A DNA stretch of 63,969 nucleotides, filler included, from an uncultured bacterium (GTDB lineage: Bacteria > Hinthialibacterota > Hinthialibacteria > Hinthialibacterales > Hinthialibacteraceae), in the NCBI GenBank assembly GCA_964449065.1. It is 3 parts of 3 records of this genome, joined end to end, with 100 filler letters (N's around TTAATTAATTAA, not from the genome) between each part and the next. Parts side by side here need not be neighbours in the genome. Positions count along the whole stretch, not along the records: positions 48,100 to 63,969 come from CAYVAZ010000096.1; 2 more parts are not named here. One strand, written 5' to 3'. Shown piece after piece: positions 1 to 63,969 of the stretch (its first letter is position 1; each line of letters starts with the position of its first letter). Both the position numbers and the translations under genes were made by a program. The notes under the pieces were generated by a model. That model ran no database searches. It was not told the DNA's origin and saw only the letters and a program-made list of their open reading frames with translations.

Positions 1-68
1 TTATTAAGGGGGGTAGGGGGGATTAAAGACGATCTCTTTCTATCTACGCAAACCTGAATTGCTCTAGT
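1..68. repeat. Dispersed repeat family A (CCCCTT-n-AAGGGG hairpin repeat; end ...CCTGAATTGCTCTA), partial copy at window edge
   Basis: Nearly identical to 7744-7799; a reverse-orientation copy of the end is at 19195-19232. Confidence 0.8.
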
Positions 69-230
69 AGGGATTATTTCTTCTTCCGTTTTTGCACCGT
101 ATCGTAATCGGCCAATTTATCCTTGAACTGCTTTTATGGATTGTATCACATTTTTTACATTACCGGAAAGAATGTGTTTGAATTTCCACGAAATCAAATA
201 ATTCAATTCATAAAATGAAGCGTCGGCGAT

Positions 231-262
231 AAAAAAAGGGAAACTGCATTCCGTTTCCCTTT
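231..262 (-). terminator. Intrinsic terminator downstream of lpdA
   Basis: AAAGGGAAAC-8nt-GTTTCCCTTT stem with a T run on the minus strand, about 30 nt after the lpdA stop. Confidence 0.75.
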
Positions 263-293
263 ACAATATCGAATTTGGTTGAAACCGTCAAAA

Positions 294-1715
294 CTATTTC
301 TTCTTGCGTGATAAGTGATGAGTGGAAGTCCCATAGAACGACTCGGCGCATTCCATCATCGTTTCAGATAGGGTTGGGTGCGGATGAATGGTTTCGGCAA
401 TGTCTTCCGCCGTGGCGCCCATTTCTATAGCCAGCATACATTCACTGATAAGTTCTCCCGCGCCCACGCCGACAATGCCGGCGCCGAGGATTCGTTCGGT
501 ACCCGGTTCGAGGATGAACTTGGTCATGCCGTCGGGGCGGTCAAAACTGATCGCGCGGCCGGATGCCGACCAGGGGAATTTAGCGACTTCATATTCGATC
601 CCTTTTTCTTTCGCTTCGTTTTCGGTTAATCCACACCAGGCCAGTTCAGGGTCGGTGAACACGACGGCCGGTACAATAATATTCTCAGCGGAGGCAATGT
701 CGCCAAGAATAACATCAACCGCGATGCGGCCTTCTTTATGCGCTTTGTGCGCCAGCATGGCCCCGCCTATGACATCACCGATGGCATAGATTTTCGGGTC
801 GGAGGTTTGCTGTTTGTTGTTGACTTTAATAAAACCTTTTTGGTCGGTTTGGACTTTGGTGTTTTTGAGTCCCAAGTCATTGCAGTTGGGGGTGCGGCCG
901 ACGCAAACCAGTACTTTATCGTATTGTTCTTCGATTGGATCTTGGCCTTCGGGCTGCATGTTCACTTTAATCTTCTTGCCGCTGGTGGCCATTTTGGTAA
1001 CTTTGGTGTTAAAGCGGATTTCCTTCATCATCTTTCCGGCGTGGTCTTCCACATACTTCACCAAGTCACGGTCGGCTCCACCCAGCATGTGTTGGAAGGC
1101 TTCCACTACAACCACATCACTGCCCAAGGTGGCGTATACGATCCCCAGTTCCATGCCAATGTAACCCGCGCCGATGATGAGCAGGTCTTTTGGGATTTCT
1201 TCCAGTTCCAACGCTTCGTCGGAAGTCATAACGCGTTTGTTGCCTAAATCAAACACAGAGGGCAAAGCCGGAACCGAACCCGTGGCGATGATGGCTTGCT
1301 GGTATTTGATGAACTTTTGGCCTTCTTCGGTTTCCACGCGTAACGTGTCGGAATCTTCAAAATGGCCTTTGCCGTACATGGTTTCAACTTTTTTTCCTTT
1401 GGCGAGACCGTTGACGCCGCCGGCCAGTTGATCGACGATGGATTCTTTCCAGTCACGCATTTTTTTAACGTCGATCTTGGGCTCGGAATACGTGATGCCG
1501 CGGTGAGAGGATTCACGGGCAATGGCAATTTGATGAGCCGCATACAAATAGGCTTTGGAGGGAATGCAGCCGCGCAGCAAGCAGGTTCCGCCCATGCGGG
1601 GTTCGCGTTCCACCAATATAACTTTTTTTCCTTTATCGGCGGCGTAGAAGGCCGCGGCGTATCCGCCCGGTCCGGCACCGACTACCACAATATCTGTTTG
1701 AATAGGCTCTACCAT
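294..1715 (-). CDS. lpdA: Dihydrolipoyl dehydrogenase (E3)
   Basis: GAGPGG FAD motif, redox-active GGTCLLRGCIPSK, GAGYIG NAD motif, HPHPTLSE. Confidence 0.96.
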   Translation of the reverse strand: MVEPIQTDIVVVGAGPGGYAAAFYAADKGKKVILVEREPRMGGTCLLRGCIPSKAYLYAAHQIAIARESSHRGITYSEPKIDVKKMRDWKESIVDQLAGGVNGLAKGKKVETMYGKGHFEDSDTLRVETEEGQKFIKYQQAIIATGSVPALPSVFDLGNKRVMTSDEALELEEIPKDLLIIGAGYIGMELGIVYATLGSDVVVVEAFQHMLGGADRDLVKYVEDHAGKMMKEIRFNTKVTKMATSGKKIKVNMQPEGQDPIEEQYDKVLVCVGRTPNCNDLGLKNTKVQTDQKGFIKVNNKQQTSDPKIYAIGDVIGGAMLAHKAHKEGRIAVDVILGDIASAENIIVPAVVFTDPELAWCGLTENEAKEKGIEYEVAKFPWSASGRAISFDRPDGMTKFILEPGTERILGAGIVGVGAGELISECMLAIEMGATAEDIAETIHPHPTLSETMMECAESFYGTSTHHLSRKKK

Positions 1716-1721
1716 AATCGA

Positions 1722-3470
1722 TTACTTTCCGCCTTTTTTGCTGGATGATTTGTCGGATGATGATTTGCCGCTTGAAGACAACTTGATATCATCTTCGGTC
1801 ACGGATTCAAATCCCTTCACCAATTCGGTGATAAAGCGCGCGCCGTCCGCGCCGTCGATGATGCGGTGATCGTACGAAACACATAACGGCAGCATGCTGC
1901 GCGCTTCGAGTTTGTCATTTCCGTTGTAAACCGGACGGACAACGCCTTTGCCCATACCCAGGATGGCGGCATCCGGTTTTTTGACGATGGGTGTAAAGAA
2001 GGTGCCGCCAATACCACCCAGGTTGGATATGGTAAAGGTGCTGCCTTCCATATCTTCGCCGCTGAGTTTGCGGTCGCGGGCTTTTTCGGCGACTGTGCCG
2101 AGTTCCTTGGCGATGACGAACAAGTCTTTTTTATCCGCGTCACGGATGACGGGGACGACAAGACCCGCATCGGTATCAACCGCGATACCGATGTTGTAGT
2201 AACTTTTATACACAATTTCTTCTTTCACTTCATCCAAACTGGCGTTGAACATGGGAAAGTCTTGCAGGGTTTGGGCGACTACTTTTACGGTGATCGCAGT
2301 TAGGGTCAGGCCTGCGCCTTCTTTTTTGTAGGCTTCTTTATGCTTGCCGCGCAGTTCCATCAAATGGGTGATGTCGGCTTCATCCATTTGGTACACATGC
2401 GGAATGGTTGACCACGCTTCATGCATCCGCTTGCCGATGGTTTTGCGTATGGAGGAGTAGGGTTTGGAGTTCACCGGCCCCCATTTTGAGAAGTCGATGG
2501 ATTGCGGTTTGTAACTCGATGGTGCCGGAGACTGTTGCGCAGAAGGCTGCTGCTGTTGAACCTGACCGGAAAACACCAAACGCTGCAATTCTTGAATGTG
2601 GCTCTTCACATCATTCAAAACAATGCGGCCGCCGCGTTCGGAGCCGCGTATGCGGGTTAAATCCAAACCGATTTCCGCGGCTAAGCGTCGAACCGAAGGC
2701 GATGCCGGGGGCGGATAACCAGCGAGCGATTTGTATTGGTAATCCATGCTGGGAGGGGCACCGGTTTGCTGCGGTGTTTGCGCGTACTGTGGTGAACTGG
2801 GTTGTGACGGCTGCGAAGGCTGTGAGGGCTGCTCTTCAACCGCTTCTTCTTCAGCGGCTCCCCCCCCCAGGGTGAAGATCTTTTGGCCAACGTTAACCGT
2901 ATCGCCCTCTTTGACATAAATGGCGGATATGGTTCCCGCTTCGGGTGAAGGGATGGGGGCCACGGCCTTTTCGTTTTCGATTTCCAGAACGGATTGCTCG
3001 GCTTCAACTTCATCGCCAACGCTAACCAAGATTGAGGTTACGGTTCCGGAATCAGCCCCTTCACCGAGTTGCGGTAGTGTGATGTCTTTTCCGCCGCTGC
3101 TTTTTTTCTTTTGGGGTTGAGATTTTTGCTGCGGCTGTTGTTTTTGGGTAGATGATTGTTGTTCTTGCTTTGCCGGACTATCTTGCTGTGATCCACCTTG
3201 CTGTGATCCACCTTGCTGTGATCCACCTTGCTCACCACCGCCTTCACCGATCGAGATCAGTTTTTGGCCAACGTTCACCGTATCACCCTCTTTGACATGG
3301 ATGGCCGAGACCGTTCCGCTTTCCGGTGCGGGAATAGGGGCGACGGCTTTTTCGTTTTCGACTTCGAGGATGGTTTGATCGGCTTGTATTTCATCGCCGA
3401 CGCTGACCAGGACAGACACAACTGTTCCGGAATCAGCGCCTTCCGCTAATTGTGGTAATGTCACTTCCAT
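1722..3470 (-). CDS. aceF: Dihydrolipoamide acetyltransferase (E2) with two lipoyl domains
   Basis: Two lipoyl domains (ENEKAVAPIP), E3-binding ASPSVRRLA, catalytic DHRIIDG; lies between E1 and E3. Confidence 0.93.
   Translation of the reverse strand: MEVTLPQLAEGADSGTVVSVLVSVGDEIQADQTILEVENEKAVAPIPAPESGTVSAIHVKEGDTVNVGQKLISIGEGGGEQGGSQQGGSQQGGSQQDSPAKQEQQSSTQKQQPQQKSQPQKKKSSGGKDITLPQLGEGADSGTVTSILVSVGDEVEAEQSVLEIENEKAVAPIPSPEAGTISAIYVKEGDTVNVGQKIFTLGGGAAEEEAVEEQPSQPSQPSQPSSPQYAQTPQQTGAPPSMDYQYKSLAGYPPPASPSVRRLAAEIGLDLTRIRGSERGGRIVLNDVKSHIQELQRLVFSGQVQQQQPSAQQSPAPSSYKPQSIDFSKWGPVNSKPYSSIRKTIGKRMHEAWSTIPHVYQMDEADITHLMELRGKHKEAYKKEGAGLTLTAITVKVVAQTLQDFPMFNASLDEVKEEIVYKSYYNIGIAVDTDAGLVVPVIRDADKKDLFVIAKELGTVAEKARDRKLSGEDMEGSTFTISNLGGIGGTFFTPIVKKPDAAILGMGKGVVRPVYNGNDKLEARSMLPLCVSYDHRIIDGADGARFITELVKGFESVTEDDIKLSSSGKSSSDKSSSKKGGK
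3182..3230. repeat. 15-bp coding tandem repeat (GGSQQ x3) in the E2 linker
   Basis: CTTGCTGTGATCCAC repeated three times. Confidence 0.85.
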
Positions 3471-3535
3471 TCGATTGCCCTTTTTGCGAGCCTAAACGCT
3501 CTGTTCTTATGATTTCTGTTTCACAATCTAACGCA

Positions 3536-6211
3536 TTAAACAAGTTGAGGAAATACTTTATCCGGATTGACATCCAAATCTTTGATGGCTTGTGGTACCA
3601 ATTTTCTATCCACTTTACCTTGTTCAGCCAGTTGGTAAAGCGTTGCGATCACCGTGGTTTCGGCATCGATTTCAAAGAAGCGGCGCAGGTTTTCACGGGT
3701 ATCGCTGCGGCCGAAACCGTCGGTGCCCAAGCTCATCAGTCCTCCAGGAACCCAGGGGGCGATTTGATCGGGCACCAGTTTGATGTTATCGGAAACGGCG
3801 ATAAATGCGCCTTCCTCGTTTTCCAAAGTTTCCTCGAGATACGATTTTTTGGGTTTGGTTTTTTGATTAAACATGTTCCATCGTTTGCACTTCAGAGCGT
3901 CGTTGCGGAGTTGTTTATAACTCGTGACGCTCCACACATCGGCGGAGACACCGTACTTATCCGCTAAAATTTCTTGCGCTTTGAGGGCGGAAAGAATGAT
4001 CGGCCCGCTGCCGAGGAGATGGGCTTTTTCGCCTTTTTGGGGACCGGGCTTGAACTTGTACATCCCTTTTAAGATGCCTTCTTCTACACCTTCACCTTCC
4101 GGCATAGGGGGCATGGCGTAGTTTTCGTTGTACACGGAGAGGTAATAAAAGATATCTTCGCCATCTTTGTACATCCGGCGGATACCGTCTTTGATGATGA
4201 GGGCCAATTCAAACGCAAAGGCCGGATCATAAGCCACTAACGTTGGGATGGCGGACGCGCAGAGATGACTATGGCCATCCTGGTGCTGAAGGCCTTCGCC
4301 GTTGAGAGTGGTGCGGCCGGATGTACCGCCCAATAAAAACCCGCGGGTGCGGCTGTCGCCCGCCAGCCAGAATAAATCGCCGACTCGCTGATAGCCGAAC
4401 ATGGAATAGTAGATATAAAACGGAATCATGTATTGGTTTAAGTTGGTATGCGCGGTTCCGGCAGCGATGAAGGATGACATGGCACCGGCTTCGTTGATGC
4501 CTTCTTCCAAGATTTGGCCGTCCGCTTCCTCGCGGTAATAGAGCAGGCTTTCTTGATCCACGGTTTCATACAATTGACCCTGCGGCGCATAGATGCCGAT
4601 TTGGCGGAAGAGGCCGTCCATCCCAAAGGTGCGGGCTTCATCCGGTATGATGGGGACGACCAGTTTGCCCATTTCCTTATCTTGCAGCAATTTGGTGAGT
4701 ACGCGAACGAATACCATTGTGGTGGAGGCTTCTTGTTTGCCGGAACCACTCTTGAATTCATCAAAGAGGTCCGGTTTTGGCGGTTTGATGGGTTTGGCGG
4801 TTATTTTTCGTTCGGGTAAGAAGCCGCCAAGTTCTTTGCGGCGTTCGAACAGATATTGGATTTCTTTGCTGTCTTTCGGCGGCCGGTAGAACGGGGTTTC
4901 CGCGATCTCTTCATCGCTGATCGGAATATCGAAGCGGTCGCGGAAGGAACGCAGTTCGCGCTCGTTCATTTTCTTTTGTTGATGAGTGATGTTGCGGCCC
5001 TCACCGGCTTCGCCCAATCCATAGCCTTTGATGGTTTTCGCTAAGATCACGGTCGGTTGCCCTTTGTGTGCCAACGCTTGTTGATAGGCGGCATAGACTT
5101 TTACTGGATCATGACCGCCGCGCAAAAGCTTGTGAATTTGATCATCCGTTAAGTGGTTGACCATTTCGTGCAGTTTGGGATATTTGCCGAAGAAATGCTT
5201 GCGGGCATAGCTGCCGGACTCAACCGAAAATTTTTGGAAAGAGCCGTCAACCACTTCGTTCATCCGTTTCATCAAGAGGCCGTCTTCATCGGCTTCCAGC
5301 AACGGATCCCAGTTGGACCCCCAGATGACTTTGATGACGTTCCAGCCGGCACCGCGAAAGACAGACTCGAGTTCTTGAATGATCTTGCCGTTGCCGCGTA
5401 CCGGACCATCCAGACGCTGCAAGTTGCAGTTGACGATCCAGGTGAGGTTATCGAGTTTGTCTCTTCCCGCAAGCGATAACGCGCCCAGGGTTTCCGGCTC
5501 ATCGGATTCGCCGTCGCCGACAAAGCAATAAACATGCGGTTCGTGTTTTAAGATTCCGCGGGCCTGCATATAGCGCGTAAAGCGGGCTTGGTAGATGGAG
5601 GCAATCGGACCCAATCCCATCGAAACCGTAGGGAACTGCCAGTAATCCGGCATTAAATAGGGGTGCGGATAGGAGGATAATCCACCGCCTTCCGCCAATT
5701 CCTGGCGGAAATTGTGTAACTTTTCCGCCTCCATGCGGTATTCGACATACGAACGGGCGTAGTTTCCGGGAGAGGCATGGCCTTGGAAATAAACCAAATC
5801 AGCCAGTGTGTTTTCATCTCCCCCGCGAAAGATGTGGTTGAATCCGACTTCATACAAGGTCGCGAGAGATTGATAAGTGGAAATGTGCCCGCCGATCCCG
5901 GGTTTTTCGCGGTTGGCTTTGACGACCATCGCCATGGCGTTCCAGCGGATAATGCTTTTGATTTTGCGTTCCATTTCGCGGTCGCCGGGGTATTCCGGCT
6001 CATCGGCACGGGGAATGGTATTGATATAGGGGGTACTGACGGTCGGCGGCACTTCAATCGAGGCTTTACGCAGACGGTCGATCAGGCTGTTGGCGACATA
6101 AGACGCACGTACAGGTTCGGCATCGCGCAGGGCGTGTTCATACAAATACTCTAGCGCGTTATACCAATCTAAATCTTCTGTAGTCATATCGGGCTGTTTA
6201 AATACCGGCAC
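3536..6211 (-). CDS. aceE: Pyruvate dehydrogenase E1, homodimeric type
   Basis: GGHIST, FQGHASPG, TPP motif GDGESDEPE...NCNLQRLDGP, GEGLQHQDG; GTG start. Confidence 0.96.
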   Translation of the reverse strand: MPVFKQPDMTTEDLDWYNALEYLYEHALRDAEPVRASYVANSLIDRLRKASIEVPPTVSTPYINTIPRADEPEYPGDREMERKIKSIIRWNAMAMVVKANREKPGIGGHISTYQSLATLYEVGFNHIFRGGDENTLADLVYFQGHASPGNYARSYVEYRMEAEKLHNFRQELAEGGGLSSYPHPYLMPDYWQFPTVSMGLGPIASIYQARFTRYMQARGILKHEPHVYCFVGDGESDEPETLGALSLAGRDKLDNLTWIVNCNLQRLDGPVRGNGKIIQELESVFRGAGWNVIKVIWGSNWDPLLEADEDGLLMKRMNEVVDGSFQKFSVESGSYARKHFFGKYPKLHEMVNHLTDDQIHKLLRGGHDPVKVYAAYQQALAHKGQPTVILAKTIKGYGLGEAGEGRNITHQQKKMNERELRSFRDRFDIPISDEEIAETPFYRPPKDSKEIQYLFERRKELGGFLPERKITAKPIKPPKPDLFDEFKSGSGKQEASTTMVFVRVLTKLLQDKEMGKLVVPIIPDEARTFGMDGLFRQIGIYAPQGQLYETVDQESLLYYREEADGQILEEGINEAGAMSSFIAAGTAHTNLNQYMIPFYIYYSMFGYQRVGDLFWLAGDSRTRGFLLGGTSGRTTLNGEGLQHQDGHSHLCASAIPTLVAYDPAFAFELALIIKDGIRRMYKDGEDIFYYLSVYNENYAMPPMPEGEGVEEGILKGMYKFKPGPQKGEKAHLLGSGPIILSALKAQEILADKYGVSADVWSVTSYKQLRNDALKCKRWNMFNQKTKPKKSYLEETLENEEGAFIAVSDNIKLVPDQIAPWVPGGLMSLGTDGFGRSDTRENLRRFFEIDAETTVIATLYQLAEQGKVDRKLVPQAIKDLDVNPDKVFPQLV

Positions 6212-6474
6212 GTGACTTCTCCTCTGTTATGAGCTGGAATTCTGATTATAACCAAATCATTGAAAAACGTAATTCATGATCATCCAATTTGTGAGGCCAT
6301 GCGCATGAATGAGTGTTTATCCGTTGGGATGATGGTGTTTCCGAATTGTTTGGATACAATAGATCAGCACGTTTTTTGTTTCATTTGCAGACCGCTCGAT
6401 TGTACCTTAAAGTGGGTGGACAGAACACCCTGATACACCGTTAGAATCTTATTAAAAAAAGGCAAAGACCCGCC

Positions 6475-7194
6475 GTGAAATTGCTGGAAAAGACGTATGA
6501 CACCCCCGAAGAAAATTTGGCCTGCGATGAAGCGCTGCTGCTGGATTTGGAAGAGAACGGGGGAGAGGAGGTTTTGCGTTTCTGGGAGCCGGAGACCTAT
6601 TTTGTAGTGCTGGGCCATGCGAATAAAGTTGATTTGGAAGTCAATCGAAGAACTTGTGATGAGAAGGACATCCCCATTTACCGGCGGTTTAGCGGTGGGG
6701 GAACAGTGGTGAACGGGCCGGGATGTATGAGTTTTTCGCTGCTTTTGGAGATGGAGAATCATAACCGGCTGCTCTCTATACAAGAGACCAACCGGTATGT
6801 GCTTGCGCGCATCGCTTCTGCGTTGCAGCCTTTGGTGAAGAATACCATCGCACTGGAGGGGACATCCGATCTAACCATCAATGGGAAAAAATTTTCGGGC
6901 AACGCGCAGCACCGCAAACAGCGGTATGTGCTTTTTCATGGAACAATCCTGTATGATTTTGATTTACCGTTGATTAATGAACTGCTGCGGCAGCCCACCC
7001 GCCAGCCGGACTACCGCCAAAACCGGAAGCATCATGAATTTGTGATGAATTTTCCCGCGGAAAAAAAAAGGATAGGTAAGGCCATTCAAAGCGAATGGAA
7101 CGCGGATGAACCATTGCCCGGATTTTCTCAAAAGCGAATAAATGAGTTAGTTGATACTAGGTATTCGCAATATTCCTGGAATTTTAAATTCTAA
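6475..7194 (+). CDS. Lipoate-protein ligase family protein (catalytic domain only)
   Basis: RRFSGGGTV, KKFSGNAQ, HGTILYD; divergent from the PDH operon; lacks the LplA C-terminal domain. Confidence 0.88.
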   Translation: MKLLEKTYDTPEENLACDEALLLDLEENGGEEVLRFWEPETYFVVLGHANKVDLEVNRRTCDEKDIPIYRRFSGGGTVVNGPGCMSFSLLLEMENHNRLLSIQETNRYVLARIASALQPLVKNTIALEGTSDLTINGKKFSGNAQHRKQRYVLFHGTILYDFDLPLINELLRQPTRQPDYRQNRKHHEFVMNFPAEKKRIGKAIQSEWNADEPLPGFSQKRINELVDTRYSQYSWNFKF

Positions 7195-7246
7195 CTCATG
7201 TTACGCAACGAAGAGATTGTCGTTGTTATCCTCCCTTATTAAGGGG

Positions 7247-7580
7247 CTACTCTCCGTACACAACCCGAAAGCATCGACTTCCAGCCGGTGCGTCAATCCG
7301 TCCAACTCAATGTAAATATACTTGAAAGAATCTGTCTGAACAATGTTTTTTAGGATGTCTGTTTTTTAGGAGGACGAGGCTCCCACCGGGCCAGGTTTTG
7401 GGAGGGCGAGGCTCCCGCCGAGCCAGCGGCACGCTTACCTTTCCCGACAATCCAAATAAAACCGATATGAAACCCAATGAACTAAAATTGCCCTCGTTGT
7501 TATTCGCGTGAATTGGCGTGTCCTCGCGGTTAAAAAACATGAAGCATTACAGATTAAAAATTTTTGTGTACGGAGAGCAG
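7247..7580. mobile_element. MITE, 334 bp, with IS50/Tn5-like (IS4 family) ends
   Basis: 17-bp TIRs CTACTCTCCGTACACAA / TTGTGTACGGAGAGCAG (1 mismatch); 10-bp TSD TATTAAGGGG at 7237-7246 and 7581-7590; no transposase. Confidence 0.88.
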
Positions 7581-7599
7581 TATTAAGGGGGGTAGGGGG

Positions 7600-7743
7600 C
7601 AATGTCATTGATTGAAGTAATCAACCTTGAATACGCAATATCTTCTCCCCCAAGTTGGGGGAGACACAGAGGGAGTTGTGAAGAACGCAATCACCTAATT
7701 CATCACACAAATCGCGCAGAATTTTATTAAGTCAATGGCATTG
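7600..7743. mobile_element. MITE, 144 bp, with IS4-like ends
   Basis: TIRs CAATGTCATTGA / TCAATGGCATTG; 10-bp TSD GGGTAGGGGG at 7590-7599 and 7744-7753; internal hairpin TCTCCCCCAA-g-TTGGGGGAGA. Confidence 0.86.
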
Positions 7744-7893
7744 GGGTAGGGGGATCAAAGACGATCTCTTTCTATTTACGCAAACCTGAATTGCTCTAGT
7801 GACTACCGAAACGGGTCTGAAGCTTGCAACAATCCCTGCCGTATAGAATTTCGCGTACCATCAGATTTTAATTGCTTCACATGAAGGAGACGC

Positions 7894-7922
7894 GTAGGGA
7901 CATAATTTAATATGCCCCTACA
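7894..7922. repeat. GTAG-type REP-like palindrome
   Basis: GTAGGGACATA...TATGCCCCTAC imperfect palindrome just after the pilin 3' end. Confidence 0.55.
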
Positions 7923-7928
7923 ACAACC

Positions 7929-8553
7929 TCAACCGCCAATCAACACCAAATCCCCGTTGGATATGATTCCATTGGAAACATCATAGCGCGCCGGGAGCCC
8001 TTCACCGGGCGCGTCATGGTCGCCATCGGGGCCATGACTTAAAAACAGAGAATTCGCGCTCCCGGCATTTTCACGCAGGATTTGCAAATAGGCATCAAAG
8101 CCTTGATCATCGCCGGCCGATCTTTTTTACATACTCCCGGGTGTAGTAGTGATAAAAACGGTTATCGGCGCCTTCTTCATGCTCGTGATCTTCTTCCGCC
8201 TGCAAGCCGGAGTTGAATGGATCATCCGGCAGGGATGACAAATAGGCCACCGGCTCGGTCAATACCGGCGTGGTTTTGGTTTCAAACCAAAAGACATTGG
8301 GAGAGTCGAACGGGATCAAATGCCCTTCGCCATCCGCTGGGAACGGCAATCCGTTCCAATCGACGCTATACGATTCCACCGCGGTCATGATGGAGCGCAT
8401 ATCGGCTTGGGCGCGCGCGATCTTCGCTTTGGTCAACGCCCCCAAAAAATTAGGGACGGCAATGCCGGCCAAAATGCCGATGATGGCGACGACAATTAAT
8501 AATTCGATCAAGGTAAAAGCGGAACGTTGTTTTGCTGTCATGTTTTGTTTCAT
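7929..8553 (-). pseudogene. Prepilin-type (GspG-like) protein, frameshifted at an A6 run (8123-8128)
   Basis: AFTLIELLIVVAIIG N-terminus; removing one A restores ...LSHGPDGDHD...YDVSNGIISNGDLVLIGG*, the family C-terminal motif, ending at TGA 7929-7931. Confidence 0.82.
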
Positions 8554-8583
8554 TTTTTTTCCTTTATTGGTTAGAAAAATATG

Positions 8584-8611
8584 GATAACTTCTCATTTGC
8601 GAGAAGTTATC
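8584..8611. promoter_or_regulatory. Perfect 11-6-11 inverted repeat upstream of the pilin gene
   Basis: GATAACTTCTC-ATTTGC-GAGAAGTTATC about 30 nt before the ATG at 8553; either an operator or an RNA hairpin. Confidence 0.4.
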
Positions 8612-8863
8612 ACGCGGATATACCAAAACATGAGTGATACGATTTTATGAAGAGAACGATGAGAATGGACCGGTGTATACCAACCGGCAATGAGAATGGC
8701 AATACAATGATCGTCGATGGTCCTGGTGGGTTTCGCTTCGCTCAAAACCACCCTGTTTGATCACGCTATTTTACGCGTACCATATCACTCACGGTTTAAA
8801 TGCGTCTTGGTATTACCACCGGCTGCGATGAGTGATGCAATCGCGAAACGCAGCGCAATCCAA

Positions 8864-9463
8864 TTACCGAAACGCACCGGAACCGATCCGTGTATCTTTT
8901 GGCAGAACAAATTCCATGCCCTTTTCGGATAAATAAATATCGCCCCGGCTGATGATGCCGTTGGAGGAATGATAACGGGTATAGCCTTGATACTCCTGAT
9001 CCGGTCCGACCGAAATAATCCGCCATTCCCCAAACACTTCTACATCCACATCTGTCGCGGGGATATCCACATTGTCGCGGTCCCGGACCAGTTGCCCGAT
9101 ATCATGAAACCGGTACCGCTGAAACAGAGGGGTATGGTCAATGATACCAAACGGGTCTTCATCCACTTGAAAGTCATCAACCGGAAGCAATGACATATAC
9201 GCGACCGGTGTGGTTAAAAACGAGGGCAACCGGTAATGGCGAAACCCAACTCCAAAATCGGTCATCGGGGGGAGACGATTTTGATCCAAGCGGTATGTTT
9301 GAATCGAATTGGCAATGCTTTGAAATTCCGCCCGGGCAGCGGCCACCCGTGAGCGGGTCAGCGCGTTTAGAAAATTCGGCACGGCAATAGCGGCTAACAC
9401 ACCGATAATGGCCACCACAATCAGCAATTCAATGAGTGTAAATGCAGGACATTTTTTTGGCAT
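8864..9463 (-). CDS. Prepilin-type N-terminal cleavage/methylation (GspG-like) protein
   Basis: AFTLIELLIVVAIIGVLAAIAVPNF; LTTPVAY, SVGPD, YHSSNGIISRGDI; alternative GTG start at 9475. Confidence 0.9.
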   Translation of the reverse strand: MPKKCPAFTLIELLIVVAIIGVLAAIAVPNFLNALTRSRVAAARAEFQSIANSIQTYRLDQNRLPPMTDFGVGFRHYRLPSFLTTPVAYMSLLPVDDFQVDEDPFGIIDHTPLFQRYRFHDIGQLVRDRDNVDIPATDVDVEVFGEWRIISVGPDQEYQGYTRYHSSNGIISRGDIYLSEKGMEFVLPKDTRIGSGAFR

Positions 9464-9471
9464 AGGGTCTC

Positions 9472-10653
9472 TCACTTTTTTTCTGCATAGAGCGGGTAGT
9501 CAAATACCGCCGTTTCGATTGCGGATTGCCCCATCAGTCGAACATCCGGGTCCAGCGCGGTGACTTGATACCACATCATGAGTTTTGCGGGCAGCGGCTC
9601 TAAACGGCTGCCGGTCAATATCCCCTCAACCGCTTCCCCAGCCAAATTCCATTCGCTGCCCGTGCCGGAATCAATCCACCGGTCATCTTGCGCGGTAAGT
9701 TGAATGGCTTGCCCTTCCAATTGAGAGCGGTAAACCGCACCGGCATTAACGGTAGGATCCAACAACACCTGCCACGAACCGAATTCCGGTGGAGCGGAAT
9801 AGGCCGCGGGTTCTCCGTCTTCCACATTCAACGCGAAGAGTTGATTCTCGATAGCAAACGTTAACATGAGAGTCGAGGGTGGAAAGCGGTCATCCTGCCC
9901 CGCTTTCCAAATGGGAAAGGCGAAATTTCCCCGGTCCAGAAACGCGGGGAAGGATTCAAACGGATCTTGATTGTAATTGCGCACAAAGCCGGTGCGGCGC
10001 GACAATACCAGGGTTTGAGGGTACAGTTCAACCCACTGTGACCAGGTGGTGGTGATGCTGGGCAGCAAAGTCAGTTGTTTGCCCGCCAATTCACCCACAA
10101 TCGCTTCGCCTTTTGCCTGCCACCAATAGCTGCCGGTTTGATAATCCAGCATCACAAAATCGCTTTCAAACAGTGCGTTGGTGTTGCCAAACTCCAGCAG
10201 CCGGCCTTCGAGTTCCCGGTGATATACCGCGGCGCAAAAGCAAAGCGGGCAGTAGGATACGGCCACCGGTTCACCGCCAAGCGTATCATTCACCATTTCG
10301 TGAAAATTCATAATGCGGATGGGAAACGCCCAGGCCTCCTCTCCGGAAGCGTAGCCAATCACAACATCATCCTCGTGCATCCACAACGCTTCGTCCACCG
10401 TTTCGTAATCCGGATTGTTCAATGGCGGTATCGCGTCGATAATATCATCAATAAATGACTGCGGCGCGTCGGGCAGCCGAATATACGGAGGAGAAGAACG
10501 AAAGGTATCAAAATAAATTTCTTGCAGCGGCACTGTATGTTTTGTGGTATCCAAGGGCGGAATACCGTCCGGCCTGGATTGCGCGGAAGCGCCTTGCGAA
10601 ATCAATACAAATACGACAATGAGAAGCACAATCCCAATGGATTGGCGGTACAC
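9472..10653 (-). CDS. Secreted DUF3179-family protein with CxxC
   Basis: Signal peptide, DAIPPL, HEMVND, SYCPLC, W-x-Q-x-x-G-x-A; C-terminus TAVFDYPLY; GGAGG RBS with GTG start. Confidence 0.8.
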   Translation of the reverse strand: MYRQSIGIVLLIVVFVLISQGASAQSRPDGIPPLDTTKHTVPLQEIYFDTFRSSPPYIRLPDAPQSFIDDIIDAIPPLNNPDYETVDEALWMHEDDVVIGYASGEEAWAFPIRIMNFHEMVNDTLGGEPVAVSYCPLCFCAAVYHRELEGRLLEFGNTNALFESDFVMLDYQTGSYWWQAKGEAIVGELAGKQLTLLPSITTTWSQWVELYPQTLVLSRRTGFVRNYNQDPFESFPAFLDRGNFAFPIWKAGQDDRFPPSTLMLTFAIENQLFALNVEDGEPAAYSAPPEFGSWQVLLDPTVNAGAVYRSQLEGQAIQLTAQDDRWIDSGTGSEWNLAGEAVEGILTGSRLEPLPAKLMMWYQVTALDPDVRLMGQSAIETAVFDYPLYAEKK

Positions 10654-10677
10654 GAAAATCCTCCTTCTTGTTTTGTT

Positions 10678-10717
10678 CCCCCTCTCAAAATGCCTTTCCA
10701 GACAAATTGAGAGGGGG
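10678..10717. other. Intercistronic stem-loop
   Basis: CCCCCTCTCAA...TTGAGAGGGGG 11-bp stem between the pilin and DUF3179 genes; no U-tract on the minus strand. Confidence 0.5.
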
Positions 10718-10725
10718 TAGGGTAA

Positions 10726-11370
10726 TTAAAACGTCGGGCTCCAGCGGATAATCTCACCACTGCTGTTTAACCCATTGCTGGGTTGGTACTGCACCGCGAC
10801 CATAAAAATCGCGGGGCTGTCAATGTTGCAAACGGCGCAAAACTCTTCCCCTTCCGTAATATCTTCCGGGTAATAGGCGAAGTAATTCAACATGCCGTCC
10901 GGTCCGGCGGAAGAGACCATCCACTTATGCCGGCCAAAATCATACAACCCGCCCGGGCCTGCAATATCGGCTCGGAAATACCCATACGCATGAGCGCCCG
11001 GTACCACCTGTTTGTAATCAACCGTTTTATCCAACTCACGTCCGCTGTGGTGGGGAAAGGGGTCACTGGGGATCCCCTGCAGATAATCGATGGGGGTTGT
11101 GAGTGGAAAAAAGTGGCGTTCAAAATTATACAATTGCTTGCCGGAACGGCGCACATACCCGGGCACGTATTGCTCCGGATGGTCTAACCGGTAGGTTTCT
11201 ATGGCGGTTTCCAGGGCTTTATGATCCGCCAAGACTTTTGAGATTCCCGCCTTGATTTGCGCGTTTAAATAATTGGGGACAGCAATGGCCGCCAATAGCG
11301 CTATCACGGCTACAACTATGAGCAGTTCAACCAATGTAAATCCGTGTTGTCTTGATGGCATTGAATTCAT
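10726..11370 (-). CDS. Prepilin-type (GspG-like) protein
   Basis: Start refined to MNSMPSRQHGFTLVELL; LTTPIDY, SAGPD, YQPSNGLNSSGEI. Confidence 0.88.
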   Translation of the reverse strand: MNSMPSRQHGFTLVELLIVVAVIALLAAIAVPNYLNAQIKAGISKVLADHKALETAIETYRLDHPEQYVPGYVRRSGKQLYNFERHFFPLTTPIDYLQGIPSDPFPHHSGRELDKTVDYKQVVPGAHAYGYFRADIAGPGGLYDFGRHKWMVSSAGPDGMLNYFAYYPEDITEGEEFCAVCNIDSPAIFMVAVQYQPSNGLNSSGEIIRWSPTF

Positions 11371-11401
11371 CCTTTTCTCTCCGGGGCAATTGGGAGTGGG
11401 T

Positions 11402-13180
11402 TTAGTCATACAACGAAAAATCAGATACGGAGGATGTGACTTGTCCCTCGCCGCGTTGGAGCGTATGAATTTGATCGGCATCCAATGTGCCGAAAGATTC
11501 CACCTCTCCACCCGGCCAAACCACTTGGACATCGGCGGCATCTTGTTGAGGCCCTAGACCAAAGTGGGAGGTTAGTGAAGATTGTGAGGCAAATCCGCTG
11601 GCGCCGATTCCAACCGGGCGAGTTTGATTGGTTTCTACGGTGGAAACGTCTATGGTCGCACCCACCCCAAACACGTTCATCCCGCTTTGCCGCAGCCGGA
11701 TTTGAATCCAATGATGGTCGGAATTGCGGTTGTTGTTGCGAAACAGACGAAAAGGCCCATCCCCTTCATTTTCGGAAATCGCAAAATCCAGGTCGCCGTC
11801 GTTGTCAAAATCCGACCATGCCAAGCCGATCAAATGAGTGATGTCTGCCACACCGGTTTCAAACAAGGCATCCACATCATCTTGATTAATATTGGTAAAT
11901 GTGCCATCCCCGTTGTTTACAAAAATCGGCTGGGGTTTTTCGTAAAATTCTCCCGCATCAAAATCCGCATGGGTGGGGTGCAGAATTACATTGAGGTCTA
12001 AAAAGCCGTCGTTGTTCATGTCAATCCACCCGGCGGCAAAATCAAACTTGCCAAGCCCAAGGCCTACATCTTGCGCGACATCCGTGAATGTGCCATCTCC
12101 ATTGTTGCGGTATAAACGGGATGGAGACAATGTGCCTAGGTTTTCCGAGCCGCGGTTTAACACGAACAAGTCTAAAAATCCGTCATTGTCAAAATCCCCC
12201 CAAAGCGCGGAATGGGTGGTAGCAAAATTGGGGTCTCCCACACCGGCTTCTTCGGTGACATCGGAAAACGTGCCGTCTCCATTATTGCGAAACAAGAAGT
12301 TGTTGGTTTCGACAATGGGTTCTTCTTCGCCTTCTTCTTCGCCTTCTTCTTCGCCTTCCGCGCCGTGTCCATGTTCGTCTTCATCTTCCACCACGGCAAC
12401 GCTGAAGTAAATGTCTAAGTGGTTATCGTTGTTGTAATCGCCCCATGAGGCATGATCGATGCCGACCAAGATTTCTTCGTCGTGCCCAGGTTCATCTTCC
12501 CCGGCTTCCGGTTCTTCACCCGGTGCGTGTTCCTCTTCTTCCACTTCCAACTCCAAGTGCAGACCGGCTTCTTCAGAAACCAAGGCAAAGGTGCCGTCTC
12601 CCTGATTTTGATACAGAAGAGCGCCGTCAAACCGGTTGCTGATCATCAGGTCTAGATCGCCGTCATTGTCATAATCCGCCCAGGATGCGCTAACAGAACC
12701 GCTGATGACACCATCTTCTAAACCAGAAATTCCGGCTTCTTCGGCCACATCGGTAAAGGTTAAATCGCCGTTATTGCGAAACAAACGATTGGGGGAAGGG
12801 ACATCATCTTCCTCCGCGCGCAGGTTGGTGACAAACAGATCTAAATCGCCGTCCCCGTCATAATCGCCTAGGGCGCCGCCAAATGCCACCATTTCTTCAT
12901 CCACAATTCCGGCCGATTCAGAAATGTCTAAAAATGTATTGTCACCTTGATTTACGAACAATTGGTTTTCCGGGTCTCTTGCCACAAATAAATCATCGAA
13001 GCCGTCTCCGTTGATATCTCCCCACGCAATACCAAATTGCAAATCGAAAAGGTCCCCTTGTACTCCCGCGTCGGGAGCGATGTCTTCAAACAGGGTATCT
13101 TGAGTAAAAGCCGGGATGGAAACGGCAAAAGCGGATAATGCGAACATAAGTTTCGTAAATCGTTTTGTAAGATTTTTCAT
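11402..13180 (-). CDS. Secreted CRTAC1-like FG-GAP repeat / ASPIC-UnbV protein with His/Glu-rich inserts
   Basis: Signal peptide from MKNLTKRF; repeated D-x-D/N-x-DG-x-x-D-L motifs; HFGLG...VVWPGG ASPIC domain; ends SSVSDFSLYD. Confidence 0.88.
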   Translation of the reverse strand: MKNLTKRFTKLMFALSAFAVSIPAFTQDTLFEDIAPDAGVQGDLFDLQFGIAWGDINGDGFDDLFVARDPENQLFVNQGDNTFLDISESAGIVDEEMVAFGGALGDYDGDGDLDLFVTNLRAEEDDVPSPNRLFRNNGDLTFTDVAEEAGISGLEDGVISGSVSASWADYDNDGDLDLMISNRFDGALLYQNQGDGTFALVSEEAGLHLELEVEEEEHAPGEEPEAGEDEPGHDEEILVGIDHASWGDYNNDNHLDIYFSVAVVEDEDEHGHGAEGEEEGEEEGEEEPIVETNNFLFRNNGDGTFSDVTEEAGVGDPNFATTHSALWGDFDNDGFLDLFVLNRGSENLGTLSPSRLYRNNGDGTFTDVAQDVGLGLGKFDFAAGWIDMNNDGFLDLNVILHPTHADFDAGEFYEKPQPIFVNNGDGTFTNINQDDVDALFETGVADITHLIGLAWSDFDNDGDLDFAISENEGDGPFRLFRNNNRNSDHHWIQIRLRQSGMNVFGVGATIDVSTVETNQTRPVGIGASGFASQSSLTSHFGLGPQQDAADVQVVWPGGEVESFGTLDADQIHTLQRGEGQVTSSVSDFSLYD

Positions 13181-13273
13181 GTTTTTTTTCTCCAGTTTAT
13201 ATAAATGATGCTGTCGCATACCAGCTGGTATGCACAATGAATCATGCTATGTCATCGATTGTTTTGGTATGAC

Positions 13274-13615
13274 TTAGCAAACGGGAGGGGCGCGGCTGGA
13301 GAATCCGCCCAAGCAATGCTGCAGGGTTAGGGTTTGATATGAAAAGGTGTATGAAGGTTCAATCACTGGAAGTGTGAATGTATTTGCGTTAACGGTGACC
13401 GTATTAGACGAGTGGATGAATTCGCAGAGCAGACATTCGGCATCGAGGTGGGCGTGTTCGCCGCAGCAGGCAGGCGCTTCAATCTGGACGCCATGATCAC
13501 CGCAAGCGGCATGCGGAGCGTGGACGTGCAGCATGGACGCCATCATGACGGCGGCATATACGAAAAGTACAGCGATACTTAAATTGTGTAATTTCTTTTT
13601 TGGATAGCTTAGCAT
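13274..13615 (-). CDS. DUF2946-like His/Cys-rich membrane-targeted protein with CxxC and C-terminal RAPP
   Basis: N-terminal hydrophobic helix, HVHAPHAACGDH, CLLC, ends SSRAPPVC. Confidence 0.72.
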   Translation of the reverse strand: MLSYPKKKLHNLSIAVLFVYAAVMMASMLHVHAPHAACGDHGVQIEAPACCGEHAHLDAECLLCEFIHSSNTVTVNANTFTLPVIEPSYTFSYQTLTLQHCLGGFSSRAPPVC

Positions 13616-13694
13616 ATTGTTTTCTTAGATAAATTACGTACCATAAAAATACTAGACAAAGTTTGTCTGTCAATTGGCGAAATAGTGAATTGGT

Positions 13695-14135
13695 TCAACA
13701 GCCGTCTTCATCGCATTGCGGGCATTGTTTGCACAGATGTTGATTGGCGATGTGTGAGGAGGCGACCAATACCCCTCCTATAACAGAAGGCAGCACCTGC
13801 CAGGGGAGACCGTCTTGCGTTGCGGCGTGCAAGCTGCAGCAAGCATCGATTCCGGTTGCGGCATGGACAACCCGGTTGGTCACGAGCATAAATACACCGA
13901 ACGAAAAGAGCAGAATGGCCGTGTAATTGCGGTGTATTCGGAACCCCGTGAGCGAACCGATTCCACCTACGATTGCAGCCAACGCAATCATAAACCATTC
14001 GAAACCGCTGGTAGCCAAAAACCCGACTCCAACTAGAGGCAGTATGCCAATAGCAAACGGCATGACGCAGCAATGTACGGCGCAGAGTGATGAGGCGAAG
14101 GCGCCTGTGCGGTCGAGCCAAATTTGACTATTCAT
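13695..14135 (-). CDS. MerC-domain membrane protein
   Basis: LDRTGAFASSLCAVHCC N-terminal motif, about 4 TM helices, His/Cys-rich C-terminus. Confidence 0.85.
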   Translation of the reverse strand: MNSQIWLDRTGAFASSLCAVHCCVMPFAIGILPLVGVGFLATSGFEWFMIALAAIVGGIGSLTGFRIHRNYTAILLFSFGVFMLVTNRVVHAATGIDACCSLHAATQDGLPWQVLPSVIGGVLVASSHIANQHLCKQCPQCDEDGC

Positions 14136-14187
14136 TTTTTAACCTCCATGCTGTAAATAATTGTTGCACTTAGCGTATCCGCAAGGG

Positions 14188-15408
14188 TTATGCCGTTGCG
14201 GGCTGAATATTCCACGGTGGAAATAAATCATCGAATGCTTTAAACGACTGAATACCCTGTTTCATTTCCTCTTCAGTAACTAAGCATGTATTTAATATTT
14301 GAGAAAGTTCATCCTGATTGATTTCTGTGCCAATAAATACGATTTCCTGCCGTCTATCACCGTAAGGTTCTTGCCAATTCTCCCAAATCCAACGCCGGGT
14401 TTCTTCATCGTCAGGCCACTCGCTTTTTGGTAGAGCGGCGTACCACATCCCAGCAGGCTCCAACACGAGTGAAACACCGGCTTGCGACCACATTCCCGCC
14501 ATGTCAAAACGCGAAGCCAGCCAAAAAAATCCTTTGGAACGCAAAATGCCCGTCATTCCTTCTTCGACTACCAAGTGATGAAAACGGGTGGGATGAAACG
14601 GACGTCTGGCACGGTACACAAAACTGGTGATCCCATATTCTTCCGTTTCGGGTGTATGTTCCCCATTTAGTTCTTTGATCCACCCCGGCATACGGCTGGC
14701 TTTGTCCAAATCAAAAAATCCGGTATGAAGAATTTTATGAAGCGGCACATTGCCGTACACCGTTTCAATCAATTGCGCGTCCGGATTCATTTTTCGGATC
14801 ATACCCATGACATGATTCTTCATTTCATCGCTGACCAAATCGGTCTTGTTCAACAGGATGACATCCGCGAACTCAATTTGATCCACCAACAAATCCACAA
14901 TCATGCGTTCATCTTCTTCGCTGCCAGCCATCTCGCGGTCATGCACATCATCCATGGAAGCGAAATCGTTGAGGAAATTTTTGCAATCCACAACCGTGAC
15001 CATTGTGTCTAGCATGGTGATGTCTTCCAAACTGTTGCCCTGTTCATCGCGAAAGTGGAACGTGGTTGCGACCGGCATCGGTTCAGAGATTCCGGTGCTT
15101 TCGATCAGCAAATAATCAAACCGGTTTTCTTCTGCCAAACGGCGTACTTCTTTGAGCAAATCATCGCGCAATGTGCAGCAGATACAGCCGTTGGACATTT
15201 CCACCAATTGCTCTTCCGTACGGTGCAGGTTCGCACCGCCATTGCGGATCAAGTCCGCGTCAATATTAATCTCGCTCATGTCGTTCACGATAACCGCAAC
15301 CCGCAACCCTTCACGGTTACGCAGCACATGATTCAGCAGCGTGGTTTTTCCTGATCCCAAAAAGCCCGAAAGGACTGTTACCGGTAATTTTTTAGATGCA
15401 GCTGTCAT
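14188..15408 (-). CDS. COG0523/CobW-family G3E GTPase metallochaperone (ZigA/YciC-like)
   Basis: [23 protein letters not shown], Cob[11 protein letters not shown] and [11 protein letters not shown]. Confidence 0.93.
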
Positions 15409-15428
15409 GGAATGAATCCTTATTGAAT

Positions 15429-15674
15429 TTAGTCTTTACATCCTTGCGTTCCGCAACATCCACCGGAACGATTACGCCATGAATCACCGGGGCGTTTCAG
15501 GAAGAAACTTCCCCCGCCAATCAACCGTTCCACGGGCGCATCGTGCGGCGTATTCCCTGTGGATTCAGATACCGTTTCGCATACTTCACCCCAAGTTTGA
15601 AGACGAATATTGATTCCATGAAACACTTGGATTTTTCGTCCATTTGTTGGACAAAAATATTCGTACGTTGGCAT
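15429..15674 (-). CDS. FmdB-like zinc-ribbon protein
   Basis: MPTYEYFC start, VERLI, Cys-rich GGCCGTQGC tail. Confidence 0.78.
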
Positions 15675-15783
15675 CGATTTATTTTTTCCAATCTATACAG
15701 GTCACAAATACGGTCTTTGTACGTTCTGAGTTCGGATGCAGTACCATTGAATAAAACTTATGCGGCCCTCTTCCTTTTTATTT

Positions 15784-15811
15784 TGCTAATGATAACAAAT
15801 TATCATTAGCA
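15784..15811. promoter_or_regulatory. Fur/Zur-like palindromic operator
   Basis: Perfect 12-4-12 repeat TGCTAATGATAA-CAAA-TTATCATTAGCA in the divergent promoter upstream of the COG0523 operon. Confidence 0.62.
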
Positions 15812-15878
15812 GTCAAGTAAACTGAATCAAAAACTAACGCACTGTCCCCTACATGAAATGAAAATTGTTTCTACAATC

Positions 15879-15905
15879 GTAATACGATCATAATATTCGT
15901 ATTAT
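15879..15905 (+). promoter_or_regulatory. NikR-like 6-15-6 operator (copy 1)
   Basis: GTAATA-N15-TATTAT abutting the AGGAG RBS of the DUF4198 gene; 22/27 identical to the site at 36621-36647. Confidence 0.65.
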
Positions 15906-15917
15906 AGGAGATAAGAA

Positions 15918-16679
15918 ATGAAGCGTTTTAGATTGATTGTATTCGCGTGTTGGATTGGCAATTTGGCTGCGGCACATTTCCCGGTATTTCATCCGGCAGG
16001 GGCGATTGTAGAGACGGAGAAACCGGTTTCGTTTGCGTTTTGGGTAGGACATCCGTATGAAGGCGATTGTGACGACGCGGACAAGCCGCAAATGGTTTTC
16101 GCGGTCGATCCAAGAGGAAATGAAACAGACCTTAGCGGTGATTTGGTTGCGGGCGAAACCAACTGTTTGGGTGAGACCAAAACATCATGGAGCCTTGCGT
16201 TCACGCCGGATCAAAAAGGCAATTATATTGTCGCGTTGAATTCCGCTCCTTCAATCAGCCGCAATGGCGAAAATTTATACCAAGAATATTTAAAAACGGT
16301 ATTGCATGTGGAACGCGGCGGCAGTTGGGAACAGCGTTCAGGGCAGCCGCTGGAAATTGTGCCGATGACCCGGCCCTATGGGTTGCTGGAAGGATTCACG
16401 TTTACCGGGCGGTTGCTGAAAGGCGAGGAGCCTGTTGCGAATCAAACCGTCTATATCGAACATTTGGAAGTGCCTTCACCCAAGCCGGATGAGATTCCGC
16501 CGGAGCCGTTTGTGACGTATGAGGTCAACACGGATCATCAGGGCTATTTCTCAACCACGCTGCCCGAAAGCGGCTGGTGGATATTGGCCTCTTATGTGGA
16601 TGATATCGGCAAGATTGAACACGATGGCAAAACCTACAACCACAACGCCATGGCAGGAATTTGGGTGCATGTGGAATGA
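15918..16679 (+). CDS. Periplasmic DUF4198 (Ni/Co uptake-associated) protein
   Basis: Signal peptide followed by mature N-terminal His (AHF), GHPYE, LEIVPMTRPYGL, TDHQGYF. Confidence 0.82.
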   Translation: MKRFRLIVFACWIGNLAAAHFPVFHPAGAIVETEKPVSFAFWVGHPYEGDCDDADKPQMVFAVDPRGNETDLSGDLVAGETNCLGETKTSWSLAFTPDQKGNYIVALNSAPSISRNGENLYQEYLKTVLHVERGGSWEQRSGQPLEIVPMTRPYGLLEGFTFTGRLLKGEEPVANQTVYIEHLEVPSPKPDEIPPEPFVTYEVNTDHQGYFSTTLPESGWWILASYVDDIGKIEHDGKTYNHNAMAGIWVHVE

Positions 16680-16903
16680 ATATCAAATGGATAATTTTTA
16701 TGTTGTATATGTCTTGCTTAGATCAATCCAATGTGGATTGATTGATTTCAATCTTTTAAAACGCGGATCCGTTGAGACAAAAAGTGTGTATTTATATTGA
16801 ATTGCGCTTGCTGCATGATTAGCATCCTATGATTTTGGTAGTCTTTCAACAATGAAATGATGGTAGGTGGTCTACACCCATTGTTAAGGAGTCTGTTGTT
16901 GTT

Positions 16904-16978
16904 GCCCACCCCTTGATTAAGGGGGATCGAAGCACACTTTCAACAACGCAAAATCCCCCGGAGCCTACAGCCCCCCCA
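16904..16978. repeat. Repeat family A copy
   Basis: CCCCTTGATTAAGGGGGATCGAAGCAC...AATCCCCCGGAGCCTAC matches 26648-26730. Confidence 0.78.
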
Positions 16979-17056
16979 AAGAGCGGCTTTGAATTGACGA
17001 TTGTATACACAGAACGGTACACTGTTCTAAATCATGGCAAATCTGGAAATTCAAAA

Positions 17057-18769
17057 ATGAAATCAATACGGGTATGGTTGTGTTCTTTTGCCGTTGTGTG
17101 TGTCCTCTCGCTTTCGGTTGGATTTACGCAAAGTATCATCGGCGATCAATATTTTTATTACCAACAAGCCGGAAATCCATTTACCTATATTGAATCTCCG
17201 TTTAGCGGACGAATTTTATTACCATTGTTAACCTATAGCCTTCCCATTCCGCTCCGGTGGAGTTTTCTTGGCATAACCTTAGCCGCATTGGCCGCGTCCC
17301 TTGTATTGTTGTATGACATTTTACGAAACAGCCGCATCCCCGGTTTGACCGTTATTGTTACCCTGCTCCCTATGCTATTGGACCGGCGGTTCGCCGATAT
17401 GATTCACAATTATTTTTATACCGATGGAGTGAGTTGCTTTTTGATCGGTTTGGCTTGGTATGCCGCGGTTCATCAAAAATACCGTTTGTTTTCCACAGCG
17501 GTTTTTTTCGGGGTTTTGAATCATGAAATTGTATTGATGTACGTCCCGTTTTTTTATTTCGTTTTCTGCAAACAAATAAGTAAACAGTCCGTCTTCTCGT
17601 TTTTTTTGCTGATTACACCCGCCCTGGTTGCCTTGTATTTAAGTAGAACGATTGCGTTTTATGTGAGCGATTTGTTTTTCTTGAATTCCTTTTTAGACCA
17701 TGTCTACAGCATCAACGCTACCGGGTCCATTTATGACAATCTTTTTTGGGACCGCATAAATTGGTTGTTCGCAACAGGAAGCGAAGCTTGGATCCGGTTA
17801 CTAGGCATCGCTATGTTTGGATTTACGCTGTACGCGCCTGTTGTGTATTTTCGATGCTTTACCAAACCGTCCCATGAATGGGTCCGTCTTTTTTCCCTGC
17901 TTATTCCGGCGGCTTTTGTGGTTGCCGTTTCTCAAATGACAGACCGTCTGTTGTTTTTCAGTTTCCCGATATTTATTCTGATTTACGCGCGAATCCTCGC
18001 CGGCTTTCCGGCGGCGCATCAAGTGGGTATTGGTTGTGTTACTCTTCTAAACATCTTCCTTCCCGGTTCGGCAATACCGGCCGTTCTCCATTTCGGTTAT
18101 GTATCCGTGTTGTTGCTACGGCACAAAACCGCTGAACGCAAATTTCCGGAAAGCAACCCTTCGGCTGTTTCACTCAATATGCCACATTGCGTAAAGGCAG
18201 CGTGGAATCCTGTTGCGGTTGTTGCCGTTGCTATTCTGGTTGGTTTAACAATCGGCAAATACTATTGCGCTTCGAAATATCTAACGCGCTTTCAACAATG
18301 GATCCATTCCAACCCTGCGTTGCTGCGTTTTCAAACCAATCCGGTTCAACTGGCTTCGTATTCCATGCCCAATCTAAGTTCCATGCAGGTCGTTTCAACC
18401 GTGGATGCTGATGAACCCACTTATCTTTCCATCCCGATAGAAGAGATTTCGACCACACAAAGCGATTGCATCAGCATGGTGCTTTTGTTACATCCCATTC
18501 AACCATCCTGGGTACAAATTGAGATTCCGTCCAATCAAACCACTCATTCTCAACCCTACACATTGAAATTTCACCAAACCAACCCAGATAGGATTCGCAT
18601 ATCCAAATCCATTTATTTTGAAATCCCTACGACTCAAAGTTCATTCTTAATTAAACTATCGCCAGGATTGCTGTTGGTGGATATTTTGTTCTTCGACTCC
18701 AGCAGGCTTTACCGGTTTCAAAGGAAAGAGGTTTGGCGGCTTAACAGCAATGAAATAGAACAGTTTTAA
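17057..18769 (+). CDS. Multi-pass membrane protein (GT-C-like fold possible)
   Basis: About 11 hydrophobic segments, PFSGRILLP loop, soluble C-terminal domain; start moved out of the upstream repeat to MKSIRV. Confidence 0.6.
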   Translation: MKSIRVWLCSFAVVCVLSLSVGFTQSIIGDQYFYYQQAGNPFTYIESPFSGRILLPLLTYSLPIPLRWSFLGITLAALAASLVLLYDILRNSRIPGLTVIVTLLPMLLDRRFADMIHNYFYTDGVSCFLIGLAWYAAVHQKYRLFSTAVFFGVLNHEIVLMYVPFFYFVFCKQISKQSVFSFFLLITPALVALYLSRTIAFYVSDLFFLNSFLDHVYSINATGSIYDNLFWDRINWLFATGSEAWIRLLGIAMFGFTLYAPVVYFRCFTKPSHEWVRLFSLLIPAAFVVAVSQMTDRLLFFSFPIFILIYARILAGFPAAHQVGIGCVTLLNIFLPGSAIPAVLHFGYVSVLLLRHKTAERKFPESNPSAVSLNMPHCVKAAWNPVAVVAVAILVGLTIGKYYCASKYLTRFQQWIHSNPALLRFQTNPVQLASYSMPNLSSMQVVSTVDADEPTYLSIPIEEISTTQSDCISMVLLLHPIQPSWVQIEIPSNQTTHSQPYTLKFHQTNPDRIRISKSIYFEIPTTQSSFLIKLSPGLLLVDILFFDSSRLYRFQRKEVWRLNSNEIEQF

Positions 18770-18916
18770 TACCAGGCTGCTAAAAGAAAATGAGTGATTT
18801 CATCTTTTATTTTGTATGGGTTACCCTACATCAGGGCAGCCACGGGGGGCTTCTTCTACAATGGTCAAGCAATTTATAAATAACATTTTTCACTGCAACT
18901 TGGGATAATTCTCATG

Positions 18917-19191
18917 GGTGCATGCCACTTCTCTCGCCGGTTATGCGGTGTAACCACTTCCCGATTGGGTTCGCGAAGCAGTGGAGATCGAAGCATAACT
19001 CAACGGCGCAAATCCCCCGGAGTCTGCGGCTCCATCCCCTTAAGCAAGGCAGGTTTGGAACGGCGCTCTTGCTTGTGATGAGGCAGGTTCCCCTCTTGTT
19101 AAAGGGGGCTAGGGGGGCGGTATACTGTCAGTGCACTTCAATCCCATTGCTTCTCTGGAACAATCTCTTTTACTGAGAGATGACATGCACC
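18917..19191. mobile_element. Composite MITE-like element with GGTGCATGYCA ends
   Basis: Ends GGTGCATGCCA / TGACATGCACC; right ~100 bp nearly identical to 62850-62957; contains family A motifs; no clean TSD. Confidence 0.6.
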
Positions 19192-19194
19192 TTT

Positions 19195-19232
19195 TAGAGC
19201 AGTTCAGGTTTGTGTTGATAGAAAAAGATTGT
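19195..19232. repeat. Reverse copy of the family A terminus
   Basis: TAGAGCAGTTCAGGTTTGTGTTGATAGAAAAAGATTGT is close to the reverse complement of 29-67. Confidence 0.65.
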
Positions 19233-19332
19233 ATTTTTTTCCTTGAACATACCGGTCAGCAATGGTGGGTTGCTGACGCGGTCTTTCCATCGTTCGATTA
19301 AGCTTTCCCGGAAATTCTGGTTCCCATTGATC

Positions 19333-20274
19333 TTACTTCTTCATCTCGACCTTATACCATTCAATCGTCTCGCGCAGGCCGTCTTCAAAGGATACTTGCG
19401 GTTCATAGCCCAATTTTTCTCTGGCTTTATCCAGCGCCGCGCAGGAGTGTTGAATATCGCCGGAACGGGGGGGGGCGAATTCGGGTTTGATGGCGGTTCC
19501 CAAAATTTTGTTGATGCAGTCGACCACTTCCAAAATGCTGATGCTCTTTCCGCAAGCGATGTTGAACATTTCTCCCACCGCGTTTTCTTTGGTCATTGCC
19601 AAGTTGTTGGCATGTACATTGTTTTGTATGTAGGTAAAGTCCCGCGTGGCTTGGCCGTCACCGAAGATAATAGGCGCTTTGCCTTGCAGCATCAGTGGAA
19701 TAAAGATGGCCATCACCCCGGTATACGATGAGTACGGATTCTGGCGCGGGCCAAAGACATTAAAATAACGCAGCGCCACGGTTTCAAAACTGTAGCATTC
19801 ATGAAAGGCGCGGCAGTAATGTTCACCGCTGAGTTTGGCGACACCGTAGGGCGAAACCGGCTCGGCTACCATATTTTCCTGCTTGACCGGCTCCTCCAAA
19901 TGGCCATAAGCAGAAGAAGACGAAGCATAAATCAAGCGTTTTACTCCCGTGTCTTTGGCGGCGGTTAATACGTTCAGGGTTCCCGTGCTGTTGCTGCGGT
20001 GCGATTCATCGGGATGTTGGATTGACCGGGGGACGGAAGGAATCGCCGCTTGATGAAAGACATAATCTACGCCTTCCATAATATTATGCAGCGACGACAG
20101 GTCGGTGATATCGCAATTTTCCAGATGCACTTTATCCACAAATGGCTGCAAGTTTTCGCGCCGGCCGGTGGAAAAGTTATCGACCACGATTATTTCGTGA
20201 TCCTGCTTGGAAAAATAATCCGCCAAATGCGAGCCGATAAACCCGGCACCGCCTGTAACAACAATTTTGCTCAT
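19333..20274 (-). CDS. NAD-dependent epimerase/dehydratase (UDP-hexose/HexNAc 4-epimerase-like)
   Basis: TGGAGFIGS, ASSSSAYG, YGVAK, RYFNVFGPRQ. Confidence 0.92.
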   Translation of the reverse strand: MSKIVVTGGAGFIGSHLADYFSKQDHEIIVVDNFSTGRRENLQPFVDKVHLENCDITDLSSLHNIMEGVDYVFHQAAIPSVPRSIQHPDESHRSNSTGTLNVLTAAKDTGVKRLIYASSSSAYGHLEEPVKQENMVAEPVSPYGVAKLSGEHYCRAFHECYSFETVALRYFNVFGPRQNPYSSYTGVMAIFIPLMLQGKAPIIFGDGQATRDFTYIQNNVHANNLAMTKENAVGEMFNIACGKSISILEVVDCINKILGTAIKPEFAPPRSGDIQHSCAALDKAREKLGYEPQVSFEDGLRETIEWYKVEMKK

Positions 20275-20426
20275 GACCTCTCCCTTTCATCCGGTCAAGT
20301 GTATTCCGGTCAAGAAGGCAATCAACCTGCTTGGTACAGGAACGGTTCCTGTATAATCCAAAGCGGGGCATAGTATTTGGCAAAATCAATATCTTGTTAT
20401 ACCATTCTTGAAAACATTGCAGGGGA

Positions 20427-21533
20427 TTGGGAATGGAAATATCGGATCTGTTTCAACTGGTTAAAGAAAAAAATGCGTCGGATTTAATCTTGACCGCGGG
20501 CATTTCACCGATGATTCGGGTCCATGGCAATTTGTATCAATCCGGCTTTCCAACATTGGAACCGAAAGAAGTCAAACGCTTGGTCTACAGCTTGTTAAAC
20601 GAGCAGCAACGCTTGCAGTTTGAGCGGGAAAAAGAGTTGGATATCTCTCTCGGTATGGGGATTGACCACCGCTACCGGGTGAATGTCTACTACCAAAAAG
20701 GCTGTGTCGCGGCGGCATTTCGCCCCATCTCCAACAAAATCCCCGATTTGAAATCGTTGGGATTGCCCGCTGTGGTGTATGATCTTTGCATGAAACCGCA
20801 TGGGTTGATTTTGGTAACGGGGCCGACCGGGCATGGGAAATCAACGACTTTGGCCTCTATGATTGATCTCATCAACAACAACAAACGCATGCACATTATT
20901 TCTGTCGAAGACCCGATTGAATATGTGCATCACCACAAAAACAGCATTGTCGATCAACGTGAAGTGGGCGGCGATACGCTGAAATTTGCCACCGCGTTAA
21001 AGTATGCACTGCGCCAAGATCCCGATGTGATATTGGTGGGTGAGATGCGTGATTTGGATACCATCCAAGCCGCCCTCACGGCCGCGGAAACGGGGCACTT
21101 GGTATTGGCAACCCTGCATACCAACGATGCCGTACAAACCATTGACCGTGTCATCGATGTGTTCCCCGAACGTCAGCAGCAGCAGGTGCGCATTCAATTA
21201 TCCCTCACGTTACTGGCGGTGGTCTCGCAACGCCTGTTAACCAACGCATCCGGTGATGGTCGAGTGCTGGCTTGTGAAATTCTGCGCAACAAGCACGCGA
21301 CCGCCAACTTAATCCGCGAGGGAAAAACCCATCAGTTGTACAGTGTGATTGAAGCCAGCACACAAGATGGCATGATTTCAATGGATAAATCGTTGATCAA
21401 ACTGTATCAGCGCGGCCATATCTCAATGGAAGACGCCCAAACGCACATGCGCCATCCGCAGTCATTGTTGCAGTATCTGGATAAAACCATTCGGAGTGAG
21501 GCGCTGGAACAGAAGGAAAACGTGTTTAAGTGA
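20427..21533 (+). CDS. pilT: Type IV pilus retraction ATPase PilT/PilU family
   Basis: GPTGHGKSTT, EDPIE, LRQDPDVILVGEMRD, TGHLVLATLH, ANLIRE. Confidence 0.92.
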   Translation: MGMEISDLFQLVKEKNASDLILTAGISPMIRVHGNLYQSGFPTLEPKEVKRLVYSLLNEQQRLQFEREKELDISLGMGIDHRYRVNVYYQKGCVAAAFRPISNKIPDLKSLGLPAVVYDLCMKPHGLILVTGPTGHGKSTTLASMIDLINNNKRMHIISVEDPIEYVHHHKNSIVDQREVGGDTLKFATALKYALRQDPDVILVGEMRDLDTIQAALTAAETGHLVLATLHTNDAVQTIDRVIDVFPERQQQQVRIQLSLTLLAVVSQRLLTNASGDGRVLACEILRNKHATANLIREGKTHQLYSVIEASTQDGMISMDKSLIKLYQRGHISMEDAQTHMRHPQSLLQYLDKTIRSEALEQKENVFK

Positions 21534-21573
21534 GAAGTAATCTTAAAAACGGTGCGAATGGCGCAGGAATGTT

Positions 21574-21807
21574 TTAGCTGCGGTCCCAAGATTTTCTCTG
21601 CGCTTCGAAGTCGGGCAAATCATCCCGGTCTTTCTACATCCCTGCCGCTTCCTTCAGGATGTCAGCCCGTCGGTTGCCCAAGTTGAAATCCAAATACTGA
21701 TCCAATGCTTCGCGAATCAGGTCGGATTGCTTTTTGCCGGTGGATTTGGTCATGGCCGCCAGTCCATCCCGTTCTTTTTCCGTCAGGTAGATTTGGGTTC
21801 TCAACAT
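21574..21807 (-). pseudogene. Orphan RHH/CopG antitoxin with an in-frame TAG
   Basis: GGAGG RBS; MLRTQIYLTEKERDGL...SDLIREALD...AAGM*KDRDDLPDFEAQRKSWDRS*; TAG at 21634-21636; no toxin downstream. Confidence 0.8.
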
Positions 21808-21818
21808 AGTTCACCTCC

Positions 21819-21843
21819 AATGTATACAGTAGTATTATACATT
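21819..21843. promoter_or_regulatory. Putative antitoxin autoregulatory operator
   Basis: AATGTATA-N9-TATACATT inverted repeat just upstream of the RBS. Confidence 0.5.
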
Positions 21844-22026
21844 ACATTGGACGACGCCCAATTCCAGATGCGGTATCCGCACTCTTTGTTTGAATCGGTC
21901 GATTAAAAACGCCTAAACGTAAAGTAAACAAAGATAAATGACCAAAGAGATTCAAGAAGATTTTCAGCAAAACAAGACTTTCAGCAAAACATAGACATGA
22001 TAGCCTCCCGTGCAATAATAAAAGGC

Positions 22027-24027
22027 ATGAATCAAACCGCTGCCAAAATTCATGTTTTGCCGCCTGAAGTCGCCAACCGTATCGCCGCCGGAGAGGTGGT
22101 GGAACGTCCCGCTTCGGTCGTGCGGGAGTTGCTGGATAACGCCATTGACGCCGGGGCGCGGCGGGTCGATATCGACGTGGAAAACGGCGGCGTCAGCCTG
22201 ATCAAAATCACCGATGACGGCTGCGGCATGTCTTCCCAAGATGCCCAGCTCTGCACCCGGCGCCACGCTACCAGCAAGATTGCCACCTTTGAAGATTTGG
22301 AATCCATCGGCACCAAAGGCTTTCGCGGCGAGGCGCTGGCTGCCATCAGTTCGGTCTCGAAATTCTCACTCAAAACCCGGCAGGCGGATGACGAATTCGC
22401 CACCTTAATCGAAACCCAAAACGGCACACTATCGCCGCCACAGCAGGCAGGCGGGCCATGCGGCACATCGATCACCATCCGTGATTTGTTTCACAACACC
22501 CCGGCGCGCAAAAAGTTTATGAAAAAGCCTTCGACCGAGCAGGGGCATATTTTAAATACCGTGACCGGCCTTGCATTGGCGCATGAACACATTCATTTCA
22601 CGTTAAAGCACAACGGCAAGCGGGTGTTGGATTGCCCATCGGTACTCAACCGCCCGGAACGAATCCGCCAGTTGTTCGGCAACGATATTATCGAAAACCT
22701 GATCCCCGTAAGTTTAGAAACCCCGGCCATCTCGATATCCGGCTTGATATCCCGGCCGACTCTATCGCGCAACAACGCCCAGCAGATGCACTTCTTCGTC
22801 AACAACCGGTTGGTGAAAGACCGCCTGATGCACAGCGCCACCATGAACGCCTACCGCAACTTGATCCATGCCGGACGGTATCCCGTGGTGTTTTTGTATT
22901 ACGAGATCGATCCCAAAGAAATTGACATTAACGTGCACCCCACCAAGCAGGAAATCAAATTCACCAATGAAAACGCCCTCTATTCCGCCACCTACGGGGC
23001 TATCCGCCACGCGTGGGATATCAAGGAAGAGCCCAAGAAAGAACCCCAACCGCAGTTTGACGGAATGAACCATGAAGATTCAGCGAAAAAAACCGAACCG
23101 GTTCCTGTATCTTCAACGAATAGCACTCCTCCTAAAGAAATTCATGTCTCAAAAACGGAACCAACGCCGCCAGTAAAAGAGCCTTTGCCCTCTGCACCTG
23201 CTGCCGCCCAAACTACCGCAAAACTGGAGCAGGCTCCAAAACCAGAACCGCAACCGCTGAAAGAAGAAACACCCGCAGCCAAAGAAACCAGCGAATCCAT
23301 CCAGCAGCTGAACCGGACACCCATTCAACCGGCCAACAAAGAGAATCATAAAACCAATGAAACCAAACCGGCTTTCAAACAAAACGGCCGCGGCGATTTG
23401 CAGTCTTTGGATTTAGACAGCAAGCTGTTTGTCACCAAATCGCTGGAAGAGTGCGGTCAGCTGCGCGTCATCGGGCAAATGATGGATAGTTACATTTTGG
23501 CGGAAAGCAAAGACGGCCTTTTGATCATCGATCAACACGCCGCGCATGAGCGGATTATGTTTGAGAAGTTTTTTACCCGTGCCGAAAACGCCCCGCTGGA
23601 AAGCCAATCGATGCTGATCCCGATCACGATTGATTTTTCACCCAAAGAAGCCGAGATAGTCACCGATCAACAAGATTTGTTTACAAGACTGGGATTTGAA
23701 TTAGAGCCATTCGGCCCCAAGACCTTTGTGTTTCGTGCCATCCCTTCCTCGCTGGATATGAGCATGGTGGAAGAAGCGGTGCACGATATTTTAGGTGAGA
23801 TTCAAAAAGATGGCAGCGCGAAAGATACCCGCGACCGCGCGCTGCAAACCATGGCCTGCCGTGCTTCGGTGAAGTTTGGCGATAAACTCTCGCTGGAAGA
23901 AATGCAGGCAATTATTCGAGATTTGGAACACATGCCGCGGCGTAATGTGTGCCCGCACGGTCGGCCAAATATTCTCTTGGTGTCGGATCAAGCCATGCAA
24001 AAAGCGTTTAAACGCACCGGGTTTTAG
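22027..24027 (+). CDS. mutL: DNA mismatch repair protein MutL
   Basis: IAAGEVVERPASVV, GFRGEAL, DINVHPTK, endonuclease DQHAAHER, ACR, CPHGRP. Confidence 0.96.
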   Translation: MNQTAAKIHVLPPEVANRIAAGEVVERPASVVRELLDNAIDAGARRVDIDVENGGVSLIKITDDGCGMSSQDAQLCTRRHATSKIATFEDLESIGTKGFRGEALAAISSVSKFSLKTRQADDEFATLIETQNGTLSPPQQAGGPCGTSITIRDLFHNTPARKKFMKKPSTEQGHILNTVTGLALAHEHIHFTLKHNGKRVLDCPSVLNRPERIRQLFGNDIIENLIPVSLETPAISISGLISRPTLSRNNAQQMHFFVNNRLVKDRLMHSATMNAYRNLIHAGRYPVVFLYYEIDPKEIDINVHPTKQEIKFTNENALYSATYGAIRHAWDIKEEPKKEPQPQFDGMNHEDSAKKTEPVPVSSTNSTPPKEIHVSKTEPTPPVKEPLPSAPAAAQTTAKLEQAPKPEPQPLKEETPAAKETSESIQQLNRTPIQPANKENHKTNETKPAFKQNGRGDLQSLDLDSKLFVTKSLEECGQLRVIGQMMDSYILAESKDGLLIIDQHAAHERIMFEKFFTRAENAPLESQSMLIPITIDFSPKEAEIVTDQQDLFTRLGFELEPFGPKTFVFRAIPSSLDMSMVEEAVHDILGEIQKDGSAKDTRDRALQTMACRASVKFGDKLSLEEMQAIIRDLEHMPRRNVCPHGRPNILLVSDQAMQKAFKRTGF

Positions 24028-24210
24028 CGCGTCGCGGAGTTGGATAGACAAAATACGCCGTTGTTTCCCAGCCTTACTATATCTTTTCCAATTTGGATTG
24101 TTCATGTAGCCCGGCTATAAGCCTCAGCGAATTAAAGACTGAGCACCTTTCTTGCCTGACAATCCTAAAAAACATCGGTATAAAAATACCAGCCGGGAAT
24201 AATAGGGGGA

Positions 24211-24420
24211 TTACTCTGATTTTGTTTCCTGCACACCGGTTACCGGTTCATCCGTATCGTATCGGAAGCCGTATTGCCGCATGATTTGCTCCGCGGCTTC
24301 GTTGGTTTGCCGGATAAAGTCATGCACATCCTTCGCTTCTTCGGACAGTTTCTTTTGAACACGCCACTTTTCTTCGAGGATTTCATTCGTATACATTTTT
24401 TTTGCTCCAAACAACACCAT
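24211..24420 (-). CDS. Small hypothetical protein, antitoxin-like; at contig end
   Basis: NEILEEKWRVQKKLSEE helix resembles small partners of PIN toxins; upstream context lost in the gap. Confidence 0.45.
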   Translation of the reverse strand: MVLFGAKKMYTNEILEEKWRVQKKLSEEAKDVHDFIRQTNEAAEQIMRQYGFRYDTDEPVTGVQETKSE

Positions 24421-24422
24421 TG

Positions 24423-24522
24423 NNNNNNNNNNNNNNNNNNNNNNNNNNNNNNNNNNNNNNNNNNNNTTAATTAATTAANNNNNNNNNNNNNNNNNNNNNN
24501 NNNNNNNNNNNNNNNNNNNNNN
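24423..24522. other. Artificial contig-joining linker
   Basis: 100 nt of N with a central TTAATTAATTAA (stops in all six frames). Confidence 0.97.
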
Positions 24523-24680
24523 GAAGAAACTTTTTGTGAAGAAATGTGAAATTGTAGGGGGACGCGGCAACATACCACTGTGTTTGATGATAATAGGTTC
24601 CCAACATCTCACCGTATATAATTCCTTAAGTTCGCATATACTCTCACAATCAAACCGAAAATTTTGAACTGAACAACAAC

Positions 24681-25271
24681 ATGTCTGATTTTATCCGTGC
24701 CCAAAACAATATTGGTGAGTTTCTGAAACGCTATGCCGATTCCATCCGGCAAATGGTGACGGACCCTTCCGCCTTTTACCTGCATCAAGCCGACAAGGGC
24801 GGTTTTATTGAAGCAACCGTTTTCGCGTTGATGAACATTGTATTGCAAAAATTGTTTTATTCGCTGATTATGGTGCCCTTTACCTTTGGGCTGTCGATGG
24901 TGTTCTTGATCCCATCCATCATGTATCAATGGCTGTTAATTGTGTTTATCGCCGTTATCCTGTTCGGTATGATCCGTTTTTTTAATGGAAGAGGCGATTT
25001 TGAAGCGGTGTACCGCAGCTCGGCTTATGCCAGCACGGCAACGCTGCTAATGCTCATCCCGATACCACTGCTTAACATTTTGCTGTTTGCCGCGGGAACG
25101 GCCTATTTGCTTTATTTCGCCCTTCGCGAAGTGCACGGCCTGAATCATCAGCAAACGGTGATCGCATTGGTGGTTCCGGTATTGCTGATATTATTATTAG
25201 GTGTAATCATGACCTTTATGATTTTATTTATCATCATCCGCGGTTTGATTACGTTAATGACTATGATTTAA
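24681..25271 (+). CDS. Yip1-domain membrane protein
   Basis: P-S-A-FY N-terminal motif, GRGDFEAVYR...AYA, LREVHGL, 5 TM helices. Confidence 0.8.
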   Translation: MSDFIRAQNNIGEFLKRYADSIRQMVTDPSAFYLHQADKGGFIEATVFALMNIVLQKLFYSLIMVPFTFGLSMVFLIPSIMYQWLLIVFIAVILFGMIRFFNGRGDFEAVYRSSAYASTATLLMLIPIPLLNILLFAAGTAYLLYFALREVHGLNHQQTVIALVVPVLLILLLGVIMTFMILFIIIRGLITLMTMI

Positions 25272-25291
25272 TTTTTACTCTGGAGAGTTGT

Positions 25292-26563
25292 ATGAAATTT
25301 CTTATTCACCTTGCATTACTCAGTTTACTGCCCATTTCCTTTGCAAAGGCAGACGCGTTGTTGATCCCAATGGACAGCAAGCAATCCAATCAATTAAAAG
25401 CGTATGGCGTTGCCTACTGGGCGTTGCAGGCTCCGCGCGTTTACAAGGCGGAGTGGCTGCTTAACTACCGCGGTGGTTCGTTTTTGGTTTTACAAGGCGT
25501 TTCGGATGTGCAAAAAAAGGCCGCGATGAAAGGGGTTATGTCTGAAGTAGTCAGTAATAGTGCCGTTCAATCCATCTACGATGAGATCGATCAAAACAAT
25601 ATGGAGCGCGTGATATTGGAACGGGCGCCCCAAGTGGCTGTATACGCGCCGCCAACGCATGACCCATGGGATGATGCGGTAACCTTGGCCTTAACCTACG
25701 CGGATATCCCGTATGAGCAGCTGTGGGATAGCGATATGCTTTCCGGCAAGGTGTTTGAATTCGATTGGCTGCATCTGCACCACGAAGACTTTACCGGCCA
25801 GTTTGGCAAGTTCTACCGCTCCTACCGAAACTCACCGTGGTACCTCGTAAAGGTAAAGCAGTTTCAAGAAGCGGCTGTGCGAGCGGGATATGCGAAAGTG
25901 CACCAACACAAGTTGGCGGTAGCCAAAGCCATCCGCCGCTATATCAAAGAAGGCGGATTTATATTTGCCATGTGCGCGGCCACTGATACGCTCGATATCG
26001 CGCTTGCGGCCGATGGTATTGATATTGTGGCAACTCCGTTGGATGGCGATGGCCTAACCCCCGGCTTTCAATCCAAATTGGATTTTACCAAGACTCTGGC
26101 GTTTCAGGATTTTCAAATAGTCCCTGACCCGCTTCAATACGAATTCTCCGATATCGATACCAGCCCCAGTCCATCCACGCCGGGAGAGCGGTATCAATCC
26201 AAAACCTTTCAACTGTTTGATTTTTCCGCCAAGTTTGATCCGGTTCCGACAATGCTAACTCAAAATCACACACAAACTATCCAAGATTTTTGGGGGCAAA
26301 CCACCGCCTTTCGTAAATCGAAATTAAAGCCGAATGTTATCGTTTTGGCGGATATCCCCGGCAGCGGGGTCGCACGATACATCCACGGTGTTCATGAACA
26401 GGGAACCTTCACCTTCTTGGGAGGGCACGACCCCGAAGACCCGCGTCATTTGGTGGGAGAAGAAGACACCGATCTTTCCCAGCATCCGCATTCACCTGGA
26501 TACCGGTTAATTCTCAACAATGTCCTGTTCCCCGCGGCCAAAAAGAAAGAACGCGAAACCTAA
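25292..26563 (+). CDS. Secreted conserved protein with class I glutamine amidotransferase-like signature
   Basis: Signal peptide, LKAYG, WLLNYRGGSF, LHHEDFTGQ, FAMCAATD, GGHDPED. Confidence 0.7.
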   Translation: MKFLIHLALLSLLPISFAKADALLIPMDSKQSNQLKAYGVAYWALQAPRVYKAEWLLNYRGGSFLVLQGVSDVQKKAAMKGVMSEVVSNSAVQSIYDEIDQNNMERVILERAPQVAVYAPPTHDPWDDAVTLALTYADIPYEQLWDSDMLSGKVFEFDWLHLHHEDFTGQFGKFYRSYRNSPWYLVKVKQFQEAAVRAGYAKVHQHKLAVAKAIRRYIKEGGFIFAMCAATDTLDIALAADGIDIVATPLDGDGLTPGFQSKLDFTKTLAFQDFQIVPDPLQYEFSDIDTSPSPSTPGERYQSKTFQLFDFSAKFDPVPTMLTQNHTQTIQDFWGQTTAFRKSKLKPNVIVLADIPGSGVARYIHGVHEQGTFTFLGGHDPEDPRHLVGEEDTDLSQHPHSPGYRLILNNVLFPAAKKKERET

Positions 26564-26613
26564 AGCAATTGCAATCGAAAATGCAGGAGATATAACAGTA
26601 ACGTCGACTACTT

Positions 26614-26745
26614 CGTTACATATAAATTGATAGTAGCCTCGCTTTTGTCCCCTCTTGATTAAGGGGGGAAGGGGGGGATCGAAGCACGCTTTCAACAACG
26701 CAAAATCCCCGGAGCCTACGGCTCCCCCCCTTATGCAAGGGGGTA
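26614..26745. repeat. Repeat family A copy (longest)
   Basis: AATTGATAGTAGCCTCGC...TTGATTAAGGGGG...GATCGA shared with 62821-62885 and 16904-16978. Confidence 0.8.
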
Positions 26746-26836
26746 TAACACTGCGTTAACGCTTGTGAATGACTCATCCCACTCATTTCATGTGGATGGA
26801 TAAGTTATCACCCATCGTATCATCCTTGATGGACTT

Positions 26837-28084
26837 CTAATTTGAATTGTCGATTCTCACCCGCTCAAACCGGATGCCTGTATCTTCTTCCTCTTCCTCG
26901 GGCTTTTTGGGTATCCCCTGAATGAGGCGGTCCTTTAACAAGAGTTTAAATTGTTCCACGTTCCGCCATCCCAGTGCCGTCATGACGGGTTTCCCGTTGG
27001 GAGAGGGAACTGTATAGCCGGTAAAATCGACCCGCAACTTCAAAGTTTTCATTTCCAACAGTTCTTGGGTATAAGCGAGATAGATGGCCACCGGATCAAA
27101 CAGTGTTGTACTGCGCGCATCCGCCGGGACAGTCGTTCCACTTTCGTCCAGCCAAACCCGGTAGTTTTGTATAAGATTGTAAATCACCTTATGCTTGGGT
27201 TTTCGTTTTAACGGAAGGCCATAGGGAATAGTTGGTTCATACGATTTGGTCAGTTCTCCGGCATCTTTTAGGCGTTCCAACTGCACCAATTCTTCCAAAG
27301 TCATTTCATTTTCGGGCTTTTCGGTTAATCCTTCGTATTCTAAAAGATGTTGATACACCTCATCGCGTAAAATGATTTGGTTGGTCACATCCAACGGAGC
27401 CAGTTTGATCTTCCAGGGTGCGGAAAACAAGGCATCCGCCGCTTTGGGGTCTTTGCGGACATTGTATTCCGCATCCGGCGTTAAAACGTTGCCATACCCT
27501 CGATTGATGCTGCCCATTGAGGCCACGATATTCACTTTGTTGGCAATCGCCGGTGCGCGGCGCAGCATGGTTTCGATGTTTTTGCAGGGGCCGGTTACGA
27601 TAATGGTGATGGGTTCCGTAGCCTGGTTGATCAAATTAATCATGGCACCTACACCATCCTCATGAATCCCCCCCGGATATTTCTCGATCTCTCCTGGATA
27701 TTGTTTGGGATTTTCTTTCGGATTTTTGTTTGGCAGAAAGAATTTCGCCCATTCGTATTGGTAGCCTTTAAAATCACCCGTTTTTACACCCACACCCACG
27801 GGGATATGCCCCTGATCCAGCCGGTACAAAAATTTCGCGGCGATTTTGGCTTTGGCTGCCGTATCGTTAAATTCTGTAATCACCATCCGAAGGTCGAATT
27901 CCGGGCTGCACAACAATAAAGCCAACGCCCAGGTGTCATCAATATCTTCGCCGATATCGGTATCCAAAATCACAGGAATCTTTGGCGGCCTTTCCTCTTG
28001 CGAGAACGATTCGGCAATAAAGAATGAGGAGTGGTGAATAATGAGTAAGGTAAAAACCATTATGGATAAACGCGGCATAATCAT
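26837..28084 (-). CDS. Exported inosine-uridine nucleoside hydrolase family protein
   Basis: DTDIGEDIDD, TGPCKN, AEYNV, PLDVT, LFDP; hydrophobic N-terminus. Confidence 0.85.
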   Translation of the reverse strand: MIMPRLSIMVFTLLIIHHSSFFIAESFSQEERPPKIPVILDTDIGEDIDDTWALALLLCSPEFDLRMVITEFNDTAAKAKIAAKFLYRLDQGHIPVGVGVKTGDFKGYQYEWAKFFLPNKNPKENPKQYPGEIEKYPGGIHEDGVGAMINLINQATEPITIIVTGPCKNIETMLRRAPAIANKVNIVASMGSINRGYGNVLTPDAEYNVRKDPKAADALFSAPWKIKLAPLDVTNQIILRDEVYQHLLEYEGLTEKPENEMTLEELVQLERLKDAGELTKSYEPTIPYGLPLKRKPKHKVIYNLIQNYRVWLDESGTTVPADARSTTLFDPVAIYLAYTQELLEMKTLKLRVDFTGYTVPSPNGKPVMTALGWRNVEQFKLLLKDRLIQGIPKKPEEEEEDTGIRFERVRIDNSN

Positions 28085-28311
28085 GAATCCTGTGTGAAGT
28101 CATTTGCATCATCATACACAAAACCGGTGGAAGAATGAATAGTGAATTCCAAAGAAATAGGATATGCGGCTTCGAAAAAACGCATTTTTTCCAATGTTCC
28201 TTCCCCAATGTAATGGGGGAGGTTCGGTGGGGGGGGTAATTGATTAGAGGGTTCGATTTTGGCAGCCGAATAACCGGAAAGAGAATCAGCCAAAATTGAA
28301 TGTAAGCAATA

Positions 28312-29244
28312 TTAAATCACAGTCTTAAAGTATTCGATGGTTTGCGTTAACCCGTCTTTGAGTTGAACTTCCGGCTCCCAGTCCAATTCGGCTTTTGCTT
28401 TACTGATATCCGGCTGGCGGACCTTGGGATCATCGATTGGAAGCGGTTTGTAAACGATTTGGCTGTTTGAACCGGTGAGTTCAAGCACCAATTCAGCCAA
28501 TTCGCGCACCTTCATTTCATACGGATTGCCGATGTTGACCGGCGTATCGATATCCGATTCCAGCAGTTTGATGATGCCGCGTACTTCATCTTTGACATAG
28601 CAGAACGAACGGGTTTGGCTGCCGTCGCCGAATGCGGTGAGGTCTTTGCCTTTGAGTGCCTGGCAGATGAAGGTGGATACCACCCGGCCGTCTTCCACCC
28701 TCATGCGGGGGCCATAGGTGTTGAAGATGCGCACAATGCGCGTTTCGACATTATGATAGCGCTGATAGGCCATGGTAATCGCTTCGGCAAAGCGTTTGGC
28801 TTCGTCATACACCCCACGCGGGCCGATAGGATTCACATTGCCCCAATAATCTTCTTTTTGCGGATGAATGAGCGGGTCGCCATAAACTTCTGAGGTTGAT
28901 GCCAACAAAAACCGCGCGCCTTTTTCTTTTGCCAATCCCAACGCTTTGTGGGTGCCGAGCGAGCCGACTTTGAGCGTTTGAATCGGCAGTTTGAGGTAGT
29001 CGATCGGGCTGGCGGGGGAGGCGAAATGAAGAATGTTATCCACCGGGCCGGGCACATGCATGTAGTTGGTGACATCATGATGGATGAACAGAAAATTCGG
29101 ATTGCCAAAAAGATGTTCGATGTTGCGCTTGTCCCCGGTAATGAGGTTATCCATGATCACAACTTCATGGCCTTTTTCGAGTAGTGCATCGGCTAAATGC
29201 GAGCCCAAAAAGCCCGCCCCGCCTGTAATGAGAGTTCTTGGCAT
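28312..29244 (-). CDS. UDP-glucuronate decarboxylase (UDP-xylose synthase) family
   Basis: [39 protein letters not shown]. Confidence 0.92.
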
Positions 29245-29577
29245 GGCGTGCAGAATCCTTACTGGTTATTGAAGACTCAGCATGTTAGACAGAAAATGAT
29301 CTTCTCGAAAGGGTTGCTCACTGATGTGACTTGACCGCGGTAAAGTAAACGTCATTGCAAGCACAAGAATAGACGTGAACTTGGAAATGAATCAATGAGA
29401 GGTGATTGCTTTCCCCCCCCGGTGCAGCAAGTTGCGGCGCGATGCCATGAAGGAATTGAATTACTCAATAACCGATATGATTTTACCGGATCAGGGTCAC
29501 AAACGGTATTCAAAAAGTAAGCCTGTAATTTAACAGATGCCGGTGTGCAACAATCAATACGAAAAAAATGCGCATGA

Positions 29578-32500
29578 TTATTCTAGTATTCGTGAATGGA
29601 GAAAACCGACACTCCAACTTGTCAACAAAAGCAACGCAATCAACGTGGTTGTTGGCGCAACCGGATCGGGCTCTGGTTGTTGCTGTTTTTCTTGAATCAT
29701 TTGTTGTTCTTCCATCACATATCCTTCAACTTGTTGTGGTGTGTTTGGATTGGAGTCTGAATCTTGTGATGGATTCATCTCTTCAATATCTTGAGGACGG
29801 TGCCAGTTTTGACGGTCGGTGATTCGCTTTTGCAGCGCTTCCTCAATGGTCTTTCCCGTTGCGGATTCAACATTCTGAATCCATGCGGAAACTTTTGCGG
29901 GATCCATTGATGGAATGTTTTCGGCATTCTTCTTGATGTAGTCCTGCAAATCGGGGTTATCGCAGGTGAGATGATCACATGCTACATCATGCCGTGCCAC
30001 CTGATCAATATAAATTTCCGTTAACTCGTTAATAATCTTTTGCGGCGCGTCCCAATATCCTTTGCGCACGGCTTCCAGCATCCGGGCGGATATCCCTTGT
30101 TTCGCATAGGGATTGTGTTCCTCAAAGAATTCATCCATGTTCAAGTTATAGCGGTCTTTCATCCATACTTCGTACAATTCCGTCCACTTCGTACCATCCA
30201 CCGTTTCGGGATACACCACTTGCCAACCCCACAAATATTCCGCGGCTTTCCAAACATGACGTCCGCCTGCATAGCCTTCTTCCATCATCGCGTTTGCAAA
30301 TTCCGGATTGAGATAACGGGAGCGGAACTCCTGACCCAAAAACCGTTCAAGAGGTTCATGCTTTTCCTGCCCTGGAGTACGTAAGTCTGTAACGAAAAAC
30401 GGCGGGCTTTTCCCGCCATCCACTGTCCGGACACCTAACGCGATACTTCCTCCATAAGAAAAATAATCATCGTTATCAAGAGTGGAATAAATCTTAGACG
30501 AACGGGTATGAACAATTGATTCGGTTCCATGCAGCGCGTTTCGAAATTCCCGTTCCATTGGCTGCCCCCAAATGCCGCCGCCATACCCATGTCCCATGCG
30601 GCGAATGTAGTTGTTGCCTACTTGCTCTTCTTGATCCCAACTTCCGCTGGAAGCTGTCATTGCATGAATTTTGCTGTCGTGCTTTCCAGTGGGTTCCGCA
30701 AAGATACGAATGAGACTGCGGATTTTCGCTTGCTCTTCGGATATCCCTTGGGCAATGAGTTCTGTTTCTAATTCATTTGCATGTTTTCGAATTGGATTGT
30801 CTTCTTCCGGAGAGGAGGCCGCTAACCGGACCGCTGCATCAATTAATTCAAATAAAACGGGGAACGTATCGCGATATAGACTCGTGGCATGAAAAACAAT
30901 ATCCACACGGGGGCGCCCTAATTCATTCCGGGGAATCAACTCAAGGTCTTTGATTCTTCCCCGGTCATCCCGAATGGGTTTGATGCCTAACAAAGCGAAC
31001 CCTTGTGCCTCTTGAACACCCATGTGTCGTATGGTTTCCACTCCCCAAAGTTGAAGCGCGATTTTTTTGGGATACGCGCCATGCTGTGCTTTATGGTTGG
31101 TGACCAATTCTTCCGCCAATTTGGCGCCTAATTCTTCCGAGCGTTCTGTTGGGATAATCCGCGGATCAAAGGTATAGAAATTCTTTCCGGTAGGGATTGC
31201 TGATGTATTCAACACGGGGTCGTTGCCGGCACCCGGTCTTACATATCTGCCGTTGAGGCCATGCGTTAGGCTGATTAATTCATGGGTACCGCTTGTCACC
31301 AAATCATACCGGTATGCCTCACGTTGTGAGTTTTCATTTCCTTTGACCATTAAGTCCGTGAAGTTTTCCAATCTGTCCCCAACCGGTGAAATCCCGAAGG
31401 TATGCAGCCCGAATGGGATGGATTGGACGCGGATTTGATTGATATAGTCTTCGAGTGTTGCGGCGCGTTCCGGGAATTTCGACGCGTCATTCAAATCGCT
31501 ATCCGACCACCCGCGGTCTTGCAGATCAAGATGGATTCCACGGGTTAACACTTCCTGTTCAATTTCATAAACCAATTGACGAGCCGATTCCGGGTCTTTA
31601 CTTTGCGCGTCGCGCCATTCTTGAATCAACGAAGATAGTTTTTTGAGTTCCGGCGATAAGCCTCCTTCACCTAAAGCCGGGGTAAGATGATCGATAATTG
31701 TAGACATCCCTCTGCGCTTCGCCACAATCCCTTCTCCCACATCATCAACAATGTACGGGTAGAGTATCGGCAATGTTCCGGCGAGCACTTCACCGGGATC
31801 ACTGCCCGACAAGCCGGATTCTTTTCCCGACATCCATTCATGCGTGCCATGTGTTCCTGTATGGATGACCGCATGTGCCTGGAATTTGCGCTGTAACCAT
31901 AAGTAGGCGGCTAAATATTGATGATGGGGAGGAAGTTCTTGCGACTGATACAGCATATCTAAGTTTTGTGTTCTTGCCCGGTCGGGTTGCGGCAACAACA
32001 CAATATTTCCCACATGAATGGTTGGTAAAATGAAATGCAATTCTCCATTGACCGATTTCGCCATAATTTCAGCCTTCTCTGGTTCCCCCCAGAAGTTGTT
32101 TACATCCTGTTGAAAATCAGCAGGGAGTTCCGAAAACCATTGTTGGTATTCTGATACAGGGAGTAAATCGATTTGAGAAGATTGAATCAATCGGTCGAGT
32201 TCTCCCGGAGCCCAATTCCCGATATTTCGGCCCCGCTGCAAAATGAGTTCTTCAAGATCACGTGGATTTTCCAGATCGACTTCGCCTGTTTTGTATCCCT
32301 TCTTTTTCAAATGGTTCAACAAAACGGGAATGCTTCGAATGACGTTTAAATAACTAGCGCCAATGTTCTGTTTCCCGGGAGGGTAGTTCCAATACAGGAT
32401 AGCCACCCGTTTTTCTTTGTTTCGCGTTTTTTGCAAATCAATCCATTGTTTGGCGCGCCCGACCGCACGGGTTATCCGTTCCGGTATAGCCTGATACGTT

Positions 32501-33558
32501 ATGCTGCTTCGGCTGTTATCCACACCACCTACTACATTGGGTGGAGAAAGTCCTGCCAGTTCCGGCACAGCCAACTGCCATGCAACTTCGGCAGTGGATA
32601 AACCCTGGGTTGACCGTTTCCATTCCTCCACGGTACGTCCATAAATTTGAATGGCATTTATGACGGGGACGTTTAACTGTTGCAGAGCATCCACCGCTTC
32701 TTCGTCCGTAAATTTAAAGTGCATGGAGATGACGGCATCGACTCTGCTTTGATGATTTTCATCCAGTAAAAATTGCGTGACCGTTTCACTGCCACGGGTG
32801 GCAAATAGCAAAACGGGCTGCATGTCTTGCCGCTCGATTTCGTTTACGATCGCGTGCGGAATTTGGATGGTTTCGCGCCGTACTCTGGTTGCGTATTCTA
32901 AAACGGCGACTTTCGGAACCGTGTTGTCCGGGTTTGTCCATCGAACCCAATCTTTCCATGATTGTACAATCCGGGGTTCGCCATTATGTAGCGCAATCAA
33001 TCCTTGTTCTATGACAGGTGCAGGAGGCTTCACTTCGAGATTCATGAAACCGAAGTGAGAACGCAATAGATACAAAAGCATTTCTTTGACTTGACCGGGC
33101 GCTCCATTATCCCAGTATTGATCCACCAACTTGTCCCGTTGCAGTTCATAGGAGAGCAACGCTGCTTCGGTTAATCCCGGACCCAATCGCCCCATTGCAA
33201 GGCGTTTGTAGGGAAATGAAGAAGCGTGTTGGGATGAGTATGTTGAAAGAGCATTTTCATGATTCATGACCCACGGAGAGGCTTTCACTTCCGCAATCAA
33301 AAGATCATGCTGTGGTAGCGGGTCATCTATTATCGATGTGGATGGAGCCCGAACCCGTATATCCAGTGAGTTGACGATGCTTGGATGATCTGAGTACAAC
33401 AAATCAATCGCTTTAATGACCAATTCTGACCCCGGGTTGGAAACCAGAAATACAATTCGCGCACGTTCACCGGGTACATGTTTTTCTCGCAGGAAAAGCA
33501 CAAGAAAAACCAATGCGAATGCGAGTACGAATCCGATGCCAATCCACGATTGCTTCAT
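29578..33558 (-). CDS. Membrane-anchored CobN/BchH-family chelatase (HmuS/BtuS-like)
   Basis: NYPPGK, HTGTHGTHEW, PTGKNFY, GRPRVD, RYLNP; hydrophobic anchors at both termini. Confidence 0.9.
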   Translation of the reverse strand: MKQSWIGIGFVLAFALVFLVLFLREKHVPGERARIVFLVSNPGSELVIKAIDLLYSDHPSIVNSLDIRVRAPSTSIIDDPLPQHDLLIAEVKASPWVMNHENALSTYSSQHASSFPYKRLAMGRLGPGLTEAALLSYELQRDKLVDQYWDNGAPGQVKEMLLYLLRSHFGFMNLEVKPPAPVIEQGLIALHNGEPRIVQSWKDWVRWTNPDNTVPKVAVLEYATRVRRETIQIPHAIVNEIERQDMQPVLLFATRGSETVTQFLLDENHQSRVDAVISMHFKFTDEEAVDALQQLNVPVINAIQIYGRTVEEWKRSTQGLSTAEVAWQLAVPELAGLSPPNVVGGVDNSRSSITYQAIPERITRAVGRAKQWIDLQKTRNKEKRVAILYWNYPPGKQNIGASYLNVIRSIPVLLNHLKKKGYKTGEVDLENPRDLEELILQRGRNIGNWAPGELDRLIQSSQIDLLPVSEYQQWFSELPADFQQDVNNFWGEPEKAEIMAKSVNGELHFILPTIHVGNIVLLPQPDRARTQNLDMLYQSQELPPHHQYLAAYLWLQRKFQAHAVIHTGTHGTHEWMSGKESGLSGSDPGEVLAGTLPILYPYIVDDVGEGIVAKRRGMSTIIDHLTPALGEGGLSPELKKLSSLIQEWRDAQSKDPESARQLVYEIEQEVLTRGIHLDLQDRGWSDSDLNDASKFPERAATLEDYINQIRVQSIPFGLHTFGISPVGDRLENFTDLMVKGNENSQREAYRYDLVTSGTHELISLTHGLNGRYVRPGAGNDPVLNTSAIPTGKNFYTFDPRIIPTERSEELGAKLAEELVTNHKAQHGAYPKKIALQLWGVETIRHMGVQEAQGFALLGIKPIRDDRGRIKDLELIPRNELGRPRVDIVFHATSLYRDTFPVLFELIDAAVRLAASSPEEDNPIRKHANELETELIAQGISEEQAKIRSLIRIFAEPTGKHDSKIHAMTASSGSWDQEEQVGNNYIRRMGHGYGGGIWGQPMEREFRNALHGTESIVHTRSSKIYSTLDNDDYFSYGGSIALGVRTVDGGKSPPFFVTDLRTPGQEKHEPLERFLGQEFRSRYLNPEFANAMMEEGYAGGRHVWKAAEYLWGWQVVYPETVDGTKWTELYEVWMKDRYNLNMDEFFEEHNPYAKQGISARMLEAVRKGYWDAPQKIINELTEIYIDQVARHDVACDHLTCDNPDLQDYIKKNAENIPSMDPAKVSAWIQNVESATGKTIEEALQKRITDRQNWHRPQDIEEMNPSQDSDSNPNTPQQVEGYVMEEQQMIQEKQQQPEPDPVAPTTTLIALLLLTSWSVGFLHSRILE

Positions 33559-33569
33559 GATGATTAATT

Positions 33570-33926
33570 TTAGGGGGATTGCTCTTGATCCGGGACATAA
33601 ACGACAGTGCCATCTTCCAAGCGGTAGGCCGTTCCTAAACGAATTCCGTCTCCGCCGCCCACTTGTTTGGTTAACCGCCGAATTGTAGTTTTGTTGCCTT
33701 CCCGGACCGTGATTTCCATCCCATCCTCACGTTCTGTAGTAATGGTAACTTTGGTGTCGGGTTTAAACATTTCCAACAAATTCAACGCACTGATTAAAGA
33801 CACCATAAACCCAAGCGCAAACACGATTCCAATATCAAATAAATTGGCCAATCCGGCGAGAGGGTCTTCATCCCGCGAGTGTCCGCTTAATAATCCCAGC
33901 CCTTGATATTGGCGTGAATCCTTCAT
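33570..33926 (-). CDS. DUF2149 domain protein
   Basis: DPLAGLANLFDIGIVFA...GIRLGTAYRLEDGTVVYVP; ATG overlaps the upstream stop (ATGA). Confidence 0.9.
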   Translation of the reverse strand: MKDSRQYQGLGLLSGHSRDEDPLAGLANLFDIGIVFALGFMVSLISALNLLEMFKPDTKVTITTEREDGMEITVREGNKTTIRRLTKQVGGGDGIRLGTAYRLEDGTVVYVPDQEQSP

Positions 33927-34471
33927 TCTTTGTGCTCCAAACTGTGCCGGATTTCTGCCAGGTCTAAGCGGTACCACCGTTCTAACGTGGTCGCGACAAT
34001 CCACGCTAAACTGCCTGCAATTAACCCCAAGACGGTTGTGCCGAATGCGAGAATCAACCGTTGAGAAAGCACTTGTAAGTCGTTGGCAGCCAATGCGGTT
34101 AATGCACTTCCAAGGGGAATTAATGTCCCCGCCAAACCCAATGCCGGACCAAGTCTTACCCAAATTCTCGCAATATCCACACGGCGGCTTAATTCGGCTT
34201 CCGTACGGTCCAATAAAAGCCAGGGATCCGCGTTTGGGTCATTCATGGATTGCCGTTTCCATGCAACGAATCCTTGCCGTTTTTTCATGCTGCCGGTAGG
34301 ATTTAGCGGGTCTTTCACCGCAACAGGTTTTCCCTGTCTTTGCAGGGCTTGATTGCAAAGGTCCCCCAATAAAAACAGTGCATGAGCCATCCCAAACAAC
34401 AGGGCAATCACCACGGGCCATAGCAAAATGTTCGTCAGTAAATAAACCGTTTGTTGTAGCTGCTCGATCAT
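33923..34471 (-). CDS. MotA/TolQ/ExbB proton-channel family protein
   Basis: RLGPALGLAGTLIPL...AFGTTVLGL...WYRLDL. Confidence 0.88.
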   Translation of the reverse strand: MIEQLQQTVYLLTNILLWPVVIALLFGMAHALFLLGDLCNQALQRQGKPVAVKDPLNPTGSMKKRQGFVAWKRQSMNDPNADPWLLLDRTEAELSRRVDIARIWVRLGPALGLAGTLIPLGSALTALAANDLQVLSQRLILAFGTTVLGLIAGSLAWIVATTLERWYRLDLAEIRHSLEHKE

Positions 34472-34566
34472 CGTTTCGCTTCTTAATAGGAGGCAGGGTT
34501 GACCTGCATCCTACGTGTTATAAAGTCATAGAAAATAAATGCTTGCTTCAACAAGTGCGTAGCAGA

Positions 34567-35892
34567 TTATTGATACAACATCCAAGCCGGGACAAAACTT
34601 GTGCTTTCCGTTTGCAACATGTTCAGATTAACCCGTCCATCCACATCACTTTCCCATAGAACCGCGATTTGGCCATTCGGGCTTATTTCAATTCCAGGTT
34701 TTTCATCTACGTTAAACTCATCTTGAGTAAGTTGAGATCTTTCCGATAACGATTGAGTCGATGGATCATACGCACGCAAATAGATGTCGCCTGAACCGGT
34801 TCGGAAATCAACCCACACCACATAAACCGTTCCATCTGGAGCCACAGCAACATCGGCTTGTTCTACCGCGTCGGGTAAATCATTCTCTGTTATAGGGATC
34901 GCAGCATCGAACGTTTCTGAACCGGACGATTTTGAAGCCAAATGGATATTGGGGATATCGTTAGCAAAATTAGTCCAAACCGCCCAAACCGTATCGTTCC
35001 CATCTACCGTTAGTTTTGCCGGATCGGTAGAAGACGTTCCACGTTCACTGATGGATTGACGCTGAGTGATGGTCGGGTCATCTGAAGATTGCATGGTTCC
35101 ATAAACCGGTTTTTCATTTTGAAAAAAGAAACCGGAAAGTTCCGCGACAGTCCAGACGAAATGCAGTTGTCCTTGACTGTCCGCGGCAATTTGTGAAGTA
35201 ATCACCCCTTCACCATTCGGGCTGGCCGAAGAGATTACTTGGCTGTCAAAATCAATCGGAGACGAAAATGCTTGATTGGAATCACTTCGAGCCATTAATA
35301 AATTGCCCAAAGAATTTTGAGAAAAATCATACCAAGATGCAACAAGTCTGCCATCCGGTGTCCATACAATTTTAGGCCTCCATGAGTTTCCGGAGTTATC
35401 GGACAGGCGAATTTCTTCACCGGCAAACTGGCCATTCGGTAGGAGTTTGCGGTAATAGATTTCCAATTGGTTTGTGCCGCTGGCGCTGGTGCTGTGGCGG
35501 TAATCATGCCAAATAAAATGCACGGTACCGTCATTCTGCAAAGCCAATGCGGGATTTCCGCCGCTGTTAAAAGGAACCCCATCACCCACTTCAGAACGAA
35601 TCGCTAATGGGGGACTAAATGAGCCGTTGCTTCTTACGGTGTATAACATCAATCCAGGCGTTCCCAATCCCGTGCCTTCCGTATTTTGCTCTGTATAAAC
35701 CAAATGCAGGTTTCCGTTGGAATCAAACTGAAAAGATCCATCCGGGCTGCGTGACAACTGGGATGCACGATCGCTATCCGTGACCGGAAGGATACTGCCA
35801 AACTCCGGGATAGCGGGTTGAGAATACACCGGTTGTACTACAAATACAATAAACGTAATACCCAACACACAAAAAAAATGAGACTTCATCAT
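34567..35892 (-). CDS. Secreted repeat (beta-propeller-like) protein
   Basis: Signal peptide; repeated (H/Y)-x-V-W-x-D...I-Y motifs; ends SFVPAWMLYQ. Confidence 0.75.
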   Translation of the reverse strand: MMKSHFFCVLGITFIVFVVQPVYSQPAIPEFGSILPVTDSDRASQLSRSPDGSFQFDSNGNLHLVYTEQNTEGTGLGTPGLMLYTVRSNGSFSPPLAIRSEVGDGVPFNSGGNPALALQNDGTVHFIWHDYRHSTSASGTNQLEIYYRKLLPNGQFAGEEIRLSDNSGNSWRPKIVWTPDGRLVASWYDFSQNSLGNLLMARSDSNQAFSSPIDFDSQVISSASPNGEGVITSQIAADSQGQLHFVWTVAELSGFFFQNEKPVYGTMQSSDDPTITQRQSISERGTSSTDPAKLTVDGNDTVWAVWTNFANDIPNIHLASKSSGSETFDAAIPITENDLPDAVEQADVAVAPDGTVYVVWVDFRTGSGDIYLRAYDPSTQSLSERSQLTQDEFNVDEKPGIEISPNGQIAVLWESDVDGRVNLNMLQTESTSFVPAWMLYQ

Positions 35893-35896
35893 TCTA

Positions 35897-36604
35897 CTAC
35901 CTCCTTTTCAATTGAACCGCACGTTCGCGGATATTCCCATTAATCGTAATTTCATATTCACCGAACCGGGCAAGATCAGGCCTTTCGGCATCAATTTCTA
36001 TTCGGTGAGGAAACCGTACTTCTCTGTCACGATAAAATTCACCGATATCAACATGCATGCAGCTGGCCAACCAAGCATCTTTTGTGTTTTTATCGATGTC
36101 GGACAAGCCGATTGCTTCGCTCTCTTGCCGCGGTCCTCCGGTGTCAAGCGCCGTTCGGTTGTAGGCATACCGTAGAAAGCGCCATTGGGGAACTTCCTTG
36201 CCCGAGAATGAGGAATCGCCACAACTGGAGTGAGCTTCTATTAAATGATTGTTTTGCTTCTTCAGAGCGGGACAATACAAACACGATTCAGAACAATAGC
36301 CCAATTTAGATAGTATTACGGGGACTCCAGACCAGTATCCGTTCGCAGACGGGCCGCATCCCCATGCGGTTATTTGTGGTTGGGGCTTCGTATCCGCAAC
36401 ACCATCCGCCAATGGAAATACGCTGTGATCCAGCCGGTATGAATGCATCGCTACAAAGAGTGAATGTAAATTTGCTTTGCAGGCAACGTCATCCGCACGG
36501 CGAATCGCGTCGAGCATGTTAGCACTGATAATCGAAGCAAGTATTCCAATAATTGCCGCTACAATAAGCAACTCAATCAAGGTGAATCCTCTTGAAGAGT
36601 TCAA
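35897..36604 (-). CDS. Divergent Cys-rich prepilin-type protein
   Basis: GFTLIELLIVAAIIG with TTG start and AGGAG RBS; lacks the SxGPD/SNG motifs; several Cys residues. Confidence 0.85.
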   Translation of the reverse strand: MNSSRGFTLIELLIVAAIIGILASIISANMLDAIRRADDVACKANLHSLFVAMHSYRLDHSVFPLADGVADTKPQPQITAWGCGPSANGYWSGVPVILSKLGYCSESCLYCPALKKQNNHLIEAHSSCGDSSFSGKEVPQWRFLRYAYNRTALDTGGPRQESEAIGLSDIDKNTKDAWLASCMHVDIGEFYRDREVRFPHRIEIDAERPDLARFGEYEITINGNIRERAVQLKRR

Positions 36605-36620
36605 ATTGACTTTTCTCCTA

Positions 36621-36647
36621 GTAATACATAAATTATTATCGTATTAC
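36621..36647 (-). promoter_or_regulatory. NikR-like 6-15-6 operator (copy 2)
   Basis: Minus strand GTAATACGATAATAATTTATGTATTAC directly before the AGGAG RBS of the pilin-cobN operon. Confidence 0.65.
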
Positions 36648-36894
36648 CAGACTATCATGGGTCTATCGTTGGGTCAAGTTTTAATCATTCCCTGTTTATC
36701 AATTTACAGAATCTAAATAGATGTCTTTTCGATACCCAACAGATGAAATTTTACTGATTTTTGGATGCCGCGATTTAGAAACACACACGAATTCAGCGTT
36801 CAACACAATGGCCGGTTCGCCATCTGGAAGGAATCTACTACCAGATCGTTTTCAATCTATTGCAACAATACAGACCCAATCGTCTGTCATGCGG

Positions 36895-36920
36895 CGGGGC
36901 AAGCATGGAAGCTTGCCCCG
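36895..36920 (-). terminator. GC-rich hairpin after the dienelactone hydrolase gene
   Basis: CGGGGCAAGC-6nt-GCTTGCCCCG, 10 nt after the stop; no clear U-tract. Confidence 0.4.
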
Positions 36921-36930
36921 GTAGTGGATA

Positions 36931-37839
36931 TTATTTGAGATGAATGTTGAAAAACTCTATCGTGCGCTTCCATGCCAACTCGGCCATCTCTTCATCATAC
37001 CGCCCGGTCGAATCGTTGTGGAAGCCATGATTGGCGTCTTCATACATGTGCATGGTATATTCCACATTGGCGGCTTTCAGGTCTTCTTCATAGTCTTCCC
37101 AACTGGCGTTCACCCGGTTATCCAATTCCGCCAACTGAATCAGCATTGGCGCGGTGATGTTCCCGCGCAACTCCTTCGCCGCAGGGGTGCCATAGAACGG
37201 AACGCCTGCATCCAGGTCATCGCCCAAAACCGCCGCCAGCATATTGACAATATACCCGCCGAAGCAGAACCCGACCGCGCCTAGTTTTCCGTTGCCTTTT
37301 TCATGCGCTTTGATGAACTTGGCTGCCGCGATGAAATCCTGCTCGATTTTCGTCCGGTCCAAATCCCGCTGCATGGCGCGCCCTTCATCATCATTGCCGG
37401 GATACCCGCCTGATGGATACAGCGCATCCGGCGCGAAAGCAATGAATCCCGCTTTGGCAAGACGCCGCGCGACATCTTTTATGTAGGGATTCAGCCCCCG
37501 GTTCTCATGTACCACCAAAACGGTCGGAGCTTTGCCCTCCAAATCAGAAGGAACAACCAAATATCCGCGGCATTCGCCATGACCTTTTGGAGATTCAAAG
37601 GTCTCATAGGTGGCTTTAATGCCAGGATCGTTGAACGAAACCTGCTCGGCTTTGGCGTAATCCGGGGTTAACGCTTCCAACAAAACCGCCATGCTAAGAC
37701 CGGCGGCGGAAAGCGTTGCTAAGCGGTCTAAAAAGGTGCGGCGGTCAATGATGCCGTGCGCGTATTCGTCATACCAATCGAACGCTTCTTGCGGGATGGG
37801 ATGATACGTCGTAGTCACTTGCGGTTGAATTTCCAGCAT
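36931..37839 (-). CDS. YghX-like dienelactone hydrolase family protein
   Basis: YDEYAHG...RRTF N-terminus, HENRGLNP, GFCFGG, HGFHND. Confidence 0.9.
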   Translation of the reverse strand: MLEIQPQVTTTYHPIPQEAFDWYDEYAHGIIDRRTFLDRLATLSAAGLSMAVLLEALTPDYAKAEQVSFNDPGIKATYETFESPKGHGECRGYLVVPSDLEGKAPTVLVVHENRGLNPYIKDVARRLAKAGFIAFAPDALYPSGGYPGNDDEGRAMQRDLDRTKIEQDFIAAAKFIKAHEKGNGKLGAVGFCFGGYIVNMLAAVLGDDLDAGVPFYGTPAAKELRGNITAPMLIQLAELDNRVNASWEDYEEDLKAANVEYTMHMYEDANHGFHNDSTGRYDEEMAELAWKRTIEFFNIHLK

Positions 37840-38049
37840 AATTTTCTCCTCAACAGATCATGGATTTGATGCAGGATCAATGATGAAAAAGCGGTTTGTT
37901 GTATGTCGACTCATGAGATGAAAGTGTTTCATTAAACCATAATTAAAATGGTCCAGTCAAGAAGTTGGACGATCCTAACACGTTCTAAATCAAAACCGGT
38001 CAATCTATACTGTATAACAGGACCTTACAATTCATGCTGGGAAACGAAA

Positions 38050-38892
38050 ATGAAACGATATCGTATGCTCGTTCTTTTTTTACTTTGGATTGGTTTCACA
38101 ATGCCGGTGAATTCAGCCAACCAATCAGATCGCATCGATTTTCAAGATGACGAATCGGTTTTGGCGCACAAACCCATTTTAACCGCTCATCGGGGCGGGG
38201 TGATTACGCCGCAGTCGCCGGAGTGTTCGTTACTGGCGATTCGGCTGGCAAAAGAGGCTGGGTATAGTTTGGTCGAACTGGATATCCAGCGCAGTGCGGA
38301 TGGTGTCCCCATTGTGTTTCATGACCGCAGTATGATGGAAGCGTGTGGAATCGACCGGGGAATATCAGAACTCACCGCGGAAGAGATCCAAAACATTCCG
38401 TATAAAGGGACAGAAGAAAAAGTTGTCACGCTGGATACCGCTCTCGCATATTGCCGCGAACTCAATTTAGGAGTAATGCTGGATTTAAAAGCGCAAGCGG
38501 ATAAACCGTTTTATGACACGATCGCGGATTTAATACGCAAACATCACCTGCAAAACGCGGCCATCACCATATCCGGTAATGAGTTGTTTCGCGATTGTGT
38601 AAAACCCGTCGCAATGATAACAGTCACAAACGAAGAATTTTCGGCGGTGGAGCGTGGCGACGCCATCGACTTAAGCAACCGGTTCTGGTTTGGTTTGCCC
38701 GAGCGATTGCCTAGTGAAATGGTGGCAAAGTTGCAGCGACGCGGCGCGTTGGTGATGCCGGCGATTAACACATTCCGGTATCCAGAAGAAAACCACCTTA
38801 AATCAGCCCAAAAAGATATTCAACGCTTAAACCAAGCCGGAGTGGATGGATATCAAATCGATTCCGTGTATGACCGCTTTTTCAGTAAATAA
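38050..38892 (+). CDS. Secreted glycerophosphodiester phosphodiesterase family protein
   Basis: Signal peptide from MKRYRML, AHRGG, PECS, VELD, VFHD. Confidence 0.82.
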   Translation: MKRYRMLVLFLLWIGFTMPVNSANQSDRIDFQDDESVLAHKPILTAHRGGVITPQSPECSLLAIRLAKEAGYSLVELDIQRSADGVPIVFHDRSMMEACGIDRGISELTAEEIQNIPYKGTEEKVVTLDTALAYCRELNLGVMLDLKAQADKPFYDTIADLIRKHHLQNAAITISGNELFRDCVKPVAMITVTNEEFSAVERGDAIDLSNRFWFGLPERLPSEMVAKLQRRGALVMPAINTFRYPEENHLKSAQKDIQRLNQAGVDGYQIDSVYDRFFSK

Positions 38893-39154
38893 TACCGTTT
38901 CAATTTAATTTTGTTTGATTCTCCCTACAAGAAACATGGTTCGTCGAAGTTGAAATCACCAACCCATTAACCCCCACCCAGCCTCCCCCATTCCAATGGG
39001 GGAGGAGTATTGTTTAATCATTATTTATTTGAATTCGTATAATTTGTGATTATTTCATACAAAAGCACGAAAAACACATCCCATCCACAATGATTTGTAT
39101 CCCAATACTAAATGACAAACACGAAATCAGTATTTCGCTAAAGTTAGGATTATT

Positions 39155-39433
39155 AATTGATGTTACGCAATCCATGATTGATGATTGCTTGAAAAATGGT
39201 TTTTGTTGTGAGCCAATTATTCTAAGTCAAACGCGGTGTCTATCGTCTTCTCCCTTTGGGAGAAGATAAGAGAAGAGGGTGATGAGAGCGATTGCTCCCC
39301 ATGACGCAGCAGCGTCATTAGAGGTTTATTCCTCCCGAACCCTCACCCGGCCTTCTCCCGGTGGGCGAGGGCGATCAATTCAGCGAACAATTGGAAAAAC
39401 GGGCATATCATAATGTGGTGCGTAACCTAAGTT
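39155..39433. mobile_element. MITE-like element, family C (AACT-A-GTTACGCA ends)
   Basis: Imperfect TIRs AATTGATGTTACGCA / TGCGTAACCTAAGTT; right ~50 bp matches 47947-47999 in reverse; internal CCCTCACCC..CTCCC hairpins. Confidence 0.6.
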
Positions 39434-39457
39434 GTTAAAATAAAAAGGTTTGCACCC

Positions 39458-39610
39458 ATACCCACCTTCCACTTAACGTCTAAAGGGCAAACCACCATCC
39501 CCAAAACCATTCGTGAATATCTCGACCTGCAGCCGGGCGATCCAGTTGACTTCATCGTCGGTGAAAATGGAACGGTCACCCTTAAAAGGGTGACCTGGCG
39601 GATTATCTAA
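39458..39610 (+). pseudogene. AbrB/MazE-type antitoxin remnant
   Basis: (ATA)PTFHLTSKGQTTIPKTIREYLDLQPGDPVDFIV; start codon lost, truncated, no toxin. Confidence 0.75.
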
Positions 39611-39713
39611 TCGGTAGAGTAAATCAAGAACAGGAATTCTTACAGACCGTGACGTTTGACCGCGCTCTCAAAAATACCGCCTCTTTAGAATTGCTTTCAA
39701 CTCAAAACACCTG

Positions 39714-41009
39714 TCATTTTCGTTGTGCTTTCCCCAACTCACCGCATTTCGCCAGCCCGATTTTCATAAAGATCGGTCCAATGATCTGGTTCACCGCGAT
39801 GACAGCGACCATCAGTGTCTGCATCCCTTCGCCCCACTCAAAGCCTTCTTTGATGAGGATCGACAGCAGCCCTAAACTCACGCCCGCCTGGGGCAAAAAC
39901 AGCATCCATAGATACTGCGGGCAGACAAAGTGTTCACGCGATAGTTTCGCTCCTGCATACGTAGAGACTCCCGTCCACAGCAGCCGAATCGCCACCAGCA
40001 GCATTGCCAGCCCAAACATCGATTGCAGCGTGATCAAGTCGAGCGCCGCCCCCGTAATTGTAAAGAAGACCACATAGATCAATAGTGAACTGTCTTCAAT
40101 CATATCAATCAATGCTTTGCCGCGTTTGGATGCATTTGTCACCCATATCCCGGCGGCAATACACACGATTAGTGTATCCAAGTGAAAGGTTTTAGATCCT
40201 TCCGAGATCAGGTACGAAAACGCCAATACAAAAAACACCTGGTTTTTGTTCACAAAGCGCAGATAGATCGAGATAAACCATCCCGCTCCCAAACCGACTA
40301 ATACAGAAATGGTGAGTTCGTTAAACAAGCCCAGCAAAAAGCCCCAATTCACTCCCCCTTGGTCAAATTCCAGCATCTTCAATAACGGCACCAGCGATGT
40401 AAAGATAATGATGACCAGTACATCTTTGATCACGGTGATGCCCAATACCGTTTCGGTCATCGGTCCGGCCGATTTTGTTTCCGTAATAATCGCGATGGTA
40501 GTTGCGGGGGACTGCGCAATGGCGATAACGCCAAATACCATTCCGGCCGCCCAACGCGTTGCGCTATTCATGCCTTCGAGAAAGGGCAGCCAGGTGGAGA
40601 CCGTATAAAACGAAGTCGTTCCCAACACAAAGATCAGAACCACCTGACTGGCCGTAATCCACCCTATGGCCTTCATCCTCTGTTTCAGTGAACTCAAGTG
40701 AAACTCACCGCCCGCCGAAAGCGCAATTAAGGCCAACGCGATTTGATCGATTAAATCCAAGTGATCGACGGCATCGTGCGTCAACAGGTTGGAGCAATAG
40801 GGGCCGATGACCATCCCCGCTATGATATAGCCGGTGAGCCGCGGCAGTTGCAGATGTGCGCCGATTTCACCCACCAGATACCCAACAAGGATCACCAGCC
40901 CCAGCGCGACCGCAAGTGTTCCCGCATTGGTTCCTGTGAAGGAAGGGTACAGCGCTGCCACCACTACCAGCAGAATGATGATAATCAATGCCGTGATTCT
41001 CGATGTCAT
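39714..41009 (-). CDS. Cation:proton antiporter (CPA2-like)
   Basis: LPRLTGYIIAG, SPATT, IKDV, FFTITGA, PQAGVSLGL; start MTSRIT overlaps the upstream stop. Confidence 0.85.
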   Translation of the reverse strand: MTSRITALIIIILLVVVAALYPSFTGTNAGTLAVALGLVILVGYLVGEIGAHLQLPRLTGYIIAGMVIGPYCSNLLTHDAVDHLDLIDQIALALIALSAGGEFHLSSLKQRMKAIGWITASQVVLIFVLGTTSFYTVSTWLPFLEGMNSATRWAAGMVFGVIAIAQSPATTIAIITETKSAGPMTETVLGITVIKDVLVIIIFTSLVPLLKMLEFDQGGVNWGFLLGLFNELTISVLVGLGAGWFISIYLRFVNKNQVFFVLAFSYLISEGSKTFHLDTLIVCIAAGIWVTNASKRGKALIDMIEDSSLLIYVVFFTITGAALDLITLQSMFGLAMLLVAIRLLWTGVSTYAGAKLSREHFVCPQYLWMLFLPQAGVSLGLLSILIKEGFEWGEGMQTLMVAVIAVNQIIGPIFMKIGLAKCGELGKAQRK

Positions 41010-42394
41010 CCTGTAACCTCGGAGGGCTTGGTGTTGTGTTGGAGAGATTGTTTTCGCGAGTTTGTTTTGATTGCCCCGGTTTTGTAGAGCATGGACCGCA
41101 TGGTGTTGGCGCCGATGATTTGATTCAGCAAGAGAGATACGATCATAATGTTGAGCGCTATTTTGGTGAACTCTCCCGTGTAAAAGTCTTGCAGAGTGTC
41201 TTCTGTTGTTAGGCCGGCATATTTTCCGGTTTGGATGATGTAGTAATCCGCCACAATTGCCAGCGACATGCCCCCTTGCGAGATCATCGACCAATGCAGT
41301 GGAAACCGCTTGCCGGACCCATTCGGTTCAAACAGGAAGCGCGCGGTATGCACACTAAAGAACAATGCCAGAAACCGCAGAATGCAATAGAACAATGCCA
41401 GCAAGAGCACAAACCACGTTAGCGGTGTCCATAGGGCGCCGATAAAAATCATGAATACGATAAAGAAAGGGCGTTCGGTCCGCATCAGCCGGTTTGATAC
41501 CCGGCCGCGCGCAAAGTTGGGCAGGTTGGTTAATGTGGCTCCCATCAAAAAGTTGATGAACAAAGGCGACAAATGCAGGGATGCCGCCAACCCGGATGAA
41601 AGCAGCACCGCCCCGGTCAGTACCAACAGCATTTCATTGGGCTGCAAGCGTTCGCTGGTGAGGTAATGCAGCATCCATCCCAACGCGACCCCCATCATCA
41701 ATGAGACAACAATCCATACCAATCCTTGCTGCAACAAAAACCGCAGCGTTTCGGTATCCATCGCTGTCATGCGCCGCACAAAATCAAAACCGGTTTGCAG
41801 GGATGACCGGTTCAGCGCTTCGTCCAACAGGGCTGCATCGATGCAGTACCATAATGCCATGAGGATGATCGCAATGGGTGCCCGGATATCGGTTAGCAGT
41901 TGGATGTGTTTTACGATCCCGCCGCGTGCGCTATTGATATTTTTAATCAACGCCATCGCCGAATAGTTGGATAGCGAAGCCGAACAGGCCAGGCACAAAC
42001 AAAATCCAATGGGAAATACCGGAACGAATTTCTGCCAATACCCTAACGCGAAAAATCCTGTAAACAATATGACGATGGTGATGAGTGAGATTATAATTCC
42101 TGTTAACCAATTTCGGAGAGAAATTTGTTTAGTGAGCTGCCTGTCAAACTGAATTCCGACCAGCAGGCCGAACCATCCCAGCCCCAAACTCATTACCGGA
42201 GACAGTTCCTGCAGCGCGTCATTGGTGATGATTCCGCTGACTTGCGGGCCGATCAGCAGCCCGACAAACAAAAAACCGGCCCCCAGTGTAATCAGCGTTT
42301 GCAGCGCCAGCGAGAAGCGTTTGGCATATTCGGTCAAATGCGCCCCGAGAAAGCCCAGCACCATTATAATAATCAACCCGATAAACACATTCAT
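41006..42394 (-). CDS. Cation:proton antiporter-like membrane protein
   Basis: About 12 TM helices, GLLIGP, LSPLFINFLMG, SQGGMSLA; paired with the downstream paralogue. Confidence 0.75.
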   Translation of the reverse strand: MNVFIGLIIIMVLGFLGAHLTEYAKRFSLALQTLITLGAGFLFVGLLIGPQVSGIITNDALQELSPVMSLGLGWFGLLVGIQFDRQLTKQISLRNWLTGIIISLITIVILFTGFFALGYWQKFVPVFPIGFCLCLACSASLSNYSAMALIKNINSARGGIVKHIQLLTDIRAPIAIILMALWYCIDAALLDEALNRSSLQTGFDFVRRMTAMDTETLRFLLQQGLVWIVVSLMMGVALGWMLHYLTSERLQPNEMLLVLTGAVLLSSGLAASLHLSPLFINFLMGATLTNLPNFARGRVSNRLMRTERPFFIVFMIFIGALWTPLTWFVLLLALFYCILRFLALFFSVHTARFLFEPNGSGKRFPLHWSMISQGGMSLAIVADYYIIQTGKYAGLTTEDTLQDFYTGEFTKIALNIMIVSLLLNQIIGANTMRSMLYKTGAIKTNSRKQSLQHNTKPSEVTG

Positions 42395-42512
42395 CGATTG
42401 CGCACACCTCGCCCATCCGTTCAAAATCAAGTTGTACCATACTACAGATACGCCATCAACCAGTAAGGTTTACACAACGGGAGAATAAGAGGAAGGTACA
42501 AATTTTTGATTG

Positions 42513-42926
42513 TTTCAATAAACGAATCAATCCAAATGGCTCAAAGTGAGGGTCATTGGTGAGAGCCTCATGAATCCCTCTTTGATTCTTAACAGCCAAA
42601 CTCAAACAATCTGTTCAACTCCAATCGTTATCTTCATGTTGTTTTAATATGCGCCAAGCAAGATCATGGAATGCATGGTCATAAAAAGCAACGTTTACGA
42701 AAGGAGAAGAATATAGACTTTCTATAAATGCGGTCGTTTTAGTCTTTGGTATACGCAATGGACTTGACATTAAAGAGACCAATTCAGTAATGAAGTAATT
42801 TGTCGTGATGAAACGGCCGGCATCTCGACGTCTTGATTAATATAGTTCAATAGATAAAGTGTGAAACGGTTGTGATACATCAACAATATTTCCCCAACCT
42901 GAAGTGTCAACAAAAATTTCCGGCAT
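42513..42926 (-). pseudogene. PIN/VapC toxin pseudogene
   Basis: MPEIFVDTSGW...LY*SRR...TTNYFITE...DNDWS*TDCLS...(frameshift)GIHEALTNDPHF; two stops plus a frameshift; 3' end approximate. Confidence 0.85.
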
Positions 42927-43221
42927 ATAATTCGCGTAGTAAATCGTTGTTTACTACTTTCTTGGAAAGGTTCTGTTCTAAGTATTTGTCATGATTCTCT
43001 GTCCAATCCGGTACGTTACTGCGAACGGCACCAAAAAATTGCTCTACCGGGTCTTGTTGGATGGATCTTTTTACAGTAGCCAACCATTCTGAAGCCACTT
43101 CTTCAGTCGAACAGCCTTGTTCTTTGGCATATTTTTCAATGGTTTGATAGATATCTTTTGGGATATCTAGTTTTAACGTTTGTCCCAAGATAATCTCCAA
43201 GACGATAATGTCTCTTCCCAT
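42907..43221 (-). CDS. Putative antitoxin of the PIN pseudogene
   Basis: TLKLDIPKDIYQ...DPVEQFFGA...HDKYL; directly upstream of the PIN gene; start uncertain. Confidence 0.7.
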   Translation of the reverse strand: MGRDIIVLEIILGQTLKLDIPKDIYQTIEKYAKEQGCSTEEVASEWLATVKRSIQQDPVEQFFGAVRSNVPDWTENHDKYLEQNLSKKVVNNDLLRELYAGNFC

Positions 43222-43388
43222 TATATTGGAATAAAAGGAAAATGCGAACTTGCTGAAAAACTACGGTTCCAGGGCATGAATATCCCCATCGCTAAATAAC
43301 CCGAACACTTCGAATGTGGAATATGTGGAAACTGTTTTTCTGCGTAGTATAAAAACATAGGTTTATTCTTATTACAATCACAATTATT

Positions 43389-44024
43389 TTACCCATGCGG
43401 CCAGGGCGCTCCATCCACATTCTTCACCGTACTCGCGGGTTGCCCCTCTTTAAACATTTGCACATCGCCGTTGCTGGTCAAGCCATTGGTCGCGTCAAAG
43501 CGGAACATCGCATCCGAAAACGGATAGTTCGCCATTAATGAGGTATCATCCGCGTGTTCTCTGCCGAGCGTTGAATCCGGCCCGATGCTCAGCAATATCC
43601 ATGTGGTAAATGGGAAATCGTTATAACTGTCGGCGTTATAATTCCCCGCGCCTAACTCATACAGCGCGTTGCCGAACTGGCGGTCTGTACCATCTACTTC
43701 CACATATTTCGCTTTATATGGATCAATCAAGTTCCCTCCTGTGATATAGGCAACCGGCGTGGTCATGGAAATCCAACCCGTTCGAAGACCGGTTGGGTTG
43801 GTATAACCGATATACCCTCTGCCGCCATCGGTTGGATAGGTGCCGTTATCCAATTGGTACATCTCCAACCCGGTTGAAATGCTGCGTAAATCCGCCTGCA
43901 CCCGCGCCAGCCGCGCCCGCATTTGCGCGTTGATAAAATTCGGTACCGCAATCGCCGCCAGGATACCGATAATCGCCACCACAATCAGCAACTCAATCAA
44001 CGTAAATCCTTCAATTTGTTTCAT
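43389..44024 (-). CDS. Prepilin-type (GspG-like) protein
   Basis: MKQIEGFTLIELL; MTTPVAY, SIGPD, FDATNGLTSNGDV. Confidence 0.9.
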   Translation of the reverse strand: MKQIEGFTLIELLIVVAIIGILAAIAVPNFINAQMRARLARVQADLRSISTGLEMYQLDNGTYPTDGGRGYIGYTNPTGLRTGWISMTTPVAYITGGNLIDPYKAKYVEVDGTDRQFGNALYELGAGNYNADSYNDFPFTTWILLSIGPDSTLGREHADDTSLMANYPFSDAMFRFDATNGLTSNGDVQMFKEGQPASTVKNVDGAPWPHG

Positions 44025-44224
44025 GATCCTTGCTCCCCACATTATCAAAATCAAAACGGATGATTCAATCTTCACAAATTATATCGATATTGTCAAGATA
44101 ATATTGATAGATGATTAGTTGATAAATATAGCGTAGGATCATAGCTGCAACGAAGGTATCTAAAATAATCTCTGACAGTTCTCTTGGCGAATTTTCTTGG
44201 CGAGTGTGTCATGAAGAGCAGAAT

Positions 44225-44863
44225 TCACCCGCCGCCCATCATCGCAGGTAAATCCAACTGGCCGCCAAAACGAACCATATCGCCTCTGCTTCGCAGTCCG
44301 TTGCTGGGAGTGTACAACCGTTGTTGACCGCAACCGGTGCAGTCCTTCTTCAGCATGATGTCTCCGGGATACCACACCCCGCCGGAGTCCTGCTCATCCG
44401 GTCCTTGTGATGTTAATGCAAAGGCATCCGGCAAATGCTTGGGGTCATCTACACCAAACGCGCGCAATCCGTCTTGCAACCCCCAATGTCCCCGGTAACT
44501 CACATAGACATAGGTAGGAAACGTGGCCGGGCTGTCTTTCCCCAATGTTTTGATGGGAACAAACGGGTCTTCAAAATTGAGGGACGATAAATAAGCGGTT
44601 GGTGAGGTTAATTCCAACACCGTCTTGATGTGAAATGGGATCGTGAATGCATGATTCGGTTTAGGAAACGGATAGGCCCCGCTGTCGACATAGTACATTT
44701 CTAATGCTTGGCTGATGGTTCGTAAATCGGCATGAACACGCGCTACCTTTGCCCGTGTTTGCGCGTTTAAAAAATTCGGGATGGCAATCGCCGTGAGAAT
44801 TCCAATGATGGCAACAACGATGAGCAGCTCAATAAGGGTGAATCCAGCTTGGGTTCGTAACAT
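44225..44863 (-). CDS. Prepilin-type (GspG-like) protein
   Basis: MLRTQAGFTLIELL; LTSPTAY, SQGPD, YTPSNGLRSRGDM. Confidence 0.9.
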   Translation of the reverse strand: MLRTQAGFTLIELLIVVAIIGILTAIAIPNFLNAQTRAKVARVHADLRTISQALEMYYVDSGAYPFPKPNHAFTIPFHIKTVLELTSPTAYLSSLNFEDPFVPIKTLGKDSPATFPTYVYVSYRGHWGLQDGLRAFGVDDPKHLPDAFALTSQGPDEQDSGGVWYPGDIMLKKDCTGCGQQRLYTPSNGLRSRGDMVRFGGQLDLPAMMGGG

Positions 44864-44879
44864 GATTGTATGATCATAT

Positions 44880-45452
44880 CTACTGAGATAGAAGAATGGA
44901 ACCCGGCGTAAATTTATAAATATCCCCCGCCGAGACAACCCCATTGCTGGCGTGATACGCCAATACGCCGGTCGGTGGTGAACCGCCGATATCTTCCAGT
45001 TGATCCGGCCCGCGGCTTACGGTCAGCATAAAGGTGCCACGCTGAACCGCCTCGGTAACAGGGGCACCGCCCCAATTCGAACCGGCTTGCCGTACTTGAT
45101 GCACATTCCAGCCGGGATAGAAGTCTTCATGTCCGCCGGCAAAGCGGTGCGCTTCCTTGCCTTTTTCCAGCGTAAAGCCGTCTTTGGGGATATTGCTCAA
45201 ATACGCTATCGGCGTGGTCAGGGCAGGGTAGATAAAAACCGAATACCACTGATTGCCGCCGAAATATGGATACGCATTGTTATCCAAGTTGTAGGAGATA
45301 AATCCTTTTGAGAGCGCATCCATATCGGAATAACTGCGCGCAATTTTCGCTTTAATTTGGGCGTTGATAAAGTTCGGTACAGCAATCGCCGCCAAAATCC
45401 CGATAATCGCTACCACAATCAATAATTCGATGAGAGTAAACCCGTTCCGCAT
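44880..45452 (-). CDS. Prepilin-type (GspG-like) protein
   Basis: MRNGFTLIELL; LTTPIAY, SRGPD, YHASNGVVSAGDI. Confidence 0.9.
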   Translation of the reverse strand: MRNGFTLIELLIVVAIIGILAAIAVPNFINAQIKAKIARSYSDMDALSKGFISYNLDNNAYPYFGGNQWYSVFIYPALTTPIAYLSNIPKDGFTLEKGKEAHRFAGGHEDFYPGWNVHQVRQAGSNWGGAPVTEAVQRGTFMLTVSRGPDQLEDIGGSPPTGVLAYHASNGVVSAGDIYKFTPGSILLSQ

Positions 45453-45516
45453 TCTATTCTCCTGAAGCTAAATGTAATCAAATGATAGCATGAGAGCGGA
45501 CGTACGGCAAAAGAAT

Positions 45517-46524
45517 TTACCGCCCCATTTTTTTGAGGGCGTTAAGGATGGAAAAATATCCCCGCCCCAATTCAAGCGAGAGCGTATCGATGGTCTTCCG
45601 TTTCTTCTTGGTTTGCCCAAACAATTCATCATACCGTTTTACTAGATGATCATAATCTTCGGGCGTCCAGGGTTTTCCTTGGTTGGTGAGATGATTATCT
45701 TCCGGAATGGGGAGGGTATCCATTAAATAGCCGGGGGCAATTTTTAGCATTTCATTCATACCATGCTCATACACCTTTTCATTAATCTCAAACCCACATG
45801 CTTTACGGTTGAGCCCTACAGCCGCTTTTGCAGTTGAAAACCCACCCAAAAACAAATCGCAAACCGTATCGCCTTCGTTGCTGCTATACAGAATCATCTT
45901 CTTGAGCAGCTCCATCGGCAATTCGTTTTTGTTTTTGGCTTTGCCCGGTTTGTATTCGCGGTTGATGATCCACACATCCTCCCGGTCGCGGTAATTTTTG
46001 GCCTCACCTTGATCGCCCTTTTCGGTTTTTCCAAACCGCGAATAGGTGTTAAACGTAACCGGGCCGCCGGGGCTGGTGCAATACAATATATGGTAATGAG
46101 AGGTGATGTATTTTTTGGTGGTATACACGCCGAAGTTGTACTTCCAGATGATGTGGTTGACCAAATTGAAACCGAGTTCATCAATCGCGATAAGAATATC
46201 TTTCAAATTGCTGTGGCCGGATACAGCGTACATCGATCCCCCCGGCCGCAGGATTCGCTTGGCTTCCTTCATCCACTGCCGCGTGAATTCCGGATACTTA
46301 TGCAGCGGGATTTCATTGTAGCCTTCGATGACATGCTTCTCATCGCGGTTGTAGTGTTTGTGCAGTTGGTCGCCGTTGATCCCATAAGGAGGGTCGGTGA
46401 TAATCAGATCAATAGAACTGTCAAGGATATGCTGAGGGCACTCTATAATACAACTACCGTTTATGAACAAAGGTTCTTTACGCTTTAGCAGACTTTTATT
46501 TGAAGATGGATAGTGTTTTTTCAT
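45517..46524 (-). CDS. Orphan N4/N6 DNA methyltransferase (beta-class motif order)
   Basis: DPPY precedes DLFLGGFST; no restriction endonuclease adjacent. Confidence 0.88.
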   Translation of the reverse strand: MKKHYPSSNKSLLKRKEPLFINGSCIIECPQHILDSSIDLIITDPPYGINGDQLHKHYNRDEKHVIEGYNEIPLHKYPEFTRQWMKEAKRILRPGGSMYAVSGHSNLKDILIAIDELGFNLVNHIIWKYNFGVYTTKKYITSHYHILYCTSPGGPVTFNTYSRFGKTEKGDQGEAKNYRDREDVWIINREYKPGKAKNKNELPMELLKKMILYSSNEGDTVCDLFLGGFSTAKAAVGLNRKACGFEINEKVYEHGMNEMLKIAPGYLMDTLPIPEDNHLTNQGKPWTPEDYDHLVKRYDELFGQTKKKRKTIDTLSLELGRGYFSILNALKKMGR

Positions 46525-46565
46525 TGATGAGATAAAACCATAATTATTTTTGAAGGCGCTGAATA

Positions 46566-47039
46566 ATGAAACTCTACAAACTACATCAAAAACAAGTATT
46601 GCCGACTACGCTTGCGGATGCTTGGGATTTCTTTTCCCGCCCGCAGAATTTGGAAAAGATCACGCCCCCGTTCCTCCGCTTTGAAATCCGCAATGGCGCG
46701 CCCCCCAAGATGTATGCCGGCATGATAGTAGAATACCGCATCCGCGACGCTTCCGGTATCCCCATGACATGGGTGACCGAAATCACCCGCGTGGATGAAC
46801 CCTATCTTTTCATCGACGAACAGCGCTTCGGTCCCTACAAGTTCTGGCACCACCAGCACTACTTCCGGGAAGTTGAAGGCGGCATCGAAGCCGAAGACAT
46901 CGTCCATTACGCCATGCCCTTCGGCCCCATCGGGCAACTGGTTCATGCCGTCTACGTCAAACGCCAACTCCAGCAAATCTTCGATTTCCGCAAACGGTTT
47001 TTGGAAGAAAAGTATGGGAAGATGGAAAAAGGCTTTTAA
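46566..47039 (+). CDS. SRPBCC family protein
   Basis: WDFFSRPQNLEKITP, FIDEQRFGPYKFWHHQH, IFDFR. Confidence 0.9.
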   Translation: MKLYKLHQKQVLPTTLADAWDFFSRPQNLEKITPPFLRFEIRNGAPPKMYAGMIVEYRIRDASGIPMTWVTEITRVDEPYLFIDEQRFGPYKFWHHQHYFREVEGGIEAEDIVHYAMPFGPIGQLVHAVYVKRQLQQIFDFRKRFLEEKYGKMEKGF

Positions 47040-47451
47040 ACGCTTGTTTTGCTTAAATTGATGAAATGAAAAGGCAGGCTTTTGAGTGAACGAAAGTGAC
47101 AATCGGTGGATATGAATAATTCACAATTGTATTTTGATGCAAATGCTGTGTGGACAGCATCAAGTCCTCTAAGATTATCTTTTTCGGCTACATCAAGTGC
47201 GTCTTGGAAGATGTTTTCAAATGTTTTGCAATGATGTAATTGACGAAATAAATGTTTGTAAGATTGAACCGAATCCCAATCTTTTTGTTGCCGGGTTTAG
47301 TTAAAACTTCAAGAATAACTGCGTCTGATATGCAAAATTCCCAGTTTCTTTCTTGCAATTCCAGCAAATTCTGAAGAATTATTTTTTTATAGGATAAAAG
47401 TCCTTCCGCGCTTGCAATCCAAACGGAAGTATCTACATATGCCAAACTCAT
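47036..47451 (-). pseudogene. PIN/VapC toxin, frameshifted near 47293
   Basis: AYVDTSVWI...ILEVLTKP, then in a shifted frame RQQKD...LRGLDAVHTAFASKYNCELFISTDCHF to TAA at 47036-47038. Confidence 0.83.
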
Positions 47452-47801
47452 TAAGGCTCTCTAAATTCTCTAAGTTCACGTATAATTTCATCATGTGTCC
47501 GTCTTCGGATATTCAGTTTGTCGAACTCATCCAACGCCCTTTTAATGGATTCCCAACTACCATCCCCTTCCAACGGCGGACGAATTCCACTGTTTGTTGT
47601 TGACGCCAACTTTTTTCCTTCGGGAGAATGATTTTCTGGCGCTTTCATCAAATTTTCATCAGTTTCTTCAACATGAATCTGCATCTCTTTCCCAAACCGC
47701 TTTGATACCATCACCAGCCGTTTGCCATGGAAGATCACTTGGCTTTCAATAACTTGAAGTGTTCGGGAAATATACTTGACACCCCCCTCCCTCCCAATCA
47801 A
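47451..47801 (-). CDS. Putative antitoxin of the frameshifted PIN gene
   Basis: C-terminal RRTHDEIIRELREFRE; stop overlaps the PIN start; true start probably later. Confidence 0.6.
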   Translation of the reverse strand: MIGREGGVKYISRTLQVIESQVIFHGKRLVMVSKRFGKEMQIHVEETDENLMKAPENHSPEGKKLASTTNSGIRPPLEGDGSWESIKRALDEFDKLNIRRRTHDEIIRELREFREP

Positions 47802-47946
47802 TCCGGTATCCGCCGACCCACTCCGCTACCCGATTCAATAGATTGATGGTTGCAGATGATAAAAAGATAGAGAAATTGTGATATTTTTCATAGATATATA
47901 TTAACGTAAACTTGATCGAATTGCTATTTGGAATTTTTCATTATAT

Positions 47947-47999
47947 AACTCACGTTACGCACTACATTATGATATGCCCATTTTTCTAATCGTTCGCTG
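47947..47999. repeat. Family C repeat end at a contig break
   Basis: AACTCACGTTACGCACTACATTATGATATGCCC... is close to the reverse complement of 39381-39433. Confidence 0.75.
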
Positions 48000-48099
48000 N
48001 NNNNNNNNNNNNNNNNNNNNNNNNNNNNNNNNNNNNNNNNNNNTTAATTAATTAANNNNNNNNNNNNNNNNNNNNNNNNNNNNNNNNNNNNNNNNNNNN
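48000..48099. other. Artificial contig-joining linker
   Basis: N-run with a central TTAATTAATTAA. Confidence 0.97.
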
Positions 48100-49003
48100 T
48101 AAGAATATCTTGGCTGGTGTCGCGAACGTCTAATGAGAAATCAACTTGGCCGGGAACGGTGTTGGTTGTGCCGGGAGTGAGTTCTACTTTCCCAATGGTG
48201 GTGACGCTGTGATCGCTGCCGTGTTCTTCCAGGATGCGCTCGATTTCCTGCGCGAATTCGGCAAGACCGTTGAAGGCATCTTTGCGCATGTTCATGGGGG
48301 TGGTTCCGGCGTGGTCGGCGGCGCCGATGAGGCGGGCTCTCCAGGTGAATAAGCCGGTGATTTCGGATACGATGCCGATGGGGATATGTTTCGCGTCCAA
48401 GACTGGCCCTTGTTCGATGTGCAATTCTAAAAACGCGTACAAGGAATCCGGGGTGCGTCTGGCTTTTAAGGCATCCATGGGTTCCATGCCGTGGCGTTTC
48501 ATTTCATCGGCGCGGCGGATACCGTTTAAGTCGATGGCATTGTGAATGGAATCGGGTGTGATTTCCCCGCAGAGGGCTTGCGAACCGAAGAGTCCGCCAA
48601 AGCGGCCTTCTTCATCGCTGAAGGAGACCATCTCGACAGGGTATTTGGTTTGGATGTTTTCTTCTTTAATGCGGCGGACGCATTCTAATGCACAGAGAAC
48701 TCCTAACGAGCCGTCCAAATGTCCCGCGTGCGGTACGGTATCGGTATGGGAGCCCAATAAAACAGCCGGGGAATGATCTTTCTTATGGTTGACTCTGCCG
48801 AAGACGTTGGCGGCGCCGTCCATCCAGGTTTCTAAACCGGCTTGACGAAGGCGGTCTTGCAGCCAGCGGCGGGCCTGCATATCCGCATCGGTAAAGCCCA
48901 TACGGTTGATGCCGATGTCTTCGCCGCGGCCAATTTGGGAGAGGTCTTCGATATCCTTGCGCAGACGTTCGAAGTTGATTTCCAGTTTGGGATTGGTGCT
49001 CAT
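48100..49003 (-). CDS. Zn-dependent N-carbamoyl-L-amino-acid/allantoate amidohydrolase (M20), 3'-truncated by the gap
   Basis: GSHTDTVP, DGSLG, DEEGRF, ELHIEQGPVL, HAGTTPM. Confidence 0.92.
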
Positions 49004-49256
49004 GATTTGTTATACTCTTTCCAATAATGAATTGATGACAAAAGCAGAATAAACTGTTCGCTTTCGCGTTCGGTTCGATTGGTGGGCTGCCCTTCCCGTG
49101 GCTGCCTTTTTGTGGGGTAACCACTGGGGGTTGCTCCTACAAAATAAACGATGGAGTAACACACTTTCTTTTTGCAACCTGGTATTCGGCCATTTGACCG
49201 AGAACAAAAACCGTATGTTAGCAGCAATCAATCGTCAATTGTGTGACATTACATCC

Positions 49257-49365
49257 TAGTACTCCGTCAATCAAAAAATGGCGGCTGGCTATCCGTTGTT
49301 TCCCCCCTTGTTAAGGGGGGCTAGGGGGGATCGATACCCGTCAATAAATCGTTGACACTGTACTA
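49257..49365. mobile_element. MITE-like element with TAGTAC-nnn-GTCAA ends carrying a family A hairpin
   Basis: TAGTACTCCGTCAA ... TTGACACTGTACTA; right end coincides with the TAG stop of the asnB-like gene. Confidence 0.6.
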
Positions 49366-51321
49366 AGGCATTAAACCGACTCCTTGAATATAGTTTTGAT
49401 GCAGCACATGCAGGCAGAGCAAGTGATTCAGCAATGCGTCTTTTCTGGTTAAAGAGACGGGATCGGTATCTTCCTTGTATTCTGTTAAGAAGGAGTTGAG
49501 CCGTTTGGTATCGAACAATCCGGCTTTTTCGATTTCTTGGTCGTTCATGTGGGTGTTGATGAGATCGTTTACCGCGTCTTGCTTTTTCGTTTCCGTGTGT
49601 CCCGGCGGGGCCATGAAGGCGAATTTTTCGCGTTTGTAGAGCACTTCCGGGAGGATGTGTTTCATGGCTTCGCGCAGCACCCACTTTTCGACATCGCCGC
49701 GGATGCGGACTTTTGGGGGAATGTTTGCCGCTACCTCAGCGACTTTATGATCGAGAAAGGCAGGGCGTGATTCCATGGAGTTGGCCATGTCAACGCGGTC
49801 GCCGCCCCAGTTGAGGATTTGGCATTCAAGCATGGTTTTGATCCAGGTGTATTGGGCGATATCGAGCGGGTGTTTGCCTTTGACCATGTTTTCGTCGAAA
49901 GAACCAGCGATGGCTTCGATGGGATCGTAGTCTTTGATTTCGGCCAGAATATCGTCATGGAGCAATGGCCGTGCGATTTCGAGCGACTGCATCCAGGGTT
50001 GCAGCCAGGATGGGGTGAAACCGCATTTGGCATCCATGGCGGCGTGGTGGACTTGGTCTTCGGCCAGGATGGCACCGCGGAAGAGGCGGTTGCTTTCTTC
50101 CATTTTCTTTTGATAGTCGAGCGTTTCATCGCCGGTTAAGCCGTGTAAGAACATATCGCGTTTAAGCGCGGGGTAACCGCCGAAGAGTTCGTCCGATCCT
50201 TCTCCGGTGACGACGACTTTATAGCCGCTTTCATTCACGCGGCGGCTCATGCACATTTTGGCGACGCCGAGGGTGTTGTAGAACGTCCGTTCGGCGTGCC
50301 AGACGGTTTTGCGGTAGTTGTCGCCGTAAAGGCTGACGGCATCCAAGTTAAGAATTTCTTGGTCGGCCTTGACCTTTTGCGCCATTTCAGTAGCAATGGC
50401 GGCTTCGTCATAAGACTCATGATCGAAGCTGATGGTGTAGGCTTTGACCGGCGATTGCTGTACGGCTGCCGCCAGGCCGAGCATGGAGCAACTGTCGATA
50501 CCGCCGGAGAGGTAACAGCCGACGGGGACATCCGCTTCCAGGCGAAACATGACAGATTCGAGCAGGATATCTTTCACCTGTTCGATGTAGTGTTCATCGG
50601 AGTGTTCGCCGTCTTTGTCGTGTTCGTCGGGGAACTCCATATCCCAATAGCGGTGTTCGCTGATGTCAAAGCCATTGCCATTGCGTTTGATGACCATCAT
50701 GTGCCCCGGCTGGAGGGCGTGAATGTCTTTGAAGGCGCTGGTACCGGGGACCATGGTGTGCATCATTTGATGAAGGACGGCTTGTGGATCGAATTCTTTA
50801 GGAACATCGGGATTTGCAAACAATGCTTTGATTTCGGAGCCGTAATAGACGGTGCCGTTGCTGATGTGATAGAACATCGGGCGGATGCCAAAACGGTCAC
50901 GAACGAGGATGAGTTTGTCTTCGTTTTGATCGTACAGCGCAAAGGCGAACTCACCGCGCAGGTGTTCGACGAAATCGAGCCCGTGTTTTTGGTAAAGATA
51001 GAGGGCGATTTCGCTGTCGGATTTGCAAACGAATTCTTGGCCTTCACAAATAAAGTTGGCGCGGATGCGTTTGTAATCGTAAAACTCTCCGTTCACGGTC
51101 AGCACCAGTTTTTTGTCTTTGGTTAACAACGGTTGGTGGCCGGTTTCGAGATCAATGATGGAAAGACGGGAGTGTCCCATCGCCAAACCTTGTTGCTGGT
51201 CGAGGTGGTAGCCGTAGCCGTCGGGGCCGCGGTGTTCCAGTTTATGCGTCATTTTTTCCAGTGTTAGTTTCGCGTCTTCGGGTAAGCCTTTTGCAGACCA
51301 AAAGCCTGTGATACCGCACAT
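49363..51321 (-). CDS. Asparagine synthase-like glutamine amidotransferase
   Basis: N-terminal Cys (MCGI), HRGPD, NGEFY, RDRFG, SGGIDS, GEGSDE; substrate may not be aspartate. Confidence 0.92.
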   Translation of the reverse strand: MCGITGFWSAKGLPEDAKLTLEKMTHKLEHRGPDGYGYHLDQQQGLAMGHSRLSIIDLETGHQPLLTKDKKLVLTVNGEFYDYKRIRANFICEGQEFVCKSDSEIALYLYQKHGLDFVEHLRGEFAFALYDQNEDKLILVRDRFGIRPMFYHISNGTVYYGSEIKALFANPDVPKEFDPQAVLHQMMHTMVPGTSAFKDIHALQPGHMMVIKRNGNGFDISEHRYWDMEFPDEHDKDGEHSDEHYIEQVKDILLESVMFRLEADVPVGCYLSGGIDSCSMLGLAAAVQQSPVKAYTISFDHESYDEAAIATEMAQKVKADQEILNLDAVSLYGDNYRKTVWHAERTFYNTLGVAKMCMSRRVNESGYKVVVTGEGSDELFGGYPALKRDMFLHGLTGDETLDYQKKMEESNRLFRGAILAEDQVHHAAMDAKCGFTPSWLQPWMQSLEIARPLLHDDILAEIKDYDPIEAIAGSFDENMVKGKHPLDIAQYTWIKTMLECQILNWGGDRVDMANSMESRPAFLDHKVAEVAANIPPKVRIRGDVEKWVLREAMKHILPEVLYKREKFAFMAPPGHTETKKQDAVNDLINTHMNDQEIEKAGLFDTKRLNSFLTEYKEDTDPVSLTRKDALLNHLLCLHVLHQNYIQGVGLMP

Positions 51322-51366
51322 ATCAGTTCTCCTTTATTGAAACAGCACGTTATTGAACAGAATTCG

Positions 51367-52449
51367 TTATCGGACCGGGACATCTTGCGGCAAACGGTCG
51401 AACCGGTTCAGGATGGAGATCAACAATGCCTGCCGGATAAACACCGCGCCGTGGGCTTGGGTAAAGTATAAATTGTGGTCGGTGTTGTCTAAAGATGTGC
51501 TGAGTTCATCTAACCGGGCAAGGGGATGAAGCACCACCGCATCCTTTTTTAATTTGGAATCTTTATTGAGCTTATATCTGTGATCCAGCGCTTTGTAGCT
51601 ATCACCGAGAAAGGCAATCGAATTCATGTAAATCACATCTAAATCAGATAGAACATCGTTAATGTCATTGGTGATGTAGTAGTCTATACCGGTGGCGTCT
51701 AAATCTACTTTGACATCTTGACCTAAAGGATCGGCCATTTCGGATACAATGGAAATTTTTTTGATGGAATCTTTGAACAAGAACGAATAGAGTAAGAAAC
51801 TTTTTACGGCTCTCATACTTCCGGGGGTGCCTAAGATTCCTAAATGGATTTTTTGGTTTTCTGGAAGGCCTTCGGCTATTTTGGGGTTCCATTTGAGGAT
51901 GGCGTACCAATCGGCTAACCCCTGGGTTGGATGTTCGCCGGAGCCGTTACCGGCATTGACGAGAGGCAGTTGCAACTTTTCACGGATTTGATCGACGGAT
52001 TCAGTTATGGTGTTGCGCATGATGACCATATCGCCATAGGCATTGAACATTTCCCCGATATCCGCGAGGGATTCTCCTTTGGCTTGCCCGGTGGTTTTGC
52101 CGTCCGCAATGCTAATGATTTTTCCGTCCAAACGTAAGACGGCGCTTTCAAAGGAAAGGCGGGTGCGCGTGCTGGCTTCGAAGAAGGCGGTGATGATCAG
52201 TTTTCCGTCTAACGGATGGCTTTCGGAGATTTCGGTTGCTTCCAATAACGCGGCAAACTTGCAGAGTTCCAGTACCATTTCGCGGTCAAACTGTTTGGCC
52301 GATATGACAGACTGACCGATTAGTTTTTGAAGAATATCCAGTTTGATATTTGCTTTAGCAATCAGGTTTTCGGGGTCCGGGTATAGACCTTCCGAATCGC
52401 CGGGTTTGTATTCGACTTCTTGGTTTATTTTGTTTTCATCGAGTTTCAT
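51367..52449 (-). CDS. Aspartate/ornithine carbamoyltransferase family protein (non-canonical)
   Basis: FFEASTRTRLSFE, HPTQ, HPLAR; lacks the PyrB R-x-Q motif (has YMNSIAF). Confidence 0.9.
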   Translation of the reverse strand: MKLDENKINQEVEYKPGDSEGLYPDPENLIAKANIKLDILQKLIGQSVISAKQFDREMVLELCKFAALLEATEISESHPLDGKLIITAFFEASTRTRLSFESAVLRLDGKIISIADGKTTGQAKGESLADIGEMFNAYGDMVIMRNTITESVDQIREKLQLPLVNAGNGSGEHPTQGLADWYAILKWNPKIAEGLPENQKIHLGILGTPGSMRAVKSFLLYSFLFKDSIKKISIVSEMADPLGQDVKVDLDATGIDYYITNDINDVLSDLDVIYMNSIAFLGDSYKALDHRYKLNKDSKLKKDAVVLHPLARLDELSTSLDNTDHNLYFTQAHGAVFIRQALLISILNRFDRLPQDVPVR

Positions 52450-52549
52450 TTTGATTTACCGTAAATTCTCGAGTTTCGTTTGTGGTTGTGATATTTTTCT
52501 GATGCTGTGCAAACGTCTTGCCTATACAAAAAGAAGGTATGATCACTTC

Positions 52550-52678
52550 TTACCAAATATTTTTACTTTTGTAGTCACGCCAAAGTAAGAACATTAAAAA
52601 AAGCGAGCCCAATCCTGTCATGATTAAGGCACCGTAGACAAACACGTATAGGGTGAAAGATGGAAACAGTACAACCAT
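52550..52678 (-). CDS. 42-aa single-TM protein
   Basis: GGAG RBS, ATG 2 nt after the symporter stop; MVVLFPSFTLYVFVYGALIMTGLGSLFLMFLLWRDYKSKNIW. Confidence 0.7.
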   Translation of the reverse strand: MVVLFPSFTLYVFVYGALIMTGLGSLFLMFLLWRDYKSKNIW

Positions 52679-52680
52679 AA

Positions 52681-54123
52681 TTATGCTCCTTCCAATTCCG
52701 GATTGGCTTCGTTCAGCGCGTTCCAATCGTAATTTTCGGGGAATACTTTGGCCGCGATGATGACAATGACCATGGATGTTGCCGCGCCGATTAAGGAGGC
52801 GGTGTACCATCCCCAATTGAAATAGGCTAAGAGTCCGATCCCGCTGCCGCCTGCCATACCGAAGATGGCACCCCAGCGGCTGGCACTTTTCCAATAGAGT
52901 CCGGCGGCGATGGGCCAGATGGTGCTGCCGACCATGGGGCCGGCGAAGAAAAGAACGGTGGCTAGGGTTCCGATGCGGGGCATGCAGACCGCCCAAGCGG
53001 CAAGACCTAAGCCGATAATGATGACGGCTGACATGCGGCGGAGGTGTTGTTCACCCGCGCCTGGATGGATAAGTTTTCGGTAGACGTCTTCTGTGATTAA
53101 GTCGGCGGTGGCGGCTAAGAGGCTGTCGATGCTGGATGCCAGAGAGCAGAAGAACACGGCGAACACAATGATGGACCCGATCTTCCCCAATACATTGGCG
53201 GCGACCATGGGACCGATCATATCCGGGCTGGTCACGTTTACGCCGAGTGTGTCTCCAGCCAAGGCGATAAAGCCCGCGGCGATAGGGACGGGAAGCCACA
53301 AGACACCGGCGAGCAAATAGGCTCTTTGCCCAATGCCTTCGCGCATGGCGAAGGCGCGGCTCCACCATACATTGCTGTGGAAGATTTCACCCATACCGAA
53401 CAGCAGGTTATTGAATACGGAGATCAGCGCAGCAGGCATAAGGACATTGATGAGCATCGGGCGCTGTTCTTCTAGGTTCCCATACACCGTTTCAAATTCC
53501 GCTTGGGTTAACACCCCGATGCCTACAATCACGATGCCGATCAGAATAATGAGGGATTGAATATAATCGGTACCGATCACAGCGTATAAACCGCCGAAAA
53601 GGGTATAGACGACACATACGAACAGAATAATGCTCATCCCCATTTGATAGGGGATACCGGCGAGGGCGTACATTAAGATGCCGCCGGCCATTCCCATGCT
53701 AATGAGCCAGGTAAAGCCATAAAAGATAGAAATAAGCAGGAAAATGTACCAGGCAAGGTTGCCGTAGCGCAGGCGGATAAAATCGCCGCTGGTGTAGCCG
53801 GAAGGCATTAAGCGGCGGATACGTTTGGCTAACGGGGCGAATAGAAATAAACCGAATGAGGCGGTCGAGTAGGCGACCATCCCCCATATACCGAGTTCTA
53901 GGGCGAACTGGGGGGCGAGCATGGTGGTGTTGGAGGTGATCCATGTGGCCATGGCGGTGGCGGTTCCAAGCGCCAGACCTACATTGCGCCCGGCGAGCAT
54001 GAAACCTTCCATGCTTTTGGCTTTTTTGCCCCAATAGACACCGAGAGCGATCCAGATCACCCCTAGCAGGGCGACCAGAATCCATCCAGTCGTTGTATTG
54101 AGTATCTCGGATTGATGAGGCAA
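52681..54123 (-). CDS. Sodium:solute symporter (SSS; DUR3/PutP-like)
   Basis: FMLAGRNVG, ATW, YTLFGGLYAVIGTDYIQ, SSIDSLL; about 13 TM helices. Confidence 0.92.
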   Translation of the reverse strand: MPHQSEILNTTTGWILVALLGVIWIALGVYWGKKAKSMEGFMLAGRNVGLALGTATAMATWITSNTTMLAPQFALELGIWGMVAYSTASFGLFLFAPLAKRIRRLMPSGYTSGDFIRLRYGNLAWYIFLLISIFYGFTWLISMGMAGGILMYALAGIPYQMGMSIILFVCVVYTLFGGLYAVIGTDYIQSLIILIGIVIVGIGVLTQAEFETVYGNLEEQRPMLINVLMPAALISVFNNLLFGMGEIFHSNVWWSRAFAMREGIGQRAYLLAGVLWLPVPIAAGFIALAGDTLGVNVTSPDMIGPMVAANVLGKIGSIIVFAVFFCSLASSIDSLLAATADLITEDVYRKLIHPGAGEQHLRRMSAVIIIGLGLAAWAVCMPRIGTLATVLFFAGPMVGSTIWPIAAGLYWKSASRWGAIFGMAGGSGIGLLAYFNWGWYTASLIGAATSMVIVIIAAKVFPENYDWNALNEANPELEGA

Positions 54124-54144
54124 GATAGGCTCCTTATAAAGGGA

Positions 54145-54687
54145 TTATGATTGGGATGGTTGTGAGTTGGCTTTCATCGTCATTGTGCCGTGAATGATAA
54201 CGCTAACGGTCGCGATAAATACCAATGCGCCTACAACCATGAGTGTGATTGCGAGTTGGATTGAATGGTGTTGGACTTTGAGCGTAATTGTTTCTGACCA
54301 AGCGCTGGTGTTTCCGGTCTCGGTATTGGAAGTACGAATGCGGTAGTAATACGTTCCATTAGGCAGGCCGGAAATGTAGCTGGCGGTATCCGGTCCTTTG
54401 TATTTTAAAAGTGGGTCGGAAAACTCTTTTGTTTCGGATTGTTGGAGTTCAAATTGAATGTGTTCTGGAATGGATTTGTAATCCGGATGCGACCAAGCAA
54501 GCCGTATATAACCGGAATCGGATGTTAATGCCAAGCCGGTGTCAAATTTCGGAGTAGAGGTAGAGTTCTGTGGAGAATCAGCGGAGTTTGATTCCAGACT
54601 AACCAGGAGCGGCAAACACAACATGCTCCAAAAAATCAACAAAGATGAGAGTGTTTTACACTTCGGGAAACAATTCATAATATCCAA
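54145..54687 (-). CDS. Exported FN3-like protein with a C-terminal membrane anchor
   Basis: Signal peptide, LAW...ISGLPNGTYYYRIR...SAWS, C-terminal TM helix. Confidence 0.75.
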   Translation of the reverse strand: MDIMNCFPKCKTLSSLLIFWSMLCLPLLVSLESNSADSPQNSTSTPKFDTGLALTSDSGYIRLAWSHPDYKSIPEHIQFELQQSETKEFSDPLLKYKGPDTASYISGLPNGTYYYRIRTSNTETGNTSAWSETITLKVQHHSIQLAITLMVVGALVFIATVSVIIHGTMTMKANSQPSQS

Positions 54688-54815
54688 TATACCATAACGA
54701 ATTGAAAATCTCTGTCAACTGTATGTTTTTACACACTCGGCTTTACGTAAGGTAGATTGCCTGCTTGAATCCATAGAATTTATGAACTTTCACAGGCAGT
54801 ATAGAAATCAACTTT

Positions 54816-55616
54816 ATGCAGGAACAAATTCAATCCATCATCCAAACTGCGGATCAAATTGAAGGCCATCTTTCGTACAAAGAAATGGAATTTTTGGCGA
54901 TTAATGCGGCGGTTCCGACAGCAAAAGGCTGTGTGTTAGAAATCGGCAGTTACAAAGGAAAATCCACTTATCTAATAGCGGAAGCATCTAAGTTGGCAGG
55001 GGATGACCGGATCGTAGCGGTTGATCCGTTGACAACAGAGTCGCTGGCAGATCATTATTTGAAAGGCGATGTGGATGAAGTGGAATTTCAGCATGATTTC
55101 TTTAAAAACTTAGAACAATTCCACATCCGTGAGCGGGTAGAGTTTTTTCAGATGTATTCTTATGAGATGGTAAAGACGTTTCAAGGGAGCATTCGTTTTT
55201 TGTGGATTGACGGAGATCATACGTATGAGGGGGTAAAGCGGGATGTTGCATTGTTTACCCCTTTTTTGTCAGATGGGGCGATTATTGCAATGCATGATGT
55301 TTTGCACAATTTAGATGGGCCGGTTCGCTGTTTTAACGAAGATGTATTGCAGTCGCCTAATTTTGGGCGGGCTGGATTGTGCGGTTCGATTGGATGGGGG
55401 CGGTATCATTCGGATGTAAAAGTAAATGAAGTGTACTTGAAAGAAAAAGAGGAACTGCACCAAAAATTAACAGAATTGATACCGTTTTCAACCCAAGGAA
55501 AGAATCAATCGAAGTGGAATGCCATGAAATATAAATGGTACCGTACACAAGTCCCGCATGGGAGGATTTCGTTGGAGGAGTGGCGGAAGATGATTGAACA
55601 ATTGGAATGTTTATGA
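54816..55616 (+). CDS. Class I SAM-dependent methyltransferase (Methyltransf_24-like)
   Basis: LEIGSYKGKST, WIDGDHTYEGV, MHD. Confidence 0.88.
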   Translation: MQEQIQSIIQTADQIEGHLSYKEMEFLAINAAVPTAKGCVLEIGSYKGKSTYLIAEASKLAGDDRIVAVDPLTTESLADHYLKGDVDEVEFQHDFFKNLEQFHIRERVEFFQMYSYEMVKTFQGSIRFLWIDGDHTYEGVKRDVALFTPFLSDGAIIAMHDVLHNLDGPVRCFNEDVLQSPNFGRAGLCGSIGWGRYHSDVKVNEVYLKEKEELHQKLTELIPFSTQGKNQSKWNAMKYKWYRTQVPHGRISLEEWRKMIEQLECL

Positions 55617-55722
55617 GAAACAAAAGCGTTCATCACATTTCACCTCATCTGTCCCCCTTGGGCCGGACATCCAGCTTGGGGGAGAAAGTGGTTTGTTGCC
55701 CACCCGAAGACCTTCAAAGAAA

Positions 55723-56454
55723 TTAAGGGAGTTCGCGGATACGGATGTTTTTGAAGACGATGGGCGAGCCTTCGGATTCCAGGCAGAGATGGCCGGTGCG
55801 CGGTTCGGCGTTATTGCCGCCGGATACTTCTTCGCCGTTTACCCACAAACGCACTTCACCATTGATGCAGCGGACATAGTAATGATTCCAGTTGCCGAAT
55901 CCATTGCTGAGATTTTTGCTGGGGAAACTGCGTTTGCCGTTAGGCGAGAGCGGTGGAAACGGATTTAATTTGGCTTTACCGACAGGAAACACATCTCCAT
56001 TGGTTGAAAACCAATCGCCCACTCTCCCATCTTTTTCGTATTGTTCTGTATAGCCGTGGTCGAGGATTTGCACTTCGATTCCGGAATTGGGCAGGGAATT
56101 GGGTTCCATGCCTGTTAACGCTTCTATGGGAGACCAAACGAATACGCCGGAATTGCCCGCGGACTTCAGGTGCTTCCACTGCACGACCAATTCGAAGTTC
56201 GTGTAGACTTTTTTGGTTCGCATCACCCCGACGGGTTTGCCGGTACAATGAAGCAGGCCGTCGTCTTTCCATGTCCAGGTGTCGTCGTAACAGTTTACGT
56301 TTACGAAATCGTCTTTGCCGAGTTCGACGAAGCCTTCGGCGGTGCCGTTAATGGTCGCGCCGGGGAGTTTTTCGTCCTCTTGCGTTAAACCCGGCGACGA
56401 GATTGCGGCAATGGTGATAAGCAATATGAAGATTGAAGATAACGTTTGTTTCAT
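55723..56454 (-). CDS. Secreted DUF1080 (3-keto-disaccharide hydrolase-like) protein
   Basis: Signal peptide, YTNFEL...W, GNSGVF, EVQILD, WNHY, FKNIRIREL. Confidence 0.88.
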   Translation of the reverse strand: MKQTLSSIFILLITIAAISSPGLTQEDEKLPGATINGTAEGFVELGKDDFVNVNCYDDTWTWKDDGLLHCTGKPVGVMRTKKVYTNFELVVQWKHLKSAGNSGVFVWSPIEALTGMEPNSLPNSGIEVQILDHGYTEQYEKDGRVGDWFSTNGDVFPVGKAKLNPFPPLSPNGKRSFPSKNLSNGFGNWNHYYVRCINGEVRLWVNGEEVSGGNNAEPRTGHLCLESEGSPIVFKNIRIRELP

Positions 56455-56536
56455 TGACTTTCCCCTTGTTTTCAGCATACGGCAATTGGTTTTGCCGATT
56501 TAATTTTGTAACGATAGCACAAATTTATTTGCCAGT

Positions 56537-56830
56537 TTAGTTGCTGGATTCATGCAATATTTTTTGGAAGTCATCTATCGATTTAACTTTTAACGCTTGC
56601 ACCCGAAGTTTTCTGATTCTTTCAATGTCTTTAATTTCTTCAATTCCGTTTAATACAGAAGTAGGAATTTCTCCATACATGACAGATATATTATCCAGCA
56701 GAGAGGATTTTGCTTCCGCAAGACTACCTTCCTGTCTACCTTCTTGTCTACCTTCCTGTCTACCTTCCTGTCTACCTACTTCTTTACCTTTTTCCATGGC
56801 GATTTCTTCAAAGGGAGCGATGAACGGCAT
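56537..56830 (-). CDS. Stand-alone copy of the Rpn C-terminal module (Rpn-S-like, 97 aa)
   Basis: AGGAGG-8nt-ATG, MPFIAPFEEIAMEKG, (GRQE)x4; part of a ~410-bp duplication of the rpn 3' end (56537-56942). Confidence 0.72.
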   Translation of the reverse strand: MPFIAPFEEIAMEKGKEVGRQEGRQEGRQEGRQEGSLAEAKSSLLDNISVMYGEIPTSVLNGIEEIKDIERIRKLRVQALKVKSIDDFQKILHESSN

Positions 56831-56945
56831 TTTCTTTTCCTCCTGGTATCTTTGAATATTGTGAAGATACGTTTCTTCTAATTCTTTGGGCAGTCTCATC
56901 ATCCCATCTATAAACCGAAAGAGATTGACCGCATCATTTTCTGGT

Positions 56946-57986
56946 TTAATTGCCGGATTCATTCAGTATTTGTTGGAATTCATCTATCGATTTAACTTTT
57001 AACGCTTGCACCCGAAGTTTTCTGATTCTTTCAATGTCTTTAATTTCTTCAATTCCGTTTAATACAGAAGTAGGAATTTCTCCATACATGACAGATATAT
57101 TATCCAGCAGAGAGGATTTTGCTTCCGCAAGACTACCTTCCTGTCTGCCTTCCTGTCTACCTTCCTGTCTACCTTCCTGTCTACCTTCCTGTCTACCTTC
57201 CTGTCTACCTACTTCTTTACCTTTTTCCATGGCGATTTCTTCAAAGGGAGCGATGAACGGCATTTTCTTTTCCTCCTGGTATCTTTGAATATTGTGAAGA
57301 TACGTTTCTTCTAATTCTTTGGGCAGTCTCATCATGGCATCAATAAACCGAAAGAGATTTACTGCATCCTTTTCTGCCATACCTTGTTCGAGCATTTCTT
57401 TGGTGATGGTTTCTTTATACTGAAACCGAAGTTGTGAATCGCGTTTTGATTGCAAAGTTCTGAGGTGCGCGATTACGAAAAATGAAAAGGGATTCCGGCT
57501 TTGTTTTAATTCTTCGATTCGGTCTTGAAAATCCAATAGTTTTACGGTTGGAAATTTAAAAACCGATTCGCATCCCCAAACGCTGCTTTGATATTTTTCC
57601 GGCCTCCAATTGGGATTGTCGTCTCCCAATACCGCAAAGGTCATCAGCGGTGATTTTTGCTTGGATACCAATTTGCAGTAATAATGATACAAGCGTTCCG
57701 GTAACGTTATATCATACTGGGATTGAATTTCGATATGGATATACACCCAGGTTGCAATCCCGCTTTTTCGGAATACTTTAATGAGTTTGTCGACAAAGCG
57801 TTTTCCGGGTTTTTCTCCTTGGACAATTTCCCGAAGTTCCTGCTCGTGTGATTCGTAATTTTTGCTCCAATCGATATCTGTATAGACATCCGGTAGAAAC
57901 AATTGGATAAATTCCGGAAGAAACAGGTCTAAGATTTCTTTCCAGGTGTTGTCAAAATCAGCTGGTTCGTTCTTGTAATCTACCAT
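56946..57986 (-). CDS. Rpn/YadD-like PD-(D/E)XK nuclease (putative transposase family)
   Basis: DFDNTWKE, FVDKL, HIEIQSQ, NPFS, (GRQE)x6 tail; internal AGGAGG plus ATG at 57263. Confidence 0.9.
   Translation of the reverse strand: MVDYKNEPADFDNTWKEILDLFLPEFIQLFLPDVYTDIDWSKNYESHEQELREIVQGEKPGKRFVDKLIKVFRKSGIATWVYIHIEIQSQYDITLPERLYHYYCKLVSKQKSPLMTFAVLGDDNPNWRPEKYQSSVWGCESVFKFPTVKLLDFQDRIEELKQSRNPFSFFVIAHLRTLQSKRDSQLRFQYKETITKEMLEQGMAEKDAVNLFRFIDAMMRLPKELEETYLHNIQRYQEEKKMPFIAPFEEIAMEKGKEVGRQEGRQEGRQEGRQEGRQEGRQEGSLAEAKSSLLDNISVMYGEIPTSVLNGIEEIKDIERIRKLRVQALKVKSIDEFQQILNESGN
57134..57209. repeat. 12-bp coding tandem repeat (GRQE x6; x4 in the copy at about 56725-56776)
   Basis: CCTTCCTGTCTA units. 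Confidence 0.9.
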
Positions 57987-58186
57987 TTGTTATTCACGAT
58001 CCTAAGCCAATTTATTTTACAATCATCTTCGGCAATTCACCATAGTATTTTTTGGATGAGAACATGATGTGTTCTTTTCATGTTTTCTGCTCAGGATGTT
58101 TTAATAATACTCCCATTTTGTTTGAAAGGCAAACATGGTAATTTATTCTCAATGAACAAACATTGTGACGTGATTGAGGTTGCTCT

Positions 58187-61100
58187 ATGAGAAGTATGCT
58201 CCTATCGATTGTGCTCGTTGGTGGCGGCTTGGTTTTTGCCGCAAACGCGACGGTGTCTCAACCGGATTCGGATTTGCATCAAAAGGTGCAAGCGGTTTTT
58301 GAGACGCATTGTATCCATTGCCATAACGCGGAATTGCCGCAGGGCGGTTTGGATATGTCCACGGCGGAAACGTTTTTTCAGGGCGGCTTGAGCGGAGGAG
58401 TTATTGTAAGAGAGAACCCCGAAAACAGTTTGCTTTTAAAGATGGTTAAGCATGAAGTGGAACCCACCATGCCCTTTGGAATGGATCAAATTCCCGAAAA
58501 AGATATTGCCACGATCGAAGCGTGGATTCAAGCCGGTGCCCCGTGGAAAAGCGGGAAGCGGATCAAGAAGGATTTGACGAAGCATTGGGCGTATCAAAAT
58601 GTGGTAAAACCGGACGTTCCAAGTGTAGATAGGAAAGCATGGGCCAACAATCCGATCGATCGGTTTGTGTTGGAAAAATTGAATGAACTAAATTTGAAGC
58701 CTTCTAAAGAAGCAAAGCGGGAAACATTGATTCGGCGGTTGAGTTTGGATTTGACCGGTTTGCCCCCAGACCCGGTGGAGGTGGATTTGTTTTTGCAGGA
58801 TGACAGCCCGGACGCGTATAAAAAACTTGTGGAACGGTATTTGACATCGCCTCACTTTGGAGAACGGTGGGCGGCGCATTGGCTGGATTTGGCGCGCTAT
58901 GCGGATTCGAACGGGTTTGAGAAAGACGGGCAGCGCGAGATGTGGCCGTACCGTGATTATGTGATTGACGCGTTCAACAGCGATATGCCGCACGATCAAT
59001 TTACCATCGAACAGATTGCGGGCGATCTTTTGCCTGGTTCAACCCTCAAACAGAAAGTGGCGACCGGATATAACCGCAATACCATGCTGAATTTGGAAGG
59101 TGGGGTAAATCAGGAAGAATACCGTGTAGCCGCGGTTATGGACCGGGTGAATACCACCTCGGAAGTGTGGCTGGGAAGCACGATGGCCTGCGCGCAGTGC
59201 CATGATCATAAATTTGATCCGTTTAGCCAAAAAGATTATTTTCAAATGTTTGCTTTCTTCAACAATACCAAAAAAGAGATTAAGCAGGTTGAACCGTTTG
59301 AAGCCCGCAGCAACGGGCCTTTGGTGCATGTACCGAATGAGGAGCAACAGAAGATCATCGACAGGCTTACACCTCGGATTGATATGCTGAAGGCGAAACT
59401 GAATGTGCAAACGCCGGAGTTGACTGAAGCGCAAGCGGAGTGGGAACAAGATATTCTTGAAAACGAATTGGACTGGAGAGTGATTGAACCACTGCAAATC
59501 ACATCGGAACACGGAACGAAATTTAAAATCACTCCAGACCGTTCGGTTTTGGCTGTGGGCGAGAATCCCATTAAAGATGAGTACCGGGTAGTGTTGGATT
59601 TTGGAGCCGTGCCCGTTACGGGTATTCGGTTGGAGATTTTGCAGGATGAATCGGTGAAAGACGGCGGGCCGGGCCGGCGGCATCAAGGACGGTTTACGCT
59701 GACGGATGTGCAGTTGGATGCGTATATCGATAAGGAAACGCCGCGGGAAATACGGCTCATTAATCCCAGTGCGGATTGGGGCGGCAATGCTATTGGTTCC
59801 ACTCTGGATGACAATGAGAATGCCGGTTGGGGAAATGGACGGGAAAATCAACGAAACTTTGAAGCGGTTTATCAAACGCCGAATTTGGATTTGCTGCGTG
59901 ACGATATGAAATTTGTATTGACGATAAAAACATTGCGTGGCGCGGGAGAGAATATCGGTAAGTTCCGTGTCGCGGTAACGTCAGATGAAAATCCGCAAGC
60001 GAATCCGATACCGGATGATGTGTATGCAATATTGAAGGCAAAACCAGATCACCGCACGAAAGAAGAGAGTGAAAAACTGAGTGCGTATTACCGGTCTGTG
60101 TCTCCGTTGTTGGATGATGTACGAAAAGAGATTGCTCAATTGAAAATGAAGCTGCCTAAGACTTTGCCAACCGTGTTGGTGATGGAGGAACGGGAAGAGC
60201 CGCGGCAAACGCATATTTTTAAAAAAGGAAGTTATTTAAATCCGGGAGAGCCGGTGGAACCGAATATTCCCGCAATTTTTCGAAATGGTGATGAATCCCA
60301 ATGGAATGACCGGTTGAATTTTGCGCGGTGGCTGGTGGATGAAGAGAATCCATTAACCGCGCGGGTATATGTGAACCGGGTGTGGGAACAGATTTTCGGT
60401 TATGGAATCGTGGAAACGACGGAAGATTTCGGTACGCGCAGTCCGAAGCCTTCGAATCAGGAATTGTTGGATTGGCTGGCGTACCGGTTTATGGAGAATC
60501 ATTGGAGTTTGAAATCACTGCTTTATCTGATTGTGACTTCATCAACCTATAAACAGGATTCGGCGATTACCCCGGAAAAGTTAGAGGCCGATCCAAAAAA
60601 CCGGTATCTGGCAAGAGGCCCCGCGTTCCGGCTGCGGGCCGAGTTTATCCGCGACAATGGTTTAAAGATCAGCGGATTGTTGAATCCGAAGTTGGGCGGA
60701 CCGAGTGTTTTCCCGTATCAGCCGGAAGGGATTTGGCAAATGCCTTACAGCAACGCGAAGTGGGTTGAGAGCGAAGATGGAGATCAGTTCCGGCGTGGAT
60801 TGTATACACATTGGCAGCGCTCGGCCACGTATCCAACCTACATCAATTTTGATGCCCCCAGCCGGGAGCAGCGGTGTACGCGGAGGATCCGAACCAACAC
60901 ACCATTGCAAGCTTTGAATTTGCTGAACGATCCCGCTTTCTTTGTGATGGCGCAGGGGTTGGCGGACCGGATGTTGGCAGAAACGCAAGGCTCGGTTGAG
61001 AAGCGGTTGGCGTATGGGTTCCGTGTTTGTACCGGCCGGTATCCGAATGAAGATGAACTGAACTCACTGAAATCCTATTTTGATAAGCAATTGGATTATT

Positions 61101-61240
61101 TTGAAGAACATCCCAATGAAGCCGGAGAAGTATTGTGGGCGGGGGGCAAGAAAAAAGAAATCGAAACGAGTGAGCACGCGGCATTGGTTATGGCATCGAA
61201 TGTGCTGCTGAACTTAGATGAAACGATTACCAAGAGATAA
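58187..61240 (+). CDS. Planctomycete-type cytochrome c / DUF1549 / DUF1553 (PSD1) protein
   Basis: Signal peptide, CIHCH, HWAY, RRLSLDLTGLPP, CAQCHDHKFDP, NPLTARV, NTPLQAL. Confidence 0.92.
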   Translation: MRSMLLSIVLVGGGLVFAANATVSQPDSDLHQKVQAVFETHCIHCHNAELPQGGLDMSTAETFFQGGLSGGVIVRENPENSLLLKMVKHEVEPTMPFGMDQIPEKDIATIEAWIQAGAPWKSGKRIKKDLTKHWAYQNVVKPDVPSVDRKAWANNPIDRFVLEKLNELNLKPSKEAKRETLIRRLSLDLTGLPPDPVEVDLFLQDDSPDAYKKLVERYLTSPHFGERWAAHWLDLARYADSNGFEKDGQREMWPYRDYVIDAFNSDMPHDQFTIEQIAGDLLPGSTLKQKVATGYNRNTMLNLEGGVNQEEYRVAAVMDRVNTTSEVWLGSTMACAQCHDHKFDPFSQKDYFQMFAFFNNTKKEIKQVEPFEARSNGPLVHVPNEEQQKIIDRLTPRIDMLKAKLNVQTPELTEAQAEWEQDILENELDWRVIEPLQITSEHGTKFKITPDRSVLAVGENPIKDEYRVVLDFGAVPVTGIRLEILQDESVKDGGPGRRHQGRFTLTDVQLDAYIDKETPREIRLINPSADWGGNAIGSTLDDNENAGWGNGRENQRNFEAVYQTPNLDLLRDDMKFVLTIKTLRGAGENIGKFRVAVTSDENPQANPIPDDVYAILKAKPDHRTKEESEKLSAYYRSVSPLLDDVRKEIAQLKMKLPKTLPTVLVMEEREEPRQTHIFKKGSYLNPGEPVEPNIPAIFRNGDESQWNDRLNFARWLVDEENPLTARVYVNRVWEQIFGYGIVETTEDFGTRSPKPSNQELLDWLAYRFMENHWSLKSLLYLIVTSSTYKQDSAITPEKLEADPKNRYLARGPAFRLRAEFIRDNGLKISGLLNPKLGGPSVFPYQPEGIWQMPYSNAKWVESEDGDQFRRGLYTHWQRSATYPTYINFDAPSREQRCTRRIRTNTPLQALNLLNDPAFFVMAQGLADRMLAETQGSVEKRLAYGFRVCTGRYPNEDELNSLKSYFDKQLDYFEEHPNEAGEVLWAGGKKKEIETSEHAALVMASNVLLNLDETITKR

Positions 61241-61271
61241 ATGATAAGAGATGAAACCAAAGAGGTAGATT

Positions 61272-62714
61272 ATGAATCCGAAAGAGGAACTGTTAAAAGC
61301 GGTTACGCGTCGGCACTTTTTTCAAAATTGCGGTATCGGTGTGGGCGCGATTGGACTGGCTTCTTTGTTGAATGAAAATTTGTGGGCGGACAGCCCGGCA
61401 GAGAATCCGATGGCGGTCCGTTCTCCGCATTACGCGCCGAAAGCCAAGCGGGTGGTGTATCTGCATATGGCGGGTGCGCCATCGCAGCTGGAGTTGTTTG
61501 ATCACAAACCCATCCTGCAAAAGCATGATGGCGAAGAGTGCCCGGAAGAATTATTTAAGGGTGAGCAGTTCGCGTTTATCCGCGGTGTGCCGAAGTTATT
61601 GGGGCCGCAGTACGAATTTCATAAGCATGGCAAATCCGGGCAAGAGATATCAACTTTGCTGCCGCATTTGGCTGATATTGCGGATGATATCACGATTATA
61701 AAATCAATGTATACGGATCAGTTTAACCATGCCCCGGCGCAGTTGTTTATGCAGACGGGATTTCCACAGCCGGGGCGTCCGAGCATGGGATCTTGGTTGA
61801 CTTATGGACTGGGATCGGAAAGTAAAAACCTGCCGGGATTTGTGGTGCTGACTTCGGAACGGGCGCCGGATGGTGGAAAATCATGCTGGAGCAGCGGTTT
61901 TCTTCCATCCGTATATCAAGGTGTGGAATTCCGGTCGGAAGGCGATCCGGTGTTGTTTGTGTCGAATCCAAAAGGGGTTTCCGATTCAACGCGTAGAATG
62001 TCGATTGACGCGATTAATAAACTCAACCGGCACTTTTTTGCGAAGACGGGTGATCCGGAAATTACGACCCGCATTTCGCAGTATGAGATGGCTTATAACA
62101 TGCAGCAAAGCGTTCCAGAGTTGATGGATATAGCGGATGAGCCGGAATCTATCCGAGAGATGTATGGGGTTGAGCCGGGAAAAGCCTCATTCGCCAATAA
62201 CTGTTTGCTGGCGAGAAGGCTGCTGGAACGGGGGACACGTTTTGTGCAACTGTATCATTGGGGTTGGGATTCGCACGGTACCGGCAAAGGCGATGATTTG
62301 ATGCACAGTTTGCCGCACCGCTGCCGCCAATGTGATCAGGCATCGGCCGCGTTGGTAAAAGACTTGAAACAGCGGGGAATGTTGGATGACACGCTGGTGA
62401 TTTGGGGCGGTGAATTCGGCCGGACCCCGATGAATGAAGAACGAAACCGCTCTACATTTTTGGGAAGAGACCACCACCCGCATTCGTTTAGTATGTGGAT
62501 GGCGGGCGGCGGCGTGAAAGCGGGATATACCATCGGAAAGACGGATGATTTGGGGTACAAGGTAATAGAAGACCCAATTCATGTGCATGATCTTCATGCG
62601 ACGATATTGCATTTGCTGGGATTGGATCACACGCGTTTGACGTACCGGTTTCAGGGCAGGGATTACCGGTTGACCGATGTGTTTGGCAAAGTAGTGGATA
62701 AGATTGTGGTGTAA
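61272..62714 (+). CDS. Tat-exported DUF1501 protein
   Basis: TRRHFF Tat motif, [26 protein letters not shown]. Confidence 0.92.
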
Positions 62715-62753
62715 ATTTATTTCGGATTATCGGGGAAGAAAAGCGTCCTTCCG

Positions 62754-62778
62754 GCTCGGCGGGAGCCTCGCCCTCCCA
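62754..62778. repeat. REP-like palindrome GGCTCGGCGGGAGCCTCGCCCTCCC
   Basis: Exact reverse complement lies inside the MITE at about 7400-7424. Confidence 0.75.
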
Positions 62779-62820
62779 GGGCTGCGCATTGAGAGTCGGT
62801 GGGCTAAAACAGCGTCACAA

Positions 62821-62957
62821 ATGAATTGATAGTAGCCTCGCCTTTGTTGCCCCCCCTTTGATTAAGGGGGCTAGGGGGGGATCGATATACTGTCAGTGCG
62901 CTTCAATCCCATTGCTTCTCTGGAACAATCTCTTTTATTGAGAGATGACATGCACCT
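62821..62957. repeat. Composite repeat (family A plus GGTGCATG-type end)
   Basis: Left part matches 26622-26680; right part matches 19090-19191. Confidence 0.8.
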
Positions 62958-63042
62958 AACCGGTTTACCGGTGTGTGAATTTTCAAACAATCCTGTATAC
63001 TATTCGGTTATTGAACTCCAATTTTATCGAATCTACGTTAAA

Positions 63043-63870
63043 ATGCCAAACAATCAATTTGTCGTCATAGCCTTCTATAAATTCGTTCCTTTCCCGGATT
63101 GCGCCAAGTATCAGCCCCGCTTGAAGCAGGAAATGATTCAGCATGACATCAAAGGCACGGTCCTGGTTACGCCCGAAGGTATCAACGGCACTATATCCGG
63201 CAGCCGCGAATCCATCGACCGCATCATTGCCTATTTCCGCGCCGATGAACGCTTTGCCGATTTAGAATTCAAAGAAAGCTGCTGGGACCGCCAGCCCTTT
63301 GACCGCGCCAAAGTCAAGCAAAAAAAAGAAGTCATCTCGCTGGGATATCCCGTTGATCCCATACAAACAGTCGGAACCTATGTCCCTCCCGAAGAATGGA
63401 ATGACTTAATCCACGATCCGGATGTTTTGCTCTTAGATACCCGCAACGATTACGAAACCCACTTAGGTACCTTTAAAGGCGCCGTCGATCCCAAAATCAA
63501 AAACTTCCGCGAATTCCCACAATATGTACAAGAAAACCTCGACCCCGCCAAACATAAAAAAGTAGCCATGTACTGCACCGGCGGAATCCGCTGTGAAAAA
63601 GCCTCTTCTTATTTGCTGGAAAAAGGATTTGAACAGGTCTACCACCTCAAAGGCGGCATCTTAAAGTACCTGGAAGAAATACCGGATGACAAAAGCGAAT
63701 GGGAAGGGACATGCTATGTATTCGACCAGCGAGTCTCATTAGAACACAACCTGGAAAAATCCAACGAGACTTCTAACTGCCCCGCCTGTGGACATTCCCT
63801 CTACACCAAAGACCGCCGCAAACCGGAATATATCCCCGGCATACGCTGCCCCTATTGCCCTCCAAAATAA
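63043..63870 (+). CDS. trhO: Rhodanese-domain tRNA uridine(34) hydroxylase TrhO (YceA/UPF0176)
   Basis: FYKF, EGINGT, DTRNDYE, YCTGGIRCEK, GGILKY; start refined to MPNNQ outside the upstream repeat. Confidence 0.9.
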   Translation: MPNNQFVVIAFYKFVPFPDCAKYQPRLKQEMIQHDIKGTVLVTPEGINGTISGSRESIDRIIAYFRADERFADLEFKESCWDRQPFDRAKVKQKKEVISLGYPVDPIQTVGTYVPPEEWNDLIHDPDVLLLDTRNDYETHLGTFKGAVDPKIKNFREFPQYVQENLDPAKHKKVAMYCTGGIRCEKASSYLLEKGFEQVYHLKGGILKYLEEIPDDKSEWEGTCYVFDQRVSLEHNLEKSNETSNCPACGHSLYTKDRRKPEYIPGIRCPYCPPK

Positions 63871-63969
63871 TACGGATTCAAATAAATTCTGTGTGATTCC
63901 TCCATAAAAGGGGGGATTCGGCTTCCAGCCGGTACCGCACACCGCATATTATTTCATTGAAGCGGTATA

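Follow-up and report, generated by a model that had tools for sequence, protein, structure and literature searches.

Gene content of the locus

The window, meaning the whole stretch of DNA that was analysed (63,969 nucleotides), consists of contigs C30, C31 and C96 joined from the 87% complete genome of an uncultured member of the Hinthialibacterota (G000; GCA_964449065.1). Six co-directional genes, all listed in an earlier note on this DNA, were confirmed on the minus strand of C96. These encode an FN3-fold protein (54145-54687), an SSS symporter (52681-54123; PF00474), a 42-aa single-TM peptide from a small ORF (52550-52678), a carbamoyltransferase (51367-52449; PF02729 and PF00185), an AsnB-like amidotransferase (49363-51321; PF00733 and GATase) and an M20 N-carbamoyl-L-amino-acid amidohydrolase (48100-49003; PF01546), which is cut by the contig end. 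The REP-like spacer between the last two genes (49004-49362) is filled by two short repeats; these gave 209 blastn matches in 150 contigs of the genome, a genome-wide occurrence showing that they are not operon-specific.

The earlier note also held that further genes had been lost in a gap. The gap is the artificial linker between C31 and C96 (48000-48099, two 44-N runs flanking a 12-base spacer) and not an interruption within the operon, but missing genes were indeed found on contig C507, which carries the C-terminal third of the hydrolase (3-302) and an isochorismatase-like amidase gene (380-1084). C96 and C507 share no overlap; the complementary coverage of the hydrolase (homologue residues 9-305 and 319-418) and the gene order in homologous loci suggest that C507 continues C96. 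The six-gene inventory stands. Absent from it were the amidase, as a second hydrolase, and a MarR regulator, and it did not recognise that the modules for synthesis, uptake and breakdown can be separated. The genes are probably under MarR control; the MarR gene itself is not adjacent to them in the window genome, where a 55%-identical copy lies on contig C22.

Promoter and terminator scans gave 5 and 9 candidates, against 7.4 and 8.4 in shuffled sequences, and were not above background, and no Rfam match was found between 48100 and 56000. The divergent methyltransferase gene at 54816-55616 is not kept beside homologous loci. A search of sequencing runs returned two DNA matches labelled microbial mat metagenome, both from one study that may be the origin of this DNA, and no RNA run among those listed.

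All 63 loci selected by the carbamoyltransferase contain the amidotransferase, 61 contain the symporter and 56 the FN3 gene, so that the grouping exceeds chance. No other conserved gene cluster was found in these loci, and a gene for an Ngg acetyltransferase or ligase is not adjacent in the window. Among 41 related genomes, five have both enzymes, 35 have neither and one has the amidotransferase alone, at a contig edge. Pairwise identities of the two enzymes are correlated (Spearman 0.87, from 1378 non-independent pairs).

Carbamoyltransferase and amidotransferase

The carbamoyltransferase has the ATCase fold (TM 0.75) and about 30% identity to PyrB, but none of the 17 NCBIfam models that it matched gave a score reaching the cut-off (177 bits against 237 for TIGR00670 and 166 against 263 for NF002032). 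Like PyrB, it keeps the carbamoyl-phosphate site, with S52-T53-R54-T55, K84, R105, H134 and Q137 each present in 408/408 family sequences, as well as R167 (407/408). The residues R229, Q231, E233/R234, D162 and P268 of PyrB are missing from the family: R229 and P268 occur in none of the 408 sequences, Q231 in at most four (A in 371, S in 17, T in 16), and the E233/R234 loop is deleted, being gapped in 166/166 alignment rows. Among 19 PyrB-like controls, R229 was kept in 18, Q231 in 17 and P268 in 19. In ATCase, R229 and Q231, with E233, are the residues that we take to bind the aspartate beta-carboxylate, and the orientation of R229 into the active site is set by E233. The family has instead invariant N, M, P and G at 228, 166, 163 and 80, with T228 replaced by N in 407/408 sequences.

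A standard ATCase was rejected for this gene, as R229 is missing throughout and the genome has its own canonical PyrB (contig C356) and ArgF (contig C95), with which this separate clade coexists. Mapping of the predicted pocket shows that aspartate recognition has been lost, and does not thereby identify the side chain that is bound. The enzyme is proposed to be an L-glutamine N-alpha-carbamoyltransferase. A plasmid search returned just PyrB/ArgF matches of about 30-35% identity among 30 of 122 records listed, and the ESM Atlas just the proteins' own clusters, unnamed or named as ATCase.

The amidotransferase passed the asparagine synthase model TIGR01536 (406 bits, cut-off 267) and fell below the AsnO model TIGR03104 (300 bits, cut-off 570), as did its homologue at locus L158 described below, and below PRK09431 for AsnB (282, cut-off 499). 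No AsnO above cut-off was found in the window genome. With AsnB and its best PDB match, the hydroxyamidotransferase 7ylz, it shares the Ntn glutaminase Cys, the SGGIDS loop, the GEGSDE motif and the catalytic Lys. The catalytic Cys, E374, D377, E378 and K566 (equivalent to Cys1, E364/D367/E368 and K466) are each present in 53/53 amidotransferases. The AsnB family model and these catalytic residues are common to amidotransferases that do not make asparagine.

It is also set apart from AsnB by its tie to the carbamoyltransferase and by a family-specific LxWGG motif (53/53), which reads LxWGGDR in the region of D400/R403 of asparagine synthetase (ASNS). These two residues are replaced by L503/G506 in 53/53 sequences, as mapped by ungapped extension with an uncertain register. 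The enzyme retains the acidic cluster used by human ASNS to bind the free amino group. We propose that this is an ATP-dependent enzyme amidating an alpha-carboxylate, in a role like that of AsnO.

The database names, the ATCase fold and the TIGR01536 score would fit spare copies, that is, an additional aspartate carbamoyltransferase plus an asparagine synthetase beside a urea or amino-acid importer. This is barely credible in view of the lost R229, P268 and E233/R234 loop, the scores below ATCase cut-offs next to a canonical PyrB, the replaced ASNS residues, and a symporter that lacks two residues needed for urea transport (see below); moreover, no urease was found in the window genome at its 87% completeness.

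Transport and hydrolysis genes

The best PDB match of the symporter was the urea transporter DUR3 (E 1.6e-31), followed by the next family at 3.2e-10. Of nine positions of the DUR3 urea site, four are identical (W93, T98, Y117 and W338), one is conservative (Y315 as Trp) and four are replaced by smaller residues, with W95, Q124, N305 and Y461 becoming T, G, G and L. In DUR3, alanine mutants of W95 and Y461 lose urea transport. The proton-coupling residues D312 and E402 of DUR3 are not kept either, and the symporter differs further in having two conserved small partner genes. From these residues, it is probably a DUR3-type protein with an enlarged ureido pocket, acting as a Na+-coupled importer of an N-carbamoyl solute.

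The earlier call of an FN3 membrane protein was borne out despite the lack of a Pfam match. The AlphaFold model (pLDDT 86) found an FN3 domain as its best Foldseek match (E 2.7e-6), and most top matches were FN3 or cytokine-receptor domains. The protein has an N-terminal signal or TM segment and a C-terminal TM helix, and its likely start is the ATG at 54678, giving 177 aa. Its gene moves with the symporter in three of four genomes with a relocated transporter, and this exported protein is a probable accessory subunit of the symporter. The 42-aa peptide ends in D-x6-W, and every one of 37 aligned copies has D35 and W42. Candidate small TM ORFs lie between symporter and transferase in 58/61 homologous loci, and the peptide gene stays with the FN3 and SSS genes in 3/4 relocated transporters; it probably encodes a small subunit of the symporter.

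The M20 protein passed TIGR01879 (269 bits, cut-off 204), the hydantoinase/carbamoylase family that it shares with the L-N-carbamoylase 3n5f and the N-carbamyl-L-glutamate amidohydrolase ErtE. A full-length homologue was closest to 3n5f (E 3e-86). Full-length hydrolases also passed the allantoate-amidohydrolase subfamily model, but scored only 382-387 where the ErtE cut-off is 520, and fell far short of the BiuH and RutB cut-offs. The amidase shares the isochorismatase fold with the cysteine hydrolases of biuret, triuret and N-carbamoylsarcosine. M20 genes were found in 13/43 loci of the window clade, and one 96% complete carrier lacks the hydrolases; these are dispensable. Three apparent M20 members (loci L016, L019 and L040) were discarded as clustering artefacts.

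A DUR3-like importer with M20 and isochorismatase-like hydrolases, the former passing the allantoate-amidohydrolase model, could also belong to a catabolic ureide pathway, in which an imported carbamoyl compound is phosphorolysed to carbamoyl phosphate as by the catabolic ornithine and putrescine transcarbamylases. Such a pathway is very unlikely, as carbamate kinase is absent from all five carrier genomes tested and from the conserved neighbours, and the invariant partner of the transferase is an ATP-consuming, amide-forming enzyme and not a hydrolase.

Distribution and a candidate route to N-carbamoyl-glutamine amide

The compound N-carbamoyl-glutamine amide (CGA), isolated in 1991, is a documented compatible solute, described from one organism only (PMC3857566). 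Searches of PMC open-licence papers and bioRxiv main texts for CGA or this gene set gave reviews that mention the solute and papers on other subjects, with no gene assignment for CGA. Ectothiorhodospira marismortui, where the earlier note had proposed looking for the cluster, is also called E. mobilis, and three proteins with the latter name are family members with the same transferase signature; presence is thus confirmed at the level of the species. The matching loci L158 and L159, which encode identical proteins, have the order MarR-M20-amidase-transferase-amidotransferase, and their four-enzyme operon adjoins sucrose synthase.

Within the order of these loci, the transferase was present in 49/55 genomes and in 11/11 pufLM phototrophs, ten of which have sucrose synthase adjoining the locus. 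In one phototroph (G456) the transferase copy looks split, and in another (G499) the genes are scattered. Five tested phototrophs have three OTCace-family genes each and no carbamoyltransferase of the CmcH/NodU type, which, within the two families searched, leaves the transferase paralogue as the spare carbamoylating enzyme. The same five carry a true AsnO (TIGR03104 above cut-off) besides the cluster, which gives them another amidating enzyme.

Across the class, the transferase was found in 24/400 sampled Gammaproteobacteria. A pufLM search of the same scope detected nine phototrophs in 400 genomes, only one with the transferase, which shows that carriage of the genes is not a general trait of purple bacteria; around genomes G164 and G068, searches of the family and order gave no phototrophs. 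Database searches returned 1193 and 1939 matches to the family, many named 'aspartate carbamoyltransferase'.

In a quick tree, the window and E. mobilis proteins form one clade (SH-aLRT 99; 44-47% identity), within which a long branch separates the window clade from the gammaproteobacterial clade. This branch, the residues that differ between the two at 162, 165, 168 and 229 (S/A at 229, S/R/K at 165), a pocket mapping that leaves the side chain undefined, and the report of CGA from a single organism would all allow the same chemistry on another acceptor, at least in the window clade. The acceptor could be asparagine, alanine, serine, or glutamate with both carboxylates amidated, and CGA would then be made by the Ectothiorhodospira clade only, or by none. 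We regard either outcome as unlikely, though deserving serious consideration. N276, I278, M212, P209, R213 and HPLAR are near-invariant in both clades, suggesting one substrate; the producer species has the family and, within the families searched, no further spare carbamoyltransferase; and the mapped pocket positions have gained no invariant basic residue that would bind a glutamate side chain.

Overall, the likeliest role of the cluster is the synthesis, re-import and breakdown of a nitrogen-rich molecule for salt protection, which, judging from the encoded proteins, is probably CGA. By analogy with the NAGGN pathway, L-glutamine would be N-carbamoylated and then alpha-amidated, a reading to which we give a probability of about 0.6. 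The DUR3-like importer and the sucrose synthase, MscS or BCCT neighbours count for it. Counting against it are the wide occurrence of the transferase beside a solute reported from one organism, the 44-47% identity and the differing pocket positions between the clades, the true AsnO of the five phototrophs, the TIGR01536 score and retained acidic cluster of the amidotransferase, the lack of osmoregulation-related neighbours in the window clade, carriers that seem not to be salt-dwellers, the allantoate-amidohydrolase match of the hydrolases, and the split and scattered phototroph copies. Part of what the earlier note had suggested, carbamoylation followed by amidation, is supported by the failed ATCase active-site test, the separate PyrB and ArgF, the co-occurrence and correlated identities of the two enzymes, and the presence of the family in the producer species, where carbamoylase, amidase and MarR genes share the operon.

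In the proposed route, the ATCase paralogue, whose fold and carbamoyl-phosphate site are observed, would carbamoylate the alpha-amine of L-glutamine. The Arg167 equivalent would hold the free alpha-carboxylate, and the neutral side chain would lie in the pocket that lacks Arg229/Gln231 and has gained an invariant Asn. The AsnB-like enzyme, of which the class is established, would then adenylate the alpha-carboxylate of this presumed substrate and amidate it with glutamine-derived ammonia, much as AsnO acts in NAGGN synthesis. Recapture of the ureido solute may fall to the DUR3-like symporter, aided by the FN3 and 42-aa partners. For breakdown, the isochorismatase-like hydrolase could take off the 1-amide, after which the M20 enzyme would free glutamine, CO2 and NH3.

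The NAGGN system (asnO-ngg, peptidase PA3461 and MarR PA3458; PMC8070244) likewise combines an N-capping enzyme with an AsnB-like amidotransferase acting on a terminal carboxylate; a hydrolase belongs to it as well, and in many cases a regulator of the MarR type. The cap differs: the ATCase-fold enzyme of the cluster would add a carbamoyl group, and the GNAT/ATP-grasp protein Ngg of NAGGN adds an acetyl group. The cluster also has no dipeptide ligase, and adds a three-gene importer and two ureido/amide hydrolases.

With four N per six C, CGA or a similar N-carbamoyl amide could serve mainly in nitrogen storage or exchange and not in osmoprotection. The dedicated two-step hydrolysis and an importer like a urea transporter would suit this role, and amtB-like genes (judged from N-terminal sequence only) are found close to some gammaproteobacterial loci. 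Carriers include taxa that we presume to be from freshwater or soil, and we take Haliscomenobacter, Thiothrix nivea and Anseongella not to be salt-dwellers. Osmoregulation-related neighbours were found in 0/43 window-clade loci; where such neighbours do occur, with MscS or BCCT genes near some loci, they are mostly in one order and so not independent. Reichenbachiella is a carrier within the window clade, and the cultured carriers include Reichenbachiella faecimaris, Flavilitoribacter nigricans, Kangiella, Thioalkalivibrio and Nitrosococcus oceani. A primary role in nitrogen storage is nonetheless improbable, given that CGA is a documented compatible solute and that the hydrolases are dispensable; BCCT betaine transporters, moreover, occur in 10/20 carriers and 11/60 non-carriers, although genome size and kinship confound this comparison. 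Together with taxon names, it gives only weak backing to an enrichment in saline habitats.

If the CGA reading is true, two genes become assignable to the synthesis of a solute with one known producer and no gene assignment in the papers searched. Ectothiorhodosinus mongolicus, E. magna and Thiorhodospira sibirica, which are said to have no annotated osmolyte synthesis (PMC7824335), would gain a candidate osmolyte route, as proteins named for all three belong to the transferase family. A further substrate specificity would be added to the ATCase family and a ligand to the DUR3-like bacterial transporters, and well over a thousand database proteins would be mis-annotated as 'aspartate carbamoyltransferase'. 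More tentatively, at somewhat short of even odds, CGA may be made by an ATCase-derived L-glutamine N-carbamoyltransferase in no fewer than eight phylum-level groups and in some 6% of the Gammaproteobacteria sampled, and could be an overlooked, nitrogen-rich osmolyte of wide occurrence that is also exchanged as organic nitrogen within marine and hypersaline communities.

Gene order and conservation of the module

The six co-directional genes described in the earlier note are all present in the window, every one on the minus strand. They are ORFs encoding an FN3-type protein (54145-54687), an SSS symporter (52681-54123), a 42-aa TM peptide (52550-52678), a carbamoyltransferase (51367-52449), an AsnB-like amidotransferase (49363-51321) and an M20 carbamoylase running from 49003 off the end of the contig; the symporter, both enzymes and the carbamoylase were also recovered by family search. 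The earlier note suggested that further genes had been lost in a gap; the window consists of three contigs with N-linkers between them, so 48000-48099 is a contig end. The hydrolase is split, with homologue residues 9-305 on contig C96 and 319-418 on contig C507 of the same genome, where an isochorismatase-like gene was also found and no additional co-directional long ORF was detected beyond it. We infer that C96 adjoins C507, the two contigs being without overlap.

The hydrolase is preceded by a 359-base spacer (49004-49362) that is filled by two short genome-wide, REP-like repeats, with ~25 copies at offsets 80-190 and ~170 at 240-350 (209 matches on 150 contigs). A MarR gene unlinked to the operon (contig C22, 19308-19796) has 55% identity to the operon-linked regulator of locus L001. 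Elsewhere in the window, a ~290-base repeat (39150-39440; 260 matches across 200 contigs, frequently near their ends) is possibly a MITE-like element. A direct duplication at 56535-57376 (433 bases, 91% identity) extends over the end of a 346-aa ORF that carries short tandem repeats and has only a weak Pfam match, to Yae1_N; it resembles an Rpn/ISNCY-type gene end. Three consecutive prepilin-type N-methylation genes (43389-45452), two of them T2SS-G-like, adjoin an N6/N4 DNA methylase (45517-46524).

A scan of GTDB species genomes yielded 43 loci of the window's clade, with record titles naming Bacteroidota, Ignavibacteria, Calditrichota, KSB1, Zixibacteria/GN15, Verrucomicrobiota, Planctomycetota, Myxococcota and Gammaproteobacteria. 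Adding 20 of the 24 gammaproteobacterial carriers (genomes with the transferase) gave 63 loci, every one selected by the transferase and many cut by contig ends. The amidotransferase was found in all 63, the symporter in 61 and the FN3 gene in 56, while a small TM ORF lies between symporter and transferase in 58 of 61. The M20 hydrolase is present in 33 loci (13/43 in the window clade, 12 of them confirmed by blastp, and 20/20 gammaproteobacterial), and the amidase and MarR genes in 29/63 each. Hydrolases are located elsewhere in genomes G003 and G021 and were not found in G018, which is 96% complete. Synthesis, uptake and breakdown are thus separable modules. Five of 41 window-related genomes contain both enzymes, 35 neither and one the amidotransferase alone, at a contig edge; in a second order, the amidotransferase occurred without the transferase in one of five transferase-negative genomes tested. 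In the Flavilitoribacter nigricans locus (L040), a 970-aa ORF without Pfam match (11052-13964) separates transferase and amidotransferase; its relatives are directly downstream, on the opposite strand, in the Bacteroidota loci L016 and L019.

Active sites of the two enzymes

The transferase has an ATCase fold and scored under the cut-off of all 17 NCBIfam models touched. In 408 distinct full-length family sequences, which are not independent because they were collected by similarity to members, residues of the carbamoyl-phosphate site are invariant (408/408) and R167 (ATCase numbering) is kept in 407, while R229 and P268 occur in none, Q231 in at most four, and T228 is replaced by Asn in 407; the E233/R234 loop is deleted in 166/166 rows. 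Nineteen PyrB-like controls had R229 in 18, Q231 in 17 and P268 in all 19. Canonical PyrB and ArgF are encoded separately in the genome. Judged by its residues, the transferase is not PyrB. In ATCase, R167 binds the alpha-carboxylate of aspartate, and R229 and Q231 the beta-carboxylate. According to an excerpt of PMC6056424, both arginines line the active site. The acceptor would be an L-amino acid whose alpha-carboxylate is free and whose side chain is neutral, and therefore the order would be fixed: the transferase would carbamoylate the amino acid, and the amidotransferase would then amidate the carbamoylated product. Glutamine fits as a candidate acceptor.

Six further diverged ~357-aa homologues (P0136, P0140, P0145, P0153, P0157 and P0158) are without the STRT, KGE and HPLAR motifs, form long branches near the gammaproteobacterial clade and are probably catalytically dead or repurposed paralogues. 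Four basal family members (P0123, P0125, P0126 and P0128, one named Actinophytocola) share the lost R229/Q231 and HPLAR, and differ in pocket residues.

In 53/53 copies of the amidotransferase, the catalytic Cys, E/D/E cluster and Lys are all retained, and the protein passes the asparagine-synthase model while failing the AsnO model. Such an acidic cluster is apparently general across the amidotransferase family. D400 and R403, conserved in ASNS, correspond to L503 and G506 within a family-specific LxWGG motif, with the register set by ungapped extension. The equivalent cluster of human ASNS serves as the binding site for the free amino group (excerpt of PMC6748925), which, the generality of the motif aside, counts against an N-blocked substrate. 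The evidence is mixed, leaning towards a substrate other than free aspartate.

Transport and hydrolysis

Among solved structures, the symporter matches the urea transporter DUR3 best (E 1.6e-31, compared with 3.2e-10 for the family in second place). Nine urea-site residues, taken from an excerpt of PMC11840088 and mapped by pairwise alignment, were scored in 58 homologues, one of them an unrelated SSS protein. W93, T98, Y117 and W338 (DUR3 numbering) are kept in 55-58 of 58, Y315 is Trp in the symporter, and W95, Q124, N305 and Y461 are replaced by T, G, G and L, in 57/58 each. Neither of the proton-coupling residues, D312 and E402, is retained. By this alignment, a substituted urea would fit as a ligand better than urea. 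No urease was found in the window's genome, which is 87% complete. The FN3 fold is backed by a structure model. Of four phototroph (pufLM-bearing) genomes with the symporter apart from the enzymes, three have the FN3 and small TM genes relocated together with it. The relocated unit is divergent and near a TrkH potassium transporter in L169 (7251-8699), L170 (7573-9051) and L171 (9008-10486), with a Pfam check of that neighbourhood in L169 only of the three.

The M20 hydrolase is nearest to L-N-carbamoylase, its full-length copies passing the allantoate-amidohydrolase subfamily model and missing the ErtE cut-off, and the amidase is nearest to biuret/triuret/N-carbamoylsarcosine cysteine hydrolases. 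A catabolic pathway instead of synthesis is unlikely, as none of five carriers tested has a carbamate kinase.

The CGA producer and the osmolyte reading

N-carbamoyl-L-glutamine 1-amide (CGA) is accumulated by Ectothiorhodospira marismortui, a synonym of E. mobilis (excerpt of PMC1224877). The earlier note's proposed check in this organism gave a species-level match: three NCBI-named E. mobilis proteins belong to the family, with 44-47% identity to the window transferase and an identical signature, and group with it in a single clade of a quick tree (SH-aLRT 99). The proteins of loci L158 and L159 are identical, with the gene order MarR, M20, amidase, transferase, amidotransferase; in 5/5 genomes of this kind the symporter orthologue is located elsewhere. 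The transferase was detected in 49 of 55 genomes of the order to which these belong, including 11/11 with pufLM, a sample biased by starting at a carrier, versus 24 of 400 sampled Gammaproteobacteria (counting the centre genome and the unpublished G305, with one genome unscored). Genes are scattered in G499, and the transferase appears split in G456. In each of five phototrophs tested, three genes of the OTCace family were found and none for an enzyme of the CmcH/NodU type.

Sucrose synthase adjoins the locus in 10/11 phototrophs, and MscS or BCCT genes are near seven loci, six within the order of those phototrophs; such osmoregulation neighbours occur in 0/43 window-clade loci and are essentially a feature of one lineage. 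BCCT transporters were found in 10/20 carriers versus 11/60 non-carriers (Fisher p 0.0085). This association is weak, since four carriers were left out (G305 plus three closely related ones), the non-carrier genomes are generally smaller, and related genomes do not count as independent. Most named carriers come from marine, soda-lake or brine habitats, though some live in freshwater or soil. An excerpt of PMC3857566 describes CGA as a minor solute of one organism only, undetected by Raman spectroscopy. Ectothiorhodosinus mongolicus and Thiorhodospira sibirica, for both of which named proteins belong to the transferase family, are given in part of PMC7824335 as without betaine or ectoine synthesis, with CGA as a possible solute.

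The module resembles the pathway of the osmolyte NAGGN, as outlined in an excerpt of PMC8070244, in the amine cap, carboxylate amidation, hydrolase and MarR regulator. In contrast, it is without Ngg and its amidotransferase fails the AsnO model, so it is not a NAGGN member. AsnO is above the TIGR03104 cut-off in all five phototrophs scored (G452, G453, G455, G166 and G499), which therefore may make NAGGN as well. These AsnO genes count against the CGA reading, as do the restriction of the osmoregulation neighbours to essentially one lineage, the description of CGA from one organism only, and the irregular G499 and G456 loci.

No publication assigning CGA genes or describing the cluster was found among open-licence PMC papers and bioRxiv. 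The module is real, widely conserved and uncharacterised. It very probably makes some N-carbamoyl amino-acid amide, taking together three readings that share this chemistry, and the best single reading, at a probability of about 0.6, is that CGA is made as an osmolyte. A question standing since 1991 is now testable with two genes.
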